Positions 1 to 64,000 of a stretch of 64,000 nt of DNA are shown one piece after another. Position 1 is the first letter of the stretch; every line of letters starts with the position of its first letter. Location of the stretch: the UHGV virus genome UHGV-1364441. One strand, written 5' to 3'. Both the position numbers and the translations under genes were made by a program. Under the pieces are notes generated by a model. That model did not search any database. It was given only the letters and a program-made list of their open reading frames with translations, and was not told where the DNA came from. The stretch is from a virus.

Positions 1-185
1 GGTGAACCATGGAACGGTTTCAGCTACCAGTCGCGGCGGAAATCCTCCGTGACCGGAACAAAGTGTGTCGCTGGTGGCTATTGCGCTCATTCTTCATCTC
101 CTGGTTATTCGCCTATTGTCATCACTTTGTTATTTCGTCACTCAAAGAGAGAGTGAAATCACGGAACATTTACAATTCCCGTTTT

Positions 186-344
186 GTTCTCAAATTGTTC
201 TCAAATTGTTCTCACTTCTATCCAAGTGCCCAGCAGGCGATTAAAGATATTCTCAAAACAACCTCAATTATGACTCTTATTTATCTCTAATTATGTGGAT
301 TTTCGATGCCTTCTCTTTTAAAATCATGATTTGATTCTCAAATG
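186..344. repeat. parC-like centromere candidate: direct repeats GTTCTCAAATT x3 (186-215) plus related copies near 249-258 and 333-344, upstream of parM
   Basis: Tandem and dispersed TTCTCAAA repeats read directly; position upstream of the ParM/ParR operon is where type II parC sites lie. Confidence 0.45.
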
Positions 345-367
345 TGTCTCAGAAGTGGAGCAAGAAG

Positions 368-1324
368 ATGCGCATTTTTATCGACGATGGTTCAACAAAT
401 ATCAAAATGCTGTGGGAACACGACGGGGAAACTCGCACGCACATCAGCCCTAACAGCTTTAAGCGCGGATGGTCAGCAACATTTGGTGCTGGCAAGACAT
501 TTAACTATGTCATTGACGACGAAAAGTATTCGTATGATTTGATCTCGCCAGATGTTCTGCCGACGAATAACGTTGAATGGCAATACAGCCCGCTTAACGT
601 CCTGGCTGTTCACCACGCCCTGCTGACAAGTGGCATTGAGCCGCAGGAAGTAGAAATTGTGGTTACGCTGCCACTGGCGGAGTTTTACGACGACGACGCG
701 CAATACAATCTCGATAACATCGAGCGCAAGAAAGCCAGCCTTATGCGCCCCGTCACGCTGAATAAAGGCAATGTATTCACGATTAAGAAAGTCACGGTAC
801 GCCCGGAGTCTATTCCGGCAGGAATTGGCCTGTGCGACAATCTGACCCCTGCCCACTCTGTTCTTATCGTCGATTTGGGTGGAACTACCCTTGATGTTTC
901 AATGGTCGCCGGGCAAATGACGGCAGTTTCCCGTGTTTTTGGCGATTCGAATCTTGGCGTCTCTCTGGTTACCAGGGAAGTAAGGCAAGCACTTGCCAGA
1001 GCCAATACCGAAACGTCAAATTACAATGTCGATCAGCTCATTATTAACCGCCACGATGAAGATTATCTGAACGACAATATCAATGACCCATCAGCTATTG
1101 GTGATGTGAAAAAGGCCATTGCTGCAAGTATTGACCGTCTGCGTACCCGCGTTCTTGATGTGATTGGCGATTTTAAAGGATATACGCATGTCATGGTGAT
1201 CGGTGGCGGCGCACCGCTGGTGGCTGATGCAATTCGCGAGCAAGTTAATATTCGCGATGACCGTTTCTTCGTGGCGGATGACCCGCAACTTGCTCTTGTT
1301 CATGGCCTGAAAGCAATCGGTTAA
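368..1324 (+). CDS. parM: ParM/StbA-like actin-type plasmid segregation ATPase
   Basis: N-terminus MRIFIDDGSTNIK and overall similarity to R1 ParM/StbA; start moved from track 344 to ATG 368 (GGAG about 8 nt upstream). Confidence 0.8.
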   Translation: MRIFIDDGSTNIKMLWEHDGETRTHISPNSFKRGWSATFGAGKTFNYVIDDEKYSYDLISPDVLPTNNVEWQYSPLNVLAVHHALLTSGIEPQEVEIVVTLPLAEFYDDDAQYNLDNIERKKASLMRPVTLNKGNVFTIKKVTVRPESIPAGIGLCDNLTPAHSVLIVDLGGTTLDVSMVAGQMTAVSRVFGDSNLGVSLVTREVRQALARANTETSNYNVDQLIINRHDEDYLNDNINDPSAIGDVKKAIAASIDRLRTRVLDVIGDFKGYTHVMVIGGGAPLVADAIREQVNIRDDRFFVADDPQLALVHGLKAIG

Positions 1325-1336
1325 CGAGGTATGTCC

Positions 1337-1675
1337 ATGTCTCAGGAACGTAAGAAAGTGATGATTTATCTTCGCCCAGGGGCTTATGCCAATGAAAAGG
1401 CGGCGAGCGAGAAGATAAAAAAACATAGCGATATGGCAAGAACTGCATTGTTGGCAGGGCTTGCGCTGGGAGAAGTCGATAGCAGGCTTCCTGGATTACT
1501 GGCTTCCCTGCTGACCGAAGTCAATAACCCGGAGCAGATCCGAAAAATGCTGGCATCCTTCCTGGAATTACCTGCTGCTGTTGAGGAGCACCCTGCCGCC
1601 ATTGAGCCAGCGAAGGAGCAAGTTGTTGCCAAAAGCGCGTCGGCGCGTAATCTTGCTGATTCTCTACCTGATTGA
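1337..1675 (+). CDS. parR: ParR/StbB-like centromere-binding partner of ParM
   Basis: Small protein directly after parM with TALLAGLAL segment resembling ParR; ATG 1337 has better SD spacing than 1331. Confidence 0.55.
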   Translation: MSQERKKVMIYLRPGAYANEKAASEKIKKHSDMARTALLAGLALGEVDSRLPGLLASLLTEVNNPEQIRKMLASFLELPAAVEEHPAAIEPAKEQVVAKSASARNLADSLPD

Positions 1676-1695
1676 TGGTCAAAACTCTATTTTAA

Positions 1696-1718
1696 GGCTG
1701 CAAATTGCAGCCTTTTTT
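1696..1718 (+). terminator. Rho-independent terminator after parMR
   Basis: GGCTGCA-AATT-TGCAGCC hairpin followed by TTTTTT. Confidence 0.6.
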
Positions 1719-1734
1719 GTTCCTTTTTGGTGTT

Positions 1735-1935
1735 AAAATGGCATCAAAGCGACACCAAATGGGAGTCGTTAATGTACTGGTGCATACTTGGTGCTAATTT
1801 AGTGCTATTCAGGCGCAAAACGTGTACCAGTATCCATCGGATTTGATGTTATAGTTCCGGCATTAAGAATGGTGCTATTGCTGTACCGTTGATGTGTAAA
1901 TGTGGTGCCGTTTTAGTGTAAAAATAGAGCCAAAA
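1735..1935. repeat. Iteron-like short repeats (GGTGCTA / GTGTACC / AGTGCTAT / GTGTAAA family) upstream of parA; parC1-like centromere candidate
   Basis: Many closely spaced copies of related 6-8 bp words in both orientations, seen directly. Confidence 0.45.
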
Positions 1936-1953
1936 TAAAGCCGAGGTATGGAC

Positions 1954-2595
1954 ATGATTATCCTGGTAGCAAGTCAAAAGGGAGGCTGTGGCAAGTCAAC
2001 CACCAGCGTCAATATTTGTGCCGAGCTGGCCCGAAAAAACAAAGATGTCGTCTTGATTGATGCTGATAAGCAGGGAACGGCAGCTCGATGGGCGTCAGAC
2101 CGTAATTCGTCCGAAGTGACACCAGTTATTCATTGCGTCCAGAAGTTTGGAAATATTCGAGAAACTCTGCTCGATCTTAACAATCGATATGAATACGTGG
2201 TTGTTGATACCGCAGGTCGTGATAGTAAAGAGATGCGCACAGGTATAACGGCGGCGGATATTCTATTGGTTCCATTCAGGCCGTCTCAGCCAGATTTGGA
2301 CACGCTGGCACACTTTGTTGAGGTGTTTGAAGAGGCTTTGGATCTGATGCCTAATCCCAATATTAAGGCGTGCGCAGTCTTAACGATGGCCCCGTCAAAT
2401 CCGGTTGTGAATGAAGCAAATGAGGCCAAAGAGTATCTGGCAGAATATCCGCAACTGAAATTGCTGAAAACCATTATTCGCGATCGCAAGGTTTACCGCG
2501 ACTGCATGGCTGAAGGAAAGGGTGTTGTTGAGATGGATAACGGTAAGGCGAAAGGTGAAATTCAGATGTTAGTTAAGGAGTTGCTAAGTGATTAA
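1954..2595 (+). CDS. parA: ParA-family partition ATPase (small, type Ib)
   Basis: Deviant Walker A KGGCGKST near N-terminus, ~213 aa; ATG 1954 has 7-nt SD spacing. Confidence 0.85.
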   Translation: MIILVASQKGGCGKSTTSVNICAELARKNKDVVLIDADKQGTAARWASDRNSSEVTPVIHCVQKFGNIRETLLDLNNRYEYVVVDTAGRDSKEMRTGITAADILLVPFRPSQPDLDTLAHFVEVFEEALDLMPNPNIKACAVLTMAPSNPVVNEANEAKEYLAEYPQLKLLKTIIRDRKVYRDCMAEGKGVVEMDNGKAKGEIQMLVKELLSD

Positions 2596-2872
2596 ACGTC
2601 GAGAACCAGCTAAAGCGCCTAAGGCTACTGATCCGGAACTTGAGCGAAGAATTGAAGAGTTCGCCAGCAAAGCGGATTTAATCCCGGATGAAATTACAAC
2701 GGGGAAGGTGCTTGATAAAGATGCGCCGCGCGACTTTAAATCCATACGCGTGAGCTTTAATGAATATGAGTACGGCGTACTCGATGATTTAAGCAAAAAA
2801 CTGAACCGCAGCAAATTGAACTTGATTCGGCATGCAATCCTCATGTTAGCGGAGTCTGAGGAAGCAAAATAA
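2588..2872 (+). CDS. Ribbon-helix-helix centromere-binding protein (ParG/ParB-like partner of ParA)
   Basis: Overlaps parA 3' end (GTG start); C-terminal RHH-like segment IRVSFNEYEYGVLDDLSKKLNRSKLNLIRHAILML after a basic disordered N-terminus. Confidence 0.5.
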   Translation: MIKRREPAKAPKATDPELERRIEEFASKADLIPDEITTGKVLDKDAPRDFKSIRVSFNEYEYGVLDDLSKKLNRSKLNLIRHAILMLAESEEAK

Positions 2873-2894
2873 TGTCTTTCAGGTTGGTTTTAGA

Positions 2895-3000
2895 ACTTAA
2901 AAATTCTTGAATCAAAGGTGTACCAATGTAGCACCGATTTGGTGCACCTTTACATCCTTTTTGGTGCCAATTGTGTACCATATAGCACTGGTTTACTTAT
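2895..3000. repeat. Second iteron-like array downstream of the ParA/RHH operon (parC2-like)
   Basis: GGTGTACC, TGTAGCACC, TGGTGCACC, TGGTGCCA, TGTGTACCA, AGTGCTATA words of the same family as 1735-1935. Confidence 0.4.
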
Positions 3001-3140
3001 GAGCAGAAGTGGGCTTGATGAAAAAGCTCATTATTGAAATAACGATAGAAAGCAATTTCTAATCAACTAGTGGTTGTCAGCCTATTCGGCTTATAAGATC
3101 ATACGCTGTTATACGTTTTTTACGCTTTGAGGAATCCACA

Positions 3141-4802
3141 ATGAGTGAGGCAGAAGCCCGCCCGACTAACTTTATTCGTCAGATCATCGATGAAGATCTG
3201 GCAAGTGGTAAGCACACCACAGTACATACCCGTTTCCCGCCGGAACCGAATGGCTATCTGCATATTGGTCATGCGAAATCTATCTGCCTGAACTTCGGGA
3301 TCGCCCAGGACTATAAAGGCCAGTGCAACCTGCGTTTCGACGACACTAACCCGGTAAAAGAAGATATCGAGTACGTCGAGTCGATTAAAAACGACGTTGA
3401 ATGGTTAGGTTTTCACTGGTCTGGTAACGTCCGTTACTCCTCCGATTATTTTGATCAGCTCCACGCCTATGCTGTTGAACTGATCAACAAAGGCCTGGCG
3501 TATGTTGACGAACTGACGCCGGAACAGATCCGCGAATACCGCGGCACCCTGACGCAGCCGGGTAAAAACAGCCCGTACCGCGATCGCAGCGTTGAAGAGA
3601 ACCTGGCGCTGTTCGAAAAAATGCGTGCCGGTGGTTTTGAAGAAGGTAAAGCCTGCCTGCGTGCGAAAATCGACATGGCGTCGCCGTTTATCGTGATGCG
3701 CGATCCGGTGCTGTACCGCATTAAGTTTGCTGAACACCACCAGACTGGCAACAAGTGGTGCATCTACCCGATGTACGACTTCACCCACTGCATCAGCGAT
3801 GCGCTGGAAGGTATTACGCACTCTCTGTGTACGCTTGAGTTCCAGGACAACCGTCGCCTGTACGACTGGGTGCTGGACAACATCACCATTCCTGTTCACC
3901 CGCGCCAGTACGAATTCTCGCGCCTGAATCTGGAATACACTGTGATGTCCAAGCGTAAGCTGAACCTGCTGGTGACCGACAAGCACGTTGAAGGCTGGGA
4001 TGACCCGCGTATGCCGACCATTTCCGGTCTGCGTCGTCGTGGTTACACTGCGGCTTCTATTCGTGAGTTCTGCAAACGCATCGGCGTGACCAAGCAGGAC
4101 AACACCATTGAGATGGCGTCGCTGGAATCCTGCATCCGTGAAGATCTCAACGAAAATGCGCCGCGCGCAATGGCGGTTATCGATCCGGTGAAACTGGTCA
4201 TCGAAAACTATCAGGGAGAAGGCGAAATGGTCACCATGCCGAACCATCCAAACAAACCGGAAATGGGTAGCCGTCAGGTGCCGTTTAGCGGTGAGATTTG
4301 GATCGACCGCGCCGATTTCCGAGAAGAAGCTAACAAGCAGTACAAACGTCTGGTGCTGGGTAAAGAAGTGCGTCTGCGTAATGCTTACGTCATTAAGGCT
4401 GAACGCGTGGAGAAAGATGCCGAAGGCAATATCACCACCATCTTCTGTACTTATGACGCCGACACCTTAAGCAAAGATCCGGCAGATGGTCGTAAAGTGA
4501 AAGGCGTTATTCACTGGGTGAGCGCGGCACATGCGCTGCCGGTTGAAATCCGCCTGTACGATCGTCTGTTCAGCGTGCCGAACCCAGGTGCTGCTGATGA
4601 TTTCCTGTCGGTGATTAACCCGGAATCGCTGGTGATCAAACAGGGTTTTGCTGAACCGTCGCTGAAAGAAGCGGTAGCGGGTAAAGCATTCCAGTTTGAG
4701 CGTGAAGGTTATTTCTGCCTCGACAGCCGCCATTCTACGGCGGAAAAACCGGTATTTAACCGCACCGTTGGGCTGCGTGATACCTGGGCGAAGTTAGGTT
4801 AA
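3141..4802 (+). CDS. glnS: Glutaminyl-tRNA synthetase (class I aaRS), full length 553 aa
   Basis: HIGH motif (HIGHAKS), KMSKS-type motif (VMSKR), and end-to-end resemblance to enterobacterial GlnRS as I recall it. Confidence 0.95.
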
Positions 4803-4819
4803 TAGGTATTTCGCCACAT

Positions 4820-4853
4820 AAAAAAGTAAACGCCGCTACTGCGGCGTTTTTTA
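4820..4853. terminator. Bidirectional rho-independent terminator between glnS and the convergent Dam-like gene
   Basis: CGCCGC-TACT-GCGGCG hairpin flanked by an A-run upstream and T-run downstream. Confidence 0.7.
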
Positions 4854-5756
4854 CTTCATTATTGCAATTATATCGTTAGCAACTACACGTGTTGACGCCT
4901 TGCAGGACACCGACCGTCTGGCTGCCATATGATGTACTTTAAACCCGTTTCCTTCATATAGTTCACGGATGTTTGGCGCACCACTATTTGTTATCACTAC
5001 CTTAGCGCCGCGCTGGTGGGCTTCCACCAATAGAGATACCAGCCGTTTCTGTTCGTCGAAACGGAAGCTATTTCCTGAATAACTGGTAAACCCTTCTGTA
5101 TCCGGCAGCGGTTCATACGGCGGATCGCAAAAAATCACATCGCCTTCACCAGCCGCCTCGATGACGCCAGCAAAGTCACCTGATACAAAGGACGTGTTTT
5201 TGAGTACGTCATCAGCCAAAAATGCCTCCATCTCTGCATGTGGGAAGTAGGGCGCTTTGTATTTGCCATACCCCACGTTGAACTCGCCATTTTGGTTGTA
5301 CCGCGTTACGCCATTAAAACAGTGCCGATTAAGGTACAAAAAGGCGGCAGCATGATGTAGCTGGTCATACTTTCCTCTGTTAAATGCCTCACGCACTTCG
5401 AGGTAAGCGTCAGCGTTGTTGTAATTTTTGAAAAAACTATATGACAGCGTGACGAGCGAATGTCCTTCTCGCTGCAATGTCTGATAGAAGTTAATCAGGT
5501 CACCGTTAATATCATTAAGCAGGTTGTGGCGAAATCCTGCATTCGTAAATACGGAACCGCCACCAACGAATGGTTCTATTAACCGCTTACCGTGTGGTAG
5601 ATGCTCAAGCACTGTAGGCAATTCTGAGAATTTACCACCTACCCATTTGAATATCGGACGCTCATATTCATCCGGAGTCCGAATGGTGCGCATATAGCTA
5701 ATTTCAGCCATCGTATCCTGTTTTTCTATGGCTATGCGTGCTATAGATTTACTCAT
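4851..5756 (-). CDS. DNA N6-adenine methyltransferase (Dam/T4 Dam-like)
   Basis: FKWVGGK, EPFVGGGSV and DPPY motifs; ATG 5756 preceded by AAGGGGG RBS; overlaps the upstream gene stop by 8 nt. Confidence 0.8.
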   Translation of the reverse strand: MSKSIARIAIEKQDTMAEISYMRTIRTPDEYERPIFKWVGGKFSELPTVLEHLPHGKRLIEPFVGGGSVFTNAGFRHNLLNDINGDLINFYQTLQREGHSLVTLSYSFFKNYNNADAYLEVREAFNRGKYDQLHHAAAFLYLNRHCFNGVTRYNQNGEFNVGYGKYKAPYFPHAEMEAFLADDVLKNTSFVSGDFAGVIEAAGEGDVIFCDPPYEPLPDTEGFTSYSGNSFRFDEQKRLVSLLVEAHQRGAKVVITNSGAPNIRELYEGNGFKVHHMAARRSVSCKASTRVVANDIIAIMK

Positions 5757-6501
5757 AGAGCACCCCCTTATTCGCTTCGAAAACTGCCTTTGCGAATCCA
5801 TGTGGAGTAGCACTTCGAAAATTAGCCCTGTCAGGCCCTGGTGGCGCGGCATGGATTCTGTTATCTGGCTTGCCTAATGATTCGTCCATTAGGGCATCAG
5901 GCATGACAAAGCCCTGGCCGCTCCAGAGGCATGTTTTTTTGGTGTAGTTATCTTCCTGACAATATGCAGTGAAGAAGTAAGGGTGAAAGATGTGATCTGG
6001 CTTACGCCAGAATGTCGATATTTTGCTGACCGGATTTTCAATCATGTACGGACAACCGATCATCTTTGCAATGTCATAACACTGCCAGACAACCTGCATT
6101 GCTTTGAACTGGAAAACCGGATCTTTATTAGCCTTGTCCGAAAACCAGCGCGCGCCGGAAACAGCCAGGTCAGTACACGGTGGGAACCCGGCCAGAAACA
6201 CGATGCGCTGCAAATTCTTACGGAGAAAAGCGTATACTTCATCGCTATCGATGATCGCACTAATACGCGTCAGAACGGCACCTGATTGCATCCGCTCGTC
6301 ACTGGTCGATAAGTGCTGTGGATCGACGATAGCGGCATCGACACCGTATTCCAGCCAGGGGGCAACCATTGCCCCCGTAAAATCACAAAGACTCACAACA
6401 AGCGGTCGGTTATTATCGTTCTGCTTCACCGCCAATGGCCTCCACCAGCGCGTTAAACAGTGCAGATAATTCGCCCGTAAAGAGCACGAAATCAGCATCA
6501 A
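5749..6501 (-). CDS. DNA cytosine-C5 methyltransferase-like protein (compact, ~250 aa)
   Basis: AGFPPC (PCQ-like catalytic Cys motif) and ENP (ENV-like) motifs; much shorter than canonical Dcm, so function uncertain; 5' end overlaps the rdgC 3' end. Confidence 0.5.
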
Positions 6502-7318
6502 ATCGTTGTGCTACATCCTCCCGGTCGATATCGTCGTTCTGGTCATAGAGATCATCACAGAATGTCAGGGCTTTGATACTCATATCATCGTTGACTCTGA
6601 ACGACGCACGGTCCATCCAGTTAATTGCAACGGTCGTAGCTACTTTCCCCGCCTCAATGTGAGACATAATCTCGTCGGACTGTAGATCAACTTTGTTGCA
6701 GCGAACGGCACCACCATTATCGAGCAGACCCTTTAATGTGGCGTCTTCACCTGCTGTAAATCCGGCAGGGAAGCCGCTTTTAAACCACTCGGTCATTGTA
6801 ATCTCCAGCGGTTCGCGTGGTGTGAATGGAATGACAGGCAGGCTGCCGAGCGACTTTCGCAATAAAGCCAGCTGGTCCTCTGCCTTTTTGGCGCTGCTTG
6901 CCTCAACGAATACCAGATGGTTGCTGCGGTCGATCAGGATTTTGGCGAGTGATTTTCTCGTGAACGCGCGAGGCAAAAGTGAATGCAGGACTTCATCTTT
7001 AAGACTGTCTCTTTCCGTTTTCTTCAGCTTGCGGGCTTGCTCTTCTTCGAGTTTCAGGACTTTTTTCTGCAACTCTTCCTTGAGCACCTGCGAGGGGAGA
7101 ATTTTTTCTTCTCGCTTATGCTGTATTAGCAGAAAACCCTGGTATTCATGGGTGAGGTTGTCACCAAGAACAGGTGTCCAACCGACTTTAGCTGTGTCCT
7201 GAGAACCGCAAGGAGTAAACACGAATTTGCTAAGAGCATCGGATACTTCTGCGGCACTCCAGTTAACTTCACGTGAAAGACGATAGATGAAGATGTTTTT
7301 GAAAGCGACTGATCTCAT
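6413..7318 (-). CDS. rdgC: Recombination-associated protein RdgC homolog
   Basis: 301 aa with RdgC-like blocks along its length ([32 protein letters not shown]). Confidence 0.85.
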
Positions 7319-7324
7319 GTTTCA

Positions 7325-7368
7325 CCAATTATGTTAGAAAATTCTATTCAATTATCTAACATAATTGG
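7325..7368. promoter_or_regulatory. Palindromic operator-like site: perfect 14-bp inverted repeat CCAATTATGTTAGA (16-bp spacer), upstream of the rdgC operon
   Basis: Read directly; carries the TGTTAGA core that recurs across the window. Confidence 0.55.
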
Positions 7369-7377
7369 ATGTATTTT

Positions 7378-8031
7378 CTATCCCTTCTTGAAATCAAAGT
7401 TGCTTGCGATAGCCTGGAAGGTGCCTCCAGCCTTGAAATCAATATTTTCGTCGGCTGTCACAGTAATGTTTTTGCCATTAACGCTGATGTTATCGGCTGA
7501 TTTGACGTTAACACTCCCTCCCGCATTCACTACTACATCAGCCGGACCAATGATGTATATCTGCCCTGATTCATTCATTCCAATCCTTGAGCCTGCTGCC
7601 GTATTCGCTATTTCATATCCACCGCCAGCCGTTCGCACTTCGAGCACATTGTTGCGGTGAATCACGAAATCTTTTGTCGCCGAAAATTGCGGGCGGGGAG
7701 GCGCTCCGTCTACTTCTGGTGGCGTCCAGCCGCTACCATTGCCTGACGCCTCCGGCGCGACGTTTGGTACTCCGCCAGGCGCATCCTGAGCTGCGCCAAC
7801 TATCATTGGGCGTCTGGTATCAATTCGACCATTAACATCCAGATAAGGAAACTCTACCCATACCAGGTCGCCTTTTACTGTAGGTACAAACGCGTTACCT
7901 ATGGGTAACAGGTATTCTGCCCAGGGTAGATCGTCATCAGGAACGCCATTCCAGTCTGGTAAAACACGGACCTGAGCACGCATAAGCCCTGCCGGGTGCA
8001 CAGTTCCAACAATTTGCGCTCTACGCTTCAT
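7378..8031 (-). CDS. Baseplate central spike-like protein (gpV/gp5 OB-fold plus beta-helix type)
   Basis: N-terminal OB-fold-like region and C-terminal V-x-V-N-G/K repeats (SVNVKSADNISVNGKNITV); ATGA-coupled to upstream gene. Confidence 0.4.
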   Translation of the reverse strand: MKRRAQIVGTVHPAGLMRAQVRVLPDWNGVPDDDLPWAEYLLPIGNAFVPTVKGDLVWVEFPYLDVNGRIDTRRPMIVGAAQDAPGGVPNVAPEASGNGSGWTPPEVDGAPPRPQFSATKDFVIHRNNVLEVRTAGGGYEIANTAAGSRIGMNESGQIYIIGPADVVVNAGGSVNVKSADNISVNGKNITVTADENIDFKAGGTFQAIASNFDFKKG

Positions 8032-9008
8032 TTGTTCGGCACTCCTAATATCATTCGTGTTGTGTAGCCTACGCGGTCTTCAAAGTGCGCAACATTTTTT
8101 ACTATCAGCTTGCGGGGCATTGATTCATCAATGCGGTTTTCCTGGTCATAGCGGTATACGATAATCTCTATTACCATTCCCGGTTTTATATCCGGATTGC
8201 CTGCGACTTCTATATCCATTTTGGGGACGAGAGACAGCTGCATATTGCGAAGAGTTTCCATATCAGAGTCGGATATATAACGCACTGGGAGTGAGCTATC
8301 GCCATATTCGACGTAGCCATCGGTCATGGAATACCCAACAAAACGATATTGATTCTTTGCTGTTGTCGCATGTTCCTGTTGGAGTAGGCGCATTTTGGAC
8401 AAAGTGTATTCTGCTTTAGGGTTATTCCCCTCGTAGGTAAATGATGGCGTTTGCTTCATCAGATCAGCCAGGGTGTAAAAGTTAAATTCCCCCCGGCATA
8501 CCCAACATAATGCACCTTTGTCTCGCGCTATCTGCGAGAGCATTTTTGACGGTTTGTCGCCTGCGTTCAGGTGATATGTAACCGCACGCTTTAAGACACT
8601 GCTGGAAATTTTAAGATTGCCGCTATACGCCTTGAATATGGTGTCCGGCGTTTTGTTCGTGTGTAGATTGGTGCGAGGGGAGGGGATCTTAAACCGATGC
8701 ACGTCTTCACTGACCGCAATAACGGTAACTACATCCCCAGCCAGCATTGCTGACGTAACAAAAAAAGTTGTTTTAAAAGTGCCTGCATTACCGTTTGGAT
8801 CGCCCATTTCAGCCACCAGCGATGCACCGTATTTAGCTTTCCAGTCATCAATTATGGTGCCTGTCATGTCATGAATTTCCAGCTTCAATAACGGCGCTTT
8901 AAGGCTGCTCTTTTCCACGTACACTGCGGTAAAAATCCAGTCTCGTGGCACTTTGTTATCGTTAATTGTGACTGACTGGAGGAAGTATTGTTGTAACTCC
9001 TGGGACAT
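8028..9008 (-). CDS. Hypothetical protein (in operon with spike-like gene)
   Basis: 326-aa ORF, translationally coupled both sides. Confidence 0.5.
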   Translation of the reverse strand: MSQELQQYFLQSVTINDNKVPRDWIFTAVYVEKSSLKAPLLKLEIHDMTGTIIDDWKAKYGASLVAEMGDPNGNAGTFKTTFFVTSAMLAGDVVTVIAVSEDVHRFKIPSPRTNLHTNKTPDTIFKAYSGNLKISSSVLKRAVTYHLNAGDKPSKMLSQIARDKGALCWVCRGEFNFYTLADLMKQTPSFTYEGNNPKAEYTLSKMRLLQQEHATTAKNQYRFVGYSMTDGYVEYGDSSLPVRYISDSDMETLRNMQLSLVPKMDIEVAGNPDIKPGMVIEIIVYRYDQENRIDESMPRKLIVKNVAHFEDRVGYTTRMILGVPNK

Positions 9009-9011
9009 TGA

Positions 9012-9779
9012 TTACCCCATAGCCAGCGAGGTTTCAGTAACAACGCGTTTCGCGTCCAATTCCCAGGCTGTGATTACATCCGCAATGACGCTTACAGGTG
9101 CCTGAGTAGCATAAATCCTCTCTTCTCCCACTGGTGCCGAAACATCCGTAAATCCAACGTCTTTAGCATCCTGAATGGAGCAAATCAGAGGAACAGGAAC
9201 ACGCACCAGGTTAGTGTTTGCCTCAAATTGTGTTCCGGTCATCAGGCGGAGCCGCGCGCCCAGCGAATTACACATCAGACTCATGGTTGCTTTATCAGTA
9301 GCCATTAACGTAACGTCATAAGTCAGGATAGCCTGGGTGTATTCCAGAGTCGCTAAAGGCATTCCAGTATCCGGGTTGCAAAAACTGGCAGTTTGCCTGC
9401 GGTCTATCTGCTGATCATCATTGATATAGCTGATATCCATAGACCGGGAGATGTTGATCAACGGCAAGGCATCGCGATTAATGTTCTGGTTTTCCGGTTT
9501 TCTTCCTTGCCCAGCATTTGCGCGACGAACTGCTTTAAGAAACTCGATCGCATTGTCGAAACGGGCCACATAGACACGCTCTGCTGGTGGACGATTCAGG
9601 AATGACGCAAAGCGTTTTTCTTCCGGCGCGGGGGCCACCAGTAAGATATCAGAAAAGATATTGCTGATTAGCGTAGCAAACGCGTTATCCACGTTTTCAA
9701 AGCCCGTGGTCTGGAATTTCCCTGTGCGTGAGGTTTGCCATTCACCTGTTCGCGCCAGGAGGGTTTTATTTGAAGTCAT
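9012..9779 (-). CDS. Hypothetical protein
   Basis: 255-aa ORF, start overlaps the upstream stop. Confidence 0.5.
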   Translation of the reverse strand: MTSNKTLLARTGEWQTSRTGKFQTTGFENVDNAFATLISNIFSDILLVAPAPEEKRFASFLNRPPAERVYVARFDNAIEFLKAVRRANAGQGRKPENQNINRDALPLINISRSMDISYINDDQQIDRRQTASFCNPDTGMPLATLEYTQAILTYDVTLMATDKATMSLMCNSLGARLRLMTGTQFEANTNLVRVPVPLICSIQDAKDVGFTDVSAPVGEERIYATQAPVSVIADVITAWELDAKRVVTETSLAMG

Positions 9780-10567
9780 TCGATCACTCCGTTTTGAGTC
9801 GTATCAAAATTCCTGGCAGGTATGCAGTAGTAAAGCGAACCAACATGCTGTGTGCCGTAGCTAAAAATACGGTGCACGTACCACCAGCGGCGGGCTACGC
9901 CGTTTACCATCTCTTCATTCCATTCAAGAATTGACCCGACGGGGACGTTATTTGCTGCAATACGCAGAATCAGAACATCATCGGTTAAGCCATCCTGCTC
10001 ACCGTCTGCGTCAATCGCATGGAAAGAGTCACGCCCGTCCGGGTTATCCAGCACATAAACGATTTCAGGTTCCTGGTAAGTCAGTTCGCGCTGGTTGTTA
10101 TCCAGTTCAGTGAATGACTCTTCTCCTGTTTCGTCGCTGACTACCCCATATGTGCCAACATCTGGTCGATATAAGAGAGCCTGAAACGCGTCTGGGCTGG
10201 ATTCAATAATCAGCATCCAGTCTGCGCGGATTTGGTCGTTAAAGGCTTTATGCCCGTTATAGCGCGCTTTTAGCTGTGGAGTTGGTTCTCTGCCTGCCAG
10301 GGAAGGTGGAAGTATGGCTATATCTGATTCGCCAGCATCTGGAGTAAGGCCACCGTTGCTATCAGCAAAATTATCATGGCTATCAGCTTTGGCGGCGGGT
10401 TGCTCTTCCAGAATGCTGAATGAATCCGAACTGGTATTGCCATGTTCCGGCGCGCCTCCTGCATTCGCTTCAATCGGCGCTGGCGTTTCTCTCTGCGTGC
10501 TGTCATGTTCTGACCCCTTACTTGCCAGGTTTGCATCGTCAGAAAACCATTCGTCAAAACGGCCCAT
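9776..10567 (-). CDS. Hypothetical acidic protein
   Basis: Start set at MGRFDEWF (GAGGA 6 nt upstream) rather than track start 10690. Confidence 0.45.
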   Translation of the reverse strand: MGRFDEWFSDDANLASKGSEHDSTQRETPAPIEANAGGAPEHGNTSSDSFSILEEQPAAKADSHDNFADSNGGLTPDAGESDIAILPPSLAGREPTPQLKARYNGHKAFNDQIRADWMLIIESSPDAFQALLYRPDVGTYGVVSDETGEESFTELDNNQRELTYQEPEIVYVLDNPDGRDSFHAIDADGEQDGLTDDVLILRIAANNVPVGSILEWNEEMVNGVARRWWYVHRIFSYGTQHVGSLYYCIPARNFDTTQNGVIE

Positions 10568-10873
10568 AAGCATCCTCAAAGGTCGATTTATCAGGTATCG
10601 AGGGGCATTGTCTGGAGATTGTGATTTCACATGAACAAGCTCAAGTTGCACTTGCACTTGCGCATGGTGAATTGGGTTACAATTCATCACAAAGCCATCT
10701 TTTATGCTACATTTGCATTTTTTTATTGTTATTATATCATTATTCGTGTCTTAGGCTGATTGTTGTACTATTGCTTGTTGCGAAGTGAATTTGTGCATAA
10801 GTAACCAGTTGAGTAGAGAGACACGTCGCTCAGAGCGTGGAAAGTATTGAGTGCAATAGAGAGATAATACAAA

Positions 10874-11074
10874 ATGAGGAAGATTCTTTTGACATCAGAG
10901 GTCAAGACCTTGCTACGCATCAAGTCTGATCGGACCCTGACGAAGATGATTAATAGAGGCGAGTTCCCCAAAGGATTCCGTATCGGGCTGCGTCGCATTG
11001 GCTGGTATGAAGACGAGGTGCTAGCTTGGTTGAAAGAGCGTGAGGAAGAAGCTCGTGGCGGAGAGATGTCATAA
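10874..11074 (+). CDS. AlpA-family small HTH regulator / excisionase-like protein
   Basis: 66 aa, EVKTLLRIKSDRTLTKMINRGEFPKGFRIGLRRIGWYEDEVLAWL matches the AlpA pattern. Confidence 0.7.
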   Translation: MRKILLTSEVKTLLRIKSDRTLTKMINRGEFPKGFRIGLRRIGWYEDEVLAWLKEREEEARGGEMS

Positions 11075-11131
11075 TCTCCAACCAGAAGAACTGGAATGAG
11101 TTCATCCCCGCCCAGAAGGGCGGGGATGACG

Positions 11132-12334
11132 TTAAGTTTTAGCATTGTTCTTCACATATTCCACAAACATCTTTTCTGCTTGTGCTGGTGGCGTGCCCGT
11201 CATGATAAGAGCATCAATAAACGCCTGCTTCTTCAGTGCGAACTGATCAGCAAGGCGTTGCTGAAGTTCCTTGTTTTTCTGTTTCTCTCGTTGCAAAGCT
11301 GCTTCTTTTGCCTCCGCCCGTTTTTTCTGTGCGTCTGACAACTTTCTGGCCCTGGTCAGTTGGTCACGTAGCTTGTCGATCTTGCCGTTGTCCTTTGCCA
11401 GTTTTGTACTTAAAGCGGTCTGGCGCTTCTGATAGAGCCTCCATTCGCGCTTGGCGGCGTCAACGTTCGTTTTACTGCTACGATTGCGATTAAACTCCTT
11501 CTCGTCTTCTTTTGAGAAGTGTTTGGTTGTACGGCGCCGATCGTCACCAAATGCAATTTGCGTTGCGGCCTTTTGTAACGCACGAGCAATACTCATTTGC
11601 CAACTGGCGGACTGTAACCGCGTCATTGAGTGGATCACGTGTTTACAGGCGACGCCTTGTAGCTTAGGGTTACGAACTTTTGGATAGGCGTATTCTTTTG
11701 GCGGGGCCAGGGCAAAGTTACCCGCAGTAGCAATGTAACGATACCAGTATTGATGACGACCACAGTCACAATCGAAAGACACTCGCCCGGCGCACAGTGA
11801 TTTAGTGATTTTGAGAGCTGATTTATCGTCTTCTGCGATGTCATCAACCATCTGATCCCATTCTTCAAAGCGTATACGGACGATATGGTGCTGGTGGACG
11901 GATATATCCGATGCTTCTACGCGGATATTAATCACATTGTGGCGAAGAGATACGGGTGTAGCTCTTTTGATACCAGATCCGTCATCCACGGCGTTATTTG
12001 CACGCTTAATATCGATTGCCTGGCTGGATGCCACCAGCTGGGCGTATGTGATGCCAGCCGTCTTGCTGTCATATTTTTCGCGCGTTTTACTCCGTAGCTT
12101 TTCGAAACCTTTCAGGTCGTCTCGCGTGAAGAACGTGCCGCCTTTTTTCTTCCCTAACTTGAGAATATCTTCGGCGGATTTGTTCCTCAGTCTACCTGGC
12201 GTCAGCGTCCGGTGAGCTTGTCGGCGCTTACGGGTTTGTTCTTTCCTGATAAGCTCGAATAAACGCGTGAAGTCCTTAGAGGACAGGCCGTCAGTGATAT
12301 AGCGCCCGTCCTGGTTTTTCAGGAAATCAGGCAT
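11132..12334 (-). CDS. SWIM zinc-finger protein with basic coiled-coil C-terminus
   Basis: CDCGRH...CKH (CxCx(n)CxH) motif; K/R/E/Q-rich tail. Confidence 0.55.
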   Translation of the reverse strand: MPDFLKNQDGRYITDGLSSKDFTRLFELIRKEQTRKRRQAHRTLTPGRLRNKSAEDILKLGKKKGGTFFTRDDLKGFEKLRSKTREKYDSKTAGITYAQLVASSQAIDIKRANNAVDDGSGIKRATPVSLRHNVINIRVEASDISVHQHHIVRIRFEEWDQMVDDIAEDDKSALKITKSLCAGRVSFDCDCGRHQYWYRYIATAGNFALAPPKEYAYPKVRNPKLQGVACKHVIHSMTRLQSASWQMSIARALQKAATQIAFGDDRRRTTKHFSKEDEKEFNRNRSSKTNVDAAKREWRLYQKRQTALSTKLAKDNGKIDKLRDQLTRARKLSDAQKKRAEAKEAALQREKQKNKELQQRLADQFALKKQAFIDALIMTGTPPAQAEKMFVEYVKNNAKT

Positions 12335-12656
12335 TTTCTATCTCCGGTTCCGCGCTCGCGTAATCACGGATCTTGTTCCTCAGCCATGCGACATCAGGAA
12401 GAGTTAACGTGGTCCCGGCGGGCATTTCTTCCATTTCTGACTCATGGCCCACCAGCACCCGGAATACCCAGCGCAAATCTGCATTGCCATACGCCCTGTA
12501 GGCTGCAAGGTCTGAACGATATACTTCATCAATCTTTATCGTGTACTGGAAATTATCAGAGTGATACTCCGATACCCGCTTAATCATTTCCTGGTGAAAC
12601 AGCGCACGAAAAATATCGTCTTCAATGTACCTATCGTCGAGTCTGCTATAGCCCAT
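12327..12656 (-). CDS. Hypothetical protein (coupled upstream partner of the SWIM gene)
   Basis: 109-aa ORF overlapping the SWIM gene start by 8 nt. Confidence 0.45.
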   Translation of the reverse strand: MGYSRLDDRYIEDDIFRALFHQEMIKRVSEYHSDNFQYTIKIDEVYRSDLAAYRAYGNADLRWVFRVLVGHESEMEEMPAGTTLTLPDVAWLRNKIRDYASAEPEIENA

Positions 12657-12747
12657 AACAAAGCTCCTCAGTCATAACCTGGGGAAACTTTATGGAGGAT
12701 GTGAAATGCGAGAAAGCAGCGTCACCAGGGCGGGTGACGCTGTGAAA

Positions 12748-13041
12748 TTAAGCGTGGAAAAATAACGGGCGGATATTTGGGCGAGCGGTTTGTGAAGCGA
12801 CCCAAAGCTCATACTGGGATTGCATACCAGTCCACATCTCGGCACTGGTTCCCAGAGCAGATTCCAGACGAAGCGCCATATCAGCAGAAATCCCTGCTTT
12901 CTCGTTCAGAATCCGAGAAAGCGCCGTGCGAGTAATGCCTAATGCGGCAGCTGCATCTGTGACTGATATGTCTCCCAGATACTCACGAAGAACCGCGCCA
13001 GGATGCGCGGGATTATGCATACGACTCATAGTGTTCCTCAA
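12748..13041 (-). CDS. higA: HigA-like HTH antitoxin
   Basis: XRE-type HTH ([22 protein letters not shown]); ATGA overlap with the toxin gene stop. Confidence 0.75.
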
Positions 13042-13319
13042 TGATAATCCTGATAGTCAACAAGAATTGCGTCTTCGCCTTCAAATCGGAAGGTAAGTCG
13101 CCAGTTACCGTTTACTGATATTGCCCAGTGACCTTTAAGGTCTGCCCCCTTTAGTGGGTGCAATTCCCATCCCGGCGCAGACATATCGTCCGGGCGTTTA
13201 GCTGCATTAAGAGCAGTCAATTGAATGCGTAGCTTAATCGCATGTTTAGCTTGAATGCCTGCTGTTGATCCTGTCTTGAAAAATCGTTCAAGCCCTTTAT
13301 GGCGAAATGACTTAATCAA
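13038..13319 (-). CDS. higB: HigB-like toxin (RelE/ParE superfamily)
   Basis: (M)[13 protein letters not shown] ... HPLKGD ... YQDYH; start proposed at in-frame TTG 13319 giving 93 aa. Confidence 0.7.
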
Positions 13320-13655
13320 AATAACTTCATCCGTGCCTGTATCCTGTGTATACACAGTACACACGGAGAGGGCAAAGTGCAAGCACTATTCGGATGAACA
13401 GAGTTAGTTCGTTGTTCTGGAATTTATTGATTGTCAACAAGTGACTTTCATTAAACTTAAGGCATGGACCAGCTCGATAGTGAGCTGGTTGTTATCTACA
13501 GATCGAAGGGATTCGACAAGATGAATACTTTTAATAAGCTGATTGATTTATTGAATAAATTCATTAGCGCCTCTTTAACTAAGCAGGTGTCCACGTCAGT
13601 GTTTTTGTTACTCTTCTACCTGGTATTGCGGGAGTTAACAAAGCTACTGATGTGA

Positions 13656-14309
13656 TCAAAGTATCACTGTATCTTCATCAACTTCTTTCCCAGCCAGTGA
13701 ATTTGGCTGGGGACTGCCTGCTTTAACCTTTTCATGCCCAATAATGGACAGGAACGAAGCGAGGATGCCTGTTTTGTGCTCTTTCTCGACTGTACCTGTC
13801 ATCTGTTCCACGTAATCCGCACTGGCAACGTTGTGGTATACGGTCGCGTAGCAACACAGGATCATAAGAATATGTTCCGGCCTGATGTCCTGCCAGTTCA
13901 CCCGGTAGACTTCTTCTCCGTTACCGTTGTATTCGGTGTCAACGATGGAGTCGGGGATTTCGAAAGCACCTTTGTTATTTTGCGGCAGGGATAATAGCTT
14001 CTGGAGTTTTAGCTCTCTGTATCTTTCCATCCCGACGATGATCGCAGCTCTGCCGTCGGCATGACGTGTCTTGAGTGTTACCTGGCTTGCTCCGGTGCCA
14101 GCGGAGATCGTTGGCGTAATTTCGTCTACCAGCACCTTAAATTTGCTTTTCCGCAGGGCTGCTATAGCTGGAGGAATTTTTTGCTTTTGTTCCAATGCTG
14201 ACGCGGGAAGGGGTTTTACTTCGTTAATCACGAGAGCGCCGTCTTTCAGTATTGCAGTGAGCATTTGCGGTTTGCTGGTGGTCAGGCTGAATATTGCGAT
14301 CTTTTCCAT
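13656..14309 (-). CDS. Hypothetical protein
   Basis: Start at MEKIAIFSL with strong GGAGGAAGG RBS. Confidence 0.55.
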   Translation of the reverse strand: MEKIAIFSLTTSKPQMLTAILKDGALVINEVKPLPASALEQKQKIPPAIAALRKSKFKVLVDEITPTISAGTGASQVTLKTRHADGRAAIIVGMERYRELKLQKLLSLPQNNKGAFEIPDSIVDTEYNGNGEEVYRVNWQDIRPEHILMILCCYATVYHNVASADYVEQMTGTVEKEHKTGILASFLSIIGHEKVKAGSPQPNSLAGKEVDEDTVIL

Positions 14310-14334
14310 TGTCCTTCCTCCACGGATGACGGAT

Positions 14335-14360
14335 ACAAAAAAAGGCCGCACATGGCGGCC
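14335..14360 (-). terminator. Terminator-like hairpin plus T-run about 30 nt upstream of the 13656-14309 start
   Basis: GGCCGC-ACATG-GCGGCC followed on the minus strand by TTTTTT. Confidence 0.45.
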
Positions 14361-14577
14361 TGCTTTGGCGTTATGACTCCCTACCGCGCTTCGGCTGAAA
14401 GTTAATCGTCAAAAGAACCTTCAACGGGAGCCGTTAGCGCGATGGATTATGTGCAGTTTGTGATTTCCAGAATAGTGTCAACTACTTTTTTGTGGATTTT
14501 TTATTTGCCTGAAATTTGGCCTAAATCATGTTGATGTAGCTTGTTGTTTTTATAACATAAAACTTCATTTTGTTTAC

Positions 14578-15201
14578 ATGAAGGACGGTGTAGTGAAGTT
14601 AAGGGTTTTGGGGGCCGCGCTCGCGGCTATGCTGGGATGTGTATCTGTAAATACAGCCACTGCAACTGCGTTACCCGCACAATTCAGGGCAGGGAAGCAG
14701 GTTATGAATAATGCTGGCGGGGATCGTTCGCAGGCGGCGATATTGGACTTTTGCAAGAGGGAGGGCATCCCATTGCGGCCTGTTGGCACTCAGTTTGTTG
14801 GCAATTCTGACTTTTGCGTTTTTGCATATACAGCGTATCTGACTGATAAAGCTATAACAAAAACAGGTTATTCAACTAAAGATACTCTTGCCAGATTAAG
14901 TCAGGGATGGCAGCAATTCGAAGTGTATCGCCAGCAAGGATTAGGTGAGCTATTGCAGCCACTTTTTATGCTTGCCTTGGTGCCAGAAGGGCAGCAATTT
15001 TTGGTTAAAAAGAGAATGCTTCGCCAAAGCGATGTTGCCGGGTTCGATAGCATGATGGCTTATGAGCGCCAACTAACTGAGCAGCGCAATAAAAAACCAT
15101 CTGCATCATGTGTGCAAAGTAAAACAGCAGAATACAGTGCAGTGGCTGGTCCTTTAGCCAAACAAATGGCAGAGCAATGGTGTAAAAAGTACGGGCAATA
15201 A
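14578..15201 (+). CDS. Secreted or lipoprotein-like hypothetical protein
   Basis: N-terminal signal peptide (LRVLGAALAAMLGC...); true start may be the GTG near 14593. Confidence 0.5.
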   Translation: MKDGVVKLRVLGAALAAMLGCVSVNTATATALPAQFRAGKQVMNNAGGDRSQAAILDFCKREGIPLRPVGTQFVGNSDFCVFAYTAYLTDKAITKTGYSTKDTLARLSQGWQQFEVYRQQGLGELLQPLFMLALVPEGQQFLVKKRMLRQSDVAGFDSMMAYERQLTEQRNKKPSASCVQSKTAEYSAVAGPLAKQMAEQWCKKYGQ

Positions 15202-15221
15202 GTTACGTAGCGGAGGCAAAA

Positions 15222-15614
15222 TTGAAAAAATTAGCTATTGCTTTATTGGCTGCTTTTCCTTTGCTGGCAGACGCTGGGAATCTGCAAGTGAAATGCGGTC
15301 AGTTTGATATAAAAATCTATCCAAACGCTATATTTCTGAACGGGAATAAGGTCGATAACGCACATCGTAAAACTGAATCTGACGTAATGAGTTATGTGTT
15401 CCAGGAATATGCAGAGATGGGAGGCACTTATACGCTGTACTCGCTTGATGTTCCTTCTCGCGGTGATATGACATTATCCCATCAATGGCAGAATGCCGAT
15501 GGCGAAGCTCTGCGCGAGGTGAAGACAGAAAAATGTGGCACTTTCCATTCTTTTGAGGGTAAAGCGCCAAATGTTAAATCTGTGCTTGAAAAACAGCGTG
15601 CAGGTGAGTTTTAA
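15222..15614 (+). CDS. Secreted hypothetical protein
   Basis: Signal peptide MKKLAIALLAAFPLLADA; GGAGG RBS; TTG start. Confidence 0.6.
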   Translation: MKKLAIALLAAFPLLADAGNLQVKCGQFDIKIYPNAIFLNGNKVDNAHRKTESDVMSYVFQEYAEMGGTYTLYSLDVPSRGDMTLSHQWQNADGEALREVKTEKCGTFHSFEGKAPNVKSVLEKQRAGEF

Positions 15615-15671
15615 CCAGTATTAATTATGCCGCCCCACCTTATAGCGGAGTGGGGCGGATTGTTCCCATTG

Positions 15672-15839
15672 TTATTTTTTTCTTTTCATTTTCATGGATT
15701 GTTTACAGGCATAAGCCAACGCCTTAGCTTTCACTTCATCCAGTTTCCCTGTAATCACTTCTTTTCCGAGAGTGACAAACCAGTCATAGCAACCGCCAGT
15801 GATGTTCTGGATTTGATAATTCAGGTAGCGAACGGTCAT
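15672..15839 (-). CDS. Small protein, 55 aa (MTVRYLNYQIQNITGG...KRKK), not in ORF track
   Basis: Own translation; ATGA-coupled to an upstream 31-aa ORF. Confidence 0.4.
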   Translation of the reverse strand: MTVRYLNYQIQNITGGCYDWFVTLGKEVITGKLDEVKAKALAYACKQSMKMKRKK

Positions 15840-15931
15840 TTTGATACTCCCTCCAGTTTTGATGGGAGCAAAGAACGCAGGTTATTGCGTGAGTAGACGG
15901 TGAGTGATGGGAAAAGTTTGTAATTGTTCAT
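15836..15931 (-). CDS. Tiny ORF, 31 aa (MNNYKLFPSLTVYSRNNLRSLLPSKLEGVSK)
   Basis: Canonical AAGGAG 6 nt upstream; stop overlaps the next ATG. Confidence 0.3.
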   Translation of the reverse strand: MNNYKLFPSLTVYSRNNLRSLLPSKLEGVSK

Positions 15932-15979
15932 AGTGACTCCTTGCTTTCGAAGCCGTCACAGACTGTTCCACGGTCTGGT

Positions 15980-16046
15980 GGCGGCGCAATACAGGTTGGA
16001 ACACCGTGAGTCAACGGGGGCTTTTAGCCACCTGTATTGCGCTGCC
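15980..16046. repeat. 17-bp inverted repeat (GGCGGCGCAATACAGGT / ACCTGTATTGCGCTGCC, 1 mismatch) with 33-nt spacer
   Basis: Read directly; lies between the Ref-like gene and the small ORF pair. Confidence 0.4.
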
Positions 16047-16156
16047 ATAACTATGACATTGGCAATCATACGAAATCCTTGAGGATTTGTCTCGTTGCGT
16101 CGAGCGGTGAACCAATCTAATCAAAATGTACAATCAGTAAATTTCAAACTCAACAT

Positions 16157-16177
16157 AAAATGTTAGAAAATTAATTC
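16157..16177 (+). promoter_or_regulatory. Operator-like motif AAAATGTTAGAAAATTAATT overlapping the Ref-like gene stop
   Basis: Instance of the recurrent TGTTAGAAA motif. Confidence 0.5.
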
Positions 16178-16749
16178 ACCATTTCTTGCACCGTCTGATA
16201 GAGCGTCATCTCTTCGGCATTGTGCCGTATAAAATCTGCTTTCCCGCCTATTTTTCCATCAGCATGAACAGGAACCAACCAGGGATATTGTTCGCGGATC
16301 TCTGCTGGCGCTGCGTGCTGGTGGTGCCATTTACACAAAGGGAGAACGTATTTATGGGCATCTTTAGCCGTTCTGCCAAATATGTGGTGGAGAGATACGA
16401 CAGGGCTATGCTTCCCGTGAAGATGGCAGGCAATACAGGGGAGTTTGCCTATAGCGTCCTGTATCCGGCGCTCTTCTGCTGTGAGTGATCTCCCTTTTAA
16501 TCCGCGTGACGGGCGCGTTTTTTTGGGGAGGGCTGACGCCGCCCTCTCTCTTCTGCGCTGTTCACTTTGCCTCACTTTTTCAAGTTTCTTTTGACGATAT
16601 TCAGGCGATGCGGCTTTTTCCCTTGCGCGTTGCTGCTGGCGTTGAGCCTGCTGAAGACGTTTTGCCCTTTGCTCTTCCCGCCATTCCGGATCAGCCAGTT
16701 TTTGCATGGCTTTTTGTCTCTGTTTCTCCCAATAACTCTGTCTCTGCAT
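16171..16749 (-). CDS. Ref-like HNH endonuclease (P1 recombination enhancement function type)
   Basis: Highly basic, K/R/E/Q-rich N-terminal half; C-terminal Cys/His cluster (CIACHLHG ... HHIFGR ... LPLCKWHH). Confidence 0.6.
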   Translation of the reverse strand: MQRQSYWEKQRQKAMQKLADPEWREEQRAKRLQQAQRQQQRAREKAASPEYRQKKLEKVRQSEQRRRERAASALPKKTRPSRGLKGRSLTAEERRIQDAIGKLPCIACHLHGKHSPVVSLHHIFGRTAKDAHKYVLPLCKWHHQHAAPAEIREQYPWLVPVHADGKIGGKADFIRHNAEEMTLYQTVQEMVN

Positions 16750-16795
16750 GTTGGCTGCCTCTTACTTATCAGCGATTTTTTTATGATTGATCATC

Positions 16796-16830
16796 TTTGT
16801 TAGATATTCAAAATTGATTTTCTAACATAA
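16796..16830. promoter_or_regulatory. Operator-like inverted pair TTGTTAGA-N15-TCTAACA upstream of the Ref-like gene
   Basis: Read directly, 45-80 bp upstream of start 16749. Confidence 0.5.
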
Positions 16831-17022
16831 AACATTAATATCAGTCGCTGTTTACTGTTTGGAGGACATGATGCTTATAGCCTTAAGTGCGATCCACCAG
16901 CCACCTGTGAATGAGATCGGCCTGTTTTATGTGCTGTTTTTCGGCGCGTTGGCGCTACTTGAGCTTGGTATTGAGCTTTTTGCAGTGCTTATGTTTTGCG
17001 TCACGATGCTGGGGAAATTTTG

Positions 17023-17646
17023 ATGGTGAAACGTGTTTTGAAAATTTACATCGCGGGTCCGATGACTGGTTATCCAGATTACAACCGCGCGGCGTTTAAT
17101 GCGAAGGCGAGTGAGCTGACGGCTGAAGGGCATATCGTTCTGAATCCAGCGGTGTTACCTGGTGGCCTTTGTCAGAGTGAATACATGGATATTTGCCTGG
17201 CAATGGTGCGTTCTGCTGATGCTATCTATCTGCTTAAGGGCTGGGAAGCGTCCGCAGGAGCACGAGCAGAACACGCCCTGGCTGAAAAACTGGAGCTGAC
17301 GGTAATTTATGAAGCGCCATCTGACACAGATTGCAGAATGGCAGCGCATATTTACCGCGAACTGGTCGATGCGTTACGTGATGTTGCTATTGAATGTCAC
17401 GGCACGGATCAGCTTCGCGCTCGCTTAAGCAATACCCTTTCCAGTTACCTGTCTTTAGCCGAAGGATACAACCTCCGACAGCGGAGAATGGTCAAATTAA
17501 TCACGCGTTTATCTCAATCCCTGGCAAATGCCGAACCAACTAATCCGCTACCTAATGACGCAATGAATTATCTGAAGTCATGCGGCGTTGTTTCTGAAGA
17601 TGCAGTTCGTTTTGTGGAGTTTATGTCTCAGAGGATGTCGGCGTGA
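17023..17646 (+). CDS. DUF4406 / nucleoside 2-deoxyribosyltransferase-like protein
   Basis: KIYIAGPMTGYPDYNRAAF ... NPA ... AIYLLKGWEASAGARAEHALA pattern; ATG 17023 preferred over track TTG 16996. Confidence 0.65.
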   Translation: MVKRVLKIYIAGPMTGYPDYNRAAFNAKASELTAEGHIVLNPAVLPGGLCQSEYMDICLAMVRSADAIYLLKGWEASAGARAEHALAEKLELTVIYEAPSDTDCRMAAHIYRELVDALRDVAIECHGTDQLRARLSNTLSSYLSLAEGYNLRQRRMVKLITRLSQSLANAEPTNPLPNDAMNYLKSCGVVSEDAVRFVEFMSQRMSA

Positions 17647-17960
17647 GCTGGCGGGGATGGGGAAGGGCGGAAATCATGATACTCCGCCAGTGCGCCGGAA
17701 CTATGACAGTCGAGACTATTGGGAGACTGATCGGACGTACCGGTGGCGCAGTCAGGACTAAAGCGCGGCAACTGCGGATCAGCATGATTCTGAAAGGAGA
17801 CTTTCACCAGTCAGCCAAATACCGGCAGAGCGATATAGAACTGGCGCGGCAGCTTCATCAGTGTGGTGTTCCCCGCCGTGAGATCGCAGAAAAACTCGAA
17901 ATGCCCCTGGGAATGATTAATCAGTACGTTTATTTCGAAAGGAGAGTGCATGAAGTCTGA
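17643..17960 (+). CDS. Small HTH DNA-binding protein
   Basis: Two HTH-like segments; GTG start overlapping the upstream stop. Confidence 0.45.
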
Positions 17961-18312
17961 AGGTTTAACGCCCGCACAACTGGCAGAGCGTAACGCTGAA
18001 TTACCCAGGATTACCCAGGAAAAAGCCTTCCACATACTCGAACGATTAGAAACGCTCGCTACGGAGGAGAAGATATCCCCGGAGATGCTGGTCGAGTGCA
18101 GCCGTGTGATATTGCGTCGCAAGAACGACATCGCGCGGCTGACATCTGGCGCACCATCCGTATCAGCCAGTCCAACGCTTTATTGCAGCTTCTGCAACAA
18201 ATCCCAGCACACCGTTAAAAAGTTAATTGCCGGGGACAACGTTTTCATCTGCAACGAGTGCGTGAAAGATTGCAACAACATTATCCAGGAAGAGCAAAGG
18301 GAATCAGCATGA
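17950..18312 (+). CDS. Protein with C-terminal ClpX-type C4 zinc-finger domain
   Basis: [39 protein letters not shown] closely parallels the ClpX N-terminal zinc-binding domain; no AAA+ module follows. Confidence 0.65.
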
Positions 18313-19025
18313 AATTTTCCAAATTTTCTGAGTTGGTGAATCGTATTTTGTCCAACAACCACAGCCATCGTCGCGATATGGATGTAACGATCGTTGTTCA
18401 TTCGCCTGGCAGCATTGGTTCAACACCTTCAGTTGAGGTTCAGTCAATTCACGCTGGTTTTGATTGGGATTCCGGGAAAGTGCTGATTTTCCCAGCACAG
18501 CCACTGACCACGCTAACACCAGAACAGATTACTGATATCACGGATAGTGTGCGCAAAGGTCAGTCTTGGCACGCATATCAGGAATACAAGAAGCATAAAG
18601 AGCAGTTGGAAAAATTATCGATTGAACTTGATGCCGCAAAACAGCGCATTGCAGAACTGGAGAGCGAACGCGTGGTGCTGGCGGCGGAGAATGTGGAGCT
18701 GAAGTCTGTGCACCCTCAACCATTCGGAGCTGAGATGATGAAGGCTCTTGATGCGTATGAGAAGCATCAGGATGAAGTGCCAGAGACAGGAATGCTCAAT
18801 GCATTTTTCATCTTGCGCGACAGCATCCGTGTTGAAACCCCAGCCACCGACGCTTTCCTGGCTGAAGTGCGTGCGCAGGGGGTAGAGATGTACGCAGATA
18901 ACCTCGACAACGCAGCAGACGACGCAGAACGAGGTGGTTTTGATTATGCCGTTAAGTTTCTACGCAGTGAAGCGTCTGGTGTACGTTTGTTCGCCGACCA
19001 GCTTCGCAAAGGAGGCAACCAGTGA
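18309..19025 (+). CDS. Coiled-coil protein sharing a C-terminal [11 protein letters not shown] block with the 22301-22999 product
   Basis: Start at ATG 18309 (ATGA overlap with upstream stop). Confidence 0.5.
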
Positions 19026-19297
19026 ATATCGACACGACAATAACGATCGATACGCTCCTAAATACCGGTCTGGCACTTCTCGGTTGGTTTTACATCATGT
19101 TCAGTGCGGGGAAGTGGGCGGCCTCTGTTTTTCTAAAGCAGTGGGGAAAGCGCCGCAAACAGGAAAAACGCCAGAAAGCGTTGGAGGCGTTCTATGACGC
19201 ATTTGAACTTAGCCGCATTGAACCAGGCACAACAGCGAGGATAGCGACAAAAGGCGACCTGATGATAGTGATGTTCAGACAGGAGAAAACCAAATGA
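19022..19297 (+). CDS. Small membrane protein
   Basis: One predicted TM helix; GTG start. Confidence 0.4.
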   Translation: MNIDTTITIDTLLNTGLALLGWFYIMFSAGKWAASVFLKQWGKRRKQEKRQKALEAFYDAFELSRIEPGTTARIATKGDLMIVMFRQEKTK

Positions 19298-19518
19298 CAG
19301 AACAGACGATGACAAATCGCGAACTTGTTGATGCCGCGATTGAACTTGCTGGCGATTTTTATTCCATGATGGGTTACGAGCATCGACCTGGTTTTAAGTA
19401 TTGGGAGTCACCGCATCCGCAAGAACAACAGGTGTTTGAAATGGCCTGCCGTGCTTTTGAGGTTATTCGCGGTTCTGATGTGATGGATGCCGTTGCCGAC
19501 TTGGAGGATGAAGAGTGA
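19294..19518 (+). CDS. Hypothetical protein (74 aa)
   Basis: Coupled ORF in same operon. Confidence 0.45.
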   Translation: MTEQTMTNRELVDAAIELAGDFYSMMGYEHRPGFKYWESPHPQEQQVFEMACRAFEVIRGSDVMDAVADLEDEE

Positions 19519-19826
19519 GCATCATTAAAGAAATGCCGGTAGAACGTGATGAATATGGCTGCTGGACACATCCGGAGTATGAAAAGTTTTGCGCAGGTCG
19601 TGAATATATATCCACTGAGGAATTTGACGCCTGGATGAAGGAAAATAATCTTCAGTGGACTATTCGCAGTATGGATGAAGATGATTTTGATCTGGACGCA
19701 GCTGGTCCCGATATTGCCGCCTGGGAACCGGAGCGACCAGAGGGTGAAGGCTGGTTTGTTGGCTCTATTCATGACACTGAAGATGGTCCAGTTTGTATCT
19801 GGCTGCGGGAGAAGGTTGCCGCATGA
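19515..19826 (+). CDS. Hypothetical acidic protein (103 aa)
   Basis: Coupled ORF in same operon. Confidence 0.45.
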
Positions 19827-20515
19827 TCCAGGCTCTGCATGAAGTGAATTTATATAGCCGTATTGATGGTTCAGGCTACAGAAACATATGGGTTGTTGGT
19901 GATTTGCACGGTTGCTACACCCTACTTATGAATGAACTCCATCGTGTGGATTTTGACCCGACACAGGATTTACTGATATCGGTTGGCGACCTTATCGATC
20001 GCGGCGCCGAAAATGTTGAATGCCTGGAGCTATTGCAGATGCCCTGGTTCAGGGCAGTAGTGGGGAACCATGAGCTGTTGATGCTCGATGCGTTAAGTCC
20101 TGATGGCAACGTGAATAACTGGCTAATGAATGGCGGTCAATGGTTCTTCATGCTGGACGCTGATCAGGAAATATTAGCCAGGGCGCTGGTGGAGTTGGTA
20201 AGACGACTGCCCTATATCATTGAGTTGAACACCGGGCAAGAAACTATCGTTATAGCCCATGCCGACTATCCGGATAATGAATATCAATTCGGTAAGGAGG
20301 TGCCGCTTTTCAACGTTGTCTGGGCGCGCGAGCGTATCAGTGATTCGATAGATGGCATTGGTGGAGAAATCACAGGCGCAGATCGCTTTATCTTTGGGCA
20401 CACACCGGTACGAAGACCAAAAGCATACTGGAATCAGCACTACATAGACACGGGCGCGGTTTTTTGCGGAAATCTGACGCTAATGCAGGTGAAGGGAGGA
20501 CAGCTTAAAGTCTGA
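19823..20515 (+). CDS. Serine/threonine protein phosphatase (lambda PP / PrpA-like metallophosphatase)
   Basis: GDLHG, GDLIDRG, GNHE motifs; ATG 19823 overlaps upstream stop. Confidence 0.85.
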
Positions 20516-20535
20516 TCAAATCATTTACGCACTCA

Positions 20536-20574
20536 AAATGTGTTAGAACATTGATTTTAGTTTTCTAACATATT
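20536..20574. promoter_or_regulatory. Operator-like inverted pair TGTTAGA-N16-TCTAACA between the phosphatase and DUF968-like genes
   Basis: Read directly. Confidence 0.5.
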
Positions 20575-20612
20575 ATTTTACCGCTCGGAACAAAACAGAG
20601 TCGGTATACATT

Positions 20613-21608
20613 ATGAGTGCAATAATCACACCTCATTTCGTAAACGGAGCTGGTGTGGCTGTCTTTCCGGTAGACAAGCCCACCAGTAACTACATTGGCG
20701 TAGGTCGCCGTTTCATTATCTCCCCACTTCCGCGTGAACAGGCTGAAAACACGCCAGATGGCGTAGTGGATCTGAATTATTCGCTGGTTGCCAACCAGTC
20801 TCTGAAACCGTTTTTTCAAAGCGAGCGCGTATTTAACGCGTTGGGCGGTGAAGATTCGCTTGTTCATTGGGTAAGTTCCAATATCCACGATTGCCAGGCG
20901 CACGATAAGCGCGATTGCAGCCACCAGCTAACCACTCATTTCTATAACGGCTCTGCCGTTCGCCTGTGCTGGAAGCATGATGCGGAATACATGATGAAGG
21001 GGTACAGCAAGCTGGACGACCAGTTATCCCTGAATCGTGCCAACTGGGTTATGAACTGGGCTGCGAGCGAGTTAAAACTACCGCCAGAACGCGATCTGAG
21101 CATGGTTGAACTCACTTTTTGGGCCATTCGCCGGAATCTGAAAGATGAGCTGCCAGATGAAGCCGGTCGCATTGCATTTTGTCAGCCAAAAACTGAAATC
21201 CCTACCGGTACGCTGAAAGAATCAGATATCACCTGGGAGCACAGTACCCGCGAGCTGGTGGACATAACCGCAGAGCAGATCGTCAACCTGTCTGTAGATG
21301 AGGATTCCGGCCTGCTTTATATGCGCCGACCAAAAGCGGTCCTCGGTAAAAGCCCGGCTTATCTCCGGTTTGTGGTTTCTCGTCCGTGCATCGGATGCGG
21401 TGGCAAAGTTAACCACCCGTTCATATACCGCGCCCGCTCGTTAAACGAACACGACCGCTGGGCTGTTCCTCTTTGCGATGACTGCGCCAGAAGCGCAGAA
21501 AACGATGTCCGGGCATGGGAAAAAGCACATGGCATACGCCTTTACGTAGCCGCTAACCAGCTTTTTGACTTCGCCATCGAGCGCGGAGTGATCACTTTCA
21601 ATAACTGA
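20613..21608 (+). CDS. DUF968-like prophage protein with C-terminal Cys/His (HNH-like) cluster
   Basis: CIGCGG ... H ... CDDC motif; general resemblance to YdfU-type lambdoid proteins. Confidence 0.5.
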   Translation: MSAIITPHFVNGAGVAVFPVDKPTSNYIGVGRRFIISPLPREQAENTPDGVVDLNYSLVANQSLKPFFQSERVFNALGGEDSLVHWVSSNIHDCQAHDKRDCSHQLTTHFYNGSAVRLCWKHDAEYMMKGYSKLDDQLSLNRANWVMNWAASELKLPPERDLSMVELTFWAIRRNLKDELPDEAGRIAFCQPKTEIPTGTLKESDITWEHSTRELVDITAEQIVNLSVDEDSGLLYMRRPKAVLGKSPAYLRFVVSRPCIGCGGKVNHPFIYRARSLNEHDRWAVPLCDDCARSAENDVRAWEKAHGIRLYVAANQLFDFAIERGVITFNN

Positions 21609-21624
21609 TGAGGTGGATCAAAAA

Positions 21625-22314
21625 ATGAAAGAACGCGGGATGATTTTTAACGATGAGATGGTCAGGGCCATCCTCGAAGGAGGGAAGACGCAGACTCGCC
21701 GACCTGTAAAAAATGTCAGGGCCGATAACTGCCTGGTTATCCGTAAACCGACAAAGAAACGCAATGGTGTCTATACCCACGTTATGGATGCACCTGAACA
21801 TGGTTTATGCCCGTTCGGTAACGTTGGTGATCGCATATGGGTCCGTGAGGCGTGGGCGATATTAGGCAATGAGGATGGTTGCAGTGTGGACTGGAACGAC
21901 AACCTTTGTCGTGGCGATGAGAAGAACGCAGCAAGGATTTATCGGGCCAGTTGTGAGCAAAAGCCGGGTGATTACGGCTTGTGGTCGATACCCGATGATG
22001 CCGACTGGAAACCTCACACTGTGAATGAAAAATTTGATGGCGGGTGGTGTCCATCAATTCACATGCCGCGCTGGGCATCGCGCATTCTTCTGGAAATTAC
22101 CAACGTGCGCGTTGAGCGGTTGAACGATATCAGCGAATGCGATGCAAGGGCTGAGGGCGCACCAACAGAATCGACCCTCATTGGCGATAAGCATTACCCA
22201 AGTTTCCGTAGCCTATGGAAATCAATTTATGGCGAAGATAGTTGGAACGCTAATCCCTGGGTGTGGGTAATCGAGTTTAAGCGTATTCAGGGGGCAACCA
22301 GTGAGCAAAATTAA
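21625..22314 (+). CDS. Conserved prophage hypothetical protein
   Basis: EMVRAILEGGKTQTRR N-terminal pattern; ATG 21625 with GAGGTGGA RBS. Confidence 0.5.
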   Translation: MKERGMIFNDEMVRAILEGGKTQTRRPVKNVRADNCLVIRKPTKKRNGVYTHVMDAPEHGLCPFGNVGDRIWVREAWAILGNEDGCSVDWNDNLCRGDEKNAARIYRASCEQKPGDYGLWSIPDDADWKPHTVNEKFDGGWCPSIHMPRWASRILLEITNVRVERLNDISECDARAEGAPTESTLIGDKHYPSFRSLWKSIYGEDSWNANPWVWVIEFKRIQGATSEQN

Positions 22315-22999
22315 CTATCAAGAACTGCGCGAGGCGGCGGAACAGGCAACGCAAGATGAATGGGTAGCATATATTTTGCCGGGTCATAACGGCATTTATC
22401 CTGCGCGCACGTCTGAGGGTAGGCATTGCGGATACTTTATTGACTGGCCTGGCATTGATGGACAAAGGAATGCTGGTGCTAATGCCCGTTATATCGCGGC
22501 CATCCCACCAAAAGTTGCGCTGGCACTCCTGGGCGAAATTAAGCGCCTGGAGGACACAAATATTGATGCTATGTGCCGAATAGCACCGCTTGAGACTAAG
22601 CTCGCGGCTCTGGTGGCAGAGAACGCCGGGCTGAAACTCGCAATGGCTGTAACTCTTGATCATGTGTCGGTCACGGATGCAGGGCAGGCCGGAGTTGCTG
22701 CAATGATTATCAACGATGCTCTGCACCACAGCGAAACCCCAGCCACCGATGCTTTTCTGGCTGAAGGGAAGACTGAAGCACGCAAGGAAGGCGCTTATTT
22801 TGTGGCGAACAGAATGTTGGCAGCCTGGAAAGCTGGTTTTATTGATGATACTGCGAAGAACGCTGCGGATATTGCCCGGATGATCCTTACCTCTACTGAG
22901 TTTATGACTAATGCGCCGGAAAGCCATTTTGATCGCTCATTCTCTGATGGCGTTCTCGAAGATATCGCCGAACAGCTTCGTAAAGGAGTCATCCAATGA
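22301..22999 (+). CDS. Ea22-like prophage protein (paralog 1)
   Basis: N-terminus MSKINYQELREAAEQATQDEW; coiled-coil middle. Confidence 0.5.
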   Translation: MSKINYQELREAAEQATQDEWVAYILPGHNGIYPARTSEGRHCGYFIDWPGIDGQRNAGANARYIAAIPPKVALALLGEIKRLEDTNIDAMCRIAPLETKLAALVAENAGLKLAMAVTLDHVSVTDAGQAGVAAMIINDALHHSETPATDAFLAEGKTEARKEGAYFVANRMLAAWKAGFIDDTAKNAADIARMILTSTEFMTNAPESHFDRSFSDGVLEDIAEQLRKGVIQ

Positions 23000-23499
23000 G
23001 CAAGATTGACTATCAGGCACTGCGTGAGGCGGCAGAGAAAGCAACGTGGGGAGACTGGGACTCATATAAACCACACCGTGGCGCACGTGGTTATGAGGTC
23101 CGACTAAGTAGTCAGGCCATCGCGCAACACGTTCTGAAAAACAACGCTGAATTTATTGCTGCCTTTAATCCAAAGATTGCATTGGCACTACTGGATGAAC
23201 GGGAAAGGAACCAGCAATACATCAAATCCCGCGACCAGGAGAACGAGGATATTGCGCTAACGGTAGGGAAGCTGCGCGAGAAGCTGGAAGCCGCAGAGAA
23301 GCGCATTGCAGAGTTAGAAAGTGGTTCTCAGGCACAAAAGTTAGTTGAAGCAATCATTGTTGCGATAGAAAACGAACAGGAAAGGCTTTTTGATGAAGAT
23401 TACCTAATGGATTCGAAAGAATGCATTGACGTAATTCGTGAAGAAGTAAAGCGATGGAATGATTCCCGTGCCGCTGGCATTCGCATCAAAGGAGAGTGA
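22996..23499 (+). CDS. Ea22-like prophage protein (paralog 2)
   Basis: N-terminus MSKIDYQALREAAEKATWGDW, nearly identical to paralog 1. Confidence 0.5.
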   Translation: MSKIDYQALREAAEKATWGDWDSYKPHRGARGYEVRLSSQAIAQHVLKNNAEFIAAFNPKIALALLDERERNQQYIKSRDQENEDIALTVGKLREKLEAAEKRIAELESGSQAQKLVEAIIVAIENEQERLFDEDYLMDSKECIDVIREEVKRWNDSRAAGIRIKGE

Positions 23500-23500
23500 T

Positions 23501-23695
23501 ATGGCAACCAACAACCGTAAAGCAAAGATTCTGTTAGTTCGTAGAAACGCTCCTGGCGTCTGGCAGTGGGTGAGACTCAGCAACCGACGGATGGGGTTGA
23601 TGAAATATTACGGGATGATGGATTGTGGTTTTTGCAAAAAGCCCAGCGCGGCGCAAAACCGCTGGAAAAACCATTTGCGCACTAAAGGAGAGTGA
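23501..23695 (+). CDS. Small hypothetical protein (64 aa)
   Basis: ATG preceded by AAAGGAGAGTGAT RBS block that is duplicated at 23697. Confidence 0.35.
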   Translation: MATNNRKAKILLVRRNAPGVWQWVRLSNRRMGLMKYYGMMDCGFCKKPSAAQNRWKNHLRTKGE

Positions 23696-23696
23696 T

Positions 23697-23906
23697 ATGG
23701 CTATTGCCGCAAGTTACACCATGCATCTCTATTGTGACTGCCGCCAGTGTACGGAAGGTGTATATCCAGTGCCAGACTTCGGTGAATATATCGGTACGTC
23801 ATGGGCTGGCTGTGCAAAAGAGGCACGTAAGGATGGCTGGCGAATAAGCAAAGACAAAACACGTGCTTTTGCGCCCGGGCATAAAGTTTTGAGGATTAAC
23901 AAATGA
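23697..23906 (+). CDS. Small Cys-rich protein (69 aa)
   Basis: CDCRQC ... C motif; same duplicated RBS block upstream. Confidence 0.4.
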   Translation: MAIAASYTMHLYCDCRQCTEGVYPVPDFGEYIGTSWAGCAKEARKDGWRISKDKTRAFAPGHKVLRINK

Positions 23907-24592
23907 CCACTTTAACCGACAAAGAACTGATTAAAGAAATCAAAGAGCGTATCAGCAGCCTGGACGTTCGAGACAATATTGAACGCCGGGCTTATGAAAT
24001 TGCACTGGCATCGCTGGAAGCAGATCCAGTTGCTTATATTTTCAAACATCCGGCCGGGAAATTATTCTGGGCTTTAACGGATGAAAGCAATAAAGAGCAA
24101 CCGGACGTTATTCCTGTTTATGCTGCCGCGCCTGCGTCGGTTGTGCCGGATAATGCATCAGAGCCTCTTGCTTATGCTTACAAAGAGCTTACGCCTGAGA
24201 TTATGCGCAACCAGGCTGCCGAATCCAATCGCGGTAATGAGTGGACCGGCAATCCTGATATTGATAACGCCATCATCATGCTCGACCGCATAGATACGCT
24301 GGAAAATTGCGATGATGACCGTATTGAGGCTGTTAAGGCTGTTTTGCGTAGACTGGCTGGCAACTCTCCGGTAACTCCGGATGGTTGGATAAGCTGTAGT
24401 GAGCGAATGCCGGATAGCAAAACAGCCGTTCTTGTTGCCAGGGAGTTTGACAGGAAAGGTGACTGGCGAATGAAATGGGCGACTTACATCCCGGGGCATC
24501 CTGACGCTAATGATGGGTGGATAATTCCAGGTGCGTCGTGGATACCATCACACTGGATGCCGCTACCAGAACCGCCGCAGGAGGCGAAATGA
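23903..24592 (+). CDS. DUF551-like prophage protein
   Basis: C-terminal W...HWMPLPEPP pattern. Confidence 0.5.
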   Translation: MTTLTDKELIKEIKERISSLDVRDNIERRAYEIALASLEADPVAYIFKHPAGKLFWALTDESNKEQPDVIPVYAAAPASVVPDNASEPLAYAYKELTPEIMRNQAAESNRGNEWTGNPDIDNAIIMLDRIDTLENCDDDRIEAVKAVLRRLAGNSPVTPDGWISCSERMPDSKTAVLVAREFDRKGDWRMKWATYIPGHPDANDGWIIPGASWIPSHWMPLPEPPQEAK

Positions 24593-24849
24593 TGGATGTA
24601 AAAGAGAAGGTTTTGCAGGTGATGCGTTCCCGGGCTGCCCTGCAAGATAAAGCTCTCGGCGGGGAATATCCATTCAGGATGGCAACCTGGAATTTGCGGT
24701 TGGCAATGGAGAAGGAATTTCCTGATGAAGAATGGCGCTCGGCAGATTTGCGCAAAATTCTTATGGAGCTGGCTAAAGACGGAACAGTATCCAAAGATAC
24801 CCATGCCAGCCGGATTGGTCAGGCGGTATGGAGACTGGAGGTGAGGTAA
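24589..24849 (+). CDS. Hypothetical protein (86 aa)
   Basis: ATGA-coupled start. Confidence 0.4.
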   Translation: MMDVKEKVLQVMRSRAALQDKALGGEYPFRMATWNLRLAMEKEFPDEEWRSADLRKILMELAKDGTVSKDTHASRIGQAVWRLEVR

Positions 24850-25130
24850 TGGCTAACCTGCAACTTGCCGTCAAAGGTGAATACTTCGATGACATGATTC
24901 GCGGGGAGAAAACGGAAGAGTATCGCCTGTGTAATGGCTACTGGAATAAGCGAATCATGTTCCGGGAATATGACCGCCTGATTATCACAAAGGGATATCC
25001 GAAGCGCGACGATTCCAGTCGCAGAATAGACGTCCCGTATAACGGATATGAAATCAAGACAATCACACATCCGCACTTCGGTGATAAACCGGTAAAGGTG
25101 TACGCGATAAAGGTGAATATCAATGGCTAA
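24849..25130 (+). CDS. Hypothetical protein (93 aa)
   Basis: TAATG-coupled start at MANLQLAVKGE. Confidence 0.4.
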   Translation: MANLQLAVKGEYFDDMIRGEKTEEYRLCNGYWNKRIMFREYDRLIITKGYPKRDDSSRRIDVPYNGYEIKTITHPHFGDKPVKVYAIKVNING

Positions 25131-25575
25131 ATTTCAAAGAGCTATTATTTTTCTGGCTATGTTATCAGCCAGTCATTTATCCCACGCGTCAGTTATTGCC
25201 GCTGGAGCGGCGGCAACAGCGGCGGCAACAGCGGCGGCAACAGCAGCGGCAACAGCAGCGACCACGGCGGCAGTAAATGCTTCTATCGCCAGCGAGCAAG
25301 CGCGGCGTGCTGCAACCAATGCTTCCGCAAACACCACCACGGTATCAGTCACACAATCAAAACCGAATATAGGCTTTGTTACTTGCGGAAAGAGGAATAG
25401 CGAAATGGTTGGTTCTCTTGGTTGTGTAATGTGGCAAGAGGACGATAGACCTGAAATCCCGTGGAACTCATGGCCTGGTTACATTCTTGGTAAGAAGATA
25501 CCCACCAGCTATGAAGTAAATGCTATTTCATTCGACCAATATAACGGTGTTGCAACGGTGTATTTTCTGTATTAA
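25123..25575 (+). CDS. Secreted protein with Ala/Thr repeat (AAAT)n
   Basis: Signal peptide then AAATAAATAAATAAAT encoded by a 12-bp tandem repeat. Confidence 0.5.
   Translation: MAKFQRAIIFLAMLSASHLSHASVIAAGAAATAAATAAATAAATAATTAAVNASIASEQARRAATNASANTTTVSVTQSKPNIGFVTCGKRNSEMVGSLGCVMWQEDDRPEIPWNSWPGYILGKKIPTSYEVNAISFDQYNGVATVYFLY
25207..25260 (+). repeat. Tandem 12-bp repeat GCGGCGGCAACA x3 plus GCAGCGGCAACA and a partial unit
   Basis: Read directly inside the 25123-25575 CDS. Confidence 0.7.
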
Positions 25576-25587
25576 CACGGAGTAATT

Positions 25588-25881
25588 ATGTGGCGTGGTA
25601 ATAGTCATGGCAGAAGCCAGATGATACTTACCGAATATACGTTAGACCACAAAACCAATAAATCACGCTCAGTATATTTGCTTCGGCACAATAGCCGCGT
25701 AAGGAATACCGTGCTGGAGCAAAATCTGACCGTTGAAATGGATAATTTTGGGAACTTCAAGCCAACAATAGCGCTTGATGATTTTCCGCGTGGTTTAAGC
25801 GAAAGAGAAGCAATGCTTAAATTAGCAGAATGGCTACAGAGATTAAGTATTGCTATTGAAGATAACTGGAGCAATCCGTAA
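25588..25881 (+). CDS. Hypothetical protein (97 aa)
   Basis: ORF with downstream coupled small ORF. Confidence 0.4.
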   Translation: MWRGNSHGRSQMILTEYTLDHKTNKSRSVYLLRHNSRVRNTVLEQNLTVEMDNFGNFKPTIALDDFPRGLSEREAMLKLAEWLQRLSIAIEDNWSNP

Positions 25882-26039
25882 TGAAAAATAAAAAGTTTTG
25901 GTCTACGTTTTTATTTGTCTGTGTTTGTGGCTTTTTTGTTGCTTTAGCTGGTGGCGTAGAATGGGGAACGGAGAACTGCGGCGTAATGGTTGGTGACACC
26001 TTATTACTCGCGGGCATGTTAGCTTTTATTCGTTCATGA
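25881..26039 (+). CDS. Small membrane protein, 52 aa (MKNKKFWSTFLFVCVCGFFVALAGG...), not in ORF track
   Basis: Own translation; TAATG overlap with upstream stop. Confidence 0.35.
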   Translation: MKNKKFWSTFLFVCVCGFFVALAGGVEWGTENCGVMVGDTLLLAGMLAFIRS

Positions 26040-26121
26040 GAAAGATTCAAACCACCAGCAATATTATTACCCCTGTCGTTACGGCAGGGGGCTGCAACAC
26101 TGTGTAATTGAGTAATTTTAT

Positions 26122-26496
26122 ATGATGACATTCAAACATTTTCTTGACCGTCCATTATGGGCGGCAGCCGCAGGCTATGACTTTAATTATATGGATTGCA
26201 TGTCTTATACCGCCAATGCATACGACCATTCCTTCAGTCTGCTGTTTAATTCTTTAAGAATATTGCCGCAAACAGAAGTTGGAGAGCTTCATTTATGGCT
26301 ATTGGGCTTTATCGCGGCTGGAGTTGGTATTGCTGTATGGCCTTTTATTTTCTGGCTGGTGGCTGTTGTAGTGTGGTTTAAGTGCAAGGCATACCGGAAT
26401 AAGTATTTCTTAGGTGATGGAATGACTGATATTGCCAAAAGGAACATTGAAAATTGGACCAAAGAATGCGAAAAGAAATGGAGCAACAAGAAATGA
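26122..26496 (+). CDS. Membrane protein
   Basis: Hydrophobic segment LHLWLLGFIAAGVGIAVWPFIFWLVAVVVWF. Confidence 0.45.
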   Translation: MMTFKHFLDRPLWAAAAGYDFNYMDCMSYTANAYDHSFSLLFNSLRILPQTEVGELHLWLLGFIAAGVGIAVWPFIFWLVAVVVWFKCKAYRNKYFLGDGMTDIAKRNIENWTKECEKKWSNKK

Positions 26497-27209
26497 CCAG
26501 AATCACTAAATTGCGCATATCAGAGATTATTGCACGCATCGAAATGTATGGACACGGTGCTGGATATACGGCAGATGAGGTGTTGGAGCTTGCCAAAATA
26601 GCGTTAGCAACCTGCAAGGATGGTGAAACCATAAAGCTGATTGACTTGTTGGTGCAGGAGCTGCCAAAGCGTGGAGGGTGGCCTGATGATGTGCTCGATT
26701 GTCGCATGGTTAGAGAGGACGAGTATGAACCATCATATGGCCTCTTTGCTTTTGGCTCTGACCCAGCAAAAAGCCTGCGAGGACGCCATTTTTGCCTTGA
26801 GGTCAGACTCCCGATAAGTAACCTTGATCGTGAGGAATACACGGAAATAATTTCGCGCAAACAATACGAAGAGGCTCTAGAAGCATCCAGTAAGTTAAAT
26901 TTTGAGCAATGGCTGGAACAGCAACGCGGGAAAATCGATGTGGACTGTGGTTGTGTGTCCACTGAAACATTCATGCACTGGCTGCGGGTAGCTTACGAGG
27001 CTGGCAACCATCCGGATTTTCCGGATAGTTCCCAACAATCGCCCAAGAAAAGCGTAAAAACCACTCTGGAAAGAGGCTATCTTGAGGCCGCATTAAAGAT
27101 TAAGCCGGGCCATACGCTAGGCGTCATTGATGCCATGTTGGTTCATGAAATGGCGAAGGCTTTATTGCCGCTGGTGGCTGATAAAATTCCGAATAAAGCC
27201 GATATCTGA
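26493..27209 (+). CDS. Hypothetical protein (238 aa)
   Basis: ATGA-coupled start at MTRITKLRI. Confidence 0.5.
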   Translation: MTRITKLRISEIIARIEMYGHGAGYTADEVLELAKIALATCKDGETIKLIDLLVQELPKRGGWPDDVLDCRMVREDEYEPSYGLFAFGSDPAKSLRGRHFCLEVRLPISNLDREEYTEIISRKQYEEALEASSKLNFEQWLEQQRGKIDVDCGCVSTETFMHWLRVAYEAGNHPDFPDSSQQSPKKSVKTTLERGYLEAALKIKPGHTLGVIDAMLVHEMAKALLPLVADKIPNKADI

Positions 27210-27248
27210 TCACCATGCTAAAATCCCCTCAATTCACAGAGGGGATTT

Positions 27249-27521
27249 TTGTATATGTTGCATAGAGTTTTATGGAAAAGCGTTATTGTCGGCGCGATCT
27301 TGGCTATGTCTGGGTGTGCTATGGTGCAATACAATGACGGAGAAAAGGTTAGCATCCAGTCAGATGGTTGGTATGGCCTGGATAGCCTGCAAAAAACAGC
27401 GGATAAAGCCTGCCAGCAATACGGAAAGTCTAAAGCCGTATATCAGCATAGTGCTAACGCTAATCCTCATCTTGCGCCCGGAACAGGCGTTCAGAATACC
27501 ATCTGGAAATGTGAGCCTTAA
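27249..27521 (+). CDS. Small lipoprotein
   Basis: Signal peptide with lipobox-like LAMSGC. Confidence 0.5.
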
Positions 27522-27523
27522 AT

Positions 27524-27775
27524 ATGAGCGACTGGAATATTGCAGCTAAAAGTCAGGAAGAACGGGATAAGGTTAACGTTGATCTGGCTGCCAGCGGTGT
27601 GGCGTACAAAGAGCGATTGAACATACCTGTCATAGCTGAACAGGTAGCCCGCGAGCAACCAGAGAATCTGCGCACCTATTTCATGGAACGGCTACGGCAC
27701 TACCGGCAGTTAAGCCTCCAGTTGCCAAAAGGGAGCGATCCGGTGTATCAGAACGAGGATGCACCAAAAAAATAA
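27524..27775 (+). CDS. Hypothetical protein (83 aa)
   Basis: ORF directly after the lipoprotein gene. Confidence 0.4.
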
Positions 27776-27860
27776 CGGCAAGATGGGGGAGAAATGTGAT
27801 TAGCCCCCAGCGTGGCGCGCCTACAAACCCAGCTTTCACAAACTATGCCTTTTCAATGTA

Positions 27861-27880
27861 TACTGTATGAATAAACAGTA
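27861..27880. promoter_or_regulatory. LexA (SOS) box TACTGTATGAATAAACAGTA
   Basis: Perfect CTGT-N8-ACAG palindrome about 20 bp upstream of the HumD-like start. Confidence 0.7.
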
Positions 27881-27898
27881 TCATTAAGGTAAAACGCT

Positions 27899-28288
27899 AT
27901 GGGCTTCCCTTCTCCTGCGGCGGATTATGCAGAGAGCCGCATTTCTCTTGATCAGCAACTAATCAGACATCCTTCCGCGACCTACTTCATGCGGGCGGCA
28001 GACAGCCATCACCGTGAGGGAATATTGCAAGGTGCTTTGCTGGTGGTTGATTCCTCACTTACTCCGGTTGATGGTTCACTGCTTATATGCGCTATGGAGG
28101 GTGAATATCGCATAAAGAGATACAGGAAATATCCGCGCCAGCACCTGGAGGATTTAAGCACCGGGAAGAAAGAGGCGTTACCAGTAGATGACGATGGATG
28201 CACGGGCAGTAATGCTGTTTTTGGTGTGATCACTTATGTCATTAATGATGCCAGAAGTGGGGAGTTTGATTATAGACCTGTGATTTAA
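27899..28288 (+). CDS. humD: UmuD'-like protein (P1 HumD type, S24 LexA/UmuD fold)
   Basis: FPSPAADY ... SATYF ... LLVVDS ... EYRIKR pattern parallel to UmuD without the N-terminal cleaved tail. Confidence 0.7.
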   Translation: MGFPSPAADYAESRISLDQQLIRHPSATYFMRAADSHHREGILQGALLVVDSSLTPVDGSLLICAMEGEYRIKRYRKYPRQHLEDLSTGKKEALPVDDDGCTGSNAVFGVITYVINDARSGEFDYRPVI

Positions 28289-28333
28289 GGCGCATAAAGA
28301 AGCCCGCCAGACCAGGCGGGCTTTTTGTTGATA

Positions 28334-29428
28334 TCATTCAATGATTTTTTCGGCTGTCAGCCAGCTAATTTCATGCCTGTCTTTCGGCGGTTTTAGCATG
28401 TGAGCATATTCAGCGACATGCTCCCACGGAATTGTTTTTGCCCACTCAACGATAGCATTGTGATCTGCAGTGAAGAGTGGAATAGTGTGCGATTTCAACC
28501 ATTCTAATGTCGTGACGCCATGTTTTTTGGCGTGGTGCTGCGCATGATGCCGGGCTATCACTCGTAATGGCATTGTCCATTCACTACCATCAGGCATCGA
28601 AAAGCGCATTGTCTTCGGCATATCTGATTCAAGAACAGCCTCCCTAATACCAGGGAACTCACCAAGAATCATACGACGATAGTCATCACTATTTCGCCCG
28701 CCATACCTTTCGGCAAAATGATCAAGATATTCTTGGGTAATAAATGGTGAATCCTCCGCACTCAGCTTAATGGCTTTATATACACCACTCGTATTATCTT
28801 CAGCTAAAGCACGTCCATGATGTGAATCATAAAAAAAGCCTATTTCCTCTGGTGACGGAATTGAAGTGAGCAATATGCGTGAATCACCACTAGTCATGCT
28901 TGCCCACACAATGCTGTATGCCCGATCGCTGATATGTGCGGAATCCACAATAATGAATAAAAGATGGTCGGCGTAGTGACCTGCAATGCTATCTTCATAG
29001 TTAAGGCGGTAGTTACAAAAGCACATTCCCCAAAATTCATTGAACATCAGACCGCTATCACCGACCTTAAAATACTCAATGATAAAAGGTTGTTTTTTCA
29101 GCAATGCCTCCCAACATTGCCACACATATGCAACAATTCCTCTTTTGCAAGCATTTGATTTTGGATAAACAATTACTGTCCGGGAATCAGGATACATAAT
29201 CGTATAAAGGGTACTAATAACAGCAAGCACTTGCGGTCGTCCGATCCCATACGGAGTGGTGACAGTAGCTTTTGCATTATTGGGCTGTATAGCTTCAACA
29301 ATTTGTTGTTGCTGGTGGCTTAAATCAATATCAAACAATTCTTTTGCTGCCAGTACCCAATTGTCTTTATATTTCTCCACCAGCGACAGCCAGCGCGGAT
29401 CTTTATAAATATTGCTCTTAGTCGCCAT
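28334..29428 (-). CDS. Terminase-large-subunit paralog with degenerate ATPase motifs
   Basis: Resembles the PacB-like protein at 34728-36236 (shared FYDSHH block), but Walker A is TTPYGIGRPQV (no GKS/T) and Walker B is IIVDSAH. Confidence 0.55.
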   Translation of the reverse strand: MATKSNIYKDPRWLSLVEKYKDNWVLAAKELFDIDLSHQQQQIVEAIQPNNAKATVTTPYGIGRPQVLAVISTLYTIMYPDSRTVIVYPKSNACKRGIVAYVWQCWEALLKKQPFIIEYFKVGDSGLMFNEFWGMCFCNYRLNYEDSIAGHYADHLLFIIVDSAHISDRAYSIVWASMTSGDSRILLTSIPSPEEIGFFYDSHHGRALAEDNTSGVYKAIKLSAEDSPFITQEYLDHFAERYGGRNSDDYRRMILGEFPGIREAVLESDMPKTMRFSMPDGSEWTMPLRVIARHHAQHHAKKHGVTTLEWLKSHTIPLFTADHNAIVEWAKTIPWEHVAEYAHMLKPPKDRHEISWLTAEKIIE

Positions 29429-30185
29429 CTGCCACTTCCTTAACTTCTTCTTTGGCCTGTTCTGCAATCGCCGCACGGCATTTCGCCCTGGCTGTAGCGA
29501 TTGCTTCAGCTCGCACATCGTCTGGAATCGTTGACGTGATATACATATCCAGTTCTTCGGCACGGAATACTGTTTGGTCCAGATATTCGCGTAGCATCCA
29601 GGTAAATTCGAAATCACACGCGATAATCTCTGCGCTACCTTCTGCACCATTTGGGAAATGAATAAATGCCTGTTTAGCCAAACCGATAACACGACATGCG
29701 GTTGCCAAAACAGCGACAACCAGGTTTACATTTTCACACGCTACGGGCTGATTAACGCCGGAGATTACTCCATTTAACTGTCGGTTATATGGAAGGTAGT
29801 TTGAGATGCGTTCTACGCGCCATGTGCCAGTCAGGCTGCCATTTTTAAATATAATTGGTGTAACGGATAGCCCAAGCTCGCGTATAAGTCGTTGCGCTAT
29901 AGCAGGATCATTAAACAGGTCTAATGCTACACATTCGAAAGACTGCGCAAGGGCAAACAGTTCTTCCAGAGAGTAGTCTTTGCCCCTGGCGGTGATGTAA
30001 CGACGAACGCCGCTGTCTGCATCACTCCATATAGCTACGCCATGCTCTTCATTCAGCTCTTCATTAAAGCCGAGATACGTCATGATAGTGCGTTCAATCG
30101 TGTCAAACGGCAGTGACATGTCGGCGTTAACAGCCACCAGCAGGCCATTACGCAAGCGGTATTGAATTGTTTTAGTGCTTTCCAT
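29418..30185 (-). CDS. Hypothetical protein (255 aa)
   Basis: Stop overlaps the start of the terminase paralog. Confidence 0.5.
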   Translation of the reverse strand: MESTKTIQYRLRNGLLVAVNADMSLPFDTIERTIMTYLGFNEELNEEHGVAIWSDADSGVRRYITARGKDYSLEELFALAQSFECVALDLFNDPAIAQRLIRELGLSVTPIIFKNGSLTGTWRVERISNYLPYNRQLNGVISGVNQPVACENVNLVVAVLATACRVIGLAKQAFIHFPNGAEGSAEIIACDFEFTWMLREYLDQTVFRAEELDMYITSTIPDDVRAEAIATARAKCRAAIAEQAKEEVKEVADGD

Positions 30186-30191
30186 GTCAAA

Positions 30192-30854
30192 TCACTCCAC
30201 AACAAACCAGTCACAGGCCAGCAGGTCGCCAACTGAAGGCACCCACGGAACAACTACACCTTGTGCATTTTTTAAGGCGAAATAAGCACCATACGGAACG
30301 AGGTCGCCGGGGAAATATCCCTTAATGGCTTCCATTCGTGCCGGGTACTGTCCTTCGGGAACCAGCCAGCAGAATTGGTTTTCGCCGTTCCACCCGCGTC
30401 GAGCAACTTTCTTGCCATCCTTCAACCACATCAGCGCGTCAGAAAAGTCGGCTGCTTCAAGGTCGATTTCTTCTTGTAGAGTAGCGATACCGCCAGCAGA
30501 AATAGTTACGTCCCTGGCTGTAATGAATGTCACCCCATTGTGACCTTCAATGCTGAGCGATACCCCATTTTCGGAGGCGTCGTTAACCCGGCTATAGCAT
30601 TTTTCAAATGCTTTCTCTGGCACATAGACCAGATAACCATTTTCAGCAGTGACGAGATATCCTCCTATTTGCGGTCGGAACTTTTCCAAGAACACACCAT
30701 CAACACGAAGCGTCATTCCTTTTGGCTCCACGACTTCGATGCTGCCAAAAATGGGCGCATAAGCTTTGCCGACAATAACAATATCTTTGATTTTCGATGC
30801 CCGAATGATGCTGTGGCATTTGTATTTGGGGAACACCTGAAAAGTGCTGGCCAT
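30192..30854 (-). CDS. Protein with C-terminal DUF2829-like domain
   Basis: ALMWLKDGKKVARRGWNG ... PWVPSVGDLLACDWFVVE pattern. Confidence 0.5.
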   Translation of the reverse strand: MASTFQVFPKYKCHSIIRASKIKDIVIVGKAYAPIFGSIEVVEPKGMTLRVDGVFLEKFRPQIGGYLVTAENGYLVYVPEKAFEKCYSRVNDASENGVSLSIEGHNGVTFITARDVTISAGGIATLQEEIDLEAADFSDALMWLKDGKKVARRGWNGENQFCWLVPEGQYPARMEAIKGYFPGDLVPYGAYFALKNAQGVVVPWVPSVGDLLACDWFVVE

Positions 30855-30868
30855 AATCCTTCCTCTAC

Positions 30869-31363
30869 TTAAAACTTTGCGTACTGAAGCGGTGTACGCT
30901 TGATTTCAACGCGGCCTTCCGATGTGCTACCAAAGCCACCAGCACCACGCTCCGTTTCGTTGAGTTCCTCAACCTCGACTAGTGAGACTTGTTCAACACG
31001 CTCAAAAATTCCTTGCATGACAGCCATTCCAGGCTTGAGACAAACGCCTTCCCCGCCTGGATCAGTAATCAGTTTTGCCATGATTTCGCCGCGATAATCG
31101 GAGTCGATAATTCCTACGCAGTTAGCCAGGCGAGTATGTTTTTTGCAGCCCAATCCTGATCGCGGATAGAGTTTCAGACACCAGCCGGGCGGGATCTCCA
31201 TAGCCAGTCCGGTATACACCCACCAGCTTGAGGAAATTGCACCATTGCTATCGACGCATGGTTTTATTTCAACAGCCTCAAAATCCATCGCCGCCGATCC
31301 GGAGGTGGCATAAGCTGGAAGTTTTGCTGCCGGATGTAGGCGTTTCACTTTTACGTAAATCAT
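30869..31363 (-). CDS. dut: dUTP diphosphatase
   Basis: dUTPase motifs RSGLG, GIIDSDYRGE, GFGSTS. Confidence 0.85.
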   Translation of the reverse strand: MIYVKVKRLHPAAKLPAYATSGSAAMDFEAVEIKPCVDSNGAISSSWWVYTGLAMEIPPGWCLKLYPRSGLGCKKHTRLANCVGIIDSDYRGEIMAKLITDPGGEGVCLKPGMAVMQGIFERVEQVSLVEVEELNETERGAGGFGSTSEGRVEIKRTPLQYAKF

Positions 31364-31836
31364 TGTTTTTTAGCTCTCTGCGTGAAGGTGTAAACCCGAC
31401 GTTTGATATGTGGAACGGTAGGAACAGGAAGACAGGAACTTTCAATAACTCCTTGCTCCTCCAGCGATCGCACCGCCCGCAAGAACTGCGACGTGTCGCC
31501 GCCAAACTGGCGGGCATAGGTGCTGCCGTTATGAAGTATTTGAGCTATTACCCGAGCTTTTGTCTGGCTGTCACGATATGCGAATAGCCGCACGGCCTCT
31601 TCTGGCGCAATCGCTAACTGATAGCCTTTCCCGGCACGGTGTCGAATGAATCCATGCGCCAGTAGGTTTTTGAGTTCGTTACGAGTGCGAACAGATCCGT
31701 AATCCAGGAAGTGTGGATTGATAACGACTGGCTTAAACCATTCCGTAGGTGCTTTAGCTAATAGAGCTAACAGCTTCCCGGACAATTCTGGATAGGAAGA
31801 CGGGTAACAATTCAGAGATGGGTAATAAGTTTTCAC
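31360..31836 (-). CDS. Hypothetical protein, possible winged-helix DNA-binding
   Basis: 158-aa ORF coupled to dut. Confidence 0.45.
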   Translation of the reverse strand: MKTYYPSLNCYPSSYPELSGKLLALLAKAPTEWFKPVVINPHFLDYGSVRTRNELKNLLAHGFIRHRAGKGYQLAIAPEEAVRLFAYRDSQTKARVIAQILHNGSTYARQFGGDTSQFLRAVRSLEEQGVIESSCLPVPTVPHIKRRVYTFTQRAKKQ

Positions 31837-32177
31837 CGACGCCCCCTTGCCGGATATCGACCTGCATTAGTATCCGGTGCAATAAAGCCGGTAGTGGGGC
31901 GAGTGAAAGCGAGATTAATCTTCTCGACCATAGTGCGATAATTTTCCTGATAGTGGGCCAGGAGTTTTTCGGCGGCAATGATGGTTACTTTCCGGACGTA
32001 GCTTTCTGCTTCCTCCAGATTTCGCCAGTTTTTTTCGAGGGTAAACACAGGGACGGCCTCAAGCCCGGTCATGATGCCGAACACAACGACAGCATGACTG
32101 TTCTTAACACCAGCGGCGAAGGTTACGGTGTAACCATCCACCTTGAAGCGTCTTGATTCCGTGATTTGACTCTGCAA
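31833..32177 (-). CDS. Hypothetical protein (114 aa)
   Basis: First gene after the operator-like site at 32233-32252. Confidence 0.45.
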   Translation of the reverse strand: MQSQITESRRFKVDGYTVTFAAGVKNSHAVVVFGIMTGLEAVPVFTLEKNWRNLEEAESYVRKVTIIAAEKLLAHYQENYRTMVEKINLAFTRPTTGFIAPDTNAGRYPARGRR

Positions 32178-32232
32178 AGCACCCTCCTAAATAGGCGAGG
32201 GTACTTTACAGCAAAGGCGTTAATCTAAAAAG

Positions 32233-32252
32233 ATGTGTTAGAAATTTAATTT
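32233..32252 (+). promoter_or_regulatory. Operator-like motif ATGTGTTAGAAATTTAATTT at the 3' end of the recombinase gene
   Basis: Instance of the recurrent motif. Confidence 0.45.
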
Positions 32253-33279
32253 ACGAATCCATCAGGCGGCTATTAGCCCCCACAGACACGCCACCACGGC
32301 GAAGATACCGCATAAGTGTTTCCGGTTTCTTCCAGGTTCCTTCCTGCATGATCTCCACCATAGACACCTGCTTTTCAGCCATATCAATAGCGGCCCCGAC
32401 GCGTGCACTATGCCCGGTCCACGTCCGGTATCTTCCTTTGTTTGGCGTAGCATCTCTTTTATTCAGCAACACCCAGGCGTCGCTGAATATTTTCTCCATT
32501 GCAGGTGCAGTAAGGGGCGTTGTCGTGATCCTGGCCTTATTGCTACGGTGTATCGGCGGGAACAGCACTGCGTCAGGATGTTCGCGAAGCCCGGAAACAT
32601 CCAGCCAGTCATTCAGCACAGCGGTAGTGCGACGGGAAAGCACCTTATCAAGCCCGGCGGCGGTCGTTATTGTCTTCGTGTGTGAAATATGTAGCGTGAC
32701 AGTGTCACCTGTTTGGTCCAGATCTCCTACACGAATACGCGAGATTTCCGACATACGCATCAGCGTATTGTATGCAACAAAGAGAAAAGCCCGGTTGCGC
32801 AGATCCACCAGCCGTTCTGACCTGGACAACAGGACGTCGAGCAGTTTCAGATCGTCCCACCGCAGCGGTATAGCCTGGCCTGTTCGTTCGCCTTTTTCAG
32901 TTGCCGCTTCGCGCCGGATGCGCCGCATAGCCAGAGAAACACTTTTATCATCCGAAAGTGGCGGAAGGCCACAATGCGAAAGCAGCATGTTCAGCATGGC
33001 GTAGTGCTTATCAATGGTGGTCGAAGCCAGATCGGCATCATGCAGCTGAAGAAAATACTCGCGGGCCATTTCTGGTGAGATCGGAAACCAGGCAAGCTGG
33101 CGAGCGTGACACCAGCGCGCCCAGGAATGAAACACCAAACGGAGGTCGCGCAGAGTATTCGGCGCATAAGCTCCCTGGTCATTCATGAACCGCATAAAGT
33201 TTTCTGCGGCTTCCTGGTACTCTTTGCCAATGTTGCGCAGAAAACCACCGGAACTGCCAGAGATAATTAATTCACTCAT
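32251..33279 (-). CDS. dre: Cre-family tyrosine recombinase, Dre-like
   Basis: 342 aa, colinear with P1 Cre (WFP, LSxxGLP, VSLxMRRIR, YNTL, WxGHSARVGAA, EIMQ blocks); adjacent rox-like site. Confidence 0.85.
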   Translation of the reverse strand: MSELIISGSSGGFLRNIGKEYQEAAENFMRFMNDQGAYAPNTLRDLRLVFHSWARWCHARQLAWFPISPEMAREYFLQLHDADLASTTIDKHYAMLNMLLSHCGLPPLSDDKSVSLAMRRIRREAATEKGERTGQAIPLRWDDLKLLDVLLSRSERLVDLRNRAFLFVAYNTLMRMSEISRIRVGDLDQTGDTVTLHISHTKTITTAAGLDKVLSRRTTAVLNDWLDVSGLREHPDAVLFPPIHRSNKARITTTPLTAPAMEKIFSDAWVLLNKRDATPNKGRYRTWTGHSARVGAAIDMAEKQVSMVEIMQEGTWKKPETLMRYLRRGGVSVGANSRLMDS

Positions 33280-33431
33280 GAAACTATTTAACCTCTATAT
33301 ACAGATGACGCTACGCGAAAAATATAAAAATGACAGGGTAGCTATAAGTTAATTTTCAAGATTCAAGCCTTTGATTCGAGGCACGTATTTTCAGTGATGT
33401 CAATACTGATCATCTACCCATGATTATAGCC

Positions 33432-33463
33432 TAACTTTAAATAATGCCAATTATCTAAAGTTA
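33432..33463. other. rox-like recombination site TAACTTTAAATAAT-GCCA-ATTATCTAAAGTTA
   Basis: 14-bp inverted arms (1 mismatch) around a 4-bp spacer, about 150 bp upstream of the recombinase start; 31/32 identical to the rox site as I recall it. Confidence 0.75.
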
Positions 33464-33634
33464 GAAATTTAGGAATTTTTTTTCTTTCCGCGCAGATGGG
33501 CAATGCATTGCTGGTGTGGGCTTTAAGTTATGCCTGGCAGTTTTTAAGCAGAATTTTCTAAATTGGATGATAAAAAAATGCATCTTGATCCTTTACTCAC
33601 CCTGTTATTCGGCATAGATTTGTCATAGTAATTT

Positions 33635-33652
33635 TATGTTAGAAAACTAAAT
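33635..33652 (+). promoter_or_regulatory. Operator-like motif TATGTTAGAAAACTAAAT about 15 bp upstream of the 33665 start
   Basis: Instance of the recurrent motif. Confidence 0.45.
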
Positions 33653-33664
33653 CGAGTAGGAATA

Positions 33665-34702
33665 ATGAGTAAGAAGTCGATCGAGAAAGAGTACAAACGG
33701 TTCCTGCAAACCGCTGAACGGTGGAAAGAGCTGGTGGTCGCAAACTCTGTTTTCCATGATACCAGTTATTCCGGCGAGGAATTCCGCCATGTTGCACTAA
33801 CACATGATCAGAATGTGCTAGAAGAAGCTGAAAAGTGCCTCACAGAATGGAAAGCCTTTGTTGACTTGTGCCGTAACGCTGACGGCAAAGCGTCTAACAT
33901 TGTTGAGTCTGTATATTCTCCGATCCCATTCATTATCGAGGACACAAATCAAAGCACGCATATTGTTGTGCAAAGCGCGACCACCACCCGCTCATTTACG
34001 CGCGAAAATCTGCTCAAAAAATATGATGCAATTATAAAGAAAAGCCTGAAAAACAAGATATTTTCGCAGATTGTTGGTGCACTTGAAGAAGAGCGCCGTT
34101 TTTTCGCATCAGAACCTGAAGGGGAAGTTTACCGGGCGCGCAAAGATGGATACACAGATGTAGTGCTTACAACAAACATTGAAGGCAGCAATGCTCTGTC
34201 ACGATTCAGGGTAGGCGCACACGGAGCCTTAGTGTTCGCAAAACTTCCGAACACCACAGTGCCCGTTGTTAATAATGTCGGCGAACGTCGCAGCATTACT
34301 ATTTATTCTGGGGTTGAGTCGATACCTTGCGGCCTGCTTGGTGACTTTAGTCTCTATCGCGTTCGCGATCTGGAGAAACACCAACCAAGCTATGTTGCGA
34401 AGTCATACATCTTGCGAAACATCGACATCCGCAATGAGAGCTTAAAGAACAAATCAGCCAAAATGCTTGAGGAAGCCGATCCGGCTATTCGCCATATCAT
34501 TGAGCGTAAAATACAGACAGCACGCGAAGCGATGGCGCGACTGAATAAAATGGATCTGGAGTTGTTAGACGTAATGATGACATCCGGAGATGACCTGACA
34601 GGCATAAAACTGACAGACGCGCGGAAAAGATACGGTAAAACCATAGAAGAACGTTACGGGTTCACTTTCTCCCAAACACAGCACGCCGCTAAACTCTGGT
34701 AA
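33665..34702 (+). CDS. Hypothetical protein; candidate C1-like master repressor (by position only)
   Basis: Sits between the rox site and pacB, convergent with pacB, as c1 does in P1; operator-like motif just upstream; no sequence-level assignment made. Confidence 0.4.
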   Translation: MSKKSIEKEYKRFLQTAERWKELVVANSVFHDTSYSGEEFRHVALTHDQNVLEEAEKCLTEWKAFVDLCRNADGKASNIVESVYSPIPFIIEDTNQSTHIVVQSATTTRSFTRENLLKKYDAIIKKSLKNKIFSQIVGALEEERRFFASEPEGEVYRARKDGYTDVVLTTNIEGSNALSRFRVGAHGALVFAKLPNTTVPVVNNVGERRSITIYSGVESIPCGLLGDFSLYRVRDLEKHQPSYVAKSYILRNIDIRNESLKNKSAKMLEEADPAIRHIIERKIQTAREAMARLNKMDLELLDVMMTSGDDLTGIKLTDARKRYGKTIEERYGFTFSQTQHAAKLW

Positions 34703-34727
34703 TCATAAGCCCCGCATTGCCGGGGCT

Positions 34728-36236
34728 TTATATATCCAGATCTGGCATTTCCACATCTGCAAGAACCTGATCGCGGAAGGTAGCCATTTCAGCGCCGATA
34801 TCTTCATTAGCAGGAACATAGTCCACCAGCATTGTAAAGCAGTAGGTATCCCATCGGTCAGGTGATTTGATGTTCAGCTTTTGCCGCATGTGCTCCTTGC
34901 GCATCATCGCCATCTTCCCTTCTTCATTAAGTAAAAAGGGGATTTTTGACGCTTGCTCTGCCGTTTTAGGGTCACTGTCTATTCGCATACGACCTGACTT
35001 TATGGCATCACGAGCCATAATATTTGCGTAGGCACGCTGGTTAACAAAACGCTCCTTGTCTTTGTTCGAAAACATGGGTTTCCCCCACCGAATCCGTACC
35101 GGATTAGCCCCACGGCGCACCAGCTGCGCACAGGTATCTGAACCAAAACCGTCTGCGTCAACCGCGATTGTAATATTCGGGTATTTATCCGGCGTGCATT
35201 CGTTGTATATAAAGTCAGCAAAAGCCAGCGGGTCCATAGTCCCTGGCATTTCCATTACCTTAAAGTTAACAACACGCCGCTTTTCCCGGTGACCAGACAC
35301 TTTACAGATATTAAGAACTGACTTGTCTCGCCCGTTACCAACGTCAGCAGTAGCCACCCATCCCCAGTTTTTCTCCAACAACACCTTGCGCCGCGCAGCG
35401 CGATCGCATTCATCACGACCAAGCAAATAGCCGTTAATCTCCCGAGGAAACTGACCAAGAACCTTGACCATGTACTCAATAGAATCGCGCCCGCCATATT
35501 CCAGGAGTTTCTGCCTGATGAATTGTGGTGTGACGAACGGTGATTCTTCTGAGTTAAGAACAATTGCTGTCCAGATCCCTTTCGGGTTGTCTGGGGTTTT
35601 AGCTTGAGAATGGTGCGAATCGTAGAAATAACCACTTGGCCTTGTTGGCTGGGATAGCATCAACATTCGGTTATCTTCTTCAGTCAGAGCGCCAGTCATT
35701 ACGCCGATCGCTTTATCAGATATACCTGATGCTTCATCCAGAATTAGAAGCAAATGTGCCGCGTGCTCCCCCGCCAGAGCTTCTTCGTTACCGAGTCGAT
35801 AGCCTTTGCAGAGAACTTCCCAGATCCCCTTTCGAGAGCGTTCATAAAACATGGTGTCAGACAGGACAAAATAGGTCTGTAACCACCCATGACGCTTAAC
35901 GGCATTCGCCCAATACTGTTTAACGTATTTAAATACACCTGTCTTAACCTGACCTATTTTGTTAGCAACAATGATGACACGGGCATCGGGGAACAGAATC
36001 AAATAAATCAGCAACAACATAGCCGTTAGCGACGATTTCCCTGTACCGTGACCAGAGGTAACAGTGGTTCTGCTCCCTTTTTGCTGTACGGACTGGATAA
36101 TCTCCTGCTGCTGGTGGGAGGGAAACATCCCGAATATATCAACAACAGCCTGGGTAAAGTTGTAGCGGTATTTGATTACCATATCGCGCCAGCGTGGATC
36201 GCTGGTGACGCATTTAATCTTGCGCCCACCAGCCAT
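34728..36236 (-). CDS. pacB: Terminase large subunit (PacB-like)
   Basis: Walker A TSGHGTGKSS and Walker B LLILDEASGI; 502 aa; coupled to upstream small-subunit-like gene. Confidence 0.7.
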   Translation of the reverse strand: MAGGRKIKCVTSDPRWRDMVIKYRYNFTQAVVDIFGMFPSHQQQEIIQSVQQKGSRTTVTSGHGTGKSSLTAMLLLIYLILFPDARVIIVANKIGQVKTGVFKYVKQYWANAVKRHGWLQTYFVLSDTMFYERSRKGIWEVLCKGYRLGNEEALAGEHAAHLLLILDEASGISDKAIGVMTGALTEEDNRMLMLSQPTRPSGYFYDSHHSQAKTPDNPKGIWTAIVLNSEESPFVTPQFIRQKLLEYGGRDSIEYMVKVLGQFPREINGYLLGRDECDRAARRKVLLEKNWGWVATADVGNGRDKSVLNICKVSGHREKRRVVNFKVMEMPGTMDPLAFADFIYNECTPDKYPNITIAVDADGFGSDTCAQLVRRGANPVRIRWGKPMFSNKDKERFVNQRAYANIMARDAIKSGRMRIDSDPKTAEQASKIPFLLNEEGKMAMMRKEHMRQKLNIKSPDRWDTYCFTMLVDYVPANEDIGAEMATFRDQVLADVEMPDLDI

Positions 36237-37600
36237 TAGTCATCCTCCGGCGGTTCTATCGCAATATCATCATCTCCGGCGTCATACCCTGCATCTGATG
36301 CATCATAATCACCGTAAATTTCAGCCGTTGCCGAAGGGTCAATGTCCAACTCTTCATCGTTGGCCTCGAATTCCCCAGCCTTACGCTCGCCATTGTGGTC
36401 GTAATCTCCGCACCCCAGATCTTCAACAATGGTTGCCACATCCGCCCGGCGCTCTGCCAGCCATTGCGGATGGTTAGCCTGAAGCGATGCAAACTCCTTC
36501 GCTTCTTTGTCCAGCTGTTCATCATCAACATCATTGATGTCAGAAACTGGAGGTTCGAGAAGAGTGATAGCTTTCGCCGCGCGCGCCGCGAGGATAGCCG
36601 GGACACTGACACCCTGACGCTCGATGTATTCAGCAACACCGATATCGTCCAGCTCCTCGCGCTCACGCATACGTATAGCGGCGGCGATAACTCTGGCTGC
36701 GCGTGCGTCAGCGCCAATGCGATATTCAATCTCTTTGCCACGCTGTTCGGCCTGTAGGCGTGCTAATTCGAGTTTTTCTCTGGCCTCGGCCTCTCTGAAT
36801 GCTTGCTGGCGAGCACCCTGACGAAGTTTTTCATCACCCTGTCGCAGCTTTTGTTCGGACTGATATATCGCTGCCAACCTACTGATAAAATCGTTCATGT
36901 AGTAGGCCGCGTCACTGATTAGACCGAGAAGTCGCTGCCCAGGGTGCATTCCTTCTGGCTGTTCATCACCCAGGGCGTCTATCTCCGCCTGTAGGCGTTC
37001 GGCCTCCTGATCAACAATGCTTTGGTACTGAAGTGCGCGTTCTTGCGCCATTTGAATTGCTAACCGCAGGTGCTCTTCTGCGCCGTTCTTCATCATGTCG
37101 CGAGCCACACTCGTAGTGGGCAACGTGGCACGCTGCACAGCACCGCCAGGGATCATTGCTGAAGATCCCTCGATTTTTGAGGCGCATTTATCTTCGGTGG
37201 GGATCATTTTCGCCATTTTTTCGCGCAATGATCTCCTGACAGATTCTTTTATCTCATTGTTATTATTTGCATTATTTTCATGATCCGAAGTTTTCTTTCT
37301 CGGCATACTTCGGAAAGAACCTGTGCCCTGTGAATTGTCAATTTCTGTAAATTTTGTTGTTTCTGTACCCTCTTCTGGTCTTTTTTTTGCTCTTCCTGCC
37401 CGTTTTTTTTGAGGTGATTTGGTGCTTTTTTTTGTAGTCTTCACCTGCGACCGCACCTCATTTTTTTTCATATTGAGATGCTTTCTGGCGGTATTGAAGC
37501 TAAGGTCGTGTTGCTCGCAGTATTCCTTTACGGTGATCCCTTTTTCTTCACGCAACGCTATAAATTTGGCGCGGTGCTCTTCCCAATTAACCAGACTCAT
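36236..37600 (-). CDS. pacA: Terminase small subunit / pac-recognition protein (PacA-like)
   Basis: N-terminal HTH (ITVKEYCEQHDLSFNTARKHL), acidic C-terminus, immediately upstream of pacB-like gene. Confidence 0.55.
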   Translation of the reverse strand: MSLVNWEEHRAKFIALREEKGITVKEYCEQHDLSFNTARKHLNMKKNEVRSQVKTTKKSTKSPQKKRAGRAKKRPEEGTETTKFTEIDNSQGTGSFRSMPRKKTSDHENNANNNNEIKESVRRSLREKMAKMIPTEDKCASKIEGSSAMIPGGAVQRATLPTTSVARDMMKNGAEEHLRLAIQMAQERALQYQSIVDQEAERLQAEIDALGDEQPEGMHPGQRLLGLISDAAYYMNDFISRLAAIYQSEQKLRQGDEKLRQGARQQAFREAEAREKLELARLQAEQRGKEIEYRIGADARAARVIAAAIRMREREELDDIGVAEYIERQGVSVPAILAARAAKAITLLEPPVSDINDVDDEQLDKEAKEFASLQANHPQWLAERRADVATIVEDLGCGDYDHNGERKAGEFEANDEELDIDPSATAEIYGDYDASDAGYDAGDDDIAIEPPEDD

Positions 37601-37989
37601 AAAGCAACACCACGCTTTTTAACGGCGGCATTCCACAGCTTATTCGCCATGTCCACCAGCTCTCGTTGCTCTTTTCGCGCCTGTTCGACTGATTTCCTGC
37701 TACAGTTTTTAACCAGTAAGCTACCGTATTCAGGGGTGCGCCCGCGCACCTTGAACTGATATCCGTTCAGGCCATGCAACCAGTATTTCCGTGGGTAAAC
37801 ACGATCATCAAGCTCACAAATAGCTCGGCTTGACCGCACAAAATGCCGAATGATGTTGGTTACACTTACTCGTGAAACATGAAGGTGAGGATATTTTTCT
37901 TTAGCTAGAGTGGTGATTTCGGTGACTGTCAGATAGCAGTCAGCCCTAATCATGATATCCGCAATTTCTGCGCTGCTGATATGCTCCAT
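37597..37989 (-). CDS. Hypothetical protein (130 aa)
   Basis: ATGA-coupled to the pacA-like gene. Confidence 0.45.
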   Translation of the reverse strand: MEHISSAEIADIMIRADCYLTVTEITTLAKEKYPHLHVSRVSVTNIIRHFVRSSRAICELDDRVYPRKYWLHGLNGYQFKVRGRTPEYGSLLVKNCSRKSVEQARKEQRELVDMANKLWNAAVKKRGVAL

Positions 37990-38065
37990 TAATCCCCCAG
38001 GCAGGAAATGACCGAGGGGATGATAATGAGAATGTTATTTCTGTATAGACTGGCAAAAAGTTGGT

Positions 38066-38097
38066 TATATTAGAAAATTAATTCCATTCATCTAACG
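38066..38097. promoter_or_regulatory. Operator-like pair TATTAGAAAATTAATT ... TCTAACG (degenerate)
   Basis: Variant of the recurrent motif between two minus-strand genes. Confidence 0.4.
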
Positions 38098-38490
38098 CTA
38101 CCAGCGAGATAAGCGAACGACGTGTTTTACCTTAGCGATCCACTTACCACGTGAGTTATTAATTACGGCCTGCGCCACCTTTAAGCTGACTTCAAAATCA
38201 GCCTTACGACCATCAGAATCCACCAGCGTTGCACCGTCTATTTCCGGCAGGCTTAAATAATCCTGTTCTACCTCTAATGGCATTGACGGCTCTCTGAATG
38301 GTGTCAATTGCCGAGCTTTCCAGATAAAGCGAACTCTCAATCCCCTATAAGCCATTACCATGTAGCCTGTTATCGTGCTCTTATGGCCTGCATCAGTACG
38401 CGCAGCATTACACGATACAATCTTACAGGTGACGATATTCCACTCCACGTTGGAGACTTCGTGAATGCTTAATTTTGTTGTCTCGTACAT
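38098..38490 (-). CDS. Hypothetical protein (130 aa)
   Basis: ORF coupled to the upstream gene. Confidence 0.45.
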   Translation of the reverse strand: MYETTKLSIHEVSNVEWNIVTCKIVSCNAARTDAGHKSTITGYMVMAYRGLRVRFIWKARQLTPFREPSMPLEVEQDYLSLPEIDGATLVDSDGRKADFEVSLKVAQAVINNSRGKWIAKVKHVVRLSRW

Positions 38491-39065
38491 CAGAATGCCT
38501 CCCAGTCAGTTGCGATAATATCCACGCCAGTTGCGAACCAGTCTGTCTGCGCCTGTAAATCCCCATTCATCATTACCAGGCGAGGCATAACCATCACATC
38601 GCACCCTTCCACAATATCGAATGCCTCTTCCGGCAAGAATTCGAAGAGCTTTTCTTTGCTGCCAATGCTGCCACGGAACATCGATAAATAGCTCCCTTTA
38701 GGCCATGATGCCCGGCGGGCATCCAGCCCCTTCATCATCCAGAACATGGCGGCAGAAAAATTGATGTTCTTTTTGGCGATGAAAACATTATTGGCTTCTG
38801 TTTGCTTCAGAAACTTAATTAGCCTTGCCATCGACTCGGATAACGCTACGTATGGCTCATGATTGGCTGCGGACACGCTCACACCATGTAATCCAACACT
38901 GACTACCGTCATATCGCCGCTTTGAGCGGTTTCAATGTTGACACCTTTGCGAACTAACGAGGCATAAAGTTCCTCTCGCTTTTGTGTCCAGCGTTCCCGC
39001 TGACCGATGAAGTCACTCAATATGAGGTCTGCTTCTGCATACGCGTTATCGTTCGCCGTTAACAT
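38490..39065 (-). CDS. Hypothetical protein with DUF2829-like segment
   Basis: AAMFWMMKGLDARRASWPKGSYL resembles the DUF2829 pattern of 30192-30854. Confidence 0.4.
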   Translation of the reverse strand: MLTANDNAYAEADLILSDFIGQRERWTQKREELYASLVRKGVNIETAQSGDMTVVSVGLHGVSVSAANHEPYVALSESMARLIKFLKQTEANNVFIAKKNINFSAAMFWMMKGLDARRASWPKGSYLSMFRGSIGSKEKLFEFLPEEAFDIVEGCDVMVMPRLVMMNGDLQAQTDWFATGVDIIATDWEAF

Positions 39066-39519
39066 AACGTCTCCTTTTTACACGCGCGACCATCCCTCGG
39101 TTAAACCGATAGAGATGTCGAAACTTCGTATTAATTAAGGGTTACAGCCTGAGCGGCTATATGATGAATTGAAAGGAGTTGTGGCGGTGGTGCCTCCACC
39201 TGCCAGGTCAGCCACGCCCGGCGACGACACTTATCAGAACCGCAATTAATGAAAATGGCTTCGTCACGAGCGCATAGCCGCAATTACCACAACGGAAACG
39301 GTGCTCACGCTAATTAAACGCCTTTTCCTGTTGTGCGCCGTGCTCTTCCGGCTGTCACACCGAATCGCCAGGGTGGTGAGTCCTCGGTCCGACGATATGA
39401 ACGGGGCTTGCACATTCCGGCTACCTGGTTTGTTGCCTGAGCTAGGGGAAAAGGTAACCCCTTTAACGTCACCAGACCGCTAACGACGCATGTGCCATAC
39501 GCCGTGTTACAACCAAATA

Positions 39520-39595
39520 TGGTGGCCCCTACCGGACTTGAACCGGTGACCGTGCGATTATGAGTCGCCAGCTCTAACCACTGAGCTAAAGGGCC
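39520..39595 (-). tRNA. tRNA-Ile2 (anticodon CAU, lysidine type) or tRNA-Met-like
   Basis: Manual fold: 7-bp acceptor stem, CCA encoded, anticodon loop CUCAUAA; close to E. coli ileX; one mismatch at the base of the anticodon stem. Confidence 0.75.
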
Positions 39596-39604
39596 AGATT
39601 ACTG

Positions 39605-39733
39605 TTAATTCCGCTTACGCTTTTTGCCAGAACCGCGTAAGGCTTTTGCCGCTTGCTCGATCCCATATGCAACCACCAGCAGAAATAAAAATGTCCAACC
39701 AGGGTTCTTATCGGCAAAGGCCCAAAAATCCAT
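39605..39733 (-). CDS. Possible 42-aa membrane peptide (MDFWAFADKNPGWTFLFLLVVAYGIEQAAKALRGSGKKRKRN)
   Basis: Own translation; one TM helix plus basic tail; weak RBS. Confidence 0.25.
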   Translation of the reverse strand: MDFWAFADKNPGWTFLFLLVVAYGIEQAAKALRGSGKKRKRN

Positions 39734-40007
39734 CACTTGCAGCTACCTTTTAAGACAAAACGCCATTGCTGTTAGATTGCGGTGCCTGGTGCCTCCAGGT
39801 GACGTTAACCAGTTAACAATTAACGCCGGGATGTTTGACTTCACTATTGAGGAAAATTGTTTTAACTGTTCCGCGTGCGCTTAGCCGCATTCACCGCAAT
39901 GGTAAGAGCACTTGGCTGGCTGGGCGGCGATGACGCCTGTACGCATTTGGTGATCCGGTTCTGCTTCCGGCATTCGCTTAATTAGCCAAATACTCTTAAC
40001 GTTGCGC

Positions 40008-40094
40008 TGGCGGAGAGTAATGGAATCGAACCATCATCGCTTGCGCAATGGGACGGTTTTCAAGACCGCTTGAGCACCATGCTCCCTACTCTCC
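40008..40094 (-). tRNA. tRNA-Ser (anticodon UGA), type II with long variable arm
   Basis: Manual fold: 7-bp acceptor, 3-bp D-stem, anticodon loop CUUGAAA, variable-arm hairpin with GCAA loop, T-loop TTCGATT, CCA encoded. Confidence 0.65.
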
Positions 40095-40478
40095 GGCCGT
40101 TGTGGTGGCCGGTACTGAATCTCCGGCATACGGTGCAGCCAATTAGGACTACGGACGATCACCGCTCGCGAAAGGGAAGGTTTGCGGCCGCATTTCCCTA
40201 ACATCCAAGAAAGCTATCGCATCAGTCTGCGAATCCACCACAACGTTGAGAACACTGGTTGTCACGCTGCAACGCAACATTTATTCGTAGATTGGGATAT
40301 GACCCCGTTACGTCAGTGTTCTCAACGTTGTAGTACCGGTTACGGTTCCGGCCAGGCCTCTTCCTCAACGGGGTATTCTCCATACGGACTACCGTTTATT
40401 GGTCGTTCCTGCGGTTTATGTTGTGAAGCCAGATGCTTATCTTCTGGTTGCTTCAAAGAGCTGCACTTCATCACAACG

Positions 40479-40552
40479 GTAAGGGTACTTCGTAGGGATT
40501 CGAACCCTCTGCCAAGCACGGCGATCTCCGACGTCGCAAAATACCCTTACCT
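40479..40552 (-). other. tRNA-like fragment or structured element (T-arm-like GGGTTCGAATCCC inside a 10-bp closing stem)
   Basis: Does not fold as a canonical cloverleaf (no D or anticodon arm in register, no CCA). Confidence 0.3.
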
Positions 40553-40559
40553 GTTGTGT

Positions 40560-40635
40560 TGGTGCCGATTAACGGACTCGAACCGCTGACATCCTGCTTA
40601 CAAGGCAGGCGCTCTACCAACTGAGCTAAACCGGC
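40560..40635 (-). tRNA. tRNA-Thr (anticodon UGU)
   Basis: Manual fold: canonical cloverleaf, anticodon loop CUUGUAA, CCA encoded. Confidence 0.85.
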
Positions 40636-40637
40636 AT

Positions 40638-40714
40638 TGGCGATGGTGGGTGGATTCGAACCACCGACCGACAGCTTAGAAGGCTGCTGCTCTATCCTAC
40701 TGAGCTACACCATC
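40638..40714 (-). tRNA. tRNA-Arg (anticodon UCU)
   Basis: Manual fold: canonical cloverleaf, anticodon loop CUUCUAA, CCA encoded; 2 nt from tRNA-Thr. Confidence 0.85.
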
Positions 40715-41220
40715 ACTTGCCGGGTACGTCTCCGGCGAGGGCTTCCACCTCCGTATGCTTTTCGGCGCACCGCGCCCTGGCTGCAATTCAGTAACAGGGG
40801 ATGCATAACCCTGGCTTCCAGCGTGATAAGCGCCTTCAGCATGACGGGATATACCCGTAACCAACAAACTTTCCCATATACCATCAAACAATGGCTGTTA
40901 CGCGGGAGGGACGTAACAGGTAAGGGCGCTGACCAGAAAGACCTGACCCTTCTCATTCATCTGGTTAATCACACCAGCGCCCTTGCCTGTTATGCCTCCC
41001 CGTTCCCTAATACACAGACGGGGTCACTCTGCGGTCGATTTTTTGACGGGGGACGACTCATACCCCGTGGCGTCTGGCTTCTTAGGCCGCTACCATCATC
41101 AGATCATCGTTTGCATTTACTTTAATGGTCGGTTTCTAAACCGCCGCAAAGCCGCTAACCATGACGAAAACCCTAAAAAAGCCCACCCGAAGATGGGCAA
41201 ATACGCTACATCTCACACAA

Positions 41221-41293
41221 GAAAGAAGCCGACTGCCTGAGCTGGATTCACTTTCAAATGCCCGCAGAAAGGGAACACAAGTCGGCTTCTTTC
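41221..41293. repeat. Perfect 14-bp inverted repeat GAAAGAAGCCGACT / AGTCGGCTTCTTTC with 45-nt spacer
   Basis: Read directly in the non-coding stretch. Confidence 0.5.
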
Positions 41294-41512
41294 TTGATGC
41301 GGCACTCTCTCCGCCCGTCACCGCTCTGTCTCGGTTGTCGCGTTTGCCACGCCAGCCATAACGAGGTTTAAAGTCTTTGCACGTTTCCATCACTCGACTG
41401 CCGTCTGTGGCTGTTCGTTGCAGCGGGGGTGCCTCCCCCTGGGGATATCCCCGGCCTTACCCCATTCTTTCAAGACACAATGCAAGGCCGCATCCGCATA
41501 GGTGCATTACCG

Positions 41513-41579
41513 CAACATTAAGGAGACTTAGGGCAAAAGGTAATCGCCACAAAAAAATCCCTATGCCTCCTTAATGTTG
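41513..41579. repeat. Perfect 13-bp inverted repeat CAACATTAAGGAG / CTCCTTAATGTTG with 41-nt spacer
   Basis: Read directly; spacer contains a nested TAGGG/CCCTA pair. Confidence 0.5.
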
Positions 41580-41783
41580 AGGATGTGCATTGATGATGAT
41601 TCGATGCGGCGAGTCCCGTTACTCTCTGCCGGACCATCATCAATGAACATCTTAAAAAGACCTTCCGTGGCTCAACATGTCTTGTCGTTTACTCCGTAAA
41701 GTGCTCTCTCTGAAACCACTTTACGCACTAAACCTGCTGAACTTTGGCTTGCTCGGTGCCAAAGCAAATCCCTGTATGCATGT

Positions 41784-41805
41784 AATTTTCTAACACTTTA
41801 ATTTG
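41784..41805 (-). promoter_or_regulatory. Operator-like motif (minus strand GTGTTAGAAAATTAC)
   Basis: Instance of the recurrent motif. Confidence 0.45.
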
Positions 41806-41937
41806 TTATTTGCTGGTGGGCGAACAACAACCAATAAGTGACTATCAAGCCCAGCAAGCGAAATGTGGCAACGCTCCACCAGCAAGGAAAATTCTAAGTT
41901 AAGTTACTCTCACAATCAATATGTTCGTTTGGTGAAA

Positions 41938-41960
41938 TTAGATTTCTAACACATTATTTC
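41938..41960 (-). promoter_or_regulatory. Operator-like motif (minus strand GTGTTAGAAATCTAA) overlapping the 41954 stop
   Basis: Instance of the recurrent motif. Confidence 0.45.
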
Positions 41961-43174
41961 CCATAAAGATCTTCTACGCCCCCATTCTTCTTGTCCCATT
42001 CGTTAGCCCACACCCGGCAGGCATCAATAATTTCTTGACGACGGTCGCCCTGCATAAAGGGGATGCTTTCATGAAAACTACTTGGGATACAGGCCACGCT
42101 GAATACGGTATCAAACGCAGTCTGTTTGATAGCTTCCAACGTCTCTGGGCGCATTTTCAATTCATCGATCGGCGCATCCTTAGAGTCCATAATCCGGCGA
42201 TGCAGGCGCGGGAAATCAGTCTCCAGGTACGCCATAATTTTATCTGCCAGGCATTCGTCTATATCGGTATTCCAGTCCGTTTCGAAGCCGGGCAGGCGAT
42301 AGTAAAGCGGCGTTCCCCATACTGATGGGATCACATCCATCGTCAGCAGGCGGTTGGTTCTAATTTGTTGATGGTAATTAGCCGTCAACAGAGCTTCACC
42401 ACGCTGACCAGTCTCCGCAACCAGACCATGCGGGTACTCATGGATATAGGCAATAGCATCCACCCCGTCATACATGAGCGGGAATGTCTCTGGCCTTTGT
42501 CCCATACCACAAGCGCGGTTCAGATCATGACCAAGCTGTGAGCACTCTCGTTTCAGCGTTTCAATAATGTTCTGCGCTGCTGCTAACTTTTTACGCAGTG
42601 TGACGCCTTCGCCTTGATACTTAATGCATTGCTGATTCAGCTCTGTTAAACGCTCTTTTAGTTCCCGACGCTCTCTTTTCAGCGCACGGTTATCCTTCTC
42701 CGCAACATCCAGTCGTTTTGACAGACTGGCTGGATAGTCTTTTTTGTAACGACTCAAATCGGCTTCTGCGGATTTGCGCAGTGTGTTTGCCTGTTCAAGA
42801 CGCGCTTCCAGATTGCCGATCTCACTACGCATATTCGCGGCAAATTGATTAACAGCATTGCCAAGACTTTCAACTGTCGCTGATACGCCTGTGACTTGTG
42901 AAAAACGGATCAAGCCATCATTAACGGCTTGTTGATATTCCTCAAACTGATCCACCAGCTTGTTGTAATCAACCGTCCCTTCCTCAAGTAGCTGGTTGAT
43001 CTCCGCGACCAGGTTATCAGTAGTGGCAATGACGCTCTCATGTAGCCGTCTAGACAGGTCATCCCCCGGATTCCGCTTTTGAATAAGGGCGATCTGTGTC
43101 CGCAGCGTTTCAATCGCGGCTGAGATGATTTCCAGATTAGAAGTATCAGTTTGTTGACTCATTGCAGTTCCCAT
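41954..43174 (-). CDS. Coiled-coil hypothetical protein (406 aa)
   Basis: N-terminal coiled coil, C-terminal globular region; start could be ATG 43162. Confidence 0.5.
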   Translation of the reverse strand: MGTAMSQQTDTSNLEIISAAIETLRTQIALIQKRNPGDDLSRRLHESVIATTDNLVAEINQLLEEGTVDYNKLVDQFEEYQQAVNDGLIRFSQVTGVSATVESLGNAVNQFAANMRSEIGNLEARLEQANTLRKSAEADLSRYKKDYPASLSKRLDVAEKDNRALKRERRELKERLTELNQQCIKYQGEGVTLRKKLAAAQNIIETLKRECSQLGHDLNRACGMGQRPETFPLMYDGVDAIAYIHEYPHGLVAETGQRGEALLTANYHQQIRTNRLLTMDVIPSVWGTPLYYRLPGFETDWNTDIDECLADKIMAYLETDFPRLHRRIMDSKDAPIDELKMRPETLEAIKQTAFDTVFSVACIPSSFHESIPFMQGDRRQEIIDACRVWANEWDKKNGGVEDLYGK

Positions 43175-43183
43175 TGTTTTTGC

Positions 43184-43207
43184 AAAATTAGTTTTCTAAC
43201 ATATTTT
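43184..43207 (-). promoter_or_regulatory. Operator-like motif (minus strand ATATGTTAGAAAACTAATTT), 10-25 bp upstream of the 43174 start
   Basis: Instance of the recurrent motif. Confidence 0.5.
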
Positions 43208-43276
43208 ATTAGTATGAGAACAAGATCGAAAGATGTGATAAACAAAAAACCCGCTAATCGGCGGGTTTTTGAGCGG

Positions 43277-43591
43277 TTATTGTGTCATTGCCTGGTAGAT
43301 AAAATACACGATGCATACCGGTACGATAGCCCATTGCAGCAATGAAAGCAGCCTCATGGCTGTCATTGGAGTAACTCCGTCTACGTATTCCTTCTCTGAC
43401 ATTTTCCCTAACCAACTAACCGACAAAAGGGTCGAGTTCTCCCCCATTTCCAGCTCCCTGAGGGCTTCCCGGATTAAAGGCGCTGTTACCACCTTGCGGG
43501 CAGTGTTGAGCGTAATGCTCCGCGTCCTCCCGGCGTCATCGGCAAACGCCAGGTTCACATGATATTTTTTGCTCAATGTACAAACTCCCAA
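43277..43591 (-). CDS. Small membrane protein (104 aa)
   Basis: Hydrophobic C-terminal segment. Confidence 0.4.
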   Translation of the reverse strand: MGVCTLSKKYHVNLAFADDAGRTRSITLNTARKVVTAPLIREALRELEMGENSTLLSVSWLGKMSEKEYVDGVTPMTAMRLLSLLQWAIVPVCIVYFIYQAMTQ

Positions 43592-43773
43592 TCATCAGCG
43601 CCTGTACTTTCCGGGGTAATGTGAACCTTATCACCAGTGACAATATTCCGAGCCTCTATTGTTCCATTGCTGTGTTTCAACAACTCAACACACAATGGTT
43701 GCTGCCAGGAACGACGGCGAGCAACAACGTTAGCACCAGCAGGGATAAGTTCAGCCACGTTAAGTAAACGCAA
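43573..43773 (-). CDS. Hypothetical protein (66 aa)
   Basis: Overlaps downstream gene start. Confidence 0.35.
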   Translation of the reverse strand: MRLLNVAELIPAGANVVARRRSWQQPLCVELLKHSNGTIEARNIVTGDKVHITPESTGADDWEFVH

Positions 43774-43787
43774 AACGATTTCTCCGT

Positions 43788-44252
43788 TTAATCAAGACAA
43801 ACATATTCCGTGATAGCTTTTATGGCTTCAGCGGCACTGCGCGCCTCAAAGCAGTAGTAACCCGCTTCGGTGAGGCGAGTCATCCAGACGAGTTGTTCGG
43901 GAGTCAGGCGATTTCTCCCATGTTTCATCTCAATGCGCATTCCGTGGTATCCACCGCAAGCAAGGTCTATAGAAAGATCGGGATATCCCTTCTTTTGCCC
44001 TTCTGCCACCATCTTTATTGCCGTCCTTATGCCTCGCAGACCGCCGTTTGGAGTGGCGTGTGTATGCTCATACACATAGCGCATATTGCGATACAACCAA
44101 TCCAGGACGCGTACCTGCTCGTAATGCTCATGGTTCCTTTTTATTAGATCTGGGTTTTTCTCCAGTTCTCTGAGAGCTGCGGCATGTGGGGATGTTTCAG
44201 AATATTCACTGCGACGCCTTCTTTTTCGCGCTATTTTTTCTAACACACCCAT
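43788..44252 (-). CDS. VRR-NUC domain nuclease
   Basis: Q..V..WL ... NGG ... GYPDL ... E.K pattern. Confidence 0.6.
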   Translation of the reverse strand: MGVLEKIARKRRRRSEYSETSPHAAALRELEKNPDLIKRNHEHYEQVRVLDWLYRNMRYVYEHTHATPNGGLRGIRTAIKMVAEGQKKGYPDLSIDLACGGYHGMRIEMKHGRNRLTPEQLVWMTRLTEAGYYCFEARSAAEAIKAITEYVCLD

Positions 44253-44420
44253 TGATAGTAAATAAGCGAAATAATAACAACTGCGTTAGATTTGTAAAAC
44301 AAGAGAAATACTACTCAAGGCTGGGCTATATGCAACAGGTCGGATTTGCTTTTAGAGTAAAGAGTGACCTTAATCAACAAGGAGGGTAAATCGCATGGTA
44401 TTTACCCAACTTGTTATTTT

Positions 44421-44681
44421 TTAAATGTTTATTTTATCCGGTTCGGATATTTCTGTGATTGTCTTGTCGATTGCGATCAACCACCCTTCATAGGTTAAAT
44501 CGTCAACAAGCTCTACCAGTTTGTCTTCTGTATGAGGGAAGTATACCCAGCTCCAGCTCGCCGGGTTTTCTGCTTTTCGCAGCGTAAAAACCTTCTTGTA
44601 ACGGTGGAACTCAAGGACATACCCCTTCGATATGGAATATTCCTTTAGGTCTTCGAGCGTAAACCGACGGTTCTTTCGCAT
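44421..44681 (-). CDS. Hypothetical protein (86 aa)
   Basis: ORF adjacent to the next gene. Confidence 0.4.
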   Translation of the reverse strand: MRKNRRFTLEDLKEYSISKGYVLEFHRYKKVFTLRKAENPASWSWVYFPHTEDKLVELVDDLTYEGWLIAIDKTITEISEPDKINI

Positions 44682-44683
44682 GA

Positions 44684-45118
44684 CTACCCCATAATTCGAT
44701 ATTTCTCTATAGACTCATCGTAGCTTGTGTATACATATGGCTCTGTATCATCGGCATAAGCCGCGACTTCCAGAGCATGAACGGGATTGTATACCGCGTC
44801 ATTTTCCAGGCGATCGCTCGAATACAGATGTCCAGCTAAAACCGTAAGCGCCGGGCGACTCATTCTGTAGATCTCTGCCACATCGCTATCTACAACCTGT
44901 CCAAATGATGTGTCGCCGCGCTCCAGCAATATCGTTTTAAGCGCAGGCCACCACGGACCATAAAGGTGATAAAGCTGTGGATCTTTCTTTAGTCTTTCAA
45001 CCATCCCAGCGAGATATACTGTCAGGAACTCGTCTTCACTCCTGCCATTGAGCGCCTGCGGCAAAATTTCTTCAAGGTAAGATTCTGTCGGTTTAACTGT
45101 ATCAATTAATGTCGTCAT
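44684..45118 (-). CDS. Hypothetical protein (144 aa)
   Basis: ORF immediately downstream of the DarB-like gene. Confidence 0.45.
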   Translation of the reverse strand: MTTLIDTVKPTESYLEEILPQALNGRSEDEFLTVYLAGMVERLKKDPQLYHLYGPWWPALKTILLERGDTSFGQVVDSDVAEIYRMSRPALTVLAGHLYSSDRLENDAVYNPVHALEVAAYADDTEPYVYTSYDESIEKYRIMG

Positions 45119-45154
45119 TCAAATTCGGCCCCGGCTGGGGCCGCTCCTTATCTG

Positions 45155-48100
45155 TTAAGCCGCATCGGCGATTATTTTACGTAGTTCATCTACCGAGTAA
45201 CGAGTAGATACCATCCATGCCGGACGGTCAAAGTTCACATCAGCAACCGGGTTTGCTTCAAAATTCCAGAAACGCCCGCCAATCTTCTTAATCGCGTCCT
45301 TGGCGTTCCGTATTGTCGAGGAACCTGGCTGATCGGCAATGAGATAAACGGCACCCACATCTTCACTGACACTCCACCAGCGCCCGCGAACACGGGCTTT
45401 AGCGCGAATCGGCTTATCATTAACCACAATGATATAATCATCGTTCGCAGCTTCTTCAGCTCTGGCTTCAGCCACTGCCGCCTGCTCTTCTCTTTTGCTT
45501 TCAGCCTGCTCAAGTCTTTCTGCGATCTCTGATTCGGTGGCTCCGCCGTTTTTCAGCGATACATAGTCTTGCCACGTTGCCGATTTGAGCGCATCTGGTA
45601 ACTCATTCACATAGTCCCCGTCTTTCAAAGCTCGAGCACGGCGGACAGCCATTTCGACCAGGCGGTTAACAGAAACAGCATCAGCAAAATCGTCCTTACT
45701 AATGTGTTTTTCATCAAATGCATTGATGACAGCCCCCACCTTAATCCACTGTGCTGCTGGCGAATCCAGAGGATTATCGGCCTGAACAATGGCTAATTTC
45801 GCTCCATCGACACCATTATTAGCCAGCTGCTCCAATGCCGACCAGCCATCGGCATCGCTGAGTGATTTATATTGCTCAAACAATGCATCGCGCCAGGCCA
45901 CCAGCGCAGCTCGTGTTTTCTCAATTTTCGCCGTAATTTTCGCGGCCTTCACCTGATTAAACATCCGTTCAATGTCATCAGTGTTGCTAAAGGCTTTCAT
46001 CCTGCCCTGGAATAAACGGTATGCCACCACGGTCTTCCAGAAAGATTCCAGCCCTTCTCCGGACGGTTTACGGAACAGGCTAAGAATATCTTCAGAAGTA
46101 ACTTTATTAAGTGAGCGACCGGACAAACCACGCCCTGCCATCCAGTTTTCAAACTCCTGGGAAACATCATCCATCGTGGCCTGTGACCCCCATGCCTGCA
46201 TTCCCTGGATGTAATCATATCCATACAATGCCTGGAGGAATCCCTCGCCGTCCACGACATTCAGCGGGTTATCACTGGCTTGTATTTTTGCCACTTCACG
46301 CTTCAGCGCCTCATCGTTGCCATCAGGGTAAATCCACCGCTCAGGCGCTATATCCGATGCTCGCCCGATTTTTTGACCTATTACGCCATCATAAGCCGAT
46401 GACAGTGCAATCTGACCATCATCGGTGCGATAAGCCCAGTATTTAATAGCTGAACCACCGCCCCATACTCTACCAGGCTTCCCGGCAGTGACATTCATTA
46501 CCCCATTGCGAATAGCATCATAGAACTGATCGCGCGTAAGTGTTGTTGATAGCTGGTGGCATTGAACACCACGTGCAGCTGTTTCACGCGATTCTGCAAC
46601 TCCCTCTTCAAAGGTTACCGATTCAATTATCAGGTTAAAGGGCAAAAATAATGCCGTCCCCGGAGAACGAGAGTAACGACTAGCCACATCCAGCCAGGAT
46701 ATGCGGCACGTACACCCGCCCCTTTCCGCATCAATGGCGGTAACACGAACAATTGCTGTCGTATTGTGATTCTCATCGATGATCGCGCGATAATGGCTGC
46801 CCTTGTGCAACAAGATATTTTTCTCAGTGCGTACATACTCCTGTGGGTTCTGCAATACATCGGCATCAAGCTCCAGAACCCCGGCTTTAATCGCACGTTC
46901 CAGATCACCACGAGAACGTTTCATAACGGTGTCAGCGTCTTTAGCTCTGGTGATCGCAAAGCGTAGCTCCCGCACACGTTTTCTGTAGTCTCGCAACTGT
47001 TCCAGAACATATTTCTGCCCGTTCCTGTTCGTCCCCGCTTTAATCAGGTCGTCAAGATTGCGCTGGTAATGCTCTACCTGCTCCATCGCGCTTTTCAGTT
47101 CTGTCTCCATCATGCCGATATCTTTCCCGGCAGCATTCGCCGCTTTCAGGTAGTTATCGAGAGCATTATTGGCTTCGCGTAGGGCTTTCAGTTTCAGACG
47201 TTCTTCACGCTCTTGCGCCTGACGACTCATGATTGCACGGCGTTCTTCCGGATTTGCCGCCAGCATAATGGCGCGTTCATCTGCGTCATCCGCATCACCA
47301 TTGGCGATCTCTGACATGTCGGAGGTCATCACCATATTGATCCAGTCCTTCTTACGTTTCAGCGTATCCAGACGGAAGTCATCAAATGTGCCTTTGCCAC
47401 AATAGTAGTGAACATTGACCTTTTCTTGTGGTGAGCCTACCCGAGCGCCGCGCCCATTACGTTGGTCGATACTGGCAGGAGTCCAGGGTAGTGTCAGATG
47501 GTGGATATCGGTTGTCCCGATGTGCAAGTTAATACCTACTTCAGCCTTCTTGTTACAGATTATGATGCGCGTGCGACCTTCGTTATAGTCGGCGGCAATA
47601 CCTTCCATGCCCTCAAGGCCAGCATCATTTTTAGCTGAGAGATAATCCTCATATTGGGCAAGTTTGCTGTAGTAGGTTTCCCATGCACCTTCTTTGTATT
47701 CACCGTTTTTATTTGGCGTAGGTTCAGTCGGCTTATTCACCTTCTTCAGCTTGACGCCGCCAGCCTGGCTAACTGTCGTCGCATTGATAATGCCTATCTC
47801 CTGCTCCGGCATTTGCAGTGCACTGGCAATAATACGGCGCAGCTTCTGGTGCTGGGCTTTTTCATCAATGAAGACGATTTGTTTACCGTTCTTCAGACCT
47901 TCACGAAGGTTTTCGATCAGCGCGGCATACTTCGGCGGGATGGGGTGTGATACCTGCTGCATATCAATACCGGCAGCCGCAATGGCCTTCAGTATTTCAG
48001 CTTCCAGTTCAATGCCAGCACGTATTTCAACATGCGACGGATGTTCGCTAAAGGTGGTCTTCACTACCTTGCTGGTACGCGTACTGACCAGCCCACCAGC

Positions 48101-51100
48101 GCCATCTTCTTCGGCCTCGTCTACATCATCTGCCACTTTACCGCCAGCTACTTTTGGCAGGGCATCAGCAATAGCTTTTACCTTGTCTGCAAGCTCAACG
48201 GGGAACTGGAATGTAATCGCACTGGCATACAGATCAGGATCTATAGCAACCTTATCCATGTCGCGGATGATGGAGAAGATGAAATCATCCGGTTTTTCGT
48301 TTGTGATATGCCCGTTTTCATCGACCGTCAGCGCATCTTTACTACTTAACTCCTGTGCACGCTTACGAAGTTCTTCGTAAATGGCCTCTTGCTCTCCTGT
48401 CATCGGGATCTGCAAGGTATTCTCGACAATATCAGGGATTTTTACCGTCGCCCCGACGTCCGCAGCAGTCTTCAGAGTAGTCCAGCGATGGAAAATACCA
48501 CGCAGACCATCCAGGTTCTGGAAGCCCACCAGTCCCTGCTTCTCTTCCACCTCACCGGAAATTTTCTGAACCTGAACTGTGGCTGTTTTACCGAACACGC
48601 GAACGAAATCATCCGGCGTAACAATACCCATGCGCATCCACTCTTCCTGCGGAATGACAGTAGACAGCATGTTGAAAGCATCAATCGGGCTGTTCACCAG
48701 CGGTGTTGCCGTCAGCATAACCACACCACGCCCGTTGTTGCGTTTCATCATGTACGCAGCTTTTACAGCCATGTCGCGGGCCATTTTGGATACTGCCGGG
48801 TTAGGCAAATATGCCAGTTGCCCCGCTTCGCGCCCGGCGCTAAAGGAGTTGCGGTAGTTATGCCCTTCGTCGGCAATTACGCTATCGAAGTTCATATCCT
48901 CAAAGTACGGGATATTCTGCTTCTTCGTTGTACCGGTATTTGCGGCCTGGTCCTTAATCTTGTTCTTCTTCTGCGCGTCACGGTGTTTGCCAGATGCCAG
49001 GTCAAGACGCCCCATTTCCACAGCATTAAAGACCGCTTGCTGTGAGTTTTCCTCAATGGTTTCTTCTCGTAGCGGGATAGACGCGAATTGCTCTTTTGTC
49101 ATGATGACCGTTCGCCAATTTGACGACGGGATCATGTTCATGCGCTGAACGATAACGGCGCTGGCGGACTCTTTCACAACATTTCTGGTAAGAGCCTGCC
49201 CGTTACTGTCGAGGCGTGGTTCGCCATTTTCATCAAGCACCGGCGCGGTCAGAATATTTCCGCTGTCATCACGAACTTCATCCAAACCGATAAACATCAT
49301 ATTGGCGAAGGCATCAGCACTGTAGAAACTCTGTGCCTCGTGATACCAGTTCTGATAAACCGCCTTCGGAACAACAATACACGTGCGTTTAGTGCGACCT
49401 GTTTCGAAGTTATACGCCTCAAGCGCAAGCGCGGTCGTGGTTTTACCCAGCCCGGTGCCAAATCCCATGATGCCGCGCCCATCTTCTGATAAGCGACGAA
49501 CTTCTTCATTCTGATAAGTCAGAGGAATGCGCTTCCCACTAATCCCCTCCAGGCCAAGCGGTGCGTCAGAATGCGTAAACGGGATGAAGCCATTAAATGC
49601 GTCGTTATAGTCGCGGGCTATCTGATCAGCCTGCGGGTGAGTGCGTAACCAGTCGTTGAAGCTAATTTCCAGTTGAGCAATCTTATCCAGGTACTCGTTA
49701 GCGTTCTGCCCACGCGGTTTAATGCCGTTCAGGTAGTTTTCTAACTGGTTCAGGAAGCCGTCTTTATTGTTGGCCTTCTTGAACTCATTCCCGTTTTTGC
49801 CGTTTACGGTTCGTAGTTGATAGCCAGTAAATACCCCGTCCTTACCTTCGTAATCGTCCGGAGATACCAGAATGCCGTCCTCAACCTTAAGGTCGGGTTC
49901 TGTATACTTAAACTCGTCATAGCCTTGCTCTGCCAGGAACTCTTTTATCAAGCGGCGATCCAGCCAGCGGGCGTTCAGATTAACGGTGACTTTATTTAGT
50001 GGCGTGAAAATGCGTTTCTCTTCGATTTTCGCCAACTGACGCTCAAAGTTCGCTTTCTGCTCACCTGTTGACGCATCACGCCAGCCCACCAGCAATGCTG
50101 TTTTGGTTGCAATATCGCCGCTGGTGGCGCGGTCCATAGGCAGCAGGCAGCCATACCCATCAATAGCGATATCATCAAATTTCGCCAGGTATTCCAGAGC
50201 AGCATCGTCGTCTCCTGGCAGTTCGCCAGCAAACGCCTCACGAAAATAGTCCAGTGTGATTGGATTAAGTGCCACGTCACTGAAAAGGTGGGTTACAACT
50301 TGTTCCGGGCGTGTAAAGTCAATACCGGCAGCACCATCCGTTACATCAAGTCGTCCAGCAAGGAGGTCAGAAGCAGAGCCGTCCTGTTTCACGTTGCCAG
50401 TGAAAGTCATCCAGTTTTTAGCGCCAGCTTCAGCAATCCCATTCAGCTTAATCGCGTGCGGCGGACCATACTTCGCAATTTCGGCTTCCGCCAGGCGCGC
50501 GGCATCAGCAAGTTCATCATCAACATTTTCCCCCAGATTACGCTTATCAAGCGCCTTGTTGATCAACTGCCCTATCAGTGCGCCGCGCATAACGCGTTCT
50601 CTGTCTTTTTCTCTCTGCTTGCCAGCAAAGCGAATCATTGCCGCTACTTCATCACTGATAACCGACGGATAGTCGGACGCGATCGCCGATATCTGGTCCC
50701 ATGACAACGCCAGAATGCCATTTGTTGACTGAAACGCGATCTGCAGATCACCAAACGTCGTAACACCATATCGATTTACATCAAGCGCGGAGGATTTGGT
50801 TGTCGCGTCCTTGACCCATTTCAGACCATCAAACTCATGCCAGATGCCGCCTACAAGGCGTTTATCGCCCACTTTCGCGCCCTGCCATGCCTGAGTAGTT
50901 ACGCCAAGCAAATCCCAATTAATGCGGCTTTCAAAGCGGCGCGATAGAGCGGTTTTCATCGACTCATTGGATACACGACCGTCCTTTTTCACCACCAGGG
51001 TATTGCGGAAGCTGGTACGCTCCATATCGCCGTAAACAAATCGCTTCCCTTCGGTTGTAAACCATTTCCCTTTGAGGAAGGTATCCCAAAGGACGTTTGC

Positions 51101-51994
51101 CGACTTGAGCGTTGCATCATCCGTGTCGGGGATCATCTCCAGGAAGGTTTCCGGGTGTTTACGCAATACCCATACGTCCACCACTGTATCTGTACCGGAT
51201 TCGCTGAACGTACCAGAAGGCATACGATGTGCGCCCAAAAATTCCGCTTTACGGCTGACTTTATCGCGCAATTTTTTGTATTTCGTACCATCGGTCATGC
51301 CATTCGGCACCACCAATACAATTAGTCCACCAGGCTTAACCTTGTCGATCGTGCGCAGCACAAAATAATTGCCAACGTTCTTCTCGTTTGCATATGCCGG
51401 ATCAAGCCCGGCGACACCGGAACGCCCTTCGCCAAACGGTACGTTACCAACAGCATGGTCATACATTGCGTCTTTCGCCGCCAGAGCTTCAAACGCCCCG
51501 ATATTCACATCGTCTTCCGGGTGCAAAAGCTGGTTTATTCGACCGGAAATCGGAGACAGTTCGGCGCTGGTCATTATCATGCCCTGCCGTTTTGTCTCCT
51601 GGAAAATACCTGTGCCCGCTGATGGTTCCAGTACGTGCCCACCATCAATACCGTAGTCAGCAAACAGATCCCATATACCTTCAGCCATAAACTGTGGCGT
51701 GTAGTATTCGTATTGGCTGCCCTCACCATCTGTCAGGCCACCTTCACCGGTATACCCGGCAAGAATCTGACGTTGTTCGTCAGTTAATTTCGCCCCATCG
51801 AAGCCGGGCGGAAGGGAATTAAGAAGATTTACTGCGGCATTGTTTGCTGCCCGGCGTGTTTTCTGAATACTGACGCCATCGGCTTTCCTGACGCCAAAGG
51901 TCGCAACAGCACGTAATTTATGCAACCGACTAACAATTTCAATCAGTTCGCCTAAGCTGGAGGCTTCACTGATTGAATGAAGTAGTTTGTCCAA
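45155..51994 (-). CDS. darB: DarB-like giant anti-restriction protein: N6-adenine methyltransferase plus SF2 (DEGH/SNF2-like) helicase, 2279 aa
   Basis: SAM-binding LEPSAGTG, NVPFG motif, helicase Walker A GTGLGKT, DEGH box, LTATP, QRNGRGAR; size matches P1 DarB. Confidence 0.8.
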   Translation of the reverse strand: MDKLLHSISEASSLGELIEIVSRLHKLRAVATFGVRKADGVSIQKTRRAANNAAVNLLNSLPPGFDGAKLTDEQRQILAGYTGEGGLTDGEGSQYEYYTPQFMAEGIWDLFADYGIDGGHVLEPSAGTGIFQETKRQGMIMTSAELSPISGRINQLLHPEDDVNIGAFEALAAKDAMYDHAVGNVPFGEGRSGVAGLDPAYANEKNVGNYFVLRTIDKVKPGGLIVLVVPNGMTDGTKYKKLRDKVSRKAEFLGAHRMPSGTFSESGTDTVVDVWVLRKHPETFLEMIPDTDDATLKSANVLWDTFLKGKWFTTEGKRFVYGDMERTSFRNTLVVKKDGRVSNESMKTALSRRFESRINWDLLGVTTQAWQGAKVGDKRLVGGIWHEFDGLKWVKDATTKSSALDVNRYGVTTFGDLQIAFQSTNGILALSWDQISAIASDYPSVISDEVAAMIRFAGKQREKDRERVMRGALIGQLINKALDKRNLGENVDDELADAARLAEAEIAKYGPPHAIKLNGIAEAGAKNWMTFTGNVKQDGSASDLLAGRLDVTDGAAGIDFTRPEQVVTHLFSDVALNPITLDYFREAFAGELPGDDDAALEYLAKFDDIAIDGYGCLLPMDRATSGDIATKTALLVGWRDASTGEQKANFERQLAKIEEKRIFTPLNKVTVNLNARWLDRRLIKEFLAEQGYDEFKYTEPDLKVEDGILVSPDDYEGKDGVFTGYQLRTVNGKNGNEFKKANNKDGFLNQLENYLNGIKPRGQNANEYLDKIAQLEISFNDWLRTHPQADQIARDYNDAFNGFIPFTHSDAPLGLEGISGKRIPLTYQNEEVRRLSEDGRGIMGFGTGLGKTTTALALEAYNFETGRTKRTCIVVPKAVYQNWYHEAQSFYSADAFANMMFIGLDEVRDDSGNILTAPVLDENGEPRLDSNGQALTRNVVKESASAVIVQRMNMIPSSNWRTVIMTKEQFASIPLREETIEENSQQAVFNAVEMGRLDLASGKHRDAQKKNKIKDQAANTGTTKKQNIPYFEDMNFDSVIADEGHNYRNSFSAGREAGQLAYLPNPAVSKMARDMAVKAAYMMKRNNGRGVVMLTATPLVNSPIDAFNMLSTVIPQEEWMRMGIVTPDDFVRVFGKTATVQVQKISGEVEEKQGLVGFQNLDGLRGIFHRWTTLKTAADVGATVKIPDIVENTLQIPMTGEQEAIYEELRKRAQELSSKDALTVDENGHITNEKPDDFIFSIIRDMDKVAIDPDLYASAITFQFPVELADKVKAIADALPKVAGGKVADDVDEAEEDGAGGLVSTRTSKVVKTTFSEHPSHVEIRAGIELEAEILKAIAAAGIDMQQVSHPIPPKYAALIENLREGLKNGKQIVFIDEKAQHQKLRRIIASALQMPEQEIGIINATTVSQAGGVKLKKVNKPTEPTPNKNGEYKEGAWETYYSKLAQYEDYLSAKNDAGLEGMEGIAADYNEGRTRIIICNKKAEVGINLHIGTTDIHHLTLPWTPASIDQRNGRGARVGSPQEKVNVHYYCGKGTFDDFRLDTLKRKKDWINMVMTSDMSEIANGDADDADERAIMLAANPEERRAIMSRQAQEREERLKLKALREANNALDNYLKAANAAGKDIGMMETELKSAMEQVEHYQRNLDDLIKAGTNRNGQKYVLEQLRDYRKRVRELRFAITRAKDADTVMKRSRGDLERAIKAGVLELDADVLQNPQEYVRTEKNILLHKGSHYRAIIDENHNTTAIVRVTAIDAERGGCTCRISWLDVASRYSRSPGTALFLPFNLIIESVTFEEGVAESRETAARGVQCHQLSTTLTRDQFYDAIRNGVMNVTAGKPGRVWGGGSAIKYWAYRTDDGQIALSSAYDGVIGQKIGRASDIAPERWIYPDGNDEALKREVAKIQASDNPLNVVDGEGFLQALYGYDYIQGMQAWGSQATMDDVSQEFENWMAGRGLSGRSLNKVTSEDILSLFRKPSGEGLESFWKTVVAYRLFQGRMKAFSNTDDIERMFNQVKAAKITAKIEKTRAALVAWRDALFEQYKSLSDADGWSALEQLANNGVDGAKLAIVQADNPLDSPAAQWIKVGAVINAFDEKHISKDDFADAVSVNRLVEMAVRRARALKDGDYVNELPDALKSATWQDYVSLKNGGATESEIAERLEQAESKREEQAAVAEARAEEAANDDYIIVVNDKPIRAKARVRGRWWSVSEDVGAVYLIADQPGSSTIRNAKDAIKKIGGRFWNFEANPVADVNFDRPAWMVSTRYSVDELRKIIADAA

Positions 51995-52145
51995 AGGATT
52001 TCCCCCTCTAAACCGTAAAAATTTCCGCTATGCGGTACGGTTGAGAGGGTATGGAGAATGTTATTTTCATGGGGACGATACTACCGTCAAAATCACATAC
52101 TCCCCATAGTTTGCCTACTTATTAACCCATGACCGGGAGAAAAAT

Positions 52146-52631
52146 ATGGCAAATATTGAACCTCGCTGGCTAATTGAAGCCCGTAAGCACATTGGCCTGA
52201 CTGAAATAAAAGGCGCTAAACACAACCCTGAAATCGTTCAGTTCTGGCGCGACATCAAGCGCGGCGGAATTAAAGACGATGAAACGCCGTGGTGCGCAGC
52301 ATTTGTCGGTGCAATGCTGGAACGTGTAGGCATCCGCTCAACAAGATTTGAGTCGGCAAAATCCTATCTGGATTGGGGCGAGAAATTAGATACACCGGCA
52401 TACGGATGTATCGTTGTATTTACCCGCGTAGGCGGTGGGCACGTAGGCTTCGTTGTCGGACGCCGTGCCAATGGCGATCTGCTTGTCCTGGGTGGGAACC
52501 AGGGGGATGCGGTTAATATTCGCGCATTCCCAACATCAAGAGTGTCTGGCTATCGCTGGCCTGCTGGCGAACCACGCAATACCGCTCTGTTACCAGTCGG
52601 AGACGCAGCAACCTCAACTAATGAGGCATGA
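52146..52631 (+). CDS. CHAP/NlpC-P60-like cysteine peptidase (putative cell-wall hydrolase)
   Basis: Conserved Cys (TPWCAAFV) and His (GGGHVGFVV) arrangement; divergent from DarB-like gene. Confidence 0.55.
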   Translation: MANIEPRWLIEARKHIGLTEIKGAKHNPEIVQFWRDIKRGGIKDDETPWCAAFVGAMLERVGIRSTRFESAKSYLDWGEKLDTPAYGCIVVFTRVGGGHVGFVVGRRANGDLLVLGGNQGDAVNIRAFPTSRVSGYRWPAGEPRNTALLPVGDAATSTNEA

Positions 52632-52663
52632 AAAAAGCCCCGGCTTGGCCGGGGCATCACGCT

Positions 52664-52864
52664 TCAAGTCACGATCCAATCATTACCGACTATATCAGCC
52701 GTCGATAAATCAACTTCCCGGATCTGGAGTCCATTAATACAAAACCATCCGGTAGTAGAGTAATTATCAGGCCAGGCCCATACACCAACACTCCATGCTT
52801 TACGGCGGCACACTTCAGCCTGTTCTTCCCTGATTTTTTTTACCGCCTGCATGATGTCCATCAC
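52664..52864 (-). CDS. Hypothetical protein (66 aa)
   Basis: ORF coupled downstream of the Rha-like gene. Confidence 0.35.
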   Translation of the reverse strand: MMDIMQAVKKIREEQAEVCRRKAWSVGVWAWPDNYSTTGWFCINGLQIREVDLSTADIVGNDWIVT

Positions 52865-53553
52865 TCACCTCCCCAACCGATCACCTGGAATTGCCCCATT
52901 TTTGGGTGATACCAGCGTTTTCCTCGGTGTTCAGCCTCCGACATCATCCGGTTAAAAGCATTCATGAAGGGAGATAAGGCCACGATGGATCGACGCGACA
53001 ATACCCCCTCTGGAGTTAAAAACTCATGTGTATCGGTGGGAATCCGGTAAGCGTTGACCAGGTTGCGACATTTGGCTTTGGTCAGGCCGCATTTTGCCGC
53101 CAGCTGGCGGTAGCCAATGTAGCCTTCCGGCATATTGCCTTTCTTGATTTGCTCAACGGTTTCAGCGACCTGGCTAACCTTTGACTCAACAGCATGAAGC
53201 CGCTTTTGCTGCTGAACTGCATTTGCAGCCATTGCGGCGATCTTCTCTATTTCGGTCAACGGCTGGCGTACTTGTTCTTCCAGTTCGCGCCAGCGGTCCA
53301 CCAGCCGGGCGGTGAATTCCGGAGAGAGCTGCGCAACGACAATAATGCTGTCTCGTTTGCCTTGCTCGCCTTCGAAGACGTAATAGCTCGCCGGGCGGCC
53401 TGCGGTGGGCTTTTCCTCAATTTGAGGAAAAGATATTACGCCCCGTTCCGCTAGGTGTTCAATGGTGCGTTTAACGTTATCAGGGCGCTTACCTACCAGT
53501 TCCGCGATCTCAATGCTGGTCATTGATGGCTTTTCAAGAATGCAGATATCCAT
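52861..53553 (-). CDS. Rha-family phage regulatory protein (antirepressor-like)
   Basis: N-terminal Rha/Bro-N-like HTH region; ATG 53553 with GGAGG RBS, ATGA overlap with upstream ORF. Confidence 0.65.
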   Translation of the reverse strand: MDICILEKPSMTSIEIAELVGKRPDNVKRTIEHLAERGVISFPQIEEKPTAGRPASYYVFEGEQGKRDSIIVVAQLSPEFTARLVDRWRELEEQVRQPLTEIEKIAAMAANAVQQQKRLHAVESKVSQVAETVEQIKKGNMPEGYIGYRQLAAKCGLTKAKCRNLVNAYRIPTDTHEFLTPEGVLSRRSIVALSPFMNAFNRMMSEAEHRGKRWYHPKMGQFQVIGWGGE

Positions 53554-53975
53554 CAGTGTGCCTCCGCAATTCCGGAATTGGTAATATTGCGATACCAAGG
53601 ATTAGTGTTTGGTTGTGATGAAGAAGAGAAACGGCCAGTAAGGACGCCATGTTGATCAGGGATCAGAGAACGGGCTTCTTTTTCAGTTGCGGCAATTGCG
53701 AAGTGATCACAGTGTTTTTGCAGGGAGTGGAAACGCCAGATAAATTCCGGGCGCGAGCAAGGATTGGCATTAACCATAGTTACGGCCTCATTCGTAGGTT
53801 TAACAACCTGCGCCCCGCTGCTAAACGGGTGGCAGGACGTGACGGGGTTAGCAGACTGGCACGAATGAAACCAGCAGGCCGAAGCCTCCCCATCACGCCC
53901 CACCATAATTCGGGCGTAACGTGGTTTTACGGACACAAAAATACCGCAATATCGGATATCTGCGGTTGTCCGCAT
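53553..53975 (-). CDS. Hypothetical protein upstream of the Rha-like gene
   Basis: Coupled ORF; an antisense ORF 53649-53993 competes, so the coding frame is uncertain. Confidence 0.3.
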   Translation of the reverse strand: MRTTADIRYCGIFVSVKPRYARIMVGRDGEASACWFHSCQSANPVTSCHPFSSGAQVVKPTNEAVTMVNANPCSRPEFIWRFHSLQKHCDHFAIAATEKEARSLIPDQHGVLTGRFSSSSQPNTNPWYRNITNSGIAEAH

Positions 53976-54120
53976 TCGTATTCAGGCTGCTAAACCCGGT
54001 CGCAGAATTTGCTACGACGACATGAATATAAGCCTGAAAACATGGAAGATCAACTAAAAATTTCAGCAATGGATGACTTCAGTCGATGATGCAGATCATA
54101 CATTCCGATTTAGAAACGGC

Positions 54121-54144
54121 AAATTAATTTTCTAACACAAAATG
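54121..54144 (-). promoter_or_regulatory. Operator-like motif (minus strand TTTTGTGTTAGAAAATTAATTT), ~150 bp upstream of the 53975 start
   Basis: Instance of the recurrent motif. Confidence 0.5.
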
Positions 54145-54191
54145 TCGAGCGAGCATTTTCCGATCATTGGGATGTTTTGTAGACGCACAGG

Positions 54192-55154
54192 TCATCCCCT
54201 AAAGCCAGCCGGGATTGACCAATCCTCACGGTCAAATTCAGACCGATAGCCACGCTGTTTCATCAGGTCAAAGGCTTCACCAATGGTTGCACACCCCTGG
54301 GAGCCAGAATAATCCATTGAGAAATCCAGGGCACTGGATTGTTTAGGCTTATTCACTGCGGTAGCGGCACTACGTATCCATGCAAATTTTTTTGCCAGCT
54401 TTTCAGCGGTACGATACAGAGCCTGCCGTTTTGTGTGCCCCTCGTCTGAACGACGCTTTGCAGCTCTCGCTTTTGCCGCCGCCAGGCAGTGGTTGGTCTG
54501 TTCTTCCCTGATTACTGTTTTTTTATCCAGTACCCCGTTATCCGTTTGAGAACTATCTGCTGGTGAAGCCTTTGGCTGAACCGCGCATGATCTTTCTCTT
54601 CTTTTGGCTATAGAGTGACTCTTATTTTCTATTGGCTGTTCATTTTGAACATGGGGGGACTTGTTCAATTTGAACAGGGGGTTCCCAGTTTCAAAAAAAT
54701 AACGAACCTTTGAAATCAACTGCTTAACCAGTTTTGTGGCGTTGGCAAATTTGATGCCCTGCTTACCCCCTATCTCCATTGCTACATGAATGAAGTGGAG
54801 AAATTGTGTCGTAAACCGATATACGTTACACACCTGGGCATTGTTATTCGCTACCTGATGTTGCTTAACAAGCATTCCGCACTTCGTCGCTTCAGCAAAT
54901 GCCCGGCGTACAGTAGAAATACTGCGTCCTGTAATCTCGGACATATCAGCATATGAGCGACGGATCATGTATTCATCGGTAGACCCTGCCAGGTTGGCGA
55001 ACTCGGCAATAATGGCGCTATGTGAAGGGGAAAGAAGACCGCTATGACGAGCAAAAAAACTCAACTGATGACCTTTGATTTTTTTGTGGTATTCAGTGTT
55101 GTTTTTATACTCAGAAGTGTTGAAAGTTACTGAAACTGAATTTAAAATATTCAT
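54192..55154 (-). CDS. Hypothetical DNA-binding protein, possibly replication-associated
   Basis: N-terminal HTH-like segment ITGRSISTVRRAFAEATKCGMLV; 320 aa. Confidence 0.45.
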   Translation of the reverse strand: MNILNSVSVTFNTSEYKNNTEYHKKIKGHQLSFFARHSGLLSPSHSAIIAEFANLAGSTDEYMIRRSYADMSEITGRSISTVRRAFAEATKCGMLVKQHQVANNNAQVCNVYRFTTQFLHFIHVAMEIGGKQGIKFANATKLVKQLISKVRYFFETGNPLFKLNKSPHVQNEQPIENKSHSIAKRRERSCAVQPKASPADSSQTDNGVLDKKTVIREEQTNHCLAAAKARAAKRRSDEGHTKRQALYRTAEKLAKKFAWIRSAATAVNKPKQSSALDFSMDYSGSQGCATIGEAFDLMKQRGYRSEFDREDWSIPAGFRG

Positions 55155-55214
55155 CAGATAGTTCCGTGCAAAAATCTATCTACCGTATAAATCTATGCCA
55201 GTGGATTTATACAC

Positions 55215-55249
55215 CAAAAAGCCGCTTCTCAGCGGCTTTTGCTTTTTTT
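55215..55249. terminator. Bidirectional rho-independent terminator
   Basis: GCCGC-TTCTCA-GCGGC hairpin with T-runs on both strands. Confidence 0.65.
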
Positions 55250-55324
55250 GGCAGTCGCTACCGGAGCAGTGACCGCGATCCTACTCGATCACATCGGACA
55301 GGATCAACAGTGTATATAAATACA

Positions 55325-55345
55325 CTATGTTAGAAATTTAATTTC
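55325..55345 (+). promoter_or_regulatory. Operator-like motif CTATGTTAGAAATTTAATTTC
   Basis: Instance of the recurrent motif between the late-operon end and the terminator. Confidence 0.5.
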
Positions 55346-55354
55346 ATGCAGCGG

Positions 55355-56353
55355 TTATCCCCGTCGCGAAACGAAGAGTAATGGGGTAGTATTTTTGCTC
55401 TCCTTCGGCGATAACTCCGGCTCTTTCTTGCCTGATATCGGCAAGCCATAAGTCGCATTTGCCCCCAGAGATTCAAGCATCGCAGCCACTATGCGAGCAT
55501 CATCTTCAGACTGCATACGGCAGAGCGCCCGACGCTGTTCTGCGCTGATAAAAACAGGCAGCTCCTGGATAGCATCACGCAAAATCCTACGGCATTTCTT
55601 CGCATCTTCGCCCTGGCTTTCCATCATTGCGGCCTGGTTGCGTAATTTGTCGCGAAGTTGCATATTTTCCACTTCAAGGAGCATCAATTCTGACTCAAGG
55701 GCTTCACGCTGTGCTGACTCGAAAATAGCCTGCTGATTCTTCATTGCTGAAAAGTGGTGAACAAGATCCGTAGCCGCGTTATCGGTAAAACCTTGTTCGA
55801 TAAGTGCCGCATGAATAGCCGCGTCGCGCTCTTCTGCTGATTCAAGCATCAGGCTTTTCTTGTCGAGGCTGATATAGTTAGGAACAGTTACGTAATCAAA
55901 GCCGTGGAAAGACTTTACCAGGGATACCGATGAATCTGGACCAGATGTAGCCCACGACCAACCACCAGCACCAGAGTTAATCATGCCCTGAACAATACGC
56001 CCGGTGTCTGTATCCAGTATTTCCTGCGTATGAGTAACAATGCCGTTGTCGTCAATCGAAATGTCGATAGTCCTGTTTGACGGCACGTTCTCCAATACAA
56101 CAGGCTTCCCATCTACCATCACAACAGAGACTTCCGGCAAGTTCAGGCTTTTCGTTTTGTTATAGTGCATCGCCCGGCGACCATGACCGTAATAACCATA
56201 CATCTCACCCAGCGCGATACGCTCTTTTGTTTCTGGCGAGTTGAATGTGTCTCGTACCGACTGAATGACGTAATTTCGGTTGTTCTGCGGTGTGTGTTTG
56301 CGGATTTTCTCTACCAGGGAGAAGCGATCCGTAACAGTATTCAGTGATTGCAT
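55355..56353 (-). CDS. Hypothetical protein (332 aa), last gene of a long minus-strand operon
   Basis: Coiled-coil C-terminal half; possible head-assembly role is inference only. Confidence 0.45.
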   Translation of the reverse strand: MQSLNTVTDRFSLVEKIRKHTPQNNRNYVIQSVRDTFNSPETKERIALGEMYGYYGHGRRAMHYNKTKSLNLPEVSVVMVDGKPVVLENVPSNRTIDISIDDNGIVTHTQEILDTDTGRIVQGMINSGAGGWSWATSGPDSSVSLVKSFHGFDYVTVPNYISLDKKSLMLESAEERDAAIHAALIEQGFTDNAATDLVHHFSAMKNQQAIFESAQREALESELMLLEVENMQLRDKLRNQAAMMESQGEDAKKCRRILRDAIQELPVFISAEQRRALCRMQSEDDARIVAAMLESLGANATYGLPISGKKEPELSPKESKNTTPLLFVSRRG

Positions 56354-56366
56354 TATTTCCCTCCGG

Positions 56367-58049
56367 TTAATTGCTCATCACAAATTTTGCAAAGTTTATT
56401 AACTGTTCTGGCGTCCAGTTTTCCGGATCGTCACCGGACGACAACGGCGCGGATTCGTACATACCATGCTCGTTGTTTTGCTCTGATTCATTCGCCTTAA
56501 ACTCTTTGATCATGGTGTTGAGAGTGTCATCGTCGATGTGCAACTGCTCAGTGAACAGATAACGCATAAACGCGTCGCTACCAGCCAGTTTCGGGTTGTT
56601 CTGGATCTGGTCCATAATTTGGGAGATGACAGCAACAAAGTTGGCGCGTGCATCCAGTTCTCGGTTTTCCTCTTCCTGGATAGCAGTGTTCATTGAGTTG
56701 AATTGCACGTCATAAGGGCGGTTTGTTTCGGTGTAAACCTTGCCGTATTTATAAGCGAGGTGAATGTCCAGAAGCCGATAAATAGTTCGCTGGGCGGCCT
56801 GTCTGATCCAGTTCGCACGCAATGCAGCCTGGATAGCAGTTTGCTGCCAGCCGCCTTCTCCAAGCCCTCCGCTCATCTGATCAGCCCAGCCAAGCATTGT
56901 TGCGTCAATGCCGAGGCTTGCAGCAAGCTGCCGGAGGTGAAACATAACGTCTTCGATACCACTGATATCTGCGGGTATGGATTGCGTATCAATGGTGATG
57001 CCGTTCTTCCCGTCTCCCATAACAGGTATCAGATGGTTAAGCACAGTCGGAATAGCGTTGGCATTAATCGACCTTTGCGCCACCAGGTCACTATGACGCT
57101 TCAATGCCTGGCTGACGCCACGCGTATAGTTCGCCGCATTAACCGGGTCCAGTGTGTTCGTCGTAAGAGCAATCAGGCGGTCAATTTTGGCTGCATTATT
57201 TCGCGTTGATTTCAGCGCGGCGAGCGAAGCACATAAATTAAGGTAAGGTTCATAGCTGTATTCCAGGAATGAAGTTCCGTAATTCTGCGTCTCCATTAAC
57301 GGCTTATCAGCCTGATCACTTAACAGTGAGTACCCTTTTGTGCCGTAGCTAACCGGAATAACTTTATGCTGTGGCGTCCAATAGGGATTTTTCATGGAAA
57401 CCAGATTCCACGGTTCGGTTATTACTCTGCGCAAACTATGCGTATCCAGAATGTAATCACCACTGAAACCTACCAGCTGGCTACCACGATAAAACTCCTG
57501 GACGAAGTGTGGCAGAGTGTAATAACTGGACTCAATGCCTGTTATCCCCCTGCCCTGTTCAGCATAAGGTCGGACATAAGACACCCCAAAGATAGCCATA
57601 ATCATGGCCCATGAAGGAAGTCCGTCATTAATCATCGCCCCCAAATCAGCGGTTAACTCTTCACATCTACTTACTGCCTCAGCATCGGAACCATCCTTTG
57701 GCGAAAGGATGAATGCTTGTCCGGTTTTTTTTGAAGGCGCAAGCGCATGTGCAATGTGAATGTTTAAAGCCGTCGAGATAGTCGGGCTTTTAGCCATCGT
57801 TTCCAGGATGTTGTACTTTTGCAGGCGCTCGCCGGGCAGTTCAGCGGATAAAGAAATTGAATCTGCTGCACTCGTCATGCCATCGCTGTTGCTCCCCAGT
57901 ATACCTGGACGTAAAGCAGACAGGCCGGAACGAGCAACGACACTATGCCCGCTCGTAAAAACGACCGGATCGGCGGGCGTAACATCACCACCGTTGAAGG
58001 CTTTCTTCAATGCTGACAGAAAGCCTTTGTTTTTGTCTTTCGTTGCCAT
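56367..58049 (-). CDS. Hypothetical protein (560 aa), possible virion or portal-class protein
   Basis: Size and operon position only. Confidence 0.45.
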   Translation of the reverse strand: MATKDKNKGFLSALKKAFNGGDVTPADPVVFTSGHSVVARSGLSALRPGILGSNSDGMTSAADSISLSAELPGERLQKYNILETMAKSPTISTALNIHIAHALAPSKKTGQAFILSPKDGSDAEAVSRCEELTADLGAMINDGLPSWAMIMAIFGVSYVRPYAEQGRGITGIESSYYTLPHFVQEFYRGSQLVGFSGDYILDTHSLRRVITEPWNLVSMKNPYWTPQHKVIPVSYGTKGYSLLSDQADKPLMETQNYGTSFLEYSYEPYLNLCASLAALKSTRNNAAKIDRLIALTTNTLDPVNAANYTRGVSQALKRHSDLVAQRSINANAIPTVLNHLIPVMGDGKNGITIDTQSIPADISGIEDVMFHLRQLAASLGIDATMLGWADQMSGGLGEGGWQQTAIQAALRANWIRQAAQRTIYRLLDIHLAYKYGKVYTETNRPYDVQFNSMNTAIQEEENRELDARANFVAVISQIMDQIQNNPKLAGSDAFMRYLFTEQLHIDDDTLNTMIKEFKANESEQNNEHGMYESAPLSSGDDPENWTPEQLINFAKFVMSN

Positions 58050-58113
58050 GAATCACCGCAAATTGTTTCCAGTTTTGCGGCAGCATAATCAGTATGTGAT
58101 TTCAGCGGTTGGC

Positions 58114-59511
58114 TTAGTTTTCCATACTGCAATTATTTAGAACTGTAGAATTTTCAAACATAGCAAAGTTCAGACCTTTCCCTTCGCCAAATTCACCCTC
58201 AATTTCATCAGAAACGGCAGATAAAATGCTACGCAGATCGACATCTCCGCCGCCGAACATATCGCCTAACGCTTGTTGTTGGTGAATAAGTTCATCGTTA
58301 ATTTTTTGCGCCAGTTTCTTGAAAGCGGCCCCCATTCGCTTAGCGCTTCGGTTGTTGGCAACAATAAACAGAGCAAGCGCTTCTGCTTCCGGAGTGCTAT
58401 CTCCAAACAATCCACGCTGTGCGATCACCTCTTCTACTGCCTGACCGTTATCTTTTGCTTCACGAACAAGGTTAATTGCTTCCTGTAGCGCTGCAATAGC
58501 CTGTTTATCCAGGCCATTAACCTGCTCTATACCGTCCACTAAGCCTGTTACTGCGTCATGGTGAGCGTCGCCAGACAGCGACTGCATTTGCGCAAAATCG
58601 CTGGCTGCCGTATTTAATGCGGTCAGGATATTACGCATTTCCGGATCTGGCTCTTCCGACACTAGCCGAACAAGCCTTTCATCCTTGTACGCTTTGGCAA
58701 AAATTGCATTCTGGATGCGATCGATAAGCTGTTTCGTGGGACGCCCATCGGCAGTAAGCAAGCCTGCCGTCGCTGTATCGCCAATTTCGCGCAAAAACGC
58801 ACGAATAAACGCATCATTGGACCGCGCCAGCAGATTTCCATCATCTGAAGGATTAAATAGCGCCATGACGCTCTCAGTGAGAAATTGCGCATCCGCATAC
58901 GCTTTTTCACTTGCTGCCATCTCTTGCAGATCGCTAATGTTTGAATCGCGGGCAAATTGAGCGCGGTCTACATCTGTGAGTCTTTCTCGCACTAGTACGG
59001 GCATAGACATTTGCGAAATTTCGTCAGGATTCAGACCAAACTCTTTCGCATGGTCGATCAGGTACTGGCGATACTCATCCGCCTGTCCTTGCTCATAGGC
59101 ACGCCAGATACCCATACTCCTTCCGTTGCCGGATTCAACAACGTTGTCCGGACCAACTATCGGCGCTCCGTGGCTGCTCATACCGGAATCCGTTAATTGT
59201 GCCGGGCGTAAATTGGAGGCAATACGGTTAACCTGGAGTTTGCTGGATAGCCGGGTACGATCTCGTGGTTGGAGTTCTTCCGGGAAGGCCGGGTTAATCA
59301 TACCGTCAAGGTTGTTCGAAATGATCAGACTGCTGGCATCAACGACCTTAAAAGCCGTCTTTACCTCTGCACCTTTGCTGGTGACTACGTAGCTACTTCG
59401 CCCCAGGCGTGTTTCTTTCCTCTCTAATGAAGAAACCAGAGCAATGACGCTGTTAATATCTGCGGCCTCGGAAAGCGCAGAAGTAACTGATTTGTTCAAA
59501 ATACACTCCAA
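58114..59511 (-). CDS. Hypothetical protein (465 aa) with possible ParB/Srx-like N-terminal motif
   Basis: ELQPRDRTR segment resembles the ParB-like nuclease-domain QPR motif; weak. Confidence 0.4.
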   Translation of the reverse strand: MECILNKSVTSALSEAADINSVIALVSSLERKETRLGRSSYVVTSKGAEVKTAFKVVDASSLIISNNLDGMINPAFPEELQPRDRTRLSSKLQVNRIASNLRPAQLTDSGMSSHGAPIVGPDNVVESGNGRSMGIWRAYEQGQADEYRQYLIDHAKEFGLNPDEISQMSMPVLVRERLTDVDRAQFARDSNISDLQEMAASEKAYADAQFLTESVMALFNPSDDGNLLARSNDAFIRAFLREIGDTATAGLLTADGRPTKQLIDRIQNAIFAKAYKDERLVRLVSEEPDPEMRNILTALNTAASDFAQMQSLSGDAHHDAVTGLVDGIEQVNGLDKQAIAALQEAINLVREAKDNGQAVEEVIAQRGLFGDSTPEAEALALFIVANNRSAKRMGAAFKKLAQKINDELIHQQQALGDMFGGGDVDLRSILSAVSDEIEGEFGEGKGLNFAMFENSTVLNNCSMEN

Positions 59512-59593
59512 CTATAGAGAAAGCTGTGAGTGTAAAAAGAGTGTGATTTATGTGAGAACAGAGAAGTGAAAGGGGCATTTCGCCCCCTTTTGA

Positions 59594-59968
59594 TTACCCG
59601 GCATAACCGTTGGCTTTCACCCAGCTTATGGTCTGTTCTTTAGCCTGCTCCAACGTAAGGAACTCGCCAACATAGTTTGAGATCCCACGCAGCGCATCAA
59701 TAAATTCCATTTGTGTGGACTTTGTGAACACGCCGCCCAGGAAGTCAGTCACTATCTTAGGAACTTCATCTGCAACAGGATCAGACTGTGGTTGTGGTTG
59801 CGGTTCCGACATCGGTTGAGCGGCAGTACCCAACCCCAGTTTAAGCATCAGATCAACAATCTGCTTACCAATGGCGACGCGTTGTAATACTGGCGCGGTT
59901 TTCTGCGCCTGCATTAAATCTGATAGCTCTTTACCCAATTTCAGACGGTCTAAAACAGAGATAGTCAT
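59594..59968 (-). CDS. Hypothetical protein (124 aa)
   Basis: Coupled ORF in same operon. Confidence 0.45.
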   Translation of the reverse strand: MTISVLDRLKLGKELSDLMQAQKTAPVLQRVAIGKQIVDLMLKLGLGTAAQPMSEPQPQPQSDPVADEVPKIVTDFLGGVFTKSTQMEFIDALRGISNYVGEFLTLEQAKEQTISWVKANGYAG

Positions 59969-61905
59969 TAAGCACCTCCCTGCTGAATTTCAGCCAGAAT
60001 GTTGATCAGGTAGTCAACTGCTGCGCCAACCGTTGATTCGTTCTCGTCGTATCGACCAGCACTGATAAGAGCGTTTGCAGCTTCCTGCACATGGTCAAGT
60101 TCGGCACTGATTACCGTCAGATCGCGAGATGTAAACTGCACCGGGACGGATTTAAGGTACTCCAACGCTTTATCTGCTTCCTGATCAGCTTCAGTTGCCG
60201 CTTCTTCAGCGTCTTCCGGCGTTGGCTGTTGCTCTGGTGCTGTTTGTGGGTGTGATTCTGGCTCAACTACAGGTGCTAATTCAGGCTCTGGCGTTACTTC
60301 GTTTGAATGATTTTGAAGGGCGTTATATACGTCCATAATGAAAAGGTTCTCCCCATCACCAAGTGGATACGCCACGTTTGGAAACGCTTTGCGGAAAAGA
60401 ATTTTCACTTGCGCCTTGAATGTTTTCAGGTCACTGCCAAACAGGTCTACATAGCCATCAATATGTTTCGACATGCTGGACACAACCAATTGGCCTGCAA
60501 AATCTTTCAGCTCATCTTCATCAGGAAGATAGAGCAACTCGTACTGGCTGACTTCTTCATCTGTCAGTTTACGGTCATACGTAATGATACCGTGACGAGC
60601 ATATTCGTAATACTGATCAGCCTGGTCAGGACGATCAAGCACGGCTTTATTTCCATCCGGCACAGCACCAACACCAGCCGGGCGAGATTGAAGTGCATAG
60701 TGGTATTTACCTACATCTTGGCTCTCTGGTTGTGATACTGGGTTCGTCTCGGGGTCTGTCTGTGGTGGTTCGGAGTCTTCCTGCTGGCCTGGTAACACAT
60801 CAACTTTATATTTATCTGCGTTATGCTCTCGGTAGGCTTTAAGTAATTTGGTTGCAGCATCTGCCAAACTGCCTCCTTTGACAGCACTGACATCAATACT
60901 GAATTTACCTTCAGGTGCTACTATCGTAACGAAATTGTCACTGCCGGACGTGACATAATTAACTTCAGCGCCATTATCCAGCACTGTTTTTCCGTCAATG
61001 GCAAGATTATGTTTTACATGTCGCAGCTGGTCACTAAACGCTCGTTCCTTCGTTTTTTTACCTTTAGCAGACAACAATTTATCGCGTTTTTCTTGTAATT
61101 CCTCGTTGATGGCTTTCTGGGCATCAAGTTTTTTTTGCATCTCCGTAAGAGCAGCACGCTTTTCAGTCAGCCCACGTTGCGCAACGTCCACCTGATCAAT
61201 CATTATTGACCGTTCTTCTGCCAGTTTATCTGCTTCATTGAGATAACTCTCAATATCTGCCTTCATTTTGTCCTGGCGCTCTTTTGCTTTCTTAAATTTT
61301 TCGCTGTTACGCTCAATCAAATTAGATAGCGCCTGGCATACCTGGCTTAAAGAAACATCTCTCCCACCAATCGGGGCGACAACGTGAGTTACGTTACGCT
61401 TATTAAGTAAAAACTGAAATGCAACAAGCTCGTCGTTACTCTTTATTTTTGCCCCGTCAGCTGTTGGAGAGTGGAAAATTATGCTTGTACTCTGCCCGTC
61501 AGTAAGCGGTATCTGCGCGGTCAAAACAGGGATATTAGCTACCCGACGTACACGACCGATAATCGCACCACCAATACAATTACGTCCATTTTCATCGGTC
61601 CCGGCTTCATCAGTCCCTGCCATAATATTCGTACCATTCAGGCCACGATTCAGCGCACGGACGAAAGCTCGCATTGTTTGAGCTAACCGAATTCTGGTTG
61701 TAGTTATGGACTCAAACATAGCTTCGTCAGACACAACCAGAATTTCATTGCCCATATAGGCAAGCTCAATATCTTCTAAGGTCGCCGCCTCAAAAATCAG
61801 GTCATCTTCGCTTAATTCTTCTGAAGACCAGCGACTTGGCATATAGCCGGGGATCGTATCAGCAAAAGTAGACTGAATATTAATTCGTAAAGGATTGTTA
61901 ATCAT
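59968..61905 (-). CDS. Large hypothetical protein, possible DarA-like internal head protein
   Basis: Size close to P1 DarA and position after LydA/LydB-like genes; start set at ATG 61905 (GGAGG 6 nt upstream). Confidence 0.4.
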   Translation of the reverse strand: MINNPLRINIQSTFADTIPGYMPSRWSSEELSEDDLIFEAATLEDIELAYMGNEILVVSDEAMFESITTTRIRLAQTMRAFVRALNRGLNGTNIMAGTDEAGTDENGRNCIGGAIIGRVRRVANIPVLTAQIPLTDGQSTSIIFHSPTADGAKIKSNDELVAFQFLLNKRNVTHVVAPIGGRDVSLSQVCQALSNLIERNSEKFKKAKERQDKMKADIESYLNEADKLAEERSIMIDQVDVAQRGLTEKRAALTEMQKKLDAQKAINEELQEKRDKLLSAKGKKTKERAFSDQLRHVKHNLAIDGKTVLDNGAEVNYVTSGSDNFVTIVAPEGKFSIDVSAVKGGSLADAATKLLKAYREHNADKYKVDVLPGQQEDSEPPQTDPETNPVSQPESQDVGKYHYALQSRPAGVGAVPDGNKAVLDRPDQADQYYEYARHGIITYDRKLTDEEVSQYELLYLPDEDELKDFAGQLVVSSMSKHIDGYVDLFGSDLKTFKAQVKILFRKAFPNVAYPLGDGENLFIMDVYNALQNHSNEVTPEPELAPVVEPESHPQTAPEQQPTPEDAEEAATEADQEADKALEYLKSVPVQFTSRDLTVISAELDHVQEAANALISAGRYDENESTVGAAVDYLINILAEIQQGGA

Positions 61906-62518
61906 GCTCATCCTCCAGGCGCGCGATTTCTTCTTTAAGAGCACGTGTCTTAGCTACTTCCTGAGACAAGGCAGCTTTAACATTACCCGTATCTTGCATT
62001 ACTTTGTCTGACTTGCTCTGGAGTTTAGACAGTTTGTCGTTAGCATTAGCGATATCTTCACGGAGTGCATCACGTGATTCTTTCGCTTCAGCTAATTTCT
62101 GAGCGTTAGATTTAACTCCCTGCCGCTTCTTATTTCCGTCATCAATATTTTTTGCTGCACGAGCAAGTTTTCGAGCTAATGACTTCTGGAAAGAAGTTGC
62201 TCCACGATTAAATAAAGCCGCAAGAGATTGCCCCAAAGCCGACATTGTTTTTACTGGCTTGAACGGTACTGTTTTACCATTCAGTTTGATCCCAGATATA
62301 TCACCGGTATCGTTAACCTGAACTTCCATTGTCTGTTCATCAATACCAATAAGGGTAAACGTGCGCGTCATGATCCCATCTTTCTTCCTGCCATTACTTG
62401 CAGGGATCACCCTCGCTATCTTGTAACCACCTTTGCTGATTTCTTTGACGAGTTTTGACAGCCCCTTTTCGTTTAACTCATCATAATTAAGAAGAACATA
62501 ATTATTCTTATTTGACAT
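61898..62518 (-). CDS. Coiled-coil hypothetical protein (206 aa)
   Basis: Start at ATG 62518 with AAGGAG RBS. Confidence 0.45.
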   Translation of the reverse strand: MSNKNNYVLLNYDELNEKGLSKLVKEISKGGYKIARVIPASNGRKKDGIMTRTFTLIGIDEQTMEVQVNDTGDISGIKLNGKTVPFKPVKTMSALGQSLAALFNRGATSFQKSLARKLARAAKNIDDGNKKRQGVKSNAQKLAEAKESRDALREDIANANDKLSKLQSKSDKVMQDTGNVKAALSQEVAKTRALKEEIARLEDEHD

Positions 62519-62954
62519 CCCAGTCTCCTTCACGCTTTTCGATCGTAAACTGGCGCTCTATGCAGTCATTGATAGGGAAAATGCGATAAAGCGGATTCAG
62601 TCGACAGTTACCGTTAGTCAATGTGACTTTCAGATCCCACTTCGTTGGTTCAAGATATTTCGTATCGATGAGCAAATACTCTTCTCTCTCACCGCGTTTT
62701 GAGGCGTCAACTGGTCGCGTTTTCCCTGAAATAACCACAGATGGATTTTTCAGGTCTTGCAACCAATATTCGATTTGAGCATTGCTGACCCAGCTTCGCT
62801 TAACACGTAGCGAAACAGGAAATGCTATAGCGGATTCTTTCACTACAGCGTCACCAATACTCAAAATCTCAACACTCTTGCGACGAAAAATGAAACGGTC
62901 AATGATGGCAACAAATGCCATGATAAAAATGAAATAATTTCCAAAGTTACCCAT
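62508..62954 (-). CDS. Membrane-anchored protein, possible LydB-like antiholin
   Basis: N-terminal TM helix; 148 aa; follows a holin-like gene as lydB does in P1. Confidence 0.35.
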   Translation of the reverse strand: MGNFGNYFIFIMAFVAIIDRFIFRRKSVEILSIGDAVVKESAIAFPVSLRVKRSWVSNAQIEYWLQDLKNPSVVISGKTRPVDASKRGEREEYLLIDTKYLEPTKWDLKVTLTNGNCRLNPLYRIFPINDCIERQFTIEKREGDWDVK

Positions 62955-63280
62955 TATTTCTCTCCACCTTTTCCCCCATTCGCTATTACGCTTAAGAGAT
63001 TCAAGACGTTACTAGCTCTGGACTTCAAGCCCTGTAAAATTTCACTACCGTTGTTACTGGCAATCAGAACAACGCAGAAAATGATACCTTCAGGCCATTC
63101 TTGGCTAACCGCCACCCCATACCCCGCAAGCCCGGCTGTTACCGCAGTAAACAATTCACTCGCAAGATTGAGCAGGGACGCAGAAATGCGCCCGTCTCTA
63201 ACTCCGAGAAGGAATACGCCGGTTCCACTTAGTAGGGATGTTATGACTACTACAGCCAGATTTTCATAATCTGCAAACAT
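62954..63280 (-). CDS. Holin-like small membrane protein, possible LydA-like
   Basis: 108 aa with about three hydrophobic helices; first gene of the operon. Confidence 0.4.
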   Translation of the reverse strand: MFADYENLAVVVITSLLSGTGVFLLGVRDGRISASLLNLASELFTAVTAGLAGYGVAVSQEWPEGIIFCVVLIASNNGSEILQGLKSRASNVLNLLSVIANGGKGGEK

Positions 63281-63384
63281 ACCCCTCCAGAAATAACATC
63301 TAATGCGCCACTAACTTAGCCAGTTTGTTATTTCCTTACAGGACATCTTCTAGAATCTCCTTCCTTAACATACAAGGGGGACAT

Positions 63385-63945
63385 ATGCTTATTGGATACA
63401 TTCGCGTATCAACTAATGACCAAAACACTGCTTTACAACGAAACGCTCTTGAAAGCGCAGGATGTGAGCTAATTTTTGAGGACAAGGCGAGCGGCAAAAA
63501 GGCTGAGCGCCCTGGGTTAAAAAAGGTACTCCGTATGCTTTCCAGAGGTGATACCCTGGTCGTATGGAAGTTAGACCGTCTTGGGCGCAGCATGCGTCAC
63601 TTAGTTGTGCTGGTGGAAGAGCTGCGTGACAGAGGCATTAACTTCCGGAGTCTCACTGACTCCATCGACACCAGTACACCAATGGGGCGCTTTTTCTTTC
63701 ACGTAATGGGGGCGCTGGCAGAAATGGAACGTGAGCTTATCGTTGAACGTACACGCGCTGGACTTGATGCAGCTCGCGCAGAAGGTCGTATAGGTGGGCG
63801 TCGACCTAAATACCAAGAAGAAACATGGCAGCAAATGCGGCGATTGCTGGAGAAGGGCATCCCCCGTAAGCAGGTTGCAATCATCTATGATGTGGCTGTT
63901 TCCACGCTTTATAAGAAGTTTCCGGCGTCATCCTTTCAATCCTAA
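63385..63945 (+). CDS. cin: Cin/Hin/Gin-family serine DNA invertase
   Basis: MLIGYIRVSTNDQN ... LVVWKLDRLGRS ... GRRPK, near-colinear with P1 Cin; 186 aa from ATG 63385. Confidence 0.85.
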   Translation: MLIGYIRVSTNDQNTALQRNALESAGCELIFEDKASGKKAERPGLKKVLRMLSRGDTLVVWKLDRLGRSMRHLVVLVEELRDRGINFRSLTDSIDTSTPMGRFFFHVMGALAEMERELIVERTRAGLDAARAEGRIGGRRPKYQEETWQQMRRLLEKGIPRKQVAIIYDVAVSTLYKKFPASSFQS

Positions 63946-64000
63946 ACCTTGGTTTAAGAGAACTCGGTACCAGCGGTGAAAAGATCCCCCTGTTGAGTAC

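What the first reader, a model, noticed from the sequence alone, without database searches (positions are those of the whole stretch)
28334..31363. Second terminase-large-like gene with degenerate ATPase motifs in a dUTPase/DUF2829 operon
Besides the PacA/PacB-like pair at 34728-37600 there is a 365-aa paralog that resembles the PacB-like protein but has lost the Walker A lysine (TTPYGIGRPQV versus TSGHGTGKSS) and the Walker B acidic pair (IIVDSAH versus LDEASGI). It is translationally coupled downstream of dut, a winged-helix-like ORF, a DUF2829-domain protein and a 255-aa protein. A catalytically dead terminase-like protein could retain DNA-end or nuclease functions, or be a repurposed module.
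Basis: seen in the sequence. Interest (0 to 1): 0.6.

Follow-up and report, generated by a model that had tools for sequence, protein, structure and literature searches.

The report
Dead terminase copy in phage-plasmid
A P1/D6-type phage-plasmid of E. coli carries, besides its real DNA-packaging enzyme, a conserved second copy that has lost every ATP-site residue and the DNA-cutting domain and gained an unrelated small domain, so it can only act by binding something, possibly as a mimic of the terminase in phage-host conflict.

Summary
Window 28334..29428 (-) encodes a 364-aa protein. Its first ~260 residues are a true homologue of the element's own PacB ATPase domain (37% identity, E 6e-61), and the model has a terminase large subunit (TerL) ATPase fold at pLDDT 90.7.

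All five alleles found have lost the residues that 12 real PacB-clade terminases conserve at the nucleotide site (Walker A Ser-Gly and Lys, Gln96, His158, Walker B Asp, Ser170, Thr198). Non-catalytic motifs such as GxFYDSHH and LGEFP are kept. The nuclease domain is absent. It is replaced by a ~100-aa domain unrelated to PacB that usually occurs as a standalone early-operon phage protein with no Pfam family.

The gene is under purifying selection (dN/dS 0.07-0.41) and overlaps the stop codon of an IsaA homologue. It is present in 163 of 749 PacB-bearing plasmids, and is absent from reference P1 and D6. Its ATPase-like half is swapped as divergent alleles independently of the resident PacB. It is the last gene of an operon with dut and a Tad2-like (DUF2829) gene.

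It is not a terminase. My best guess (about 0.3) is a binding-only terminase mimic used in conflict with terminase-sensing immunity. Packaging interference is the main rival. Closest precedent: T4 vs.8 and Ksap1/2.

The parts
28334..29428 (-). CDS of the 364-aa PacB-derived pseudo-terminase (stop codon 28334-28336)
   Evidence: ORF and sequence. 37% identity to the window's PacB, E 6e-61. 98% identical to the 364-aa P0001, a cluster of 392 member sequences. AlphaFold2 model pLDDT 90.7. Top Foldseek PDB hits are TerL ATPase domains.
28646..29428 (-). N-terminal TerL-ATPase-like domain (aa 1-261), catalytically degenerate; the hypervariable, recombining half of the gene
   Evidence: Aligns with PacB residues 10-264. 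Only 53% aa / 62% nt identity to L018, against 97% / 96% for the C-terminal domain. dN/dS 0.07-0.41.
29237..29257 (-). Remnant of Walker A (aa 58-64, TPYGIGR; PacB has SGHGTGK)
   Evidence: Alignments. S61, G62 and K67 of PacB are invariant in 12 real TerLs and replaced in all 5 paralogue alleles.
28937..28957 (-). Remnant of Walker B (aa 158-164, FIIVDSA; PacB has LILDEAS)
   Evidence: Walker B Asp becomes V/T/A/M/I. The catalytic-Glu position carries D/E/E/D/N.
28337..28645 (-). C-terminal ~100-aa domain of unknown function (MPDGSxW...PLF...WA...W motif family), replacing the nuclease domain
   Evidence: phrog_17928 C-terminal part, E 4.7e-13. 196 representative clusters in the HMMER scan. 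At least 1196 clusters in the profile search, mostly standalone ~100-aa proteins. No Pfam family. No relation to PacB.
29418..30185 (-). IsaA homologue (255 aa), immediately upstream; its stop codon overlaps the paralogue's start
   Evidence: 48% identity to P1 IsaA and to the IsaA of P1 variants. phrog_2326 E 9.7e-134. The same isaA-paralogue adjacency is found at a different genomic site in P1-type elements.
30192..30854 (-). Tad2-like (DUF2829) domain protein, 220 aa, same operon
   Evidence: PF11195 Tad2-like, E 1.6e-22, residues 136-219.
30869..31363 (-). dUTPase gene, same operon
   Evidence: PF00692 E 1.7e-14; phrog_135.
31360..32177 (-). Two overlapping ORFs of unknown function (158 aa and 114 aa), same operon
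   Evidence: phrog_6669 and phrog_1968, both of unknown function. Conserved in D6 and relatives.
32251..33279 (-). Cre-like tyrosine recombinase (Dre type), first gene of the operon
   Evidence: Matches D6 dre.
33423..33464 (-). Best sigma70-like promoter (TTGGCA-16-TATAAT), overlapping a rox-like inverted repeat; likely start of the operon
   Evidence: Consensus match only; not shown to be functional.
28299..28322 (-). Intrinsic-terminator-like hairpin directly after the paralogue's stop codon; likely end of the operon
34728..37600 (-). The element's real pacase genes pacB (34728-36236) and pacA (36236-37600), used as the reference
   Evidence: 92.5% nt identity to annotated D6 pacA/pacB. PacB has intact GHGTGKS and LILDEA motifs.

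Best explanation
Shown here:
- The gene encodes a non-enzymatic derivative of the PacB large terminase. It keeps the TerL ATPase fold and several non-catalytic family motifs.
- Every conserved nucleotide-site residue has been replaced in all alleles.
- The nuclease domain is gone, replaced by an unrelated ~100-aa early-gene domain.
- It is a selected, dispensable accessory gene. It travels with isaA and is the last gene of the dre-dut-Tad2-like operon.
- Its ATPase-like half is exchanged as divergent alleles, independently of the resident terminase.

Inferred:
- It works by binding only, as a structural mimic of the terminase ATPase domain, in a genetic conflict rather than in the element's own packaging.
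- The partner I favour is host immunity that senses large terminases (Avs1-3 or Upx type). The protein would act either as a non-activating decoy or as a shield that pairs with monomeric PacB.
- Loss of the ATP site would make the mimic invisible to sensors that read the ATP-loaded active site.

The descriptive part has a confidence of about 0.9. The stated mechanism has a confidence of about 0.3.
For: Homology and fold:
- BLASTP to PacB, E 6e-61.
- Confident model (pLDDT 90.7) matching TerL ATPase domains, including the Avs3-bound PhiV-1 terminase, and viral TerLs.

Selective loss of the catalytic centre:
- S61, G62, K67, Q96, H158, D167, S170 and T198 are replaced in all 5 alleles.
- G64, G66, G156, P197, GxFYDSHH and LGEFP are kept.

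No nuclease domain.

Selection: dN/dS 0.07-0.41, with intact ORFs down to 47% identity.

Accessory status:
- 163 of 749 PacB-bearing PLSDB records have it, always alongside a second, PacB-type match.
- It is absent from D6 and from reference P1.

Not tracking its own terminase:
- L018 and L009 have 100% identical PacB and 99% identical IsaA, but only 76% identical N-domains.
- dS is 0.34 in the N-domain against 0.06 in the flanks, which indicates allele replacement.

Neighbourhood:
- A Tad2-like/DUF2829 gene sits in the same operon. Tad2 is a Thoeris anti-defence sponge (bioRxiv 10.1101/2023.05.01.538930, abstract as listed).
- An orphan N6/N4 methyltransferase takes the dut slot in Enterobacter relatives.
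- In P1-type elements the cassette lies between the C1-controlled ssb and the hxr-ddrA-darA genes that follow it (annotated antirestriction in the P1 table).

Precedent:
- Non-terminase proteins with a terminase-ATPase-like structure (Ksap1, Ksap2, T4 vs.8) bind or are modelled in the Avs2 pocket, and an anti-defence role has been proposed for them.
- EcAvs2 contacts the terminase-bound ATP through a bridging ATP (PMC13601566).
- Avs sensors appear to target monomers (PMC13581612).
Against: - There is no direct evidence for any partner.
- No TerL-mimic inhibitor of Avs or Upx turned up in the literature searched.
- The known TerL-like proteins activate Avs2 rather than block it.
- A protein lacking the ATP site may simply not bind these sensors.
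- The operon's best promoter overlaps rox, and no repressor operator was found, so expression timing is unknown.
- Pseudoenzymes commonly regulate their active paralogue, which favours the packaging rival.
- The C-terminal domain's own contexts (DnaB, NinB, ERF, DUF1351) point to DNA replication or recombination rather than immunity.
- Guilt by association with Tad2-like and dut is weak evidence.
Confidence: 0.3

Rival explanations
1. Packaging-directed pseudo-subunit. The dead ATPase domain still binds PacA, PacB or the portal. It either brakes pac cleavage by the resident pacase (a safety catch for a plasmid prophage whose pac site lies inside pacA) or poisons the pacase of superinfecting P1/D6-type rivals.
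For: - Its closest homologue is the PacB family, and the paralogues branch as sister to the P1/D6 PacB clade.
- The N-terminal helical arm (aa 8-50) and the invariant GxFYDSHH and LGEFP motifs are retained, so some terminase interaction surfaces are probably intact.
- General knowledge: pseudoenzymes often regulate their active paralogues.
- Several alleles circulate in one host species alongside several PacB types, which would fit rival-specific poisoning.
Against: - It is dispensable: reference P1 and D6 package without it.
- isaA knock-down in P1 has no plating phenotype (PMC10695390).
- N-domain alleles change while the resident PacB is 100% identical.
- The gene is not in the late pac operon. 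In P1, pacAB have a late promoter, whereas the P1-type cassette follows the C1-controlled early ssb.
Confidence: 0.25
2. DNA-end, recombination or replication accessory. The C-terminal small domain targets the protein to replication or recombination machinery or to DNA ends, and the dead terminase domain grips DNA. This would help cyclisation or protect incoming linear DNA, in the same operon as the Dre recombinase.
For: - Standalone copies of the C-terminal domain sit one to three genes downstream of DnaB-type helicase genes in lambdoid prophages and in JK004-like phage-plasmids.
- Other copies sit in early-left operons with YfdP and DUF2303, and fusions to DUF1351 plus a coiled coil occur next to ERF.
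- In P1-type elements the cassette follows ssb.
- In D6-type elements it ends the recombinase operon.
Against: - These early regions are generic dumping grounds for accessory genes, so the context is not specific.
- No DNA-binding motif or fold was identified for the domain.
- Hypervariable allele swapping of the N-domain is not expected of a housekeeping DNA-handling factor.
Confidence: 0.13
3. Prophage-encoded defence pair. IsaA plus the pseudo-terminase form a two-gene system in which the terminase-like protein senses or traps a component of an invading phage and IsaA acts as effector.
For: - The isaA-paralogue adjacency, with overlapping stop and start codons, is conserved at two different genomic sites.
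- Both sites are known variable regions of P1-like plasmids (PMC6906374 and PMC9603915).
- The promoter upstream of dre could be active in the lysogen.
- Allelic diversification also fits a sensor.
Against: - No PADLOC match for any operon protein.
- IsaA occurs without the paralogue in about two thirds of IsaA-bearing plasmids (465 against 163 records).
- The P1-type cassette appears to lie in a C1-repressed early operon.
Confidence: 0.12
4. Decaying duplicate of pacB with no function.
For: The catalytic motifs and the nuclease domain are lost. The gene is absent from many relatives.
Against: - The ORF is intact in alleles down to 47% identity.
- dN/dS is 0.07-0.41.
- Loss is confined to catalytic residues while other motifs are invariant.
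- A foreign domain has been acquired and kept.
- The largest cluster has 851 member sequences.
Confidence: 0.03

Closest known systems
PacB, the large terminase (pacase B subunit) of phages P1 and D6
   Same: Homologous ATPase domain: 32-37% identity over about 260 aa. It shares the N-terminal helical arm and the GxFYDSHH and LGEFP motifs, and has the same TerL fold.
   Different: It has no Walker A Lys, no Walker B Asp, and none of the conserved Gln96, His158, Ser170 or Thr198. It has no nuclease domain and carries a foreign C-terminal domain. It is not adjacent to pacA, it is dispensable, and it evolves much faster than PacB.
T4 vs.8 (an uncharacterised paralogue of the gp17 ATPase domain that activates EcAvs2; Evans et al. 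2026, PMC13601566)
   Same: It is a phage-encoded, nuclease-less copy of the phage's own large-terminase ATPase domain, encoded outside the packaging operon, with unknown function.
   Different: There is no detectable sequence similarity (BLASTP E above 8), so the duplications were independent. vs.8 keeps Walker A (GGRQSGKS) and Walker B (IIDE). vs.8 has 219 aa and no added domain.
Ksap1 and Ksap2 (small phage proteins that trigger KpAvs2; PMC11564622, PMC13601566)
   Same: They are lineage-restricted, dispensable phage proteins with terminase-ATPase-like secondary structure. They engage a terminase sensor, and an anti-defence origin has been proposed for them.
   Different: Ksap1 has 74 aa and Ksap2 is also described as small. 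Neither is an evident terminase homologue by sequence. Whether the protein studied here binds Avs2 at all is unknown.
phrog_17928 / standalone 'MPDGSxW' ~100-aa early-gene proteins (uncharacterised)
   Same: The C-terminal 100 aa belong to this family: 30-39% identity, with profile E-values down to 1e-14 for single proteins.
   Different: Here the domain is fused behind a dead terminase ATPase domain. The only other such fusion found has the opposite domain order (P0040). No family member has a known function.

Membership tests
Large terminase subunit (TerL / PacB) | ASCE P-loop ATPase fold of the terminase type | tested here: met
   AlphaFold2 model pLDDT 90.7. The top Foldseek PDB hits are TerL ATPase domains of P74-26, Sf6, T4, D6E and HK97, E 4e-7 to 1e-5. 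BFVD hits are all TerLs.
Large terminase subunit (TerL / PacB) | Walker A motif with the catalytic Lys (PacB SGHGTGKS) | tested here: not met
   The protein has TPYGIGRP. The Lys position carries R/Q/Q/H/E in the five alleles, and the Ser-Gly is replaced by Thr-Pro in all of them.
Large terminase subunit (TerL / PacB) | Walker B hhhhDE (Mg-binding Asp plus catalytic Glu) | tested here: not met
   The Asp becomes V/T/A/M/I in all alleles. The Glu position carries D/E/E/D/N.
Large terminase subunit (TerL / PacB) | C-terminal RNase H-like nuclease domain | tested here: not met
   The alignment with PacB ends at residue 260. The remaining 100 aa have hhalign probability 0.1% against PacB-clade TerLs. 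They model as a beta-hairpin, three helices and two short strands.
Large terminase subunit (TerL / PacB) | Encoded next to the small terminase gene in the packaging or late module | tested here: not met
   It lies 5.3 kb from pacA-pacB, as the last gene of the dre-dut-Tad2-like-isaA operon. In P1-type elements it lies between ssb-isaA and hxr.
T4 vs.8-type terminase-ATPase paralogues | Sequence homology to vs.8, and conserved Walker A/B motifs | tested here: not met
   BLASTP against T4 vs.8 gives E above 8. vs.8 has GKS and IIDE; this protein has neither.
T4 vs.8-type terminase-ATPase paralogues | Nuclease-less paralogue of the phage's own TerL ATPase domain, encoded outside the packaging operon | tested here: met
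   This shows analogy of kind, not common descent.
Avs2-stimulating proteins (Ksap1, Ksap2, vs.8) | Binds and activates an Avs2 sensor | not testable with these tools
   This needs a co-expression toxicity assay or multimer modelling.
phrog_17928-type small domain (C-terminal 100 aa) | Profile match across the conserved MPDGSxW...PLF...DWA..W..V core | tested here: met
   phrog_17928 E 4.7e-13. phmmer hits to 196 representative clusters. The alignment shows shared invariant Pro, Phe and Trp columns.
Known anti-phage defence systems (PADLOC-DB 2.0) | Match to any defence-system protein model | tested here: not met
   No family matched at E up to 0.01 for the paralogue, IsaA or the other operon proteins.
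IsaA family (upstream partner, phrog_2326) | Full-length homology to P1 IsaA | tested here: met
   48% identity over 88% of the query to P1 isaA. 48% identity, E 2e-90, to the IsaA of a P1 variant.

The most novel reading that the evidence does not exclude
The protein is a natural ligand-mimic antagonist of terminase-sensing immune receptors (Avs1-3 or Upx). As a dead, nuclease-less copy of the terminase ATPase domain, it would either occupy the sensor without allowing activation or pair with monomeric PacB to hide it. Systematic loss of the ATP site would be a stealth adaptation against sensors that read the ATP-loaded active site. It would be the first anti-defence protein built from the very pattern the immune receptor recognises.
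Probability: 0.15. Interest if true: 0.85.

Novelty: new variant of a known kind. Interest (0 to 1): 0.5.

Why it matters
Large terminases are now known to be a principal molecular pattern sensed by bacterial NLR-like immunity. Nuclease-less terminase-ATPase look-alikes (vs.8, Ksap1/2) have just emerged as unexplained players in that sensing.

This family is a clean natural case. It is a selected, catalytically dead terminase copy fused to a very widespread but uncharacterised early-gene domain. It sits beside a Tad2-like gene in the best-studied phage-plasmid lineage, and natural presence/absence variants and several alleles are already sequenced.

That makes it straightforward to test whether such mimics are anti-defence, exclusion or packaging-control factors. 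It would also give a first handle on the ~100-aa domain family (at least 1196 clusters).

There are two practical points. These genes are sometimes annotated as 'terminase large subunit', which is wrong. And reference P1 lacks a cassette that about a fifth of its relatives carry.

Tried and rejected
- Pfam, NCBIfam and PADLOC scans of the paralogue and IsaA gave no family.
- PDB sequence searches with the paralogue, IsaA, the small-domain profile and the IsaA profile gave nothing below E 0.2.
- A Pfam scan of 23 small-domain members at E up to 1 gave only noise.
- I tested whether the C-terminal domain is a shrunken nuclease domain. hhalign probability was 0.1%, so I rejected this.
- I tested whether P1 IsaB is a remnant of the paralogue. 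There is no similarity, and the DNA alignment shows replacement rather than a simple IS1 insertion.
- A search for P1-type C1 operators in the window found 0 matches at up to 3 mismatches, so expression timing in D6-type elements stays open.
- I searched for full-length relatives of the reverse-order fusion P0040. IMG/VR returned only standalone small domains, and the GTDB genome scan returned nothing.
- BLASTP against T4 vs.8 showed no similarity.
- The structure libraries could not be queried with the C-terminal domain alone, so its fold remains unclassified.
Full report
**What the window is.** The region is a D6-type member of the P1 family of E. coli phage-plasmids. Window 31055-37998 is 92.5% identical to the D6 fragment carrying dre, c1, pacB and pacA, and flanking parts match P1-like phages. 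The real pacase genes are pacB (34728..36236 -) and pacA (36236..37600 -). PacB has an intact Walker A (SGHGTGKS) and Walker B (LILDEA).

**The observation.**
- The ORF at 28334..29428 (-) encodes 364 aa.
- Residues 8-260 align with PacB residues 10-264 at 37% identity, E 6e-61, so the resemblance is homology and not chance.
- The ATG overlaps the stop codon of the upstream 255-aa ORF by 11 nt and is preceded by AAGGAAG.
- On the minus strand the genes run dre(cre-like) - 114 aa - 158 aa - dut - Tad2-like/DUF2829 - 255 aa - paralogue. They are separated by 4-nt overlaps or gaps of 6-14 nt, apart from a 73-nt gap after dre.
- The best sigma70-like promoter lies upstream of dre, and a terminator-like hairpin follows the paralogue directly. 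These seven genes therefore look like one operon. This is inferred from sequence, not shown.

**Anatomy of the protein.** An AlphaFold2 model built on 57 sequences is confident (pLDDT 90.7, pTM 0.87). Its best matches among solved structures are terminase large subunit (TerL) ATPase domains from P74-26, Sf6, T4 gp17, D6E, HK97 and the Avs3-bound PhiV-1 terminase. Among viral models the matches are again TerLs.

I aligned 12 real PacB-clade terminases with the five paralogue alleles and listed the columns that are at least 83% conserved in the real enzymes.
- Replaced in all five paralogue alleles: S61, G62, K67 (Walker A), Q96, H158, D167 (Walker B Asp), S170 and T198.
- Catalytic Glu position: D/E/E/D/N.
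- Retained: G64, G66, G156, P197, the invariant GxFYDSHH block, G249, Y255 and LGEFP.

The decay is therefore confined to the nucleotide-hydrolysis centre, and the rest of the domain is maintained.

The alignment with PacB stops at residue ~260, so there is no nuclease domain. The last ~100 residues show no profile similarity to PacB-clade terminases (hhalign probability 0.1%).

**The C-terminal domain.**
- A full HMMER scan of 1.84 billion representative proteins with residues 258-364 found 196 clusters at E up to 0.001. Nearly all are standalone proteins of about 100 aa.
- A profile search found at least 1196 clusters, all 'hypothetical' and without a Pfam domain.
- PHROGs places the domain at the C-terminus of phrog_17928.
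- The conserved core reads MPDGSxWxVP...IA..RA..YA...T.PLF....I.DWA.NNM.W.DV...A....DY..GW.NG.
- Standalone copies lie in early accessory regions: one to three genes downstream of DnaB-type helicase genes and before NinB in lambdoid prophages; after a DnaB-like gene in JK004-type phage-plasmids; and in early-left operons with YfdP and DUF2303.
- Longer proteins carry the domain behind DUF1351 plus a coiled coil, once three genes from ERF.
- One protein, P0040, has the opposite order: small domain, then a PacB-like N-domain that also lacks the Walker A Lys (GSGTGTTT). It is cut off by a Tn3-family transposase gene. No full-length relative was found.

Two independent fusions of the same two modules suggest that they work together.

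**Distribution and partner.**
- The family is narrow. Alleles of 98%, 64-65% and 51% identity all come from Escherichia phage-plasmids.
- In PLSDB, 749 plasmids have a PacB-type match. 163 of them also have a full-length paralogue, which always occurs as a second locus.
- The upstream 255-aa protein is an IsaA homologue.
- In P1-type elements (MH422554, MH445380, vB_EcoM-813R1 and about 120 plasmids) the same pair, isaA followed by the overlapping paralogue, sits at a different site, between ssb and the hxr-ddrA-darA genes.
- Reference P1 lacks the paralogue. Homology to the P1 variants stops at the isaA stop codon and resumes near hxr, with a terminator-like hairpin, IS1 and isaB in between. 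IsaB is unrelated to the paralogue.
- D6 itself also lacks it and has pdcA-doc-phd there.
- IsaA is found in 465 plasmids, so about one third of IsaA-bearing elements carry the paralogue.
- Klebsiella and Enterobacter relatives keep the operon up to IsaA without the paralogue. In Enterobacter, dut is replaced by an N6/N4 methyltransferase.
- The isaA-IS1-isaB site is a recognised variable region of P1-like plasmids (PMC6906374, PMC9603915). isaA knock-down in P1 gives no plating defect (PMC10695390).

**Evolution.**
- All pairwise dN/dS values are below 1: 0.07 and 0.15 for the closest pair, 0.20-0.41 for N-domains of more distant pairs, and 0.06-0.25 for the C-domain among D6-type alleles (0.52 for the one P1-type pair).
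- ORFs are intact down to 47% identity. The gene is not a decaying duplicate.
- The gene is mosaic. Between the window and L018/L009 the N-domain is 51-53% (aa) and 61-62% (nt) identical, while the C-domain is 95-97% identical at both levels. The switch falls at the domain boundary near 28650.
- L018 and L009 have 100% identical PacB and 99% identical IsaA. Their paralogue N-domains are only 76% identical, with dS 0.34 against 0.06 in the flanks. The ATPase-like half is therefore replaced by recombination from a pool of divergent alleles and does not track the resident terminase.
- The neighbouring Tad2-like gene behaves the same way: 62% aa identity between the window and L019, with flanks at 97-100%.
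- A neighbour-joining tree of N-domains puts all paralogues, including the P0040 fragment, in one clade that is sister to P1 and D6 PacB. P1 and D6 PacB are 59% identical to each other. There is no bootstrap and the branches are long, so this is tentative.

**What it most likely does.**

Shown:
- It cannot be a terminase. It has no ATP site, no nuclease domain, the wrong operon, and it is dispensable.
- It is selected.
- It keeps the terminase ATPase fold and some non-catalytic motifs.
- It is an accessory, recombining cassette among cargo that includes a Tad2-like gene.

Inferred: it acts by binding, as a mimic of the terminase ATPase domain. I favour, at about 0.3, a role in the conflict over terminase sensing.
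- Avs1-3 and Upx recognise the large terminase. EcAvs2 is activated by the ATPase domain alone and contacts the terminase-bound ATP through a bridging ATP (PMC13601566).
- Avs sensors appear to bind monomers (PMC13581612).
- Three non-terminase proteins with terminase-ATPase-like structure (Ksap1, Ksap2, T4 vs.8) engage Avs2, and an anti-defence origin has been suggested for them.
- A dead copy could act as a non-activating decoy or could cap monomeric PacB. Losing the ATP site would also keep the copy itself from being sensed.

This is a hypothesis. No partner has been shown, and no such inhibitor turned up in the literature searched.

Rivals:
- A packaging-directed pseudo-subunit that brakes the resident pacase or poisons that of rival P1-type phages (0.25).
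- A DNA-end, recombination or replication helper, suggested by the contexts of the small domain (0.13).
- A functionless relic (0.03).

**Comparison with what is known.**
- By membership test it fails four of the five defining features of a large terminase.
- It is analogous to, but not homologous with, T4 vs.8. BLASTP gives E above 8, and vs.8 keeps GKS and IIDE.
- GenBank annotations call it 'hypothetical protein' or, wrongly, 'terminase large subunit'.
- I found no paper describing it.
- I rate it a new variant of a known kind, namely nuclease-less terminase-ATPase paralogues of phages. It differs by complete loss of the catalytic centre, fusion to a widespread uncharacterised domain, and coupling to isaA.
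- Interest is moderate (0.5). The description is solid and the system is easy to test. The function is unproven, and the general phenomenon has a recent precedent.

Noticed in passing
window 33423-33464: A rox-like inverted repeat (CTAACTTTAAATAAT / ATTATCTAAAGTTAG, 4-nt spacer) overlaps the best sigma70-like promoter of the dre operon (TTGGCA-16-TATAAT). The -35 hexamer spans the rox spacer, so the Dre recombinase might autoregulate the operon.
   Followed up: partly
window 30192-30854: The Tad2-like (DUF2829) gene is itself a swapped allele. It is 62% aa identical to its counterpart in plasmid NZ_CP076307 (L019), while the flanking genes are 97-100% identical. It also carries an extra N-terminal ~110-aa part outside the Pfam domain.
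   Followed up: partly
window ~28290 (between the paralogue's terminator and humD at 27899-28288): The phd-doc addiction module (~670 nt) sits here in close relatives (L018, L009, L019) and is absent from this element. D6 has pdcA-doc-phd in place of the paralogue.
   Followed up: partly
L003 (NC_005856 20500-25500) versus L001 (MH422554): Reference phage P1 is the derived state at the isaA site. The paralogue present in many P1-type elements is replaced by a terminator-like hairpin, IS1 and isaB. IsaB is unrelated to the paralogue.
   Followed up: yes
L010:8001-8741: A single protein (P0040) has the reverse domain order: the small 'MPDGSxW' domain followed by a PacB-like N-domain that also lacks the Walker A Lys (GSGTGTTT). 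It is truncated by a Tn3-family transposase gene. It lies near AbiH and RecA-dependent-nuclease genes.
   Followed up: partly
L026:1095-2477, L027:6001-7521: The same small domain ends long DUF1351 / coiled-coil proteins (phrog_17928) in early operons, next to ERF or to YfdP and DUF2303. This family is large (at least 1196 clusters) and wholly uncharacterised.
   Followed up: partly
whole window; c1-like gene at 33665-34702 (+): The P1 C1 operator consensus ATTGCTCTAATAAATTT does not occur anywhere in the window at up to 3 mismatches. A 345-aa C1-type repressor is nevertheless present (its counterparts in related loci carry PF27008 in the precomputed tables; my Pfam copy had no match). D6-type operators must differ.
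   Followed up: no
L007/L008 (Enterobacter hormaechei phage-plasmid contigs): In these relatives the dut slot of the operon is occupied by an N6/N4 DNA methyltransferase, and an extra 169-aa gene sits between the Tad2-like gene and isaA. The operon behaves as a slot array for accessory cargo.
   Followed up: no

What the first reader, a model, noticed from the sequence alone, without database searches (positions are those of the whole stretch)
30192..39065. Two separate proteins carrying DUF2829-like segments
The C-terminus of 30192-30854 and the middle of 38490-39065 both carry the pattern A-(L/M)-x-W-(L/M)-K-x-G-x-x-(A/V)-R-R-x-x-W, which I associate with DUF2829, an uncharacterised phage-linked domain. 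Two copies in different operons is unusual.
Basis: inference. Interest (0 to 1): 0.35.

Follow-up and report, generated by a model that had tools for sequence, protein, structure and literature searches.

The report
Two Tad2-like immune-signal sponge genes
A D6/P1-type phage-plasmid of E. coli carries two distantly related genes whose C-terminal halves belong to the Tad2 (formerly DUF2829) family, whose tested members are phage proteins that soak up bacterial immune alarm molecules; one copy is an ordinary member and the other is a rare, altered variant whose target is unknown.

Summary
Both ORFs match Pfam PF11195 (Tad2-like, formerly DUF2829) above the curated cut-off: 80.2 and 38.7 bits against 25. 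They are the only two such ORFs in the window.

The window is a D6-like, P1-related phage-plasmid of E. coli.

Protein 1 (30192-30854, minus strand) has a basic OB-like N-terminal barrel, a disordered linker and a Tad2 domain. That domain is about 45% identical to ModTad2 (PDB 9EIB), which sponges His-ADPR and cUMP/cCMP, and it keeps the GWNG and W-x-P-S-x-x-D pocket motifs.

Protein 2 (38490-39065, minus strand) has an acidic dsRBD-like N-terminal domain and a divergent Tad2 domain. Its phosphate-binding Asn-Gly is replaced by a single Pro. Its family is rare: 18 clusters among 1.84 billion representatives. In the three long D6-like contigs examined it lies upstream of lpa-pacAB.

The two domains are old paralogues (19-27% identity), not a recent duplication.

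The domain is no longer uncharacterised. The motif as written is off by one residue. A published survey already reports Tad2 in 93% of D6-like and 56% of P1-like phage-plasmids, and at least five listed plasmids carry both genes.

Most likely both are anti-defence sponges with different ligands. This is reasonably supported for protein 1 and speculative for protein 2.

The parts
30192..30854 (-). Protein 1 (220 aa): OB-like N-terminal domain, linker and Tad2-like C-terminal domain. PGAP annotates it as 'DUF2829 domain-containing protein' in a 98%-identical plasmid.
   Evidence: ORF; Pfam PF11195 80.2 bits; AlphaFold2 model with mean pLDDT 77; PGAP annotation in L015.
30579..30854 (-). Protein 1 N-terminal domain (residues 1-92): a small basic beta-barrel (pI 9.1), OB-like. 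It occurs without a Tad2 domain in other phages.
30468..30578 (-). Protein 1 linker (residues 93-129): low-confidence, acidic and variable between alleles.
   Evidence: pLDDT below 50; variable columns in alignment A1.
30195..30467 (-). Protein 1 Tad2 domain (residues 130-220), of the ModTad2 clade. It keeps G154-W155-N156-G157 and W204-x-P-S207-x-G-D210.
38490..39065 (-). Protein 2 (191 aa): dsRBD-like N-terminal domain plus a divergent Tad2-like C-terminal domain. Annotated 'hypothetical' in D6 (orf6) and in most plasmids.
   Evidence: ORF; Pfam 38.7 bits; AlphaFold2 model with mean pLDDT 87.6; phrog_7362; annotations.
38775..39065 (-). Protein 2 N-terminal domain (residues 1-97): alpha-alpha-beta-beta-beta-alpha, dsRBD-like fold. 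It is acidic (pI 5.3), and I could see no KKxAK-type lysine motif in the sequence.
38493..38774 (-). Protein 2 Tad2 domain (residues 98-191): the core W121, W176, D182, D187 and W188 are kept. The Asn-Gly of GWNG is replaced by a single Pro122.
38098..38490 (-). 130-aa ORF directly downstream of protein 2 (the ATG overlaps the TGA). It is a frequent partner but not an obligatory one. No known domain.
   Evidence: Overlapping TGATG. Present after protein 2 homologues in L006, L007, L008, L010 and L011, with 35% identity in L011; absent in L009. No Pfam, PDB or NCBIfam match.
29418..30185 (-). isaA-like gene directly downstream of protein 1. The Tad2-like gene and isaA are also adjacent in P1-like phages.
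   Evidence: 48% identical to P1 IsaA. The order ssb - DUF2829 gene - a gene in the isaA position is seen in Ro157c2YLVW, and SJ46 annotates isaA at the matching place. D6 orf113 next to orf114.
30869..31363 (-). dUTPase gene directly upstream of protein 1 (14-nt gap), in the same leftward gene string running from dre.
   Evidence: Pfam dUTPase, E=1.7e-14; D6 annotation.
33423..33450 (-). Sigma-70-like promoter (TTGGCA-16-TATAAT, 11 of 12) upstream of dre. It is a candidate promoter for the dre-orf2-orf3-dut-protein 1-isaA string. This is a consensus match only.

Best explanation
Both genes encode multi-domain members of the Tad2 (PF11195, formerly DUF2829) family. Characterised members are phage proteins that act as sponges: they form homotetramers whose interface pockets bind the nucleotide-derived alarm molecules made by bacterial signalling defence systems, so the effector is never switched on.

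Protein 1 carries a ModTad2-type domain. It most likely sequesters a TIR-derived ADP-ribose signal such as His-ADPR from type II Thoeris, and possibly cyclic pyrimidine mononucleotides from Pycsar in a second pocket.

Protein 2 carries an old, divergent paralogue with a remodelled phosphate-binding loop. It most likely binds a different nucleotide signal that has not been identified. Together the two would give the D6-like phage-plasmid a two-sponge repertoire.

The extra N-terminal domains (OB-like in protein 1, dsRBD-like in protein 2) look like independent, exchangeable modules rather than parts of the sponge pocket.

Shown here: family membership, fold, which pocket residues are conserved or lost, the conserved gene positions, and the modular architecture. 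Inferred: tetramer formation, ligand identity, anti-defence activity and timing of expression.
For: Family and fold.
- Pfam matches above cut-off for both proteins.
- The protein 2 family profile hits all solved Tad2 structures at E=1e-14 to 1e-9.

Protein 1 pocket.
- It matches ModTad2 over 88 residues with a single one-residue gap, about 45% identity.
- It keeps the equivalents of HgmTad2 W21/N22/G23, W87, S90 and D93. The double mutant W21A/N22A and the triple mutant S90A/T92A/D93A of HgmTad2 markedly reduced gcADPR binding.
- ModTad2 binds His-ADPR and blocks type II Thoeris. It also binds cUMP/cCMP in a second pocket and blocks Pycsar.

Selection.
- Intact homologues of protein 1 occur in 297 plasmid records, 198 of them Escherichia and 28 Salmonella. 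Most of the listed Escherichia/Salmonella records are about 90-105 kb, the size of P1/D6 phage-plasmids.
- Protein 2 homologues down to 33% identity lie upstream of lpa-pacAB-c1-dre in all three long contigs examined.
- Among the homologues recovered, mostly from E. coli and Salmonella contigs of about 90 kb, there are three alleles of the ligand-proximal insertion: 44, 35 and 52 residues. The 35-residue allele also changes GWNG to EWKG. This is what an arms race over ligand specificity would produce.

Context.
- A survey using an anti-defence finder already scores Tad2 in 93% of D6-like and 56% of P1-like phage-plasmids.
- Reference P1 lacks the gene: ssb is followed directly by isaA. A supplementary-figure legend describes P1 plated on Pycsar cells with and without MoTad2 or Tad2_70 as an example of those sponges overcoming Pycsar.

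Modularity.
- Related proteins combine the same Tad2 domain with other modules: with a crAss001_48 domain, with a tail-fibre repeat, or with the OB-like domain.
- In the sister phages SopranoGao and SJM3 the protein that begins at the same locus position has the OB-like domain followed by Tad2 in one phage, and by an unknown domain plus crAss001_48 in the other.
- D6 itself has a 146-aa version that lacks most of the OB-like domain.
Against: Characterised Tad2 sponges are single-domain proteins of about 90-105 aa that tetramerise through their N-terminal helix. Both proteins here carry about 95-130 extra residues directly N-terminal to that helix. That could hinder or change oligomerisation; no multimer prediction was available to test it.

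Protein 2 lacks the Asn-Gly that contacts the diphosphate in HgmTad2 (SWP-KG instead of GWNGKG). It has T and V in place of S90 and T92. This position is not conserved within its own family either: P, R, D, M, H, N and G all occur.

Protein 2 also lacks the HgmTad2 cyclic-dinucleotide contacts: R31/S47/F70/N85 correspond to F/F/V/T (my mapping). By the criteria it would be scored as a non-binder of gcADPR.

I could not establish expression timing. No P1-type C1 operator or late-promoter motif was found near either gene.
Confidence: 0.55

Rival explanations
1. Protein 2 (and possibly protein 1) is not a sponge. The Tad2 fold serves as a small-molecule sensing or protein-binding module attached to a nucleic-acid-binding-type domain (dsRBD-like or OB-like). 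The protein would regulate or protect something in the phage-plasmid life cycle, for example by linking a host signal to the neighbouring late-gene activator lpa.
For: The diphosphate-contacting Asn-Gly is lost in protein 2 and is not conserved in its family. Protein 2 lies upstream of lpa-pacAB in all three long D6-like contigs examined. It is translationally coupled to a conserved 130-aa ORF of unknown function. The N-terminal folds resemble nucleic-acid-binding domains.
Against: No member of PF11195 is known to act in this way. The dsRBD-like domain is acidic (pI 5.3), and I could see no canonical lysine motif in it. The N-terminal modules are swapped or deleted between close relatives while the Tad2 domain is retained, which argues for independent modules. 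The 130-aa partner is absent from one lineage.
Confidence: 0.25
2. The proteins are anti-CRISPR proteins of the AcrIIA7 type.
For: AcrIIA7 (9kzr, 8kbi) is a DUF2829 protein and is among the PDB matches.
Against: The anti-Cas9 activity of AcrIIA7/HgmTad2 could not be reproduced in vitro or in vivo, and the protein does not bind Cas9. From general knowledge, E. coli and Salmonella carry type I rather than type II CRISPR systems, so there would be no target in these hosts.
Confidence: 0.03
3. The proteins are type I toxin-antitoxin toxins, as the PGAP name 'MW1434 family type I TA system toxin' on some homologues suggests.
For: PGAP gives that name to several homologues of both proteins.
Against: In the one paper found, MW1434 (81 aa, in prophage phi-Sa-2) appears only in a table of computationally selected candidate toxins. 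I read only the passages naming MW1434, not the section on type I toxin assays. No NCBIfam model matches either protein. The models are soluble globular folds; from general knowledge, type I toxins are typically small membrane peptides. Solved relatives are ligand-binding tetramers.
Confidence: 0.03
4. One or both genes are decaying remnants with no function.
For: Truncated and fused versions exist, for example a 146-aa form in D6 and a dUTPase-Tad2 fusion P0063. Reference P1 lacks the gene entirely.
Against: Both are intact ORFs with strong ribosome-binding sites. Full-length homologues are kept at 33-55% identity in the same position. Core residues are invariant across the families. Both AlphaFold2 models are confident in the folded domains.
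Confidence: 0.04

Closest known systems
ModTad2 / MoTad2 (Myroides odoratus prophage Tad2; PDB 9EIB, 8V3E)
HgmTad2 (=AcrIIA7; PDB 8KBI-8KBM, 8WJC) and SptTad2 (8WJD)
   Same: Same fold; these are the best sequence-profile matches for the protein 2 family (E=1e-14 to 4e-13). Protein 1 keeps the gcADPR pocket residues W21, N22, G23, W87, S90 and D93.
   Different: The cyclic-dinucleotide pocket residues R31/S47/F70/N85 are not conserved in either protein. In protein 1 they correspond to V, deleted, Y and a gap; in protein 2 to F, F, V and T. In protein 2, N22-G23 is replaced by a single Pro.
SPO1 Tad2 (Gp34.65; PDB 8SME-8SMG, 8WJE)
   Same: Founding member of the family: an 89-aa DUF2829 protein and homotetrameric sponge for 3'cADPR that uses W25 and W73. 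Both tryptophans have equivalents in both proteins here (W155/W204 and W121/W176).
   Different: It is a single domain with a short insertion. Sequence similarity is weaker (E=6.5e-9 for protein 1, and only at profile level for protein 2).
D6 orf114 and orf6, and the DUF2829 gene of P1-like phages (SJ46 J46_0048, Ro157c2YLVW gp12)
   Same: Direct orthologues. D6 orf6 is 92% identical to protein 2. SJ46 and Ro157c2YLVW carry the protein 1 type at about 81% identity, next to the isaA-position gene.
   Different: D6 orf114 is a 146-aa form lacking most of the OB-like domain. In P1-like phages the gene lies between ssb and isaA rather than after dut. Protein 2 has no match in the phage collection outside D6.

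Membership tests
Tad2 / PF11195 (DUF2829) - homology | Match to the Pfam model above its gathering score | tested here: met
   Protein 1: 80.2 bits. Protein 2: 38.7 bits. Cut-off: 25 bits.
Tad2 / PF11195 - fold | [quoted passage not shown] | tested here: met
Tad2 sponge - ADPR-signal pocket | Conserved pocket residues: W-N-G after helix 1 (HgmTad2 W21/N22/G23) and W...S-x-T-D (W87, S90, T92, D93) | tested here: met
   This row is for protein 1. W155-N156-G157, W204, S207 and D210 are present. T92 corresponds to G209, where ModTad2 has Ser.
Tad2 sponge - ADPR-signal pocket | The same pocket residues, assessed in protein 2 | tested here: not met
   W121, W176 and D182 are kept. N22-G23 is replaced by the single residue P122, S90 by T179 and T92 by V181. 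The Asn position is variable across the protein 2 family.
Tad2 sponge - cyclic-dinucleotide pocket (HgmTad2/SptTad2 type) | Long insertion carrying R31, S47, F70 and N85 | tested here: not met
   Neither protein conserves these residues (mapping). This is a subtype feature, not a requirement of the family.
Tad2 sponge - quaternary structure | Homotetramer of two V-shaped dimers, with pockets at the protomer interfaces | not testable with these tools
   Only monomer prediction was available. The N-terminal fusions lie directly before the tetramerisation helix.
Tad2 sponge - architecture | Small single-domain protein of about 90-105 aa | tested here: not met
   220 aa and 191 aa, each with an extra folded N-terminal domain. 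Multi-domain Tad2-like proteins of 150-270 aa are common among viral proteins, but I found none that has been characterised.
Tad2 sponge - activity | Binds an immune signal and abolishes Thoeris, Pycsar or CBASS defence | not testable with these tools
   Requires biochemistry or phage infection assays.
dsRBD (double-stranded-RNA-binding domain), for the N-terminal domain of protein 2 | alpha-beta-beta-beta-alpha fold together with a basic RNA-contact surface (KKxAK-type motif at the start of helix 2) | tested here: inconclusive

The most novel reading that the evidence does not exclude
Protein 2 represents a rare clade of Tad2-like proteins found mainly in D6-like enterobacterial phage-plasmids. 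Its pocket has been rebuilt (loss of the Asn-Gly phosphate clamp), so that it sequesters an immune signalling molecule not yet known from Enterobacteria. Alternatively it senses such a molecule and passes the information through its dsRBD-like domain and the coupled 130-aa partner. As ModTad2 did for His-ADPR, it could then be used as bait to discover a new signal and its defence system.
Probability: 0.15. Interest if true: 0.6.

Novelty: new variant of a known kind. Interest (0 to 1): 0.3.

Why it matters
Sponges are a main way for phages to disarm signalling immunity such as Thoeris, CBASS and Pycsar, and they have been used as bait to identify new signals (His-ADPR was found with ModTad2).

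P1/D6 phage-plasmids are common in clinical E. coli, Shigella and Salmonella. Knowing that the D6-like lineage carries two ancient, differently built Tad2-type genes, and that the P1/D6 gene pool holds several alleles of the ligand-proximal loop, gives concrete candidates for two things: mapping which host defences constrain these elements, and probing sponge specificity.

It also explains a practical point. Laboratory P1 lacks the gene, so results obtained with P1 may understate the counter-defence capacity of its wild relatives.

The finding itself is a correct annotation rather than a surprise. Protein 1 is already labelled DUF2829 in RefSeq, and the presence of Tad2 in these elements has been published.

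Tried and rejected
These checks gave nothing useful.

- NCBIfam scan of both proteins, their neighbours and three homologues: no hits.
- Searches for expression signals. The P1 C1 operator consensus with up to 3 mismatches gave 0 matches. The P1 late-promoter -22 motif gave 16 matches against about 30 expected by chance. A repeat search for D6-type operators in 27000-41000 gave only chance-like two-copy families. The generic sigma-70 scan found nothing directly upstream of protein 2. The timing of expression therefore remains unknown.
- Word-indexed homologue search with the OB-like N-terminal domain alone returned only fragments of the same protein. Its wider distribution came instead from tblastn and PHROGs.
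- The idea that P1 isaB, or the IS1 insertion, disrupted a Tad2 gene is rejected. P1 IsaA is the orthologue of the downstream isaA-like gene (48% identity). Neither IsaA nor IsaB resembles protein 1, and P1 simply has ssb followed by isaA.
- The 139-aa ORF downstream of the distant homologue P0135 is not related to the 130-aa partner ORF.
- Rfam scan and folding of the conserved non-coding spacer upstream of protein 2: no family reached its threshold, and z-scores were -0.2 and -2.2.
- The afdb50 fold library was not available.


Full report
WHAT THE WINDOW IS

The flagged interval lies in a D6-like, P1-related phage-plasmid of E. coli. Positions 31055-38345 match the deposited immC region of phage D6 at 92% identity. 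That record carries dut, orf3, orf2, dre, the rox site, c1, pacB, pacA and lpa. E. coli plasmids of about 90 kb match 91% of a 24-kb stretch at 97-98% identity. All genes discussed below lie on the minus strand, except c1.

CHECKING THE OBSERVATION

Both ORFs exist as described and have strong ribosome-binding sites.
- Pfam PF11195, now named 'Tad2-like' and formerly DUF2829, matches residues 136-219 of the 220-aa protein 1 at 80.2 bits.
- It matches residues 102-190 of the 191-aa protein 2 at 38.7 bits. The curated cut-off is 25 bits.
- A relaxed form of the motif matches both proteins and nothing else in all six frames.
- Profiles built from each protein's family find only these two ORFs in the window, and they find each other.
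- In protein 2 the domain is the C-terminal half, not the middle.

HOW THE TWO ARE RELATED

They are homologous only at profile level: hhalign probability 98.7%, E=2.9e-16, 19% identity. BLASTP gives 27% identity at E=9e-4. They are old paralogues, not a recent duplication, and their N-terminal halves are unrelated.

PROTEIN 1 (30192-30854)

The AlphaFold2 model has two confident domains joined by a disordered linker at residues 93-129.
- It matches ModTad2 over 88 residues with a single one-residue gap.
- Using the residue roles published for HgmTad2, protein 1 keeps W155-N156-G157 (W21/N22/G23), W204 (W87), S207 (S90) and D210 (D93).
- T92 corresponds to Gly in protein 1, where ModTad2 has Ser.
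- The HgmTad2 cyclic-dinucleotide contacts R31/S47/F70/N85 are not kept.
[quoted passage not shown] It also inhibits Pycsar by binding cUMP/cCMP in a second pocket.

PROTEIN 2 (38490-39065)

The model is confident, with mean pLDDT 87.6.
- A profile of the protein's family hits every solved Tad2: SptTad2 1.1e-14, HgmTad2 3.9e-13, ModTad2 6e-10, SPO1 Tad2 1e-9.
- The structural core is kept: W121, W176, D182, D187, W188.
- The Asn-Gly that clamps the diphosphate in HgmTad2 is replaced by a single Pro (SWP-KG against GWNGKG).
- S90 and T92 correspond to T and V. The cyclic-dinucleotide contacts correspond to F/F/V/T.
- Within the family the Asn position is P, R, D, M, H, N or G.
- That domain is acidic (pI 5.3), and I saw no canonical lysine motif in it. 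I describe it only as a dsRBD-like fold.

DISTRIBUTION AND CONTEXT

Protein 1 type:
- It has 128 clusters at 90% identity. Many come from E. coli, Salmonella or Shigella contigs of about 90 kb.
- It is found in 297 plasmid records.
- In P1-like phages (Ro157c2YLVW, SJ46) the gene lies between ssb and the isaA-position gene. Here and in D6 it lies after dut and before isaA.
- Reference P1 has no such gene; ssb is followed directly by isaA.

Protein 2 type:
- It is rare: 10 clusters at 90% identity and 18 representatives at 50% identity among 1.84 billion.
- In the phage collection it occurs only in D6. It is found in 125 plasmid records.
- Homologues at 55%, 42% and 33% identity all lie upstream of lpa-pacA-pacB-c1-dre.
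- A 130-aa ORF whose ATG overlaps the stop codon of protein 2 follows it in five of the six homologue contigs examined. That ORF is 35% identical where protein 2 is 33% identical, and it is missing in one lineage.

Both together:
- At least five of the listed plasmid records appear in both tblastn lists.
- A survey has already reported Tad2 in 93% of D6-like and 56% of P1-like phage-plasmids.

MODULARITY AND ALLELIC VARIATION

The Tad2 domain of protein 1 recurs at about 80% identity in other architectures: with a C-terminal crAss001_48 domain (PF21825), with a tail-fibre repeat, with longer unknown N-terminal regions, or fused to dUTPase.

In the sister Klebsiella phages SopranoGao and SJM3, the protein that begins at the same locus position starts with the OB-like domain in both. 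It continues with Tad2 in SopranoGao. In SJM3 it continues with an unknown domain plus crAss001_48.

D6 itself has a 146-aa form lacking most of the OB-like domain.

Among the recovered homologues, mostly from E. coli and Salmonella contigs of about 90 kb, the segment between the two pocket tryptophans has three alleles of 44, 35 and 52 residues. The 35-residue allele also changes GWNG to EWKG and S-V-G-D to S-V-D-D. These C-terminal alleles are combined with different N-terminal alleles.

This looks like recombination of independent modules and diversification near the ligand site.

MECHANISM

Best reading (confidence 0.55): both are anti-defence sponges.
- Protein 1 is a ModTad2-type sponge for a TIR-derived ADPR conjugate and possibly for cyclic pyrimidines. 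I put this part at roughly 0.6.
- Protein 2 is a sponge for a different, unidentified signal. I put this part at roughly 0.35-0.4.

Shown here: homology, fold, pocket conservation or loss, conserved gene position, modularity. Inferred: tetramer formation, ligand, activity, timing of expression.

The main rival (0.25) is that protein 2 uses the Tad2 fold for something other than sequestration.

Three other readings are unlikely:
- The AcrIIA7 anti-CRISPR reading, because that activity could not be reproduced.
- The PGAP label 'MW1434 type I toxin', which in the one paper found appears only in a table of computationally selected candidates.
- The pseudogene reading.

VERDICT

The annotation is correct and modestly useful. 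Protein 1 is an ordinary new member of a well-studied family. Protein 2 is a rare variant with an altered pocket and an extra domain. I score interest at 0.3. The most novel reading still open is that protein 2 binds a new immune signal. I give that a probability of about 0.15.

Noticed in passing
window 28334-29425 (minus strand): A 363-aa ORF starts at the stop codon of the isaA-like gene. It is a paralogue of the ATPase half of the terminase large subunit PacB, 37% identical to PacB residues 10-264. Its Walker A (GHGTGKSS becomes PYGIGRPQ) and Walker B (LILDEA becomes FIIVDSA) look degenerate, and the nuclease half is replaced by unrelated sequence. It has no Pfam match, and PGAP calls it hypothetical. 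It lies in the same gene string as dut, the Tad2-like gene and isaA. One speculative idea is an inactive terminase decoy.
   Followed up: partly
window 39066-39519: A 454-nt non-coding spacer lies between tRNA-Met and protein 2. It is 95% conserved in D6. Its tRNA-proximal 186 nt are 87-95% identical in P1-family phages (P7, SJ46, RCS47, Ro157c2YLVW), where nothing is annotated. A central part matches Klebsiella phage SopranoGao; the 86 matching records also include Stx-converting phages, whose matched segment I did not examine. No Rfam family reached its threshold. Folding z-scores were -0.2 and -2.2.
   Followed up: partly
homologues of protein 1 (P0011-P0130; alignment A1): Three alleles of the Tad2 insertion occur among the recovered homologues, which come mostly from E. 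coli and Salmonella contigs of about 90 kb: 44, 35 and 52 residues between the two pocket tryptophans. The 35-residue allele changes GWNG to EWKG. The alleles are combined with different N-terminal domain alleles.
   Followed up: partly
L013 2486-3361 (Klebsiella phage SJM3) and L014 2486-3082 (phage SopranoGao): In these two sister phages the protein that begins at the same locus position starts with the same OB-like domain. It continues with Tad2 in SopranoGao, and with an unknown middle domain (phrog_419/1810) plus a crAss001_48 domain in SJM3. crAss001_48 is also found fused behind the Tad2 domain in P1-like plasmids.
   Followed up: partly
L005 (phage P1, NC_005856) 4052-5532: Reference P1 has ssb followed directly by isaA, with no Tad2-like gene between them, unlike SJ46 and Ro157c2YLVW. 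A supplementary-figure legend in a preprint describes P1 plated on E. coli Pycsar cells with and without MoTad2 as an example of that sponge overcoming Pycsar.
   Followed up: partly
window 40008-40095 (minus strand): A tRNA with anticodon UGA is called tRNA-Ser by ARAGORN. It scores 46.6 bits against the Rfam tRNA-Sec model, just under the 47-bit gathering score. The D6 record also flags its orthologue as unusual.
   Followed up: no
window 40237-40257 and 40314-40334: A 21-nt inverted repeat, 95% complementary, with 56 nt between the arms, lies between tRNA genes.
   Followed up: no
window 38098-38490 (minus strand): A 130-aa ORF is translationally coupled to protein 2 (overlapping TGATG). 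It has no match in Pfam, NCBIfam or PDB, and belongs to phrog_7004 of unknown function. It follows protein 2 homologues in five of the six homologue contigs examined and is absent in the sixth.
   Followed up: partly

What the first reader, a model, noticed from the sequence alone, without database searches (positions are those of the whole stretch)
32251..33463. Dre-like recombinase with a rox-like site carrying one arm mismatch
The 342-aa Cre-family recombinase sits about 150 bp from a 32-bp site TAACTTTAAATAAT-GCCA-ATTATCTAAAGTTA (14-bp arms, 4-bp spacer). This is the architecture of the Dre/rox system of phage D6 rather than Cre/loxP (13-8-13). As I recall the published rox it is a perfect palindrome with TTATTT where this site has TTATCT, so this would be a natural arm variant. 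An operator-like TGTTAGAAA-type motif (AGTTAGAAATTTAGG) abuts and partly overlaps the right arm, hinting at coupling of recombination-site occupancy and repression.
Basis: partly seen in the sequence, partly recalled or inferred. Interest (0 to 1): 0.65.

Follow-up and report, generated by a model that had tools for sequence, protein, structure and literature searches.

The report
Dre/rox with common natural arm variant
This is the already well-known Dre recombinase and its rox target site on a D6-like phage-plasmid of E. coli, and the one-base difference in the site is a common natural allele, not a new system.

Summary
ORF 32251-33279(-) encodes a protein 100% identical to phage D6 Dre. The site at 33432-33463 is rox with one T>C change at 33455 (right arm, position 8 from the dyad).

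The allele is not rare. The exact 32-mer occurs in 28 PLSDB plasmids (110 canonical) and in 28 of 5,426 complete E. coli genomes (94 canonical), always once per replicon. It travels with a distinct c1-side haplotype: a 130-bp segment only 54-64% identical to D6 and a C1 repressor 89.6% identical to D6 C1. Dre stays 99-100% identical. Left and right modules reassort at rox.

Published data make a functional site likely. Dre's strongest base preferences are at positions 6, 7 and 12, and it recombines sites with 2-4 mismatches per half-site.

GTTAGAAA is a real dispersed, C1-operator-like motif: 15 copies against 2.25 expected, with strong copies in front of c1 and of ref-, lpa- and repL-like genes. 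The copy overlapping rox scores 3.5 bits against 22-30 for the strong copies, and D6 lacks it. Operator/rox coupling is therefore unsupported.

A different coupling is predicted. An 11/12 sigma-70 promoter toward dre has its -35 in the rox spacer.

Verdict: already known, low interest.

The parts
32251..33279 (-). dre, Cre-family tyrosine recombinase Dre (342 aa)
   Evidence: 100% identical to D6 Dre AAV84949 and ASR76376. Pfam Phage_integrase 5.3e-17. Catalytic R175, H290, R293, W316, Y325 present. Matches Cre structures at E = 5e-69.
33432..33463 (.). rox site: left arm 33432-33445, central spacer GCCA 33446-33449, right arm 33450-33463
   Evidence: Unique in the window. Inverted repeat confirmed. 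Same position as the annotated rox of AY753669.
33455..33455 (.). T>C substitution in the right arm (site position 24; half-site position 8 from the dyad; equivalent to loxP A25)
   Evidence: Alignment to D6. Published rox sequence (PMC4777119). Numbering from PMC4957104 and PMC6486577.
33423..33450 (-). Predicted sigma-70 promoter toward dre: -35 TTGGCA (33450-33445, inside the rox spacer/inner arm), 16-nt spacer, -10 TATAAT (33428-33423)
   Evidence: 11/12 match and the only match of at least 11/12 in 64 kb on both strands, against a simulated mean of 0.75. TATAAT is conserved in three divergent left-flank types. The -35 is lost in ACTA-spacer relatives. Prediction only.
33398..33403 (-). 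Perfect TTGACA hexamer on the dre strand, conserved in all lineages; followed after 18 nt by TCGAAT (33379-33374)
   Evidence: Function inferred (possible second dre promoter).
33459..33476 (+). Weak operator-like motif AGTTAGAAATTTAGGAAT overlapping the right arm
   Evidence: Exact GTTAGAAA core, but 3.5 bits against 22-30 bits for the strong copies. Present only in the window-type right flank.
33464..33590 (.). Variable segment right of rox (window-type flank haplotype 'RB'), linked to the C allele
   Evidence: 54-64% identity to D6, against 94-100% left of rox. Linkage shown.
33632..33655 (+). Strong C1-type operator (core GTTAGAAA 33638-33645) just upstream of c1
   Evidence: 28.4 bits, 25.3 leave-one-out. 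Identical in D6.
32231..32254 (+). Strong C1-type operator (core 32237-32244) between the dre stop and the downstream orf2-orf3-dut operon
   Evidence: 27.8 bits, 24.5 leave-one-out.
33665..34702 (+). c1 prophage repressor (345 aa), a distinct allele from D6
   Evidence: 89.6% aa identity to D6 C1. Distant homologue of P1 C1: 20% identity, E = 6e-8. Annotated as repressor in the D6 and CP057742 records.

Best explanation
The window is a D6-like P1-family plasmid prophage. It carries the Dre/rox system, the D6 counterpart of P1 Cre/lox.

Inferred from the Cre paradigm: two Dre monomers bind the two arms of rox. Two rox sites synapse in a Dre tetramer. Y325 exchanges strands within the central crossover region through a Holliday junction. 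In the plasmid prophage this resolves dimers to monomers and can circularise infecting DNA. These steps were not shown here.

The T>C change at 33455 is a neutral or nearly neutral natural allele of the right arm. Because crossover occurs in the spacer, the allele is inherited with the c1-side flank. That explains its tight linkage to a particular c1/immC haplotype and the reassortment of dre-side and c1-side modules at rox.

The abutting GTTAGAAA is most likely fortuitous. The arm supplies GTTA, the next base G extends the palindrome, and the flank is A-rich.
For: Identity:
- Dre is 100% identical to D6 Dre.
- rox sits at the same position as the annotated D6 rox.
- Gene order dut-orf3-orf2-dre-rox-c1-pacB-pacA matches D6.
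- The closest relative is a 92-kb circular plasmid.

Allele frequency:
- 28 C against 110 T in PLSDB plasmids.
- 28 C against 94 T in complete E. coli genomes, one copy per genome.
- Hosts are E. coli, E. fergusonii, Shigella and Salmonella, from humans, pigs, poultry and a cat.

Intact partners:
- In the C-allele loci that contain the whole gene, dre is intact.
- Dre is 99.4-100% identical in those loci, or about 89.6% in a second lineage (L010, L029).

Linkage:
- C with the window-type flank in all but one of the window-type (RB) IMG/VR loci.
- T with that flank in L033 and in 1 PLSDB record.
- C with the D6-type flank in 0 records.

Breakpoint:
- 94-100% identity to D6 left of rox, falling to 54-64% immediately to the right.

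Tolerance:
- Dre recombines sites with 2-4 mismatches per half-site (PMC10250229).
Against: - No recombination assay exists for this exact allele.
- Position 8 belongs to the three-base patch (8-10) that distinguishes rox from loxP. It is modelled close to Dre R43, P259 and K263 in Cre numbering (PMC4957104, PMC7438526). Some loss of affinity for that arm is therefore possible.
- Many of the plasmids are closely related, so the counts are not independent events.
- Identity breakpoints also occur elsewhere in c1. Homologous recombination could therefore have produced the junction at rox instead of Dre.
Confidence: 0.85

Rival explanations
1. Operator/rox coupling. The C1 repressor binds AGTTAGAAATTTAGGAA overlapping the right arm. 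In the lysogen it therefore competes with Dre for that arm and/or represses a dre promoter.
For: - GTTAGAAA is strongly over-represented: 15 copies against 2.25 expected, and 0 of 100 shuffles reached 15.
- Strong copies lie in front of c1 and of ref-, lpa- and repL-like genes, the same kinds of genes that are C1-controlled in P1.
- The 12-mer GTTAGAAATTTA is shared exactly with the strong copies at 32237 and 55329.
- P1 has operator Oc1e (15/17 to consensus) abutting the -35 of P4cre on the c1 side of lox, annotated 'may control expression of cra and cre'.
- The motif here lies 9 nt upstream of the predicted rox-embedded -35.
Against: - It scores 3.5 bits against 22-30 bits for the strong copies, and about 84 positions per 64 kb reach that score by chance.
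- A replaces the T at -1 that all strong copies and their partner sites have, and the 3' AATTT is absent.
- Two other core-only copies lie inside ORFs (23313, 49738). About 2 chance copies are expected.
- D6 has GTTATAAA at this place. Two other flank types lose the match after GTTAGAAATC or GTTAGAAG. Position +9 varies T/C/A among window-type flanks.
Confidence: 0.12
2. Dre autoregulation through a promoter embedded in rox. The -35 of the main dre promoter lies in the rox spacer, so Dre bound to rox occludes RNA polymerase and limits its own synthesis. This does not compete with the best explanation; it adds to it.
For: - TTGGCA-16-TATAAT on the dre strand matches 11/12. It is the only match of that quality in the 64-kb window, against a simulated mean of 0.75.
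- TATAAT is kept at the same distance in three left-flank types that otherwise diverge.
Against: - It is purely a consensus match with no transcript data.
- Relatives with spacer ACTA have TTAGTA (3/6) at the -35, and some lose the -10. The feature is therefore not universal.
- A perfectly conserved TTGACA further downstream (33403-33398) may mark the real promoter.
- The -35 match could be a by-product of the spacer sequence.
Confidence: 0.4
3. The C allele marks a degenerating, poorly functional rox in plasmids that no longer depend on Dre.
For: - One relative (L040, Shigella dysenteriae) combines the C allele, a second arm mutation and a frameshifted recombinase.
- The substitution lies in the rox-versus-loxP specificity patch.
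Against: - In the window and in the other C-allele loci that contain the whole gene, dre is intact and 99.4-100% identical to Dre, or about 89.6% in L010 and L029.
- The rest of the site is invariant.
- The allele is present in about 20-23% of GCCA-spacer rox plasmids from many hosts.
Confidence: 0.05

Closest known systems
Dre/rox of Escherichia phage D6 (Sauer & McDermott 2004; GenBank AY753669, MF356679)
   Same: The recombinase protein is identical (342/342). The 14-4-14 site sits at the same distance from dre, with the same spacer GCCA and the same left arm. The neighbouring genes are the same (dut, orf3, orf2, dre, rox, c1, pacB, pacA).
   Different: One T>C in the right arm (33455). The 130 bp between rox and the c1 promoter are only 54-64% identical. 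C1 is 89.6% identical. The base after the right arm is G rather than T, which extends the palindrome to 15 nt.
Cre/loxP of phage P1 (NC_005856)
   Same: Homologous recombinase (E = 5e-69 to Cre structures). The site lies between the recombinase gene and c1, and the inferred role in dimer resolution and cyclisation is the same. P1 also places regulatory elements beside the site: the Oc1e operator with P4cre on the c1 side, and P2coi with a LexA site on the other.
   Different: The arm sequence differs at three positions per half-site, and the asymmetric core is 4 bp rather than 8 bp. Cre and Dre are heterospecific according to the literature. No cra, coi, imcA or imcB equivalents are present. 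The C1 protein is only 20% identical and the operator sequence is different.
Panto/pox (Pantoea sp.; Karimova et al. 2016, PMC4957104)
   Same: The arms are almost identical to rox. Dre and Panto cross-recombine rox and pox.
   Different: pox keeps T at the position that is C here. Its spacer is different, and Panto is only about 52% identical to Dre.
ACTA-spacer rox-like sites of other D6-related plasmids (e.g. S. Typhi pK91 NZ_CP029912, E. coli NZ_CP010131, K. pneumoniae NZ_LR890325)
   Same: Both 14-bp arms are identical to canonical rox, and the locus layout is the same.
   Different: The central spacer is ACTA, not GCCA. The recombinase is 90.1% identical to Dre and C1 about 70% identical. 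The window does not carry this spacer.

Membership tests
Dre/rox site-specific recombination system (phage D6 type) | Recombinase orthologous to D6 Dre | tested here: met
   342/342 identical to both D6 entries.
Dre/rox site-specific recombination system (phage D6 type) | 32-bp target with 14-bp inverted arms TAACTTTAAATAAT and a 4-bp asymmetric core GCCA adjacent to dre | tested here: met
   31/32 identical to annotated and published rox. The single difference is in the right arm.
Dre/rox site-specific recombination system (phage D6 type) | Dre actually recombines this site | not testable with these tools
   Indirect only: persistence with intact dre in many plasmids, and published tolerance of Dre to half-site mismatches.
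Tyrosine recombinase (Cre-type) | Catalytic R-H-R-W-Y residues and the Phage_integrase domain | tested here: met
   R175, H290, R293, W316, Y325 present. PF00589 at 5.3e-17. Full-length match to Cre structures.
Cre/loxP proper | 13-8-13 loxP sequence and Cre-level protein identity | tested here: not met
   The site is rox, not loxP. No second Cre-type site was found in the window. The protein matches Cre only as a homologue, while it is 100% identical to Dre.
P1-family plasmid prophage (D6-like) | P1/D6 gene set (c1, pacAB, lpa, repL, ref, pmgS, darB and others) on a circular plasmid of about 90 kb | tested here: met
   PHROG hits to Lpa-, PmgS- and Ref-like proteins, with repL assigned by position against the D6 record. 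Gene order matches the D6 annotation. The closest records are 87-97-kb circular plasmids.
C1-type operator (D6 specificity) at the rox right arm | Match to the extended ~19-nt consensus shared by copies at C1-regulon promoters | tested here: not met
   3.5 bits against 22-30 bits. The T at -1 and the 3' AATTT are missing.
C1-type operator (D6 specificity) at the rox right arm | Conservation at the orthologous place in relatives | tested here: not met
   Absent in D6-type flanks and truncated in two other flank types.
C1-type operator (D6 specificity) at the rox right arm | Binding of C1 protein | not testable with these tools
   Needs a band-shift or footprint experiment.

The most novel reading that the evidence does not exclude
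rox is more than a recombination site. It would be a small regulatory hub and the exchange point between modules of D6-like phage-plasmids. The -35 of the dre promoter lies in the crossover region, so Dre occupancy autoregulates dre. The c1-side flank, which carries the C allele and a weak C1 site just upstream of that -35, would tie Dre expression to the immunity state. Dre-mediated crossover at rox would shuffle dre-side and immunity-side modules between co-resident plasmids.
Probability: 0.12. Interest if true: 0.45.

Novelty: already known. Interest (0 to 1): 0.2.

Why it matters
It matters little for basic biology. Dre/rox has been characterised since 2004 and is a standard genome-engineering tool.

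The modest practical value is a catalogue of natural rox diversity:
- A right-arm T>C allele at half-site position 8, carried by about one fifth of natural GCCA-spacer rox plasmids with wild-type Dre. This suggests the position is tolerant.
- A natural ACTA-spacer class paired with a 90% Dre homologue.

Both are cheap to test and could inform the design of asymmetric or orthogonal rox sites. The rox-embedded promoter prediction and the D6-type C1 operator consensus are small annotation gains for D6-like phage-plasmids, which are common in E. coli, Shigella and Salmonella.

Tried and rejected
- Rfam scan of 31500-35000 at E up to 1: no match.
- RNA folding of the rox-c1 interval and of the dre leader: nothing beyond the rox hairpin, with z-scores of -1.13 and +0.99.
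- Small ORFs in the rox-c1 interval as possible coi/imcA/imcB equivalents: only unconvincing 20-40-aa ORFs.
- Pfam on C1 and orf2: no family.
- The primary papers could not be read because they are not held: Sauer & McDermott 2004, Gilcrease & Casjens 2018 and Lobocka 2004. I therefore cannot say whether they already describe the D6 operator consensus or a promoter in rox.
- Literature searches for promoter activity of rox and for the GTTAGAAA operator found nothing relevant.
- The target-site sequences lox8, lox11 and lox2 of Jelicic et al. are not in the held text. I could not check whether Dre has been tested on a site with G/C at this position.
- Sequencing error is rejected, because the allele recurs in dozens of independent complete assemblies.
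- The 'one point mutation' noted by Karimova et al. for E. coli DEC12A refers to the Dre protein (99.7%), not to rox.

Full report
**What is there**

The minus-strand ORF 32251-33279 encodes 342 aa. The sequence TAACTTTAAATAATGCCAATTATCTAAAGTTA lies at 33432-33463, 152 bp upstream of its ATG. It is unique in the window even with three mismatches allowed, and no shuffle produced a match. The repeat finder reports 15-nt arms, 93% complementary, separated by 4 nt. No further half-site with two or fewer mismatches exists in the 64 kb.

**Identity**

The protein is 342/342 identical to Dre from both phage D6 records, AY753669 and MF356679. It has the Phage_integrase domain and the catalytic residues R175, H290, R293, W316 and Y325 (residue list from PMC4777119). 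It matches Cre crystal structures over its full length only at the level of a homologue (E = 5e-69).

AY753669 annotates the 32-bp 'region of crossover (rox) site for Dre recombinase' at the equivalent place. Its sequence, and the published wild-type rox, is TAACTTTAAATAATGCCAATTATTTAAAGTTA.

Gene order around it (dut, orf3, orf2, dre, rox, c1, pacB, pacA) is that of D6. The best matches are circular, mostly non-mobilizable plasmids of 87-97 kb from E. coli, Shigella and Salmonella, and the closest is 99.8% identical. The element is a D6-like plasmid prophage with one rox.

**How common is the allele**

Megablast needs an exact 28-mer, and every 28-mer of a 32-nt query covers position 24. Searches with the two 32-mers therefore count the alleles separately.

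| Collection | C allele | T allele (canonical) |
|---|---|---|
| PLSDB plasmids | 28 | 110 |
| 5,426 complete E. coli genomes | 28 (all on plasmids) | 94 (91 plasmid, 3 chromosomal) |

There is always one copy per genome. The allele is thus carried by roughly a fifth of natural GCCA-spacer rox replicons, from humans, pigs, poultry, a cat and wastewater. It is not a sequencing error or a private mutation.

**Linkage and mosaicism**

A scan of IMG/VR with the core TTTAAATAATGCCAATTAT gave 30 loci, one of them a chance hit (L015).

- Left of rox there are three flank types, with Dre at 98.8-100%, 94.2% or about 89.6% identity to the window.
- Right of rox there are at least four flank types, with C1 at about 99-100% (95.7% in L010), 89.5%, 81% or 70% identity.
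- The C allele sits on the window-type right flank in all but one of the loci with that flank. The T allele on that flank occurs only in L033 and in one PLSDB record.
- The C allele on the D6-type flank was not found.
- The same left type pairs with different right types, and the reverse is also true.

Against D6, identity is 94-100% through dre and up to rox. It drops to 54-64% for about 130 bp immediately right of the site, returns to 91-100% over the c1 promoter and the first part of c1, and is 75-83% over the rest of c1.

This is what crossover within the rox spacer would produce. The right arm, including position 24, travels with the c1 side, and modules are exchanged at the site. Other breakpoints exist in c1, so homologous recombination is not excluded. 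This step is inference.

**Is the variant site functional?**

This was not testable here. The indirect evidence favours function.

- dre is intact wherever the whole gene is present. It is 99.4-100% identical in most C-allele loci and about 89.6% in a second lineage, L010 and L029.
- All other 31 positions are invariant.
- Counting from the dyad as in Rec-seq, the change is at right half-site position 8. Dre's strongest preferences in vitro are at positions 6, 7 and 12, although it prefers the canonical base nearly everywhere (PMC6486577).
- In a 13 x 13 cross-reactivity screen, Dre recombined sites with 2-4 mismatches per half-site (PMC10250229).

On the other side, position 8 belongs to the three bases (8-10) that distinguish rox and pox from loxP. 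These face Cre K43, R259 and G263, which are R, P and K in Dre (PMC4957104, PMC7438526). pox keeps T there. Some weakening of binding to that arm is therefore possible. Only one relative (L040) shows signs of decay: the C allele plus a second arm mutation, beside a frameshifted recombinase.

**The operator-like motif**

GTTAGAAA occurs 15 times in the window against 2.25 expected, and none of 100 shuffles reached 15. Eleven of the twelve copies used to build the matrix share an asymmetric consensus of about 19 nt, T(A/G)T-GTTAGAAA-(A/T)(T/C)TAATTT. Several also have an inverted partner copy.

They are intergenic. They lie in front of c1 and of genes for Ref-like, Lpa-like, PmgS-like and repL-like proteins, and in front of the orf2-dut operon. 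D6 has the same copies at orthologous places.

In the P1 record, ref and c1 carry annotated C1 operators. The window's C1 is a distant homologue of P1 C1, at 20% identity and E = 6e-8. The motif is therefore very probably the operator of the D6-type C1 repressor. This is inference from regulon parallels, and I found no description of it in the searchable literature.

The copy that overlaps rox is different.

- With a matrix built from the twelve copies, eleven score 22-30 bits leave-one-out (the copy at 44237 scores 0.4). The rox copy scores 3.5 bits, a value reached about 84 times per 64 kb of random sequence.
- It has A instead of the T at -1 and lacks the 3' AATTT.
- Two other core-only copies lie inside ORFs, which fits the roughly two chance copies expected.
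- D6 has GTTATAAA at this place. Two other flank types keep only GTTAGAAATC or GTTAGAAG.
- The arm supplies GTTA, and the following G extends the palindrome.

In its favour, the 12-mer GTTAGAAATTTA is shared with two strong copies. P1 also has a near-consensus operator, Oc1e (ATTGCTCTAATAATTCT), abutting the -35 of promoter P4cre on the c1 side of lox, annotated as possibly controlling cra and cre. I put C1 binding at this copy at about 0.12.

**A different coupling**

The promoter scan found TTGGCA-16-TATAAT on the dre strand. The -35 is at 33450-33445, inside the rox spacer and inner arm. The -10 is at 33428-33423, just outside the left arm. It is the only match of at least 11/12 in the whole window, against a simulated mean of 0.75. 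The TATAAT is retained in three otherwise divergent left-flank types.

If active, Dre bound to rox would sit on its own promoter. There are caveats. It is a consensus match only. ACTA-spacer relatives have TTAGTA at the -35. A perfectly conserved TTGACA at 33403-33398 may mark another, or the main, dre promoter.

**Other natural rox diversity**

A sensitive search found about 50 plasmids with 30/32 matches. The three intact examples examined have both arms identical to rox but the central spacer ACTA. They sit next to an intact Dre homologue 90.1% identical to Dre, and where c1 is intact its product is about 70% identical to the window's C1. A fourth example (L040, 28/32) combines the ACTA spacer with the decay described above.

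**Verdict**

The Dre/rox reading and the 'natural arm variant' reading are right. The operator-coupling hint is not supported by the sequence evidence, although it has a P1 precedent.

The system is already known and the allele is common in public plasmids. Interest is low (0.2). The useful residue is a small catalogue of natural rox variation and two testable annotation predictions: a promoter embedded in rox, and the D6-type C1 operator consensus.

Noticed in passing
L037 1601-1632, L038 1601-1632, L039 1601-1632 (NZ_CP029912, NZ_CP010131, NZ_LR890325): A natural rox-like class with both arms identical to rox but central spacer ACTA instead of GCCA. It occurs in about 50 PLSDB plasmids, next to an intact Dre homologue 90.1% identical to Dre. 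This may be a natural heterospecific site/recombinase pair.
   Followed up: partly
window, core starts 7333(+), 7353(-), 16162(+), 16799(+), 16819(-), 20542(+), 20562(-), 32237(+), 33638(+), 38069(+), 41787(-), 41943(-), 43193(-), 54129(-), 55329(+): A dispersed asymmetric motif of about 19 nt, T(A/G)TGTTAGAAA(A/T)(T/C)TAATTT, some copies in inverted pairs. All are intergenic, in front of c1 and of ref-, lpa-, pmgS- and repL-like genes among others. It is very probably the operator of the D6-type C1 repressor and was not found in the searchable literature.
   Followed up: partly
window 33423-33450 (-): A near-consensus sigma-70 promoter (TTGGCA-16-TATAAT) toward dre, with its -35 inside the rox spacer. 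It is the only match of at least 11/12 in the window. The -10 is conserved across three flank types, but the -35 is lost in ACTA-spacer relatives.
   Followed up: partly
window 33476-33483, and the equivalent place in L001, L006, L029, L037: All four divergent right-flank types keep a run of 6-9 T starting 11-13 nt after the right arm of rox, although the surrounding sequence is unrelated. Unexplained.
   Followed up: no
window 33398-33403 (-): A perfect TTGACA on the dre strand, conserved in every lineage examined including the ACTA-spacer ones. It is followed after 18 nt by TCGAAT and may be a second dre promoter.
   Followed up: no
window 33576-34702: c1 is itself mosaic relative to D6. The promoter/operator and the first ~110 nt of the gene are 98-100% identical, while the rest of the gene is 75-83% identical (C1 protein 89.6%).
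   Followed up: partly
L040 (CP026821, Shigella dysenteriae) 420-1632: A decaying locus: a frameshifted Dre homologue next to a site with the ACTA spacer, the same right-arm C, and an extra left-arm change (TAGCTTT...).
   Followed up: partly
E. coli complete genomes: Three of the 94 canonical rox copies lie on chromosomes rather than plasmids. These may be integrated D6-like elements or assembly joins.
   Followed up: no
window 33464-33475 and 33553-33563: An 11-nt inverted repeat, GAAATTTAGGAA / TTTTCTAAATT, brackets the variable segment between rox and the c1 promoter. The predicted fold of the region is not significantly stable (z = -1.13).
   Followed up: no
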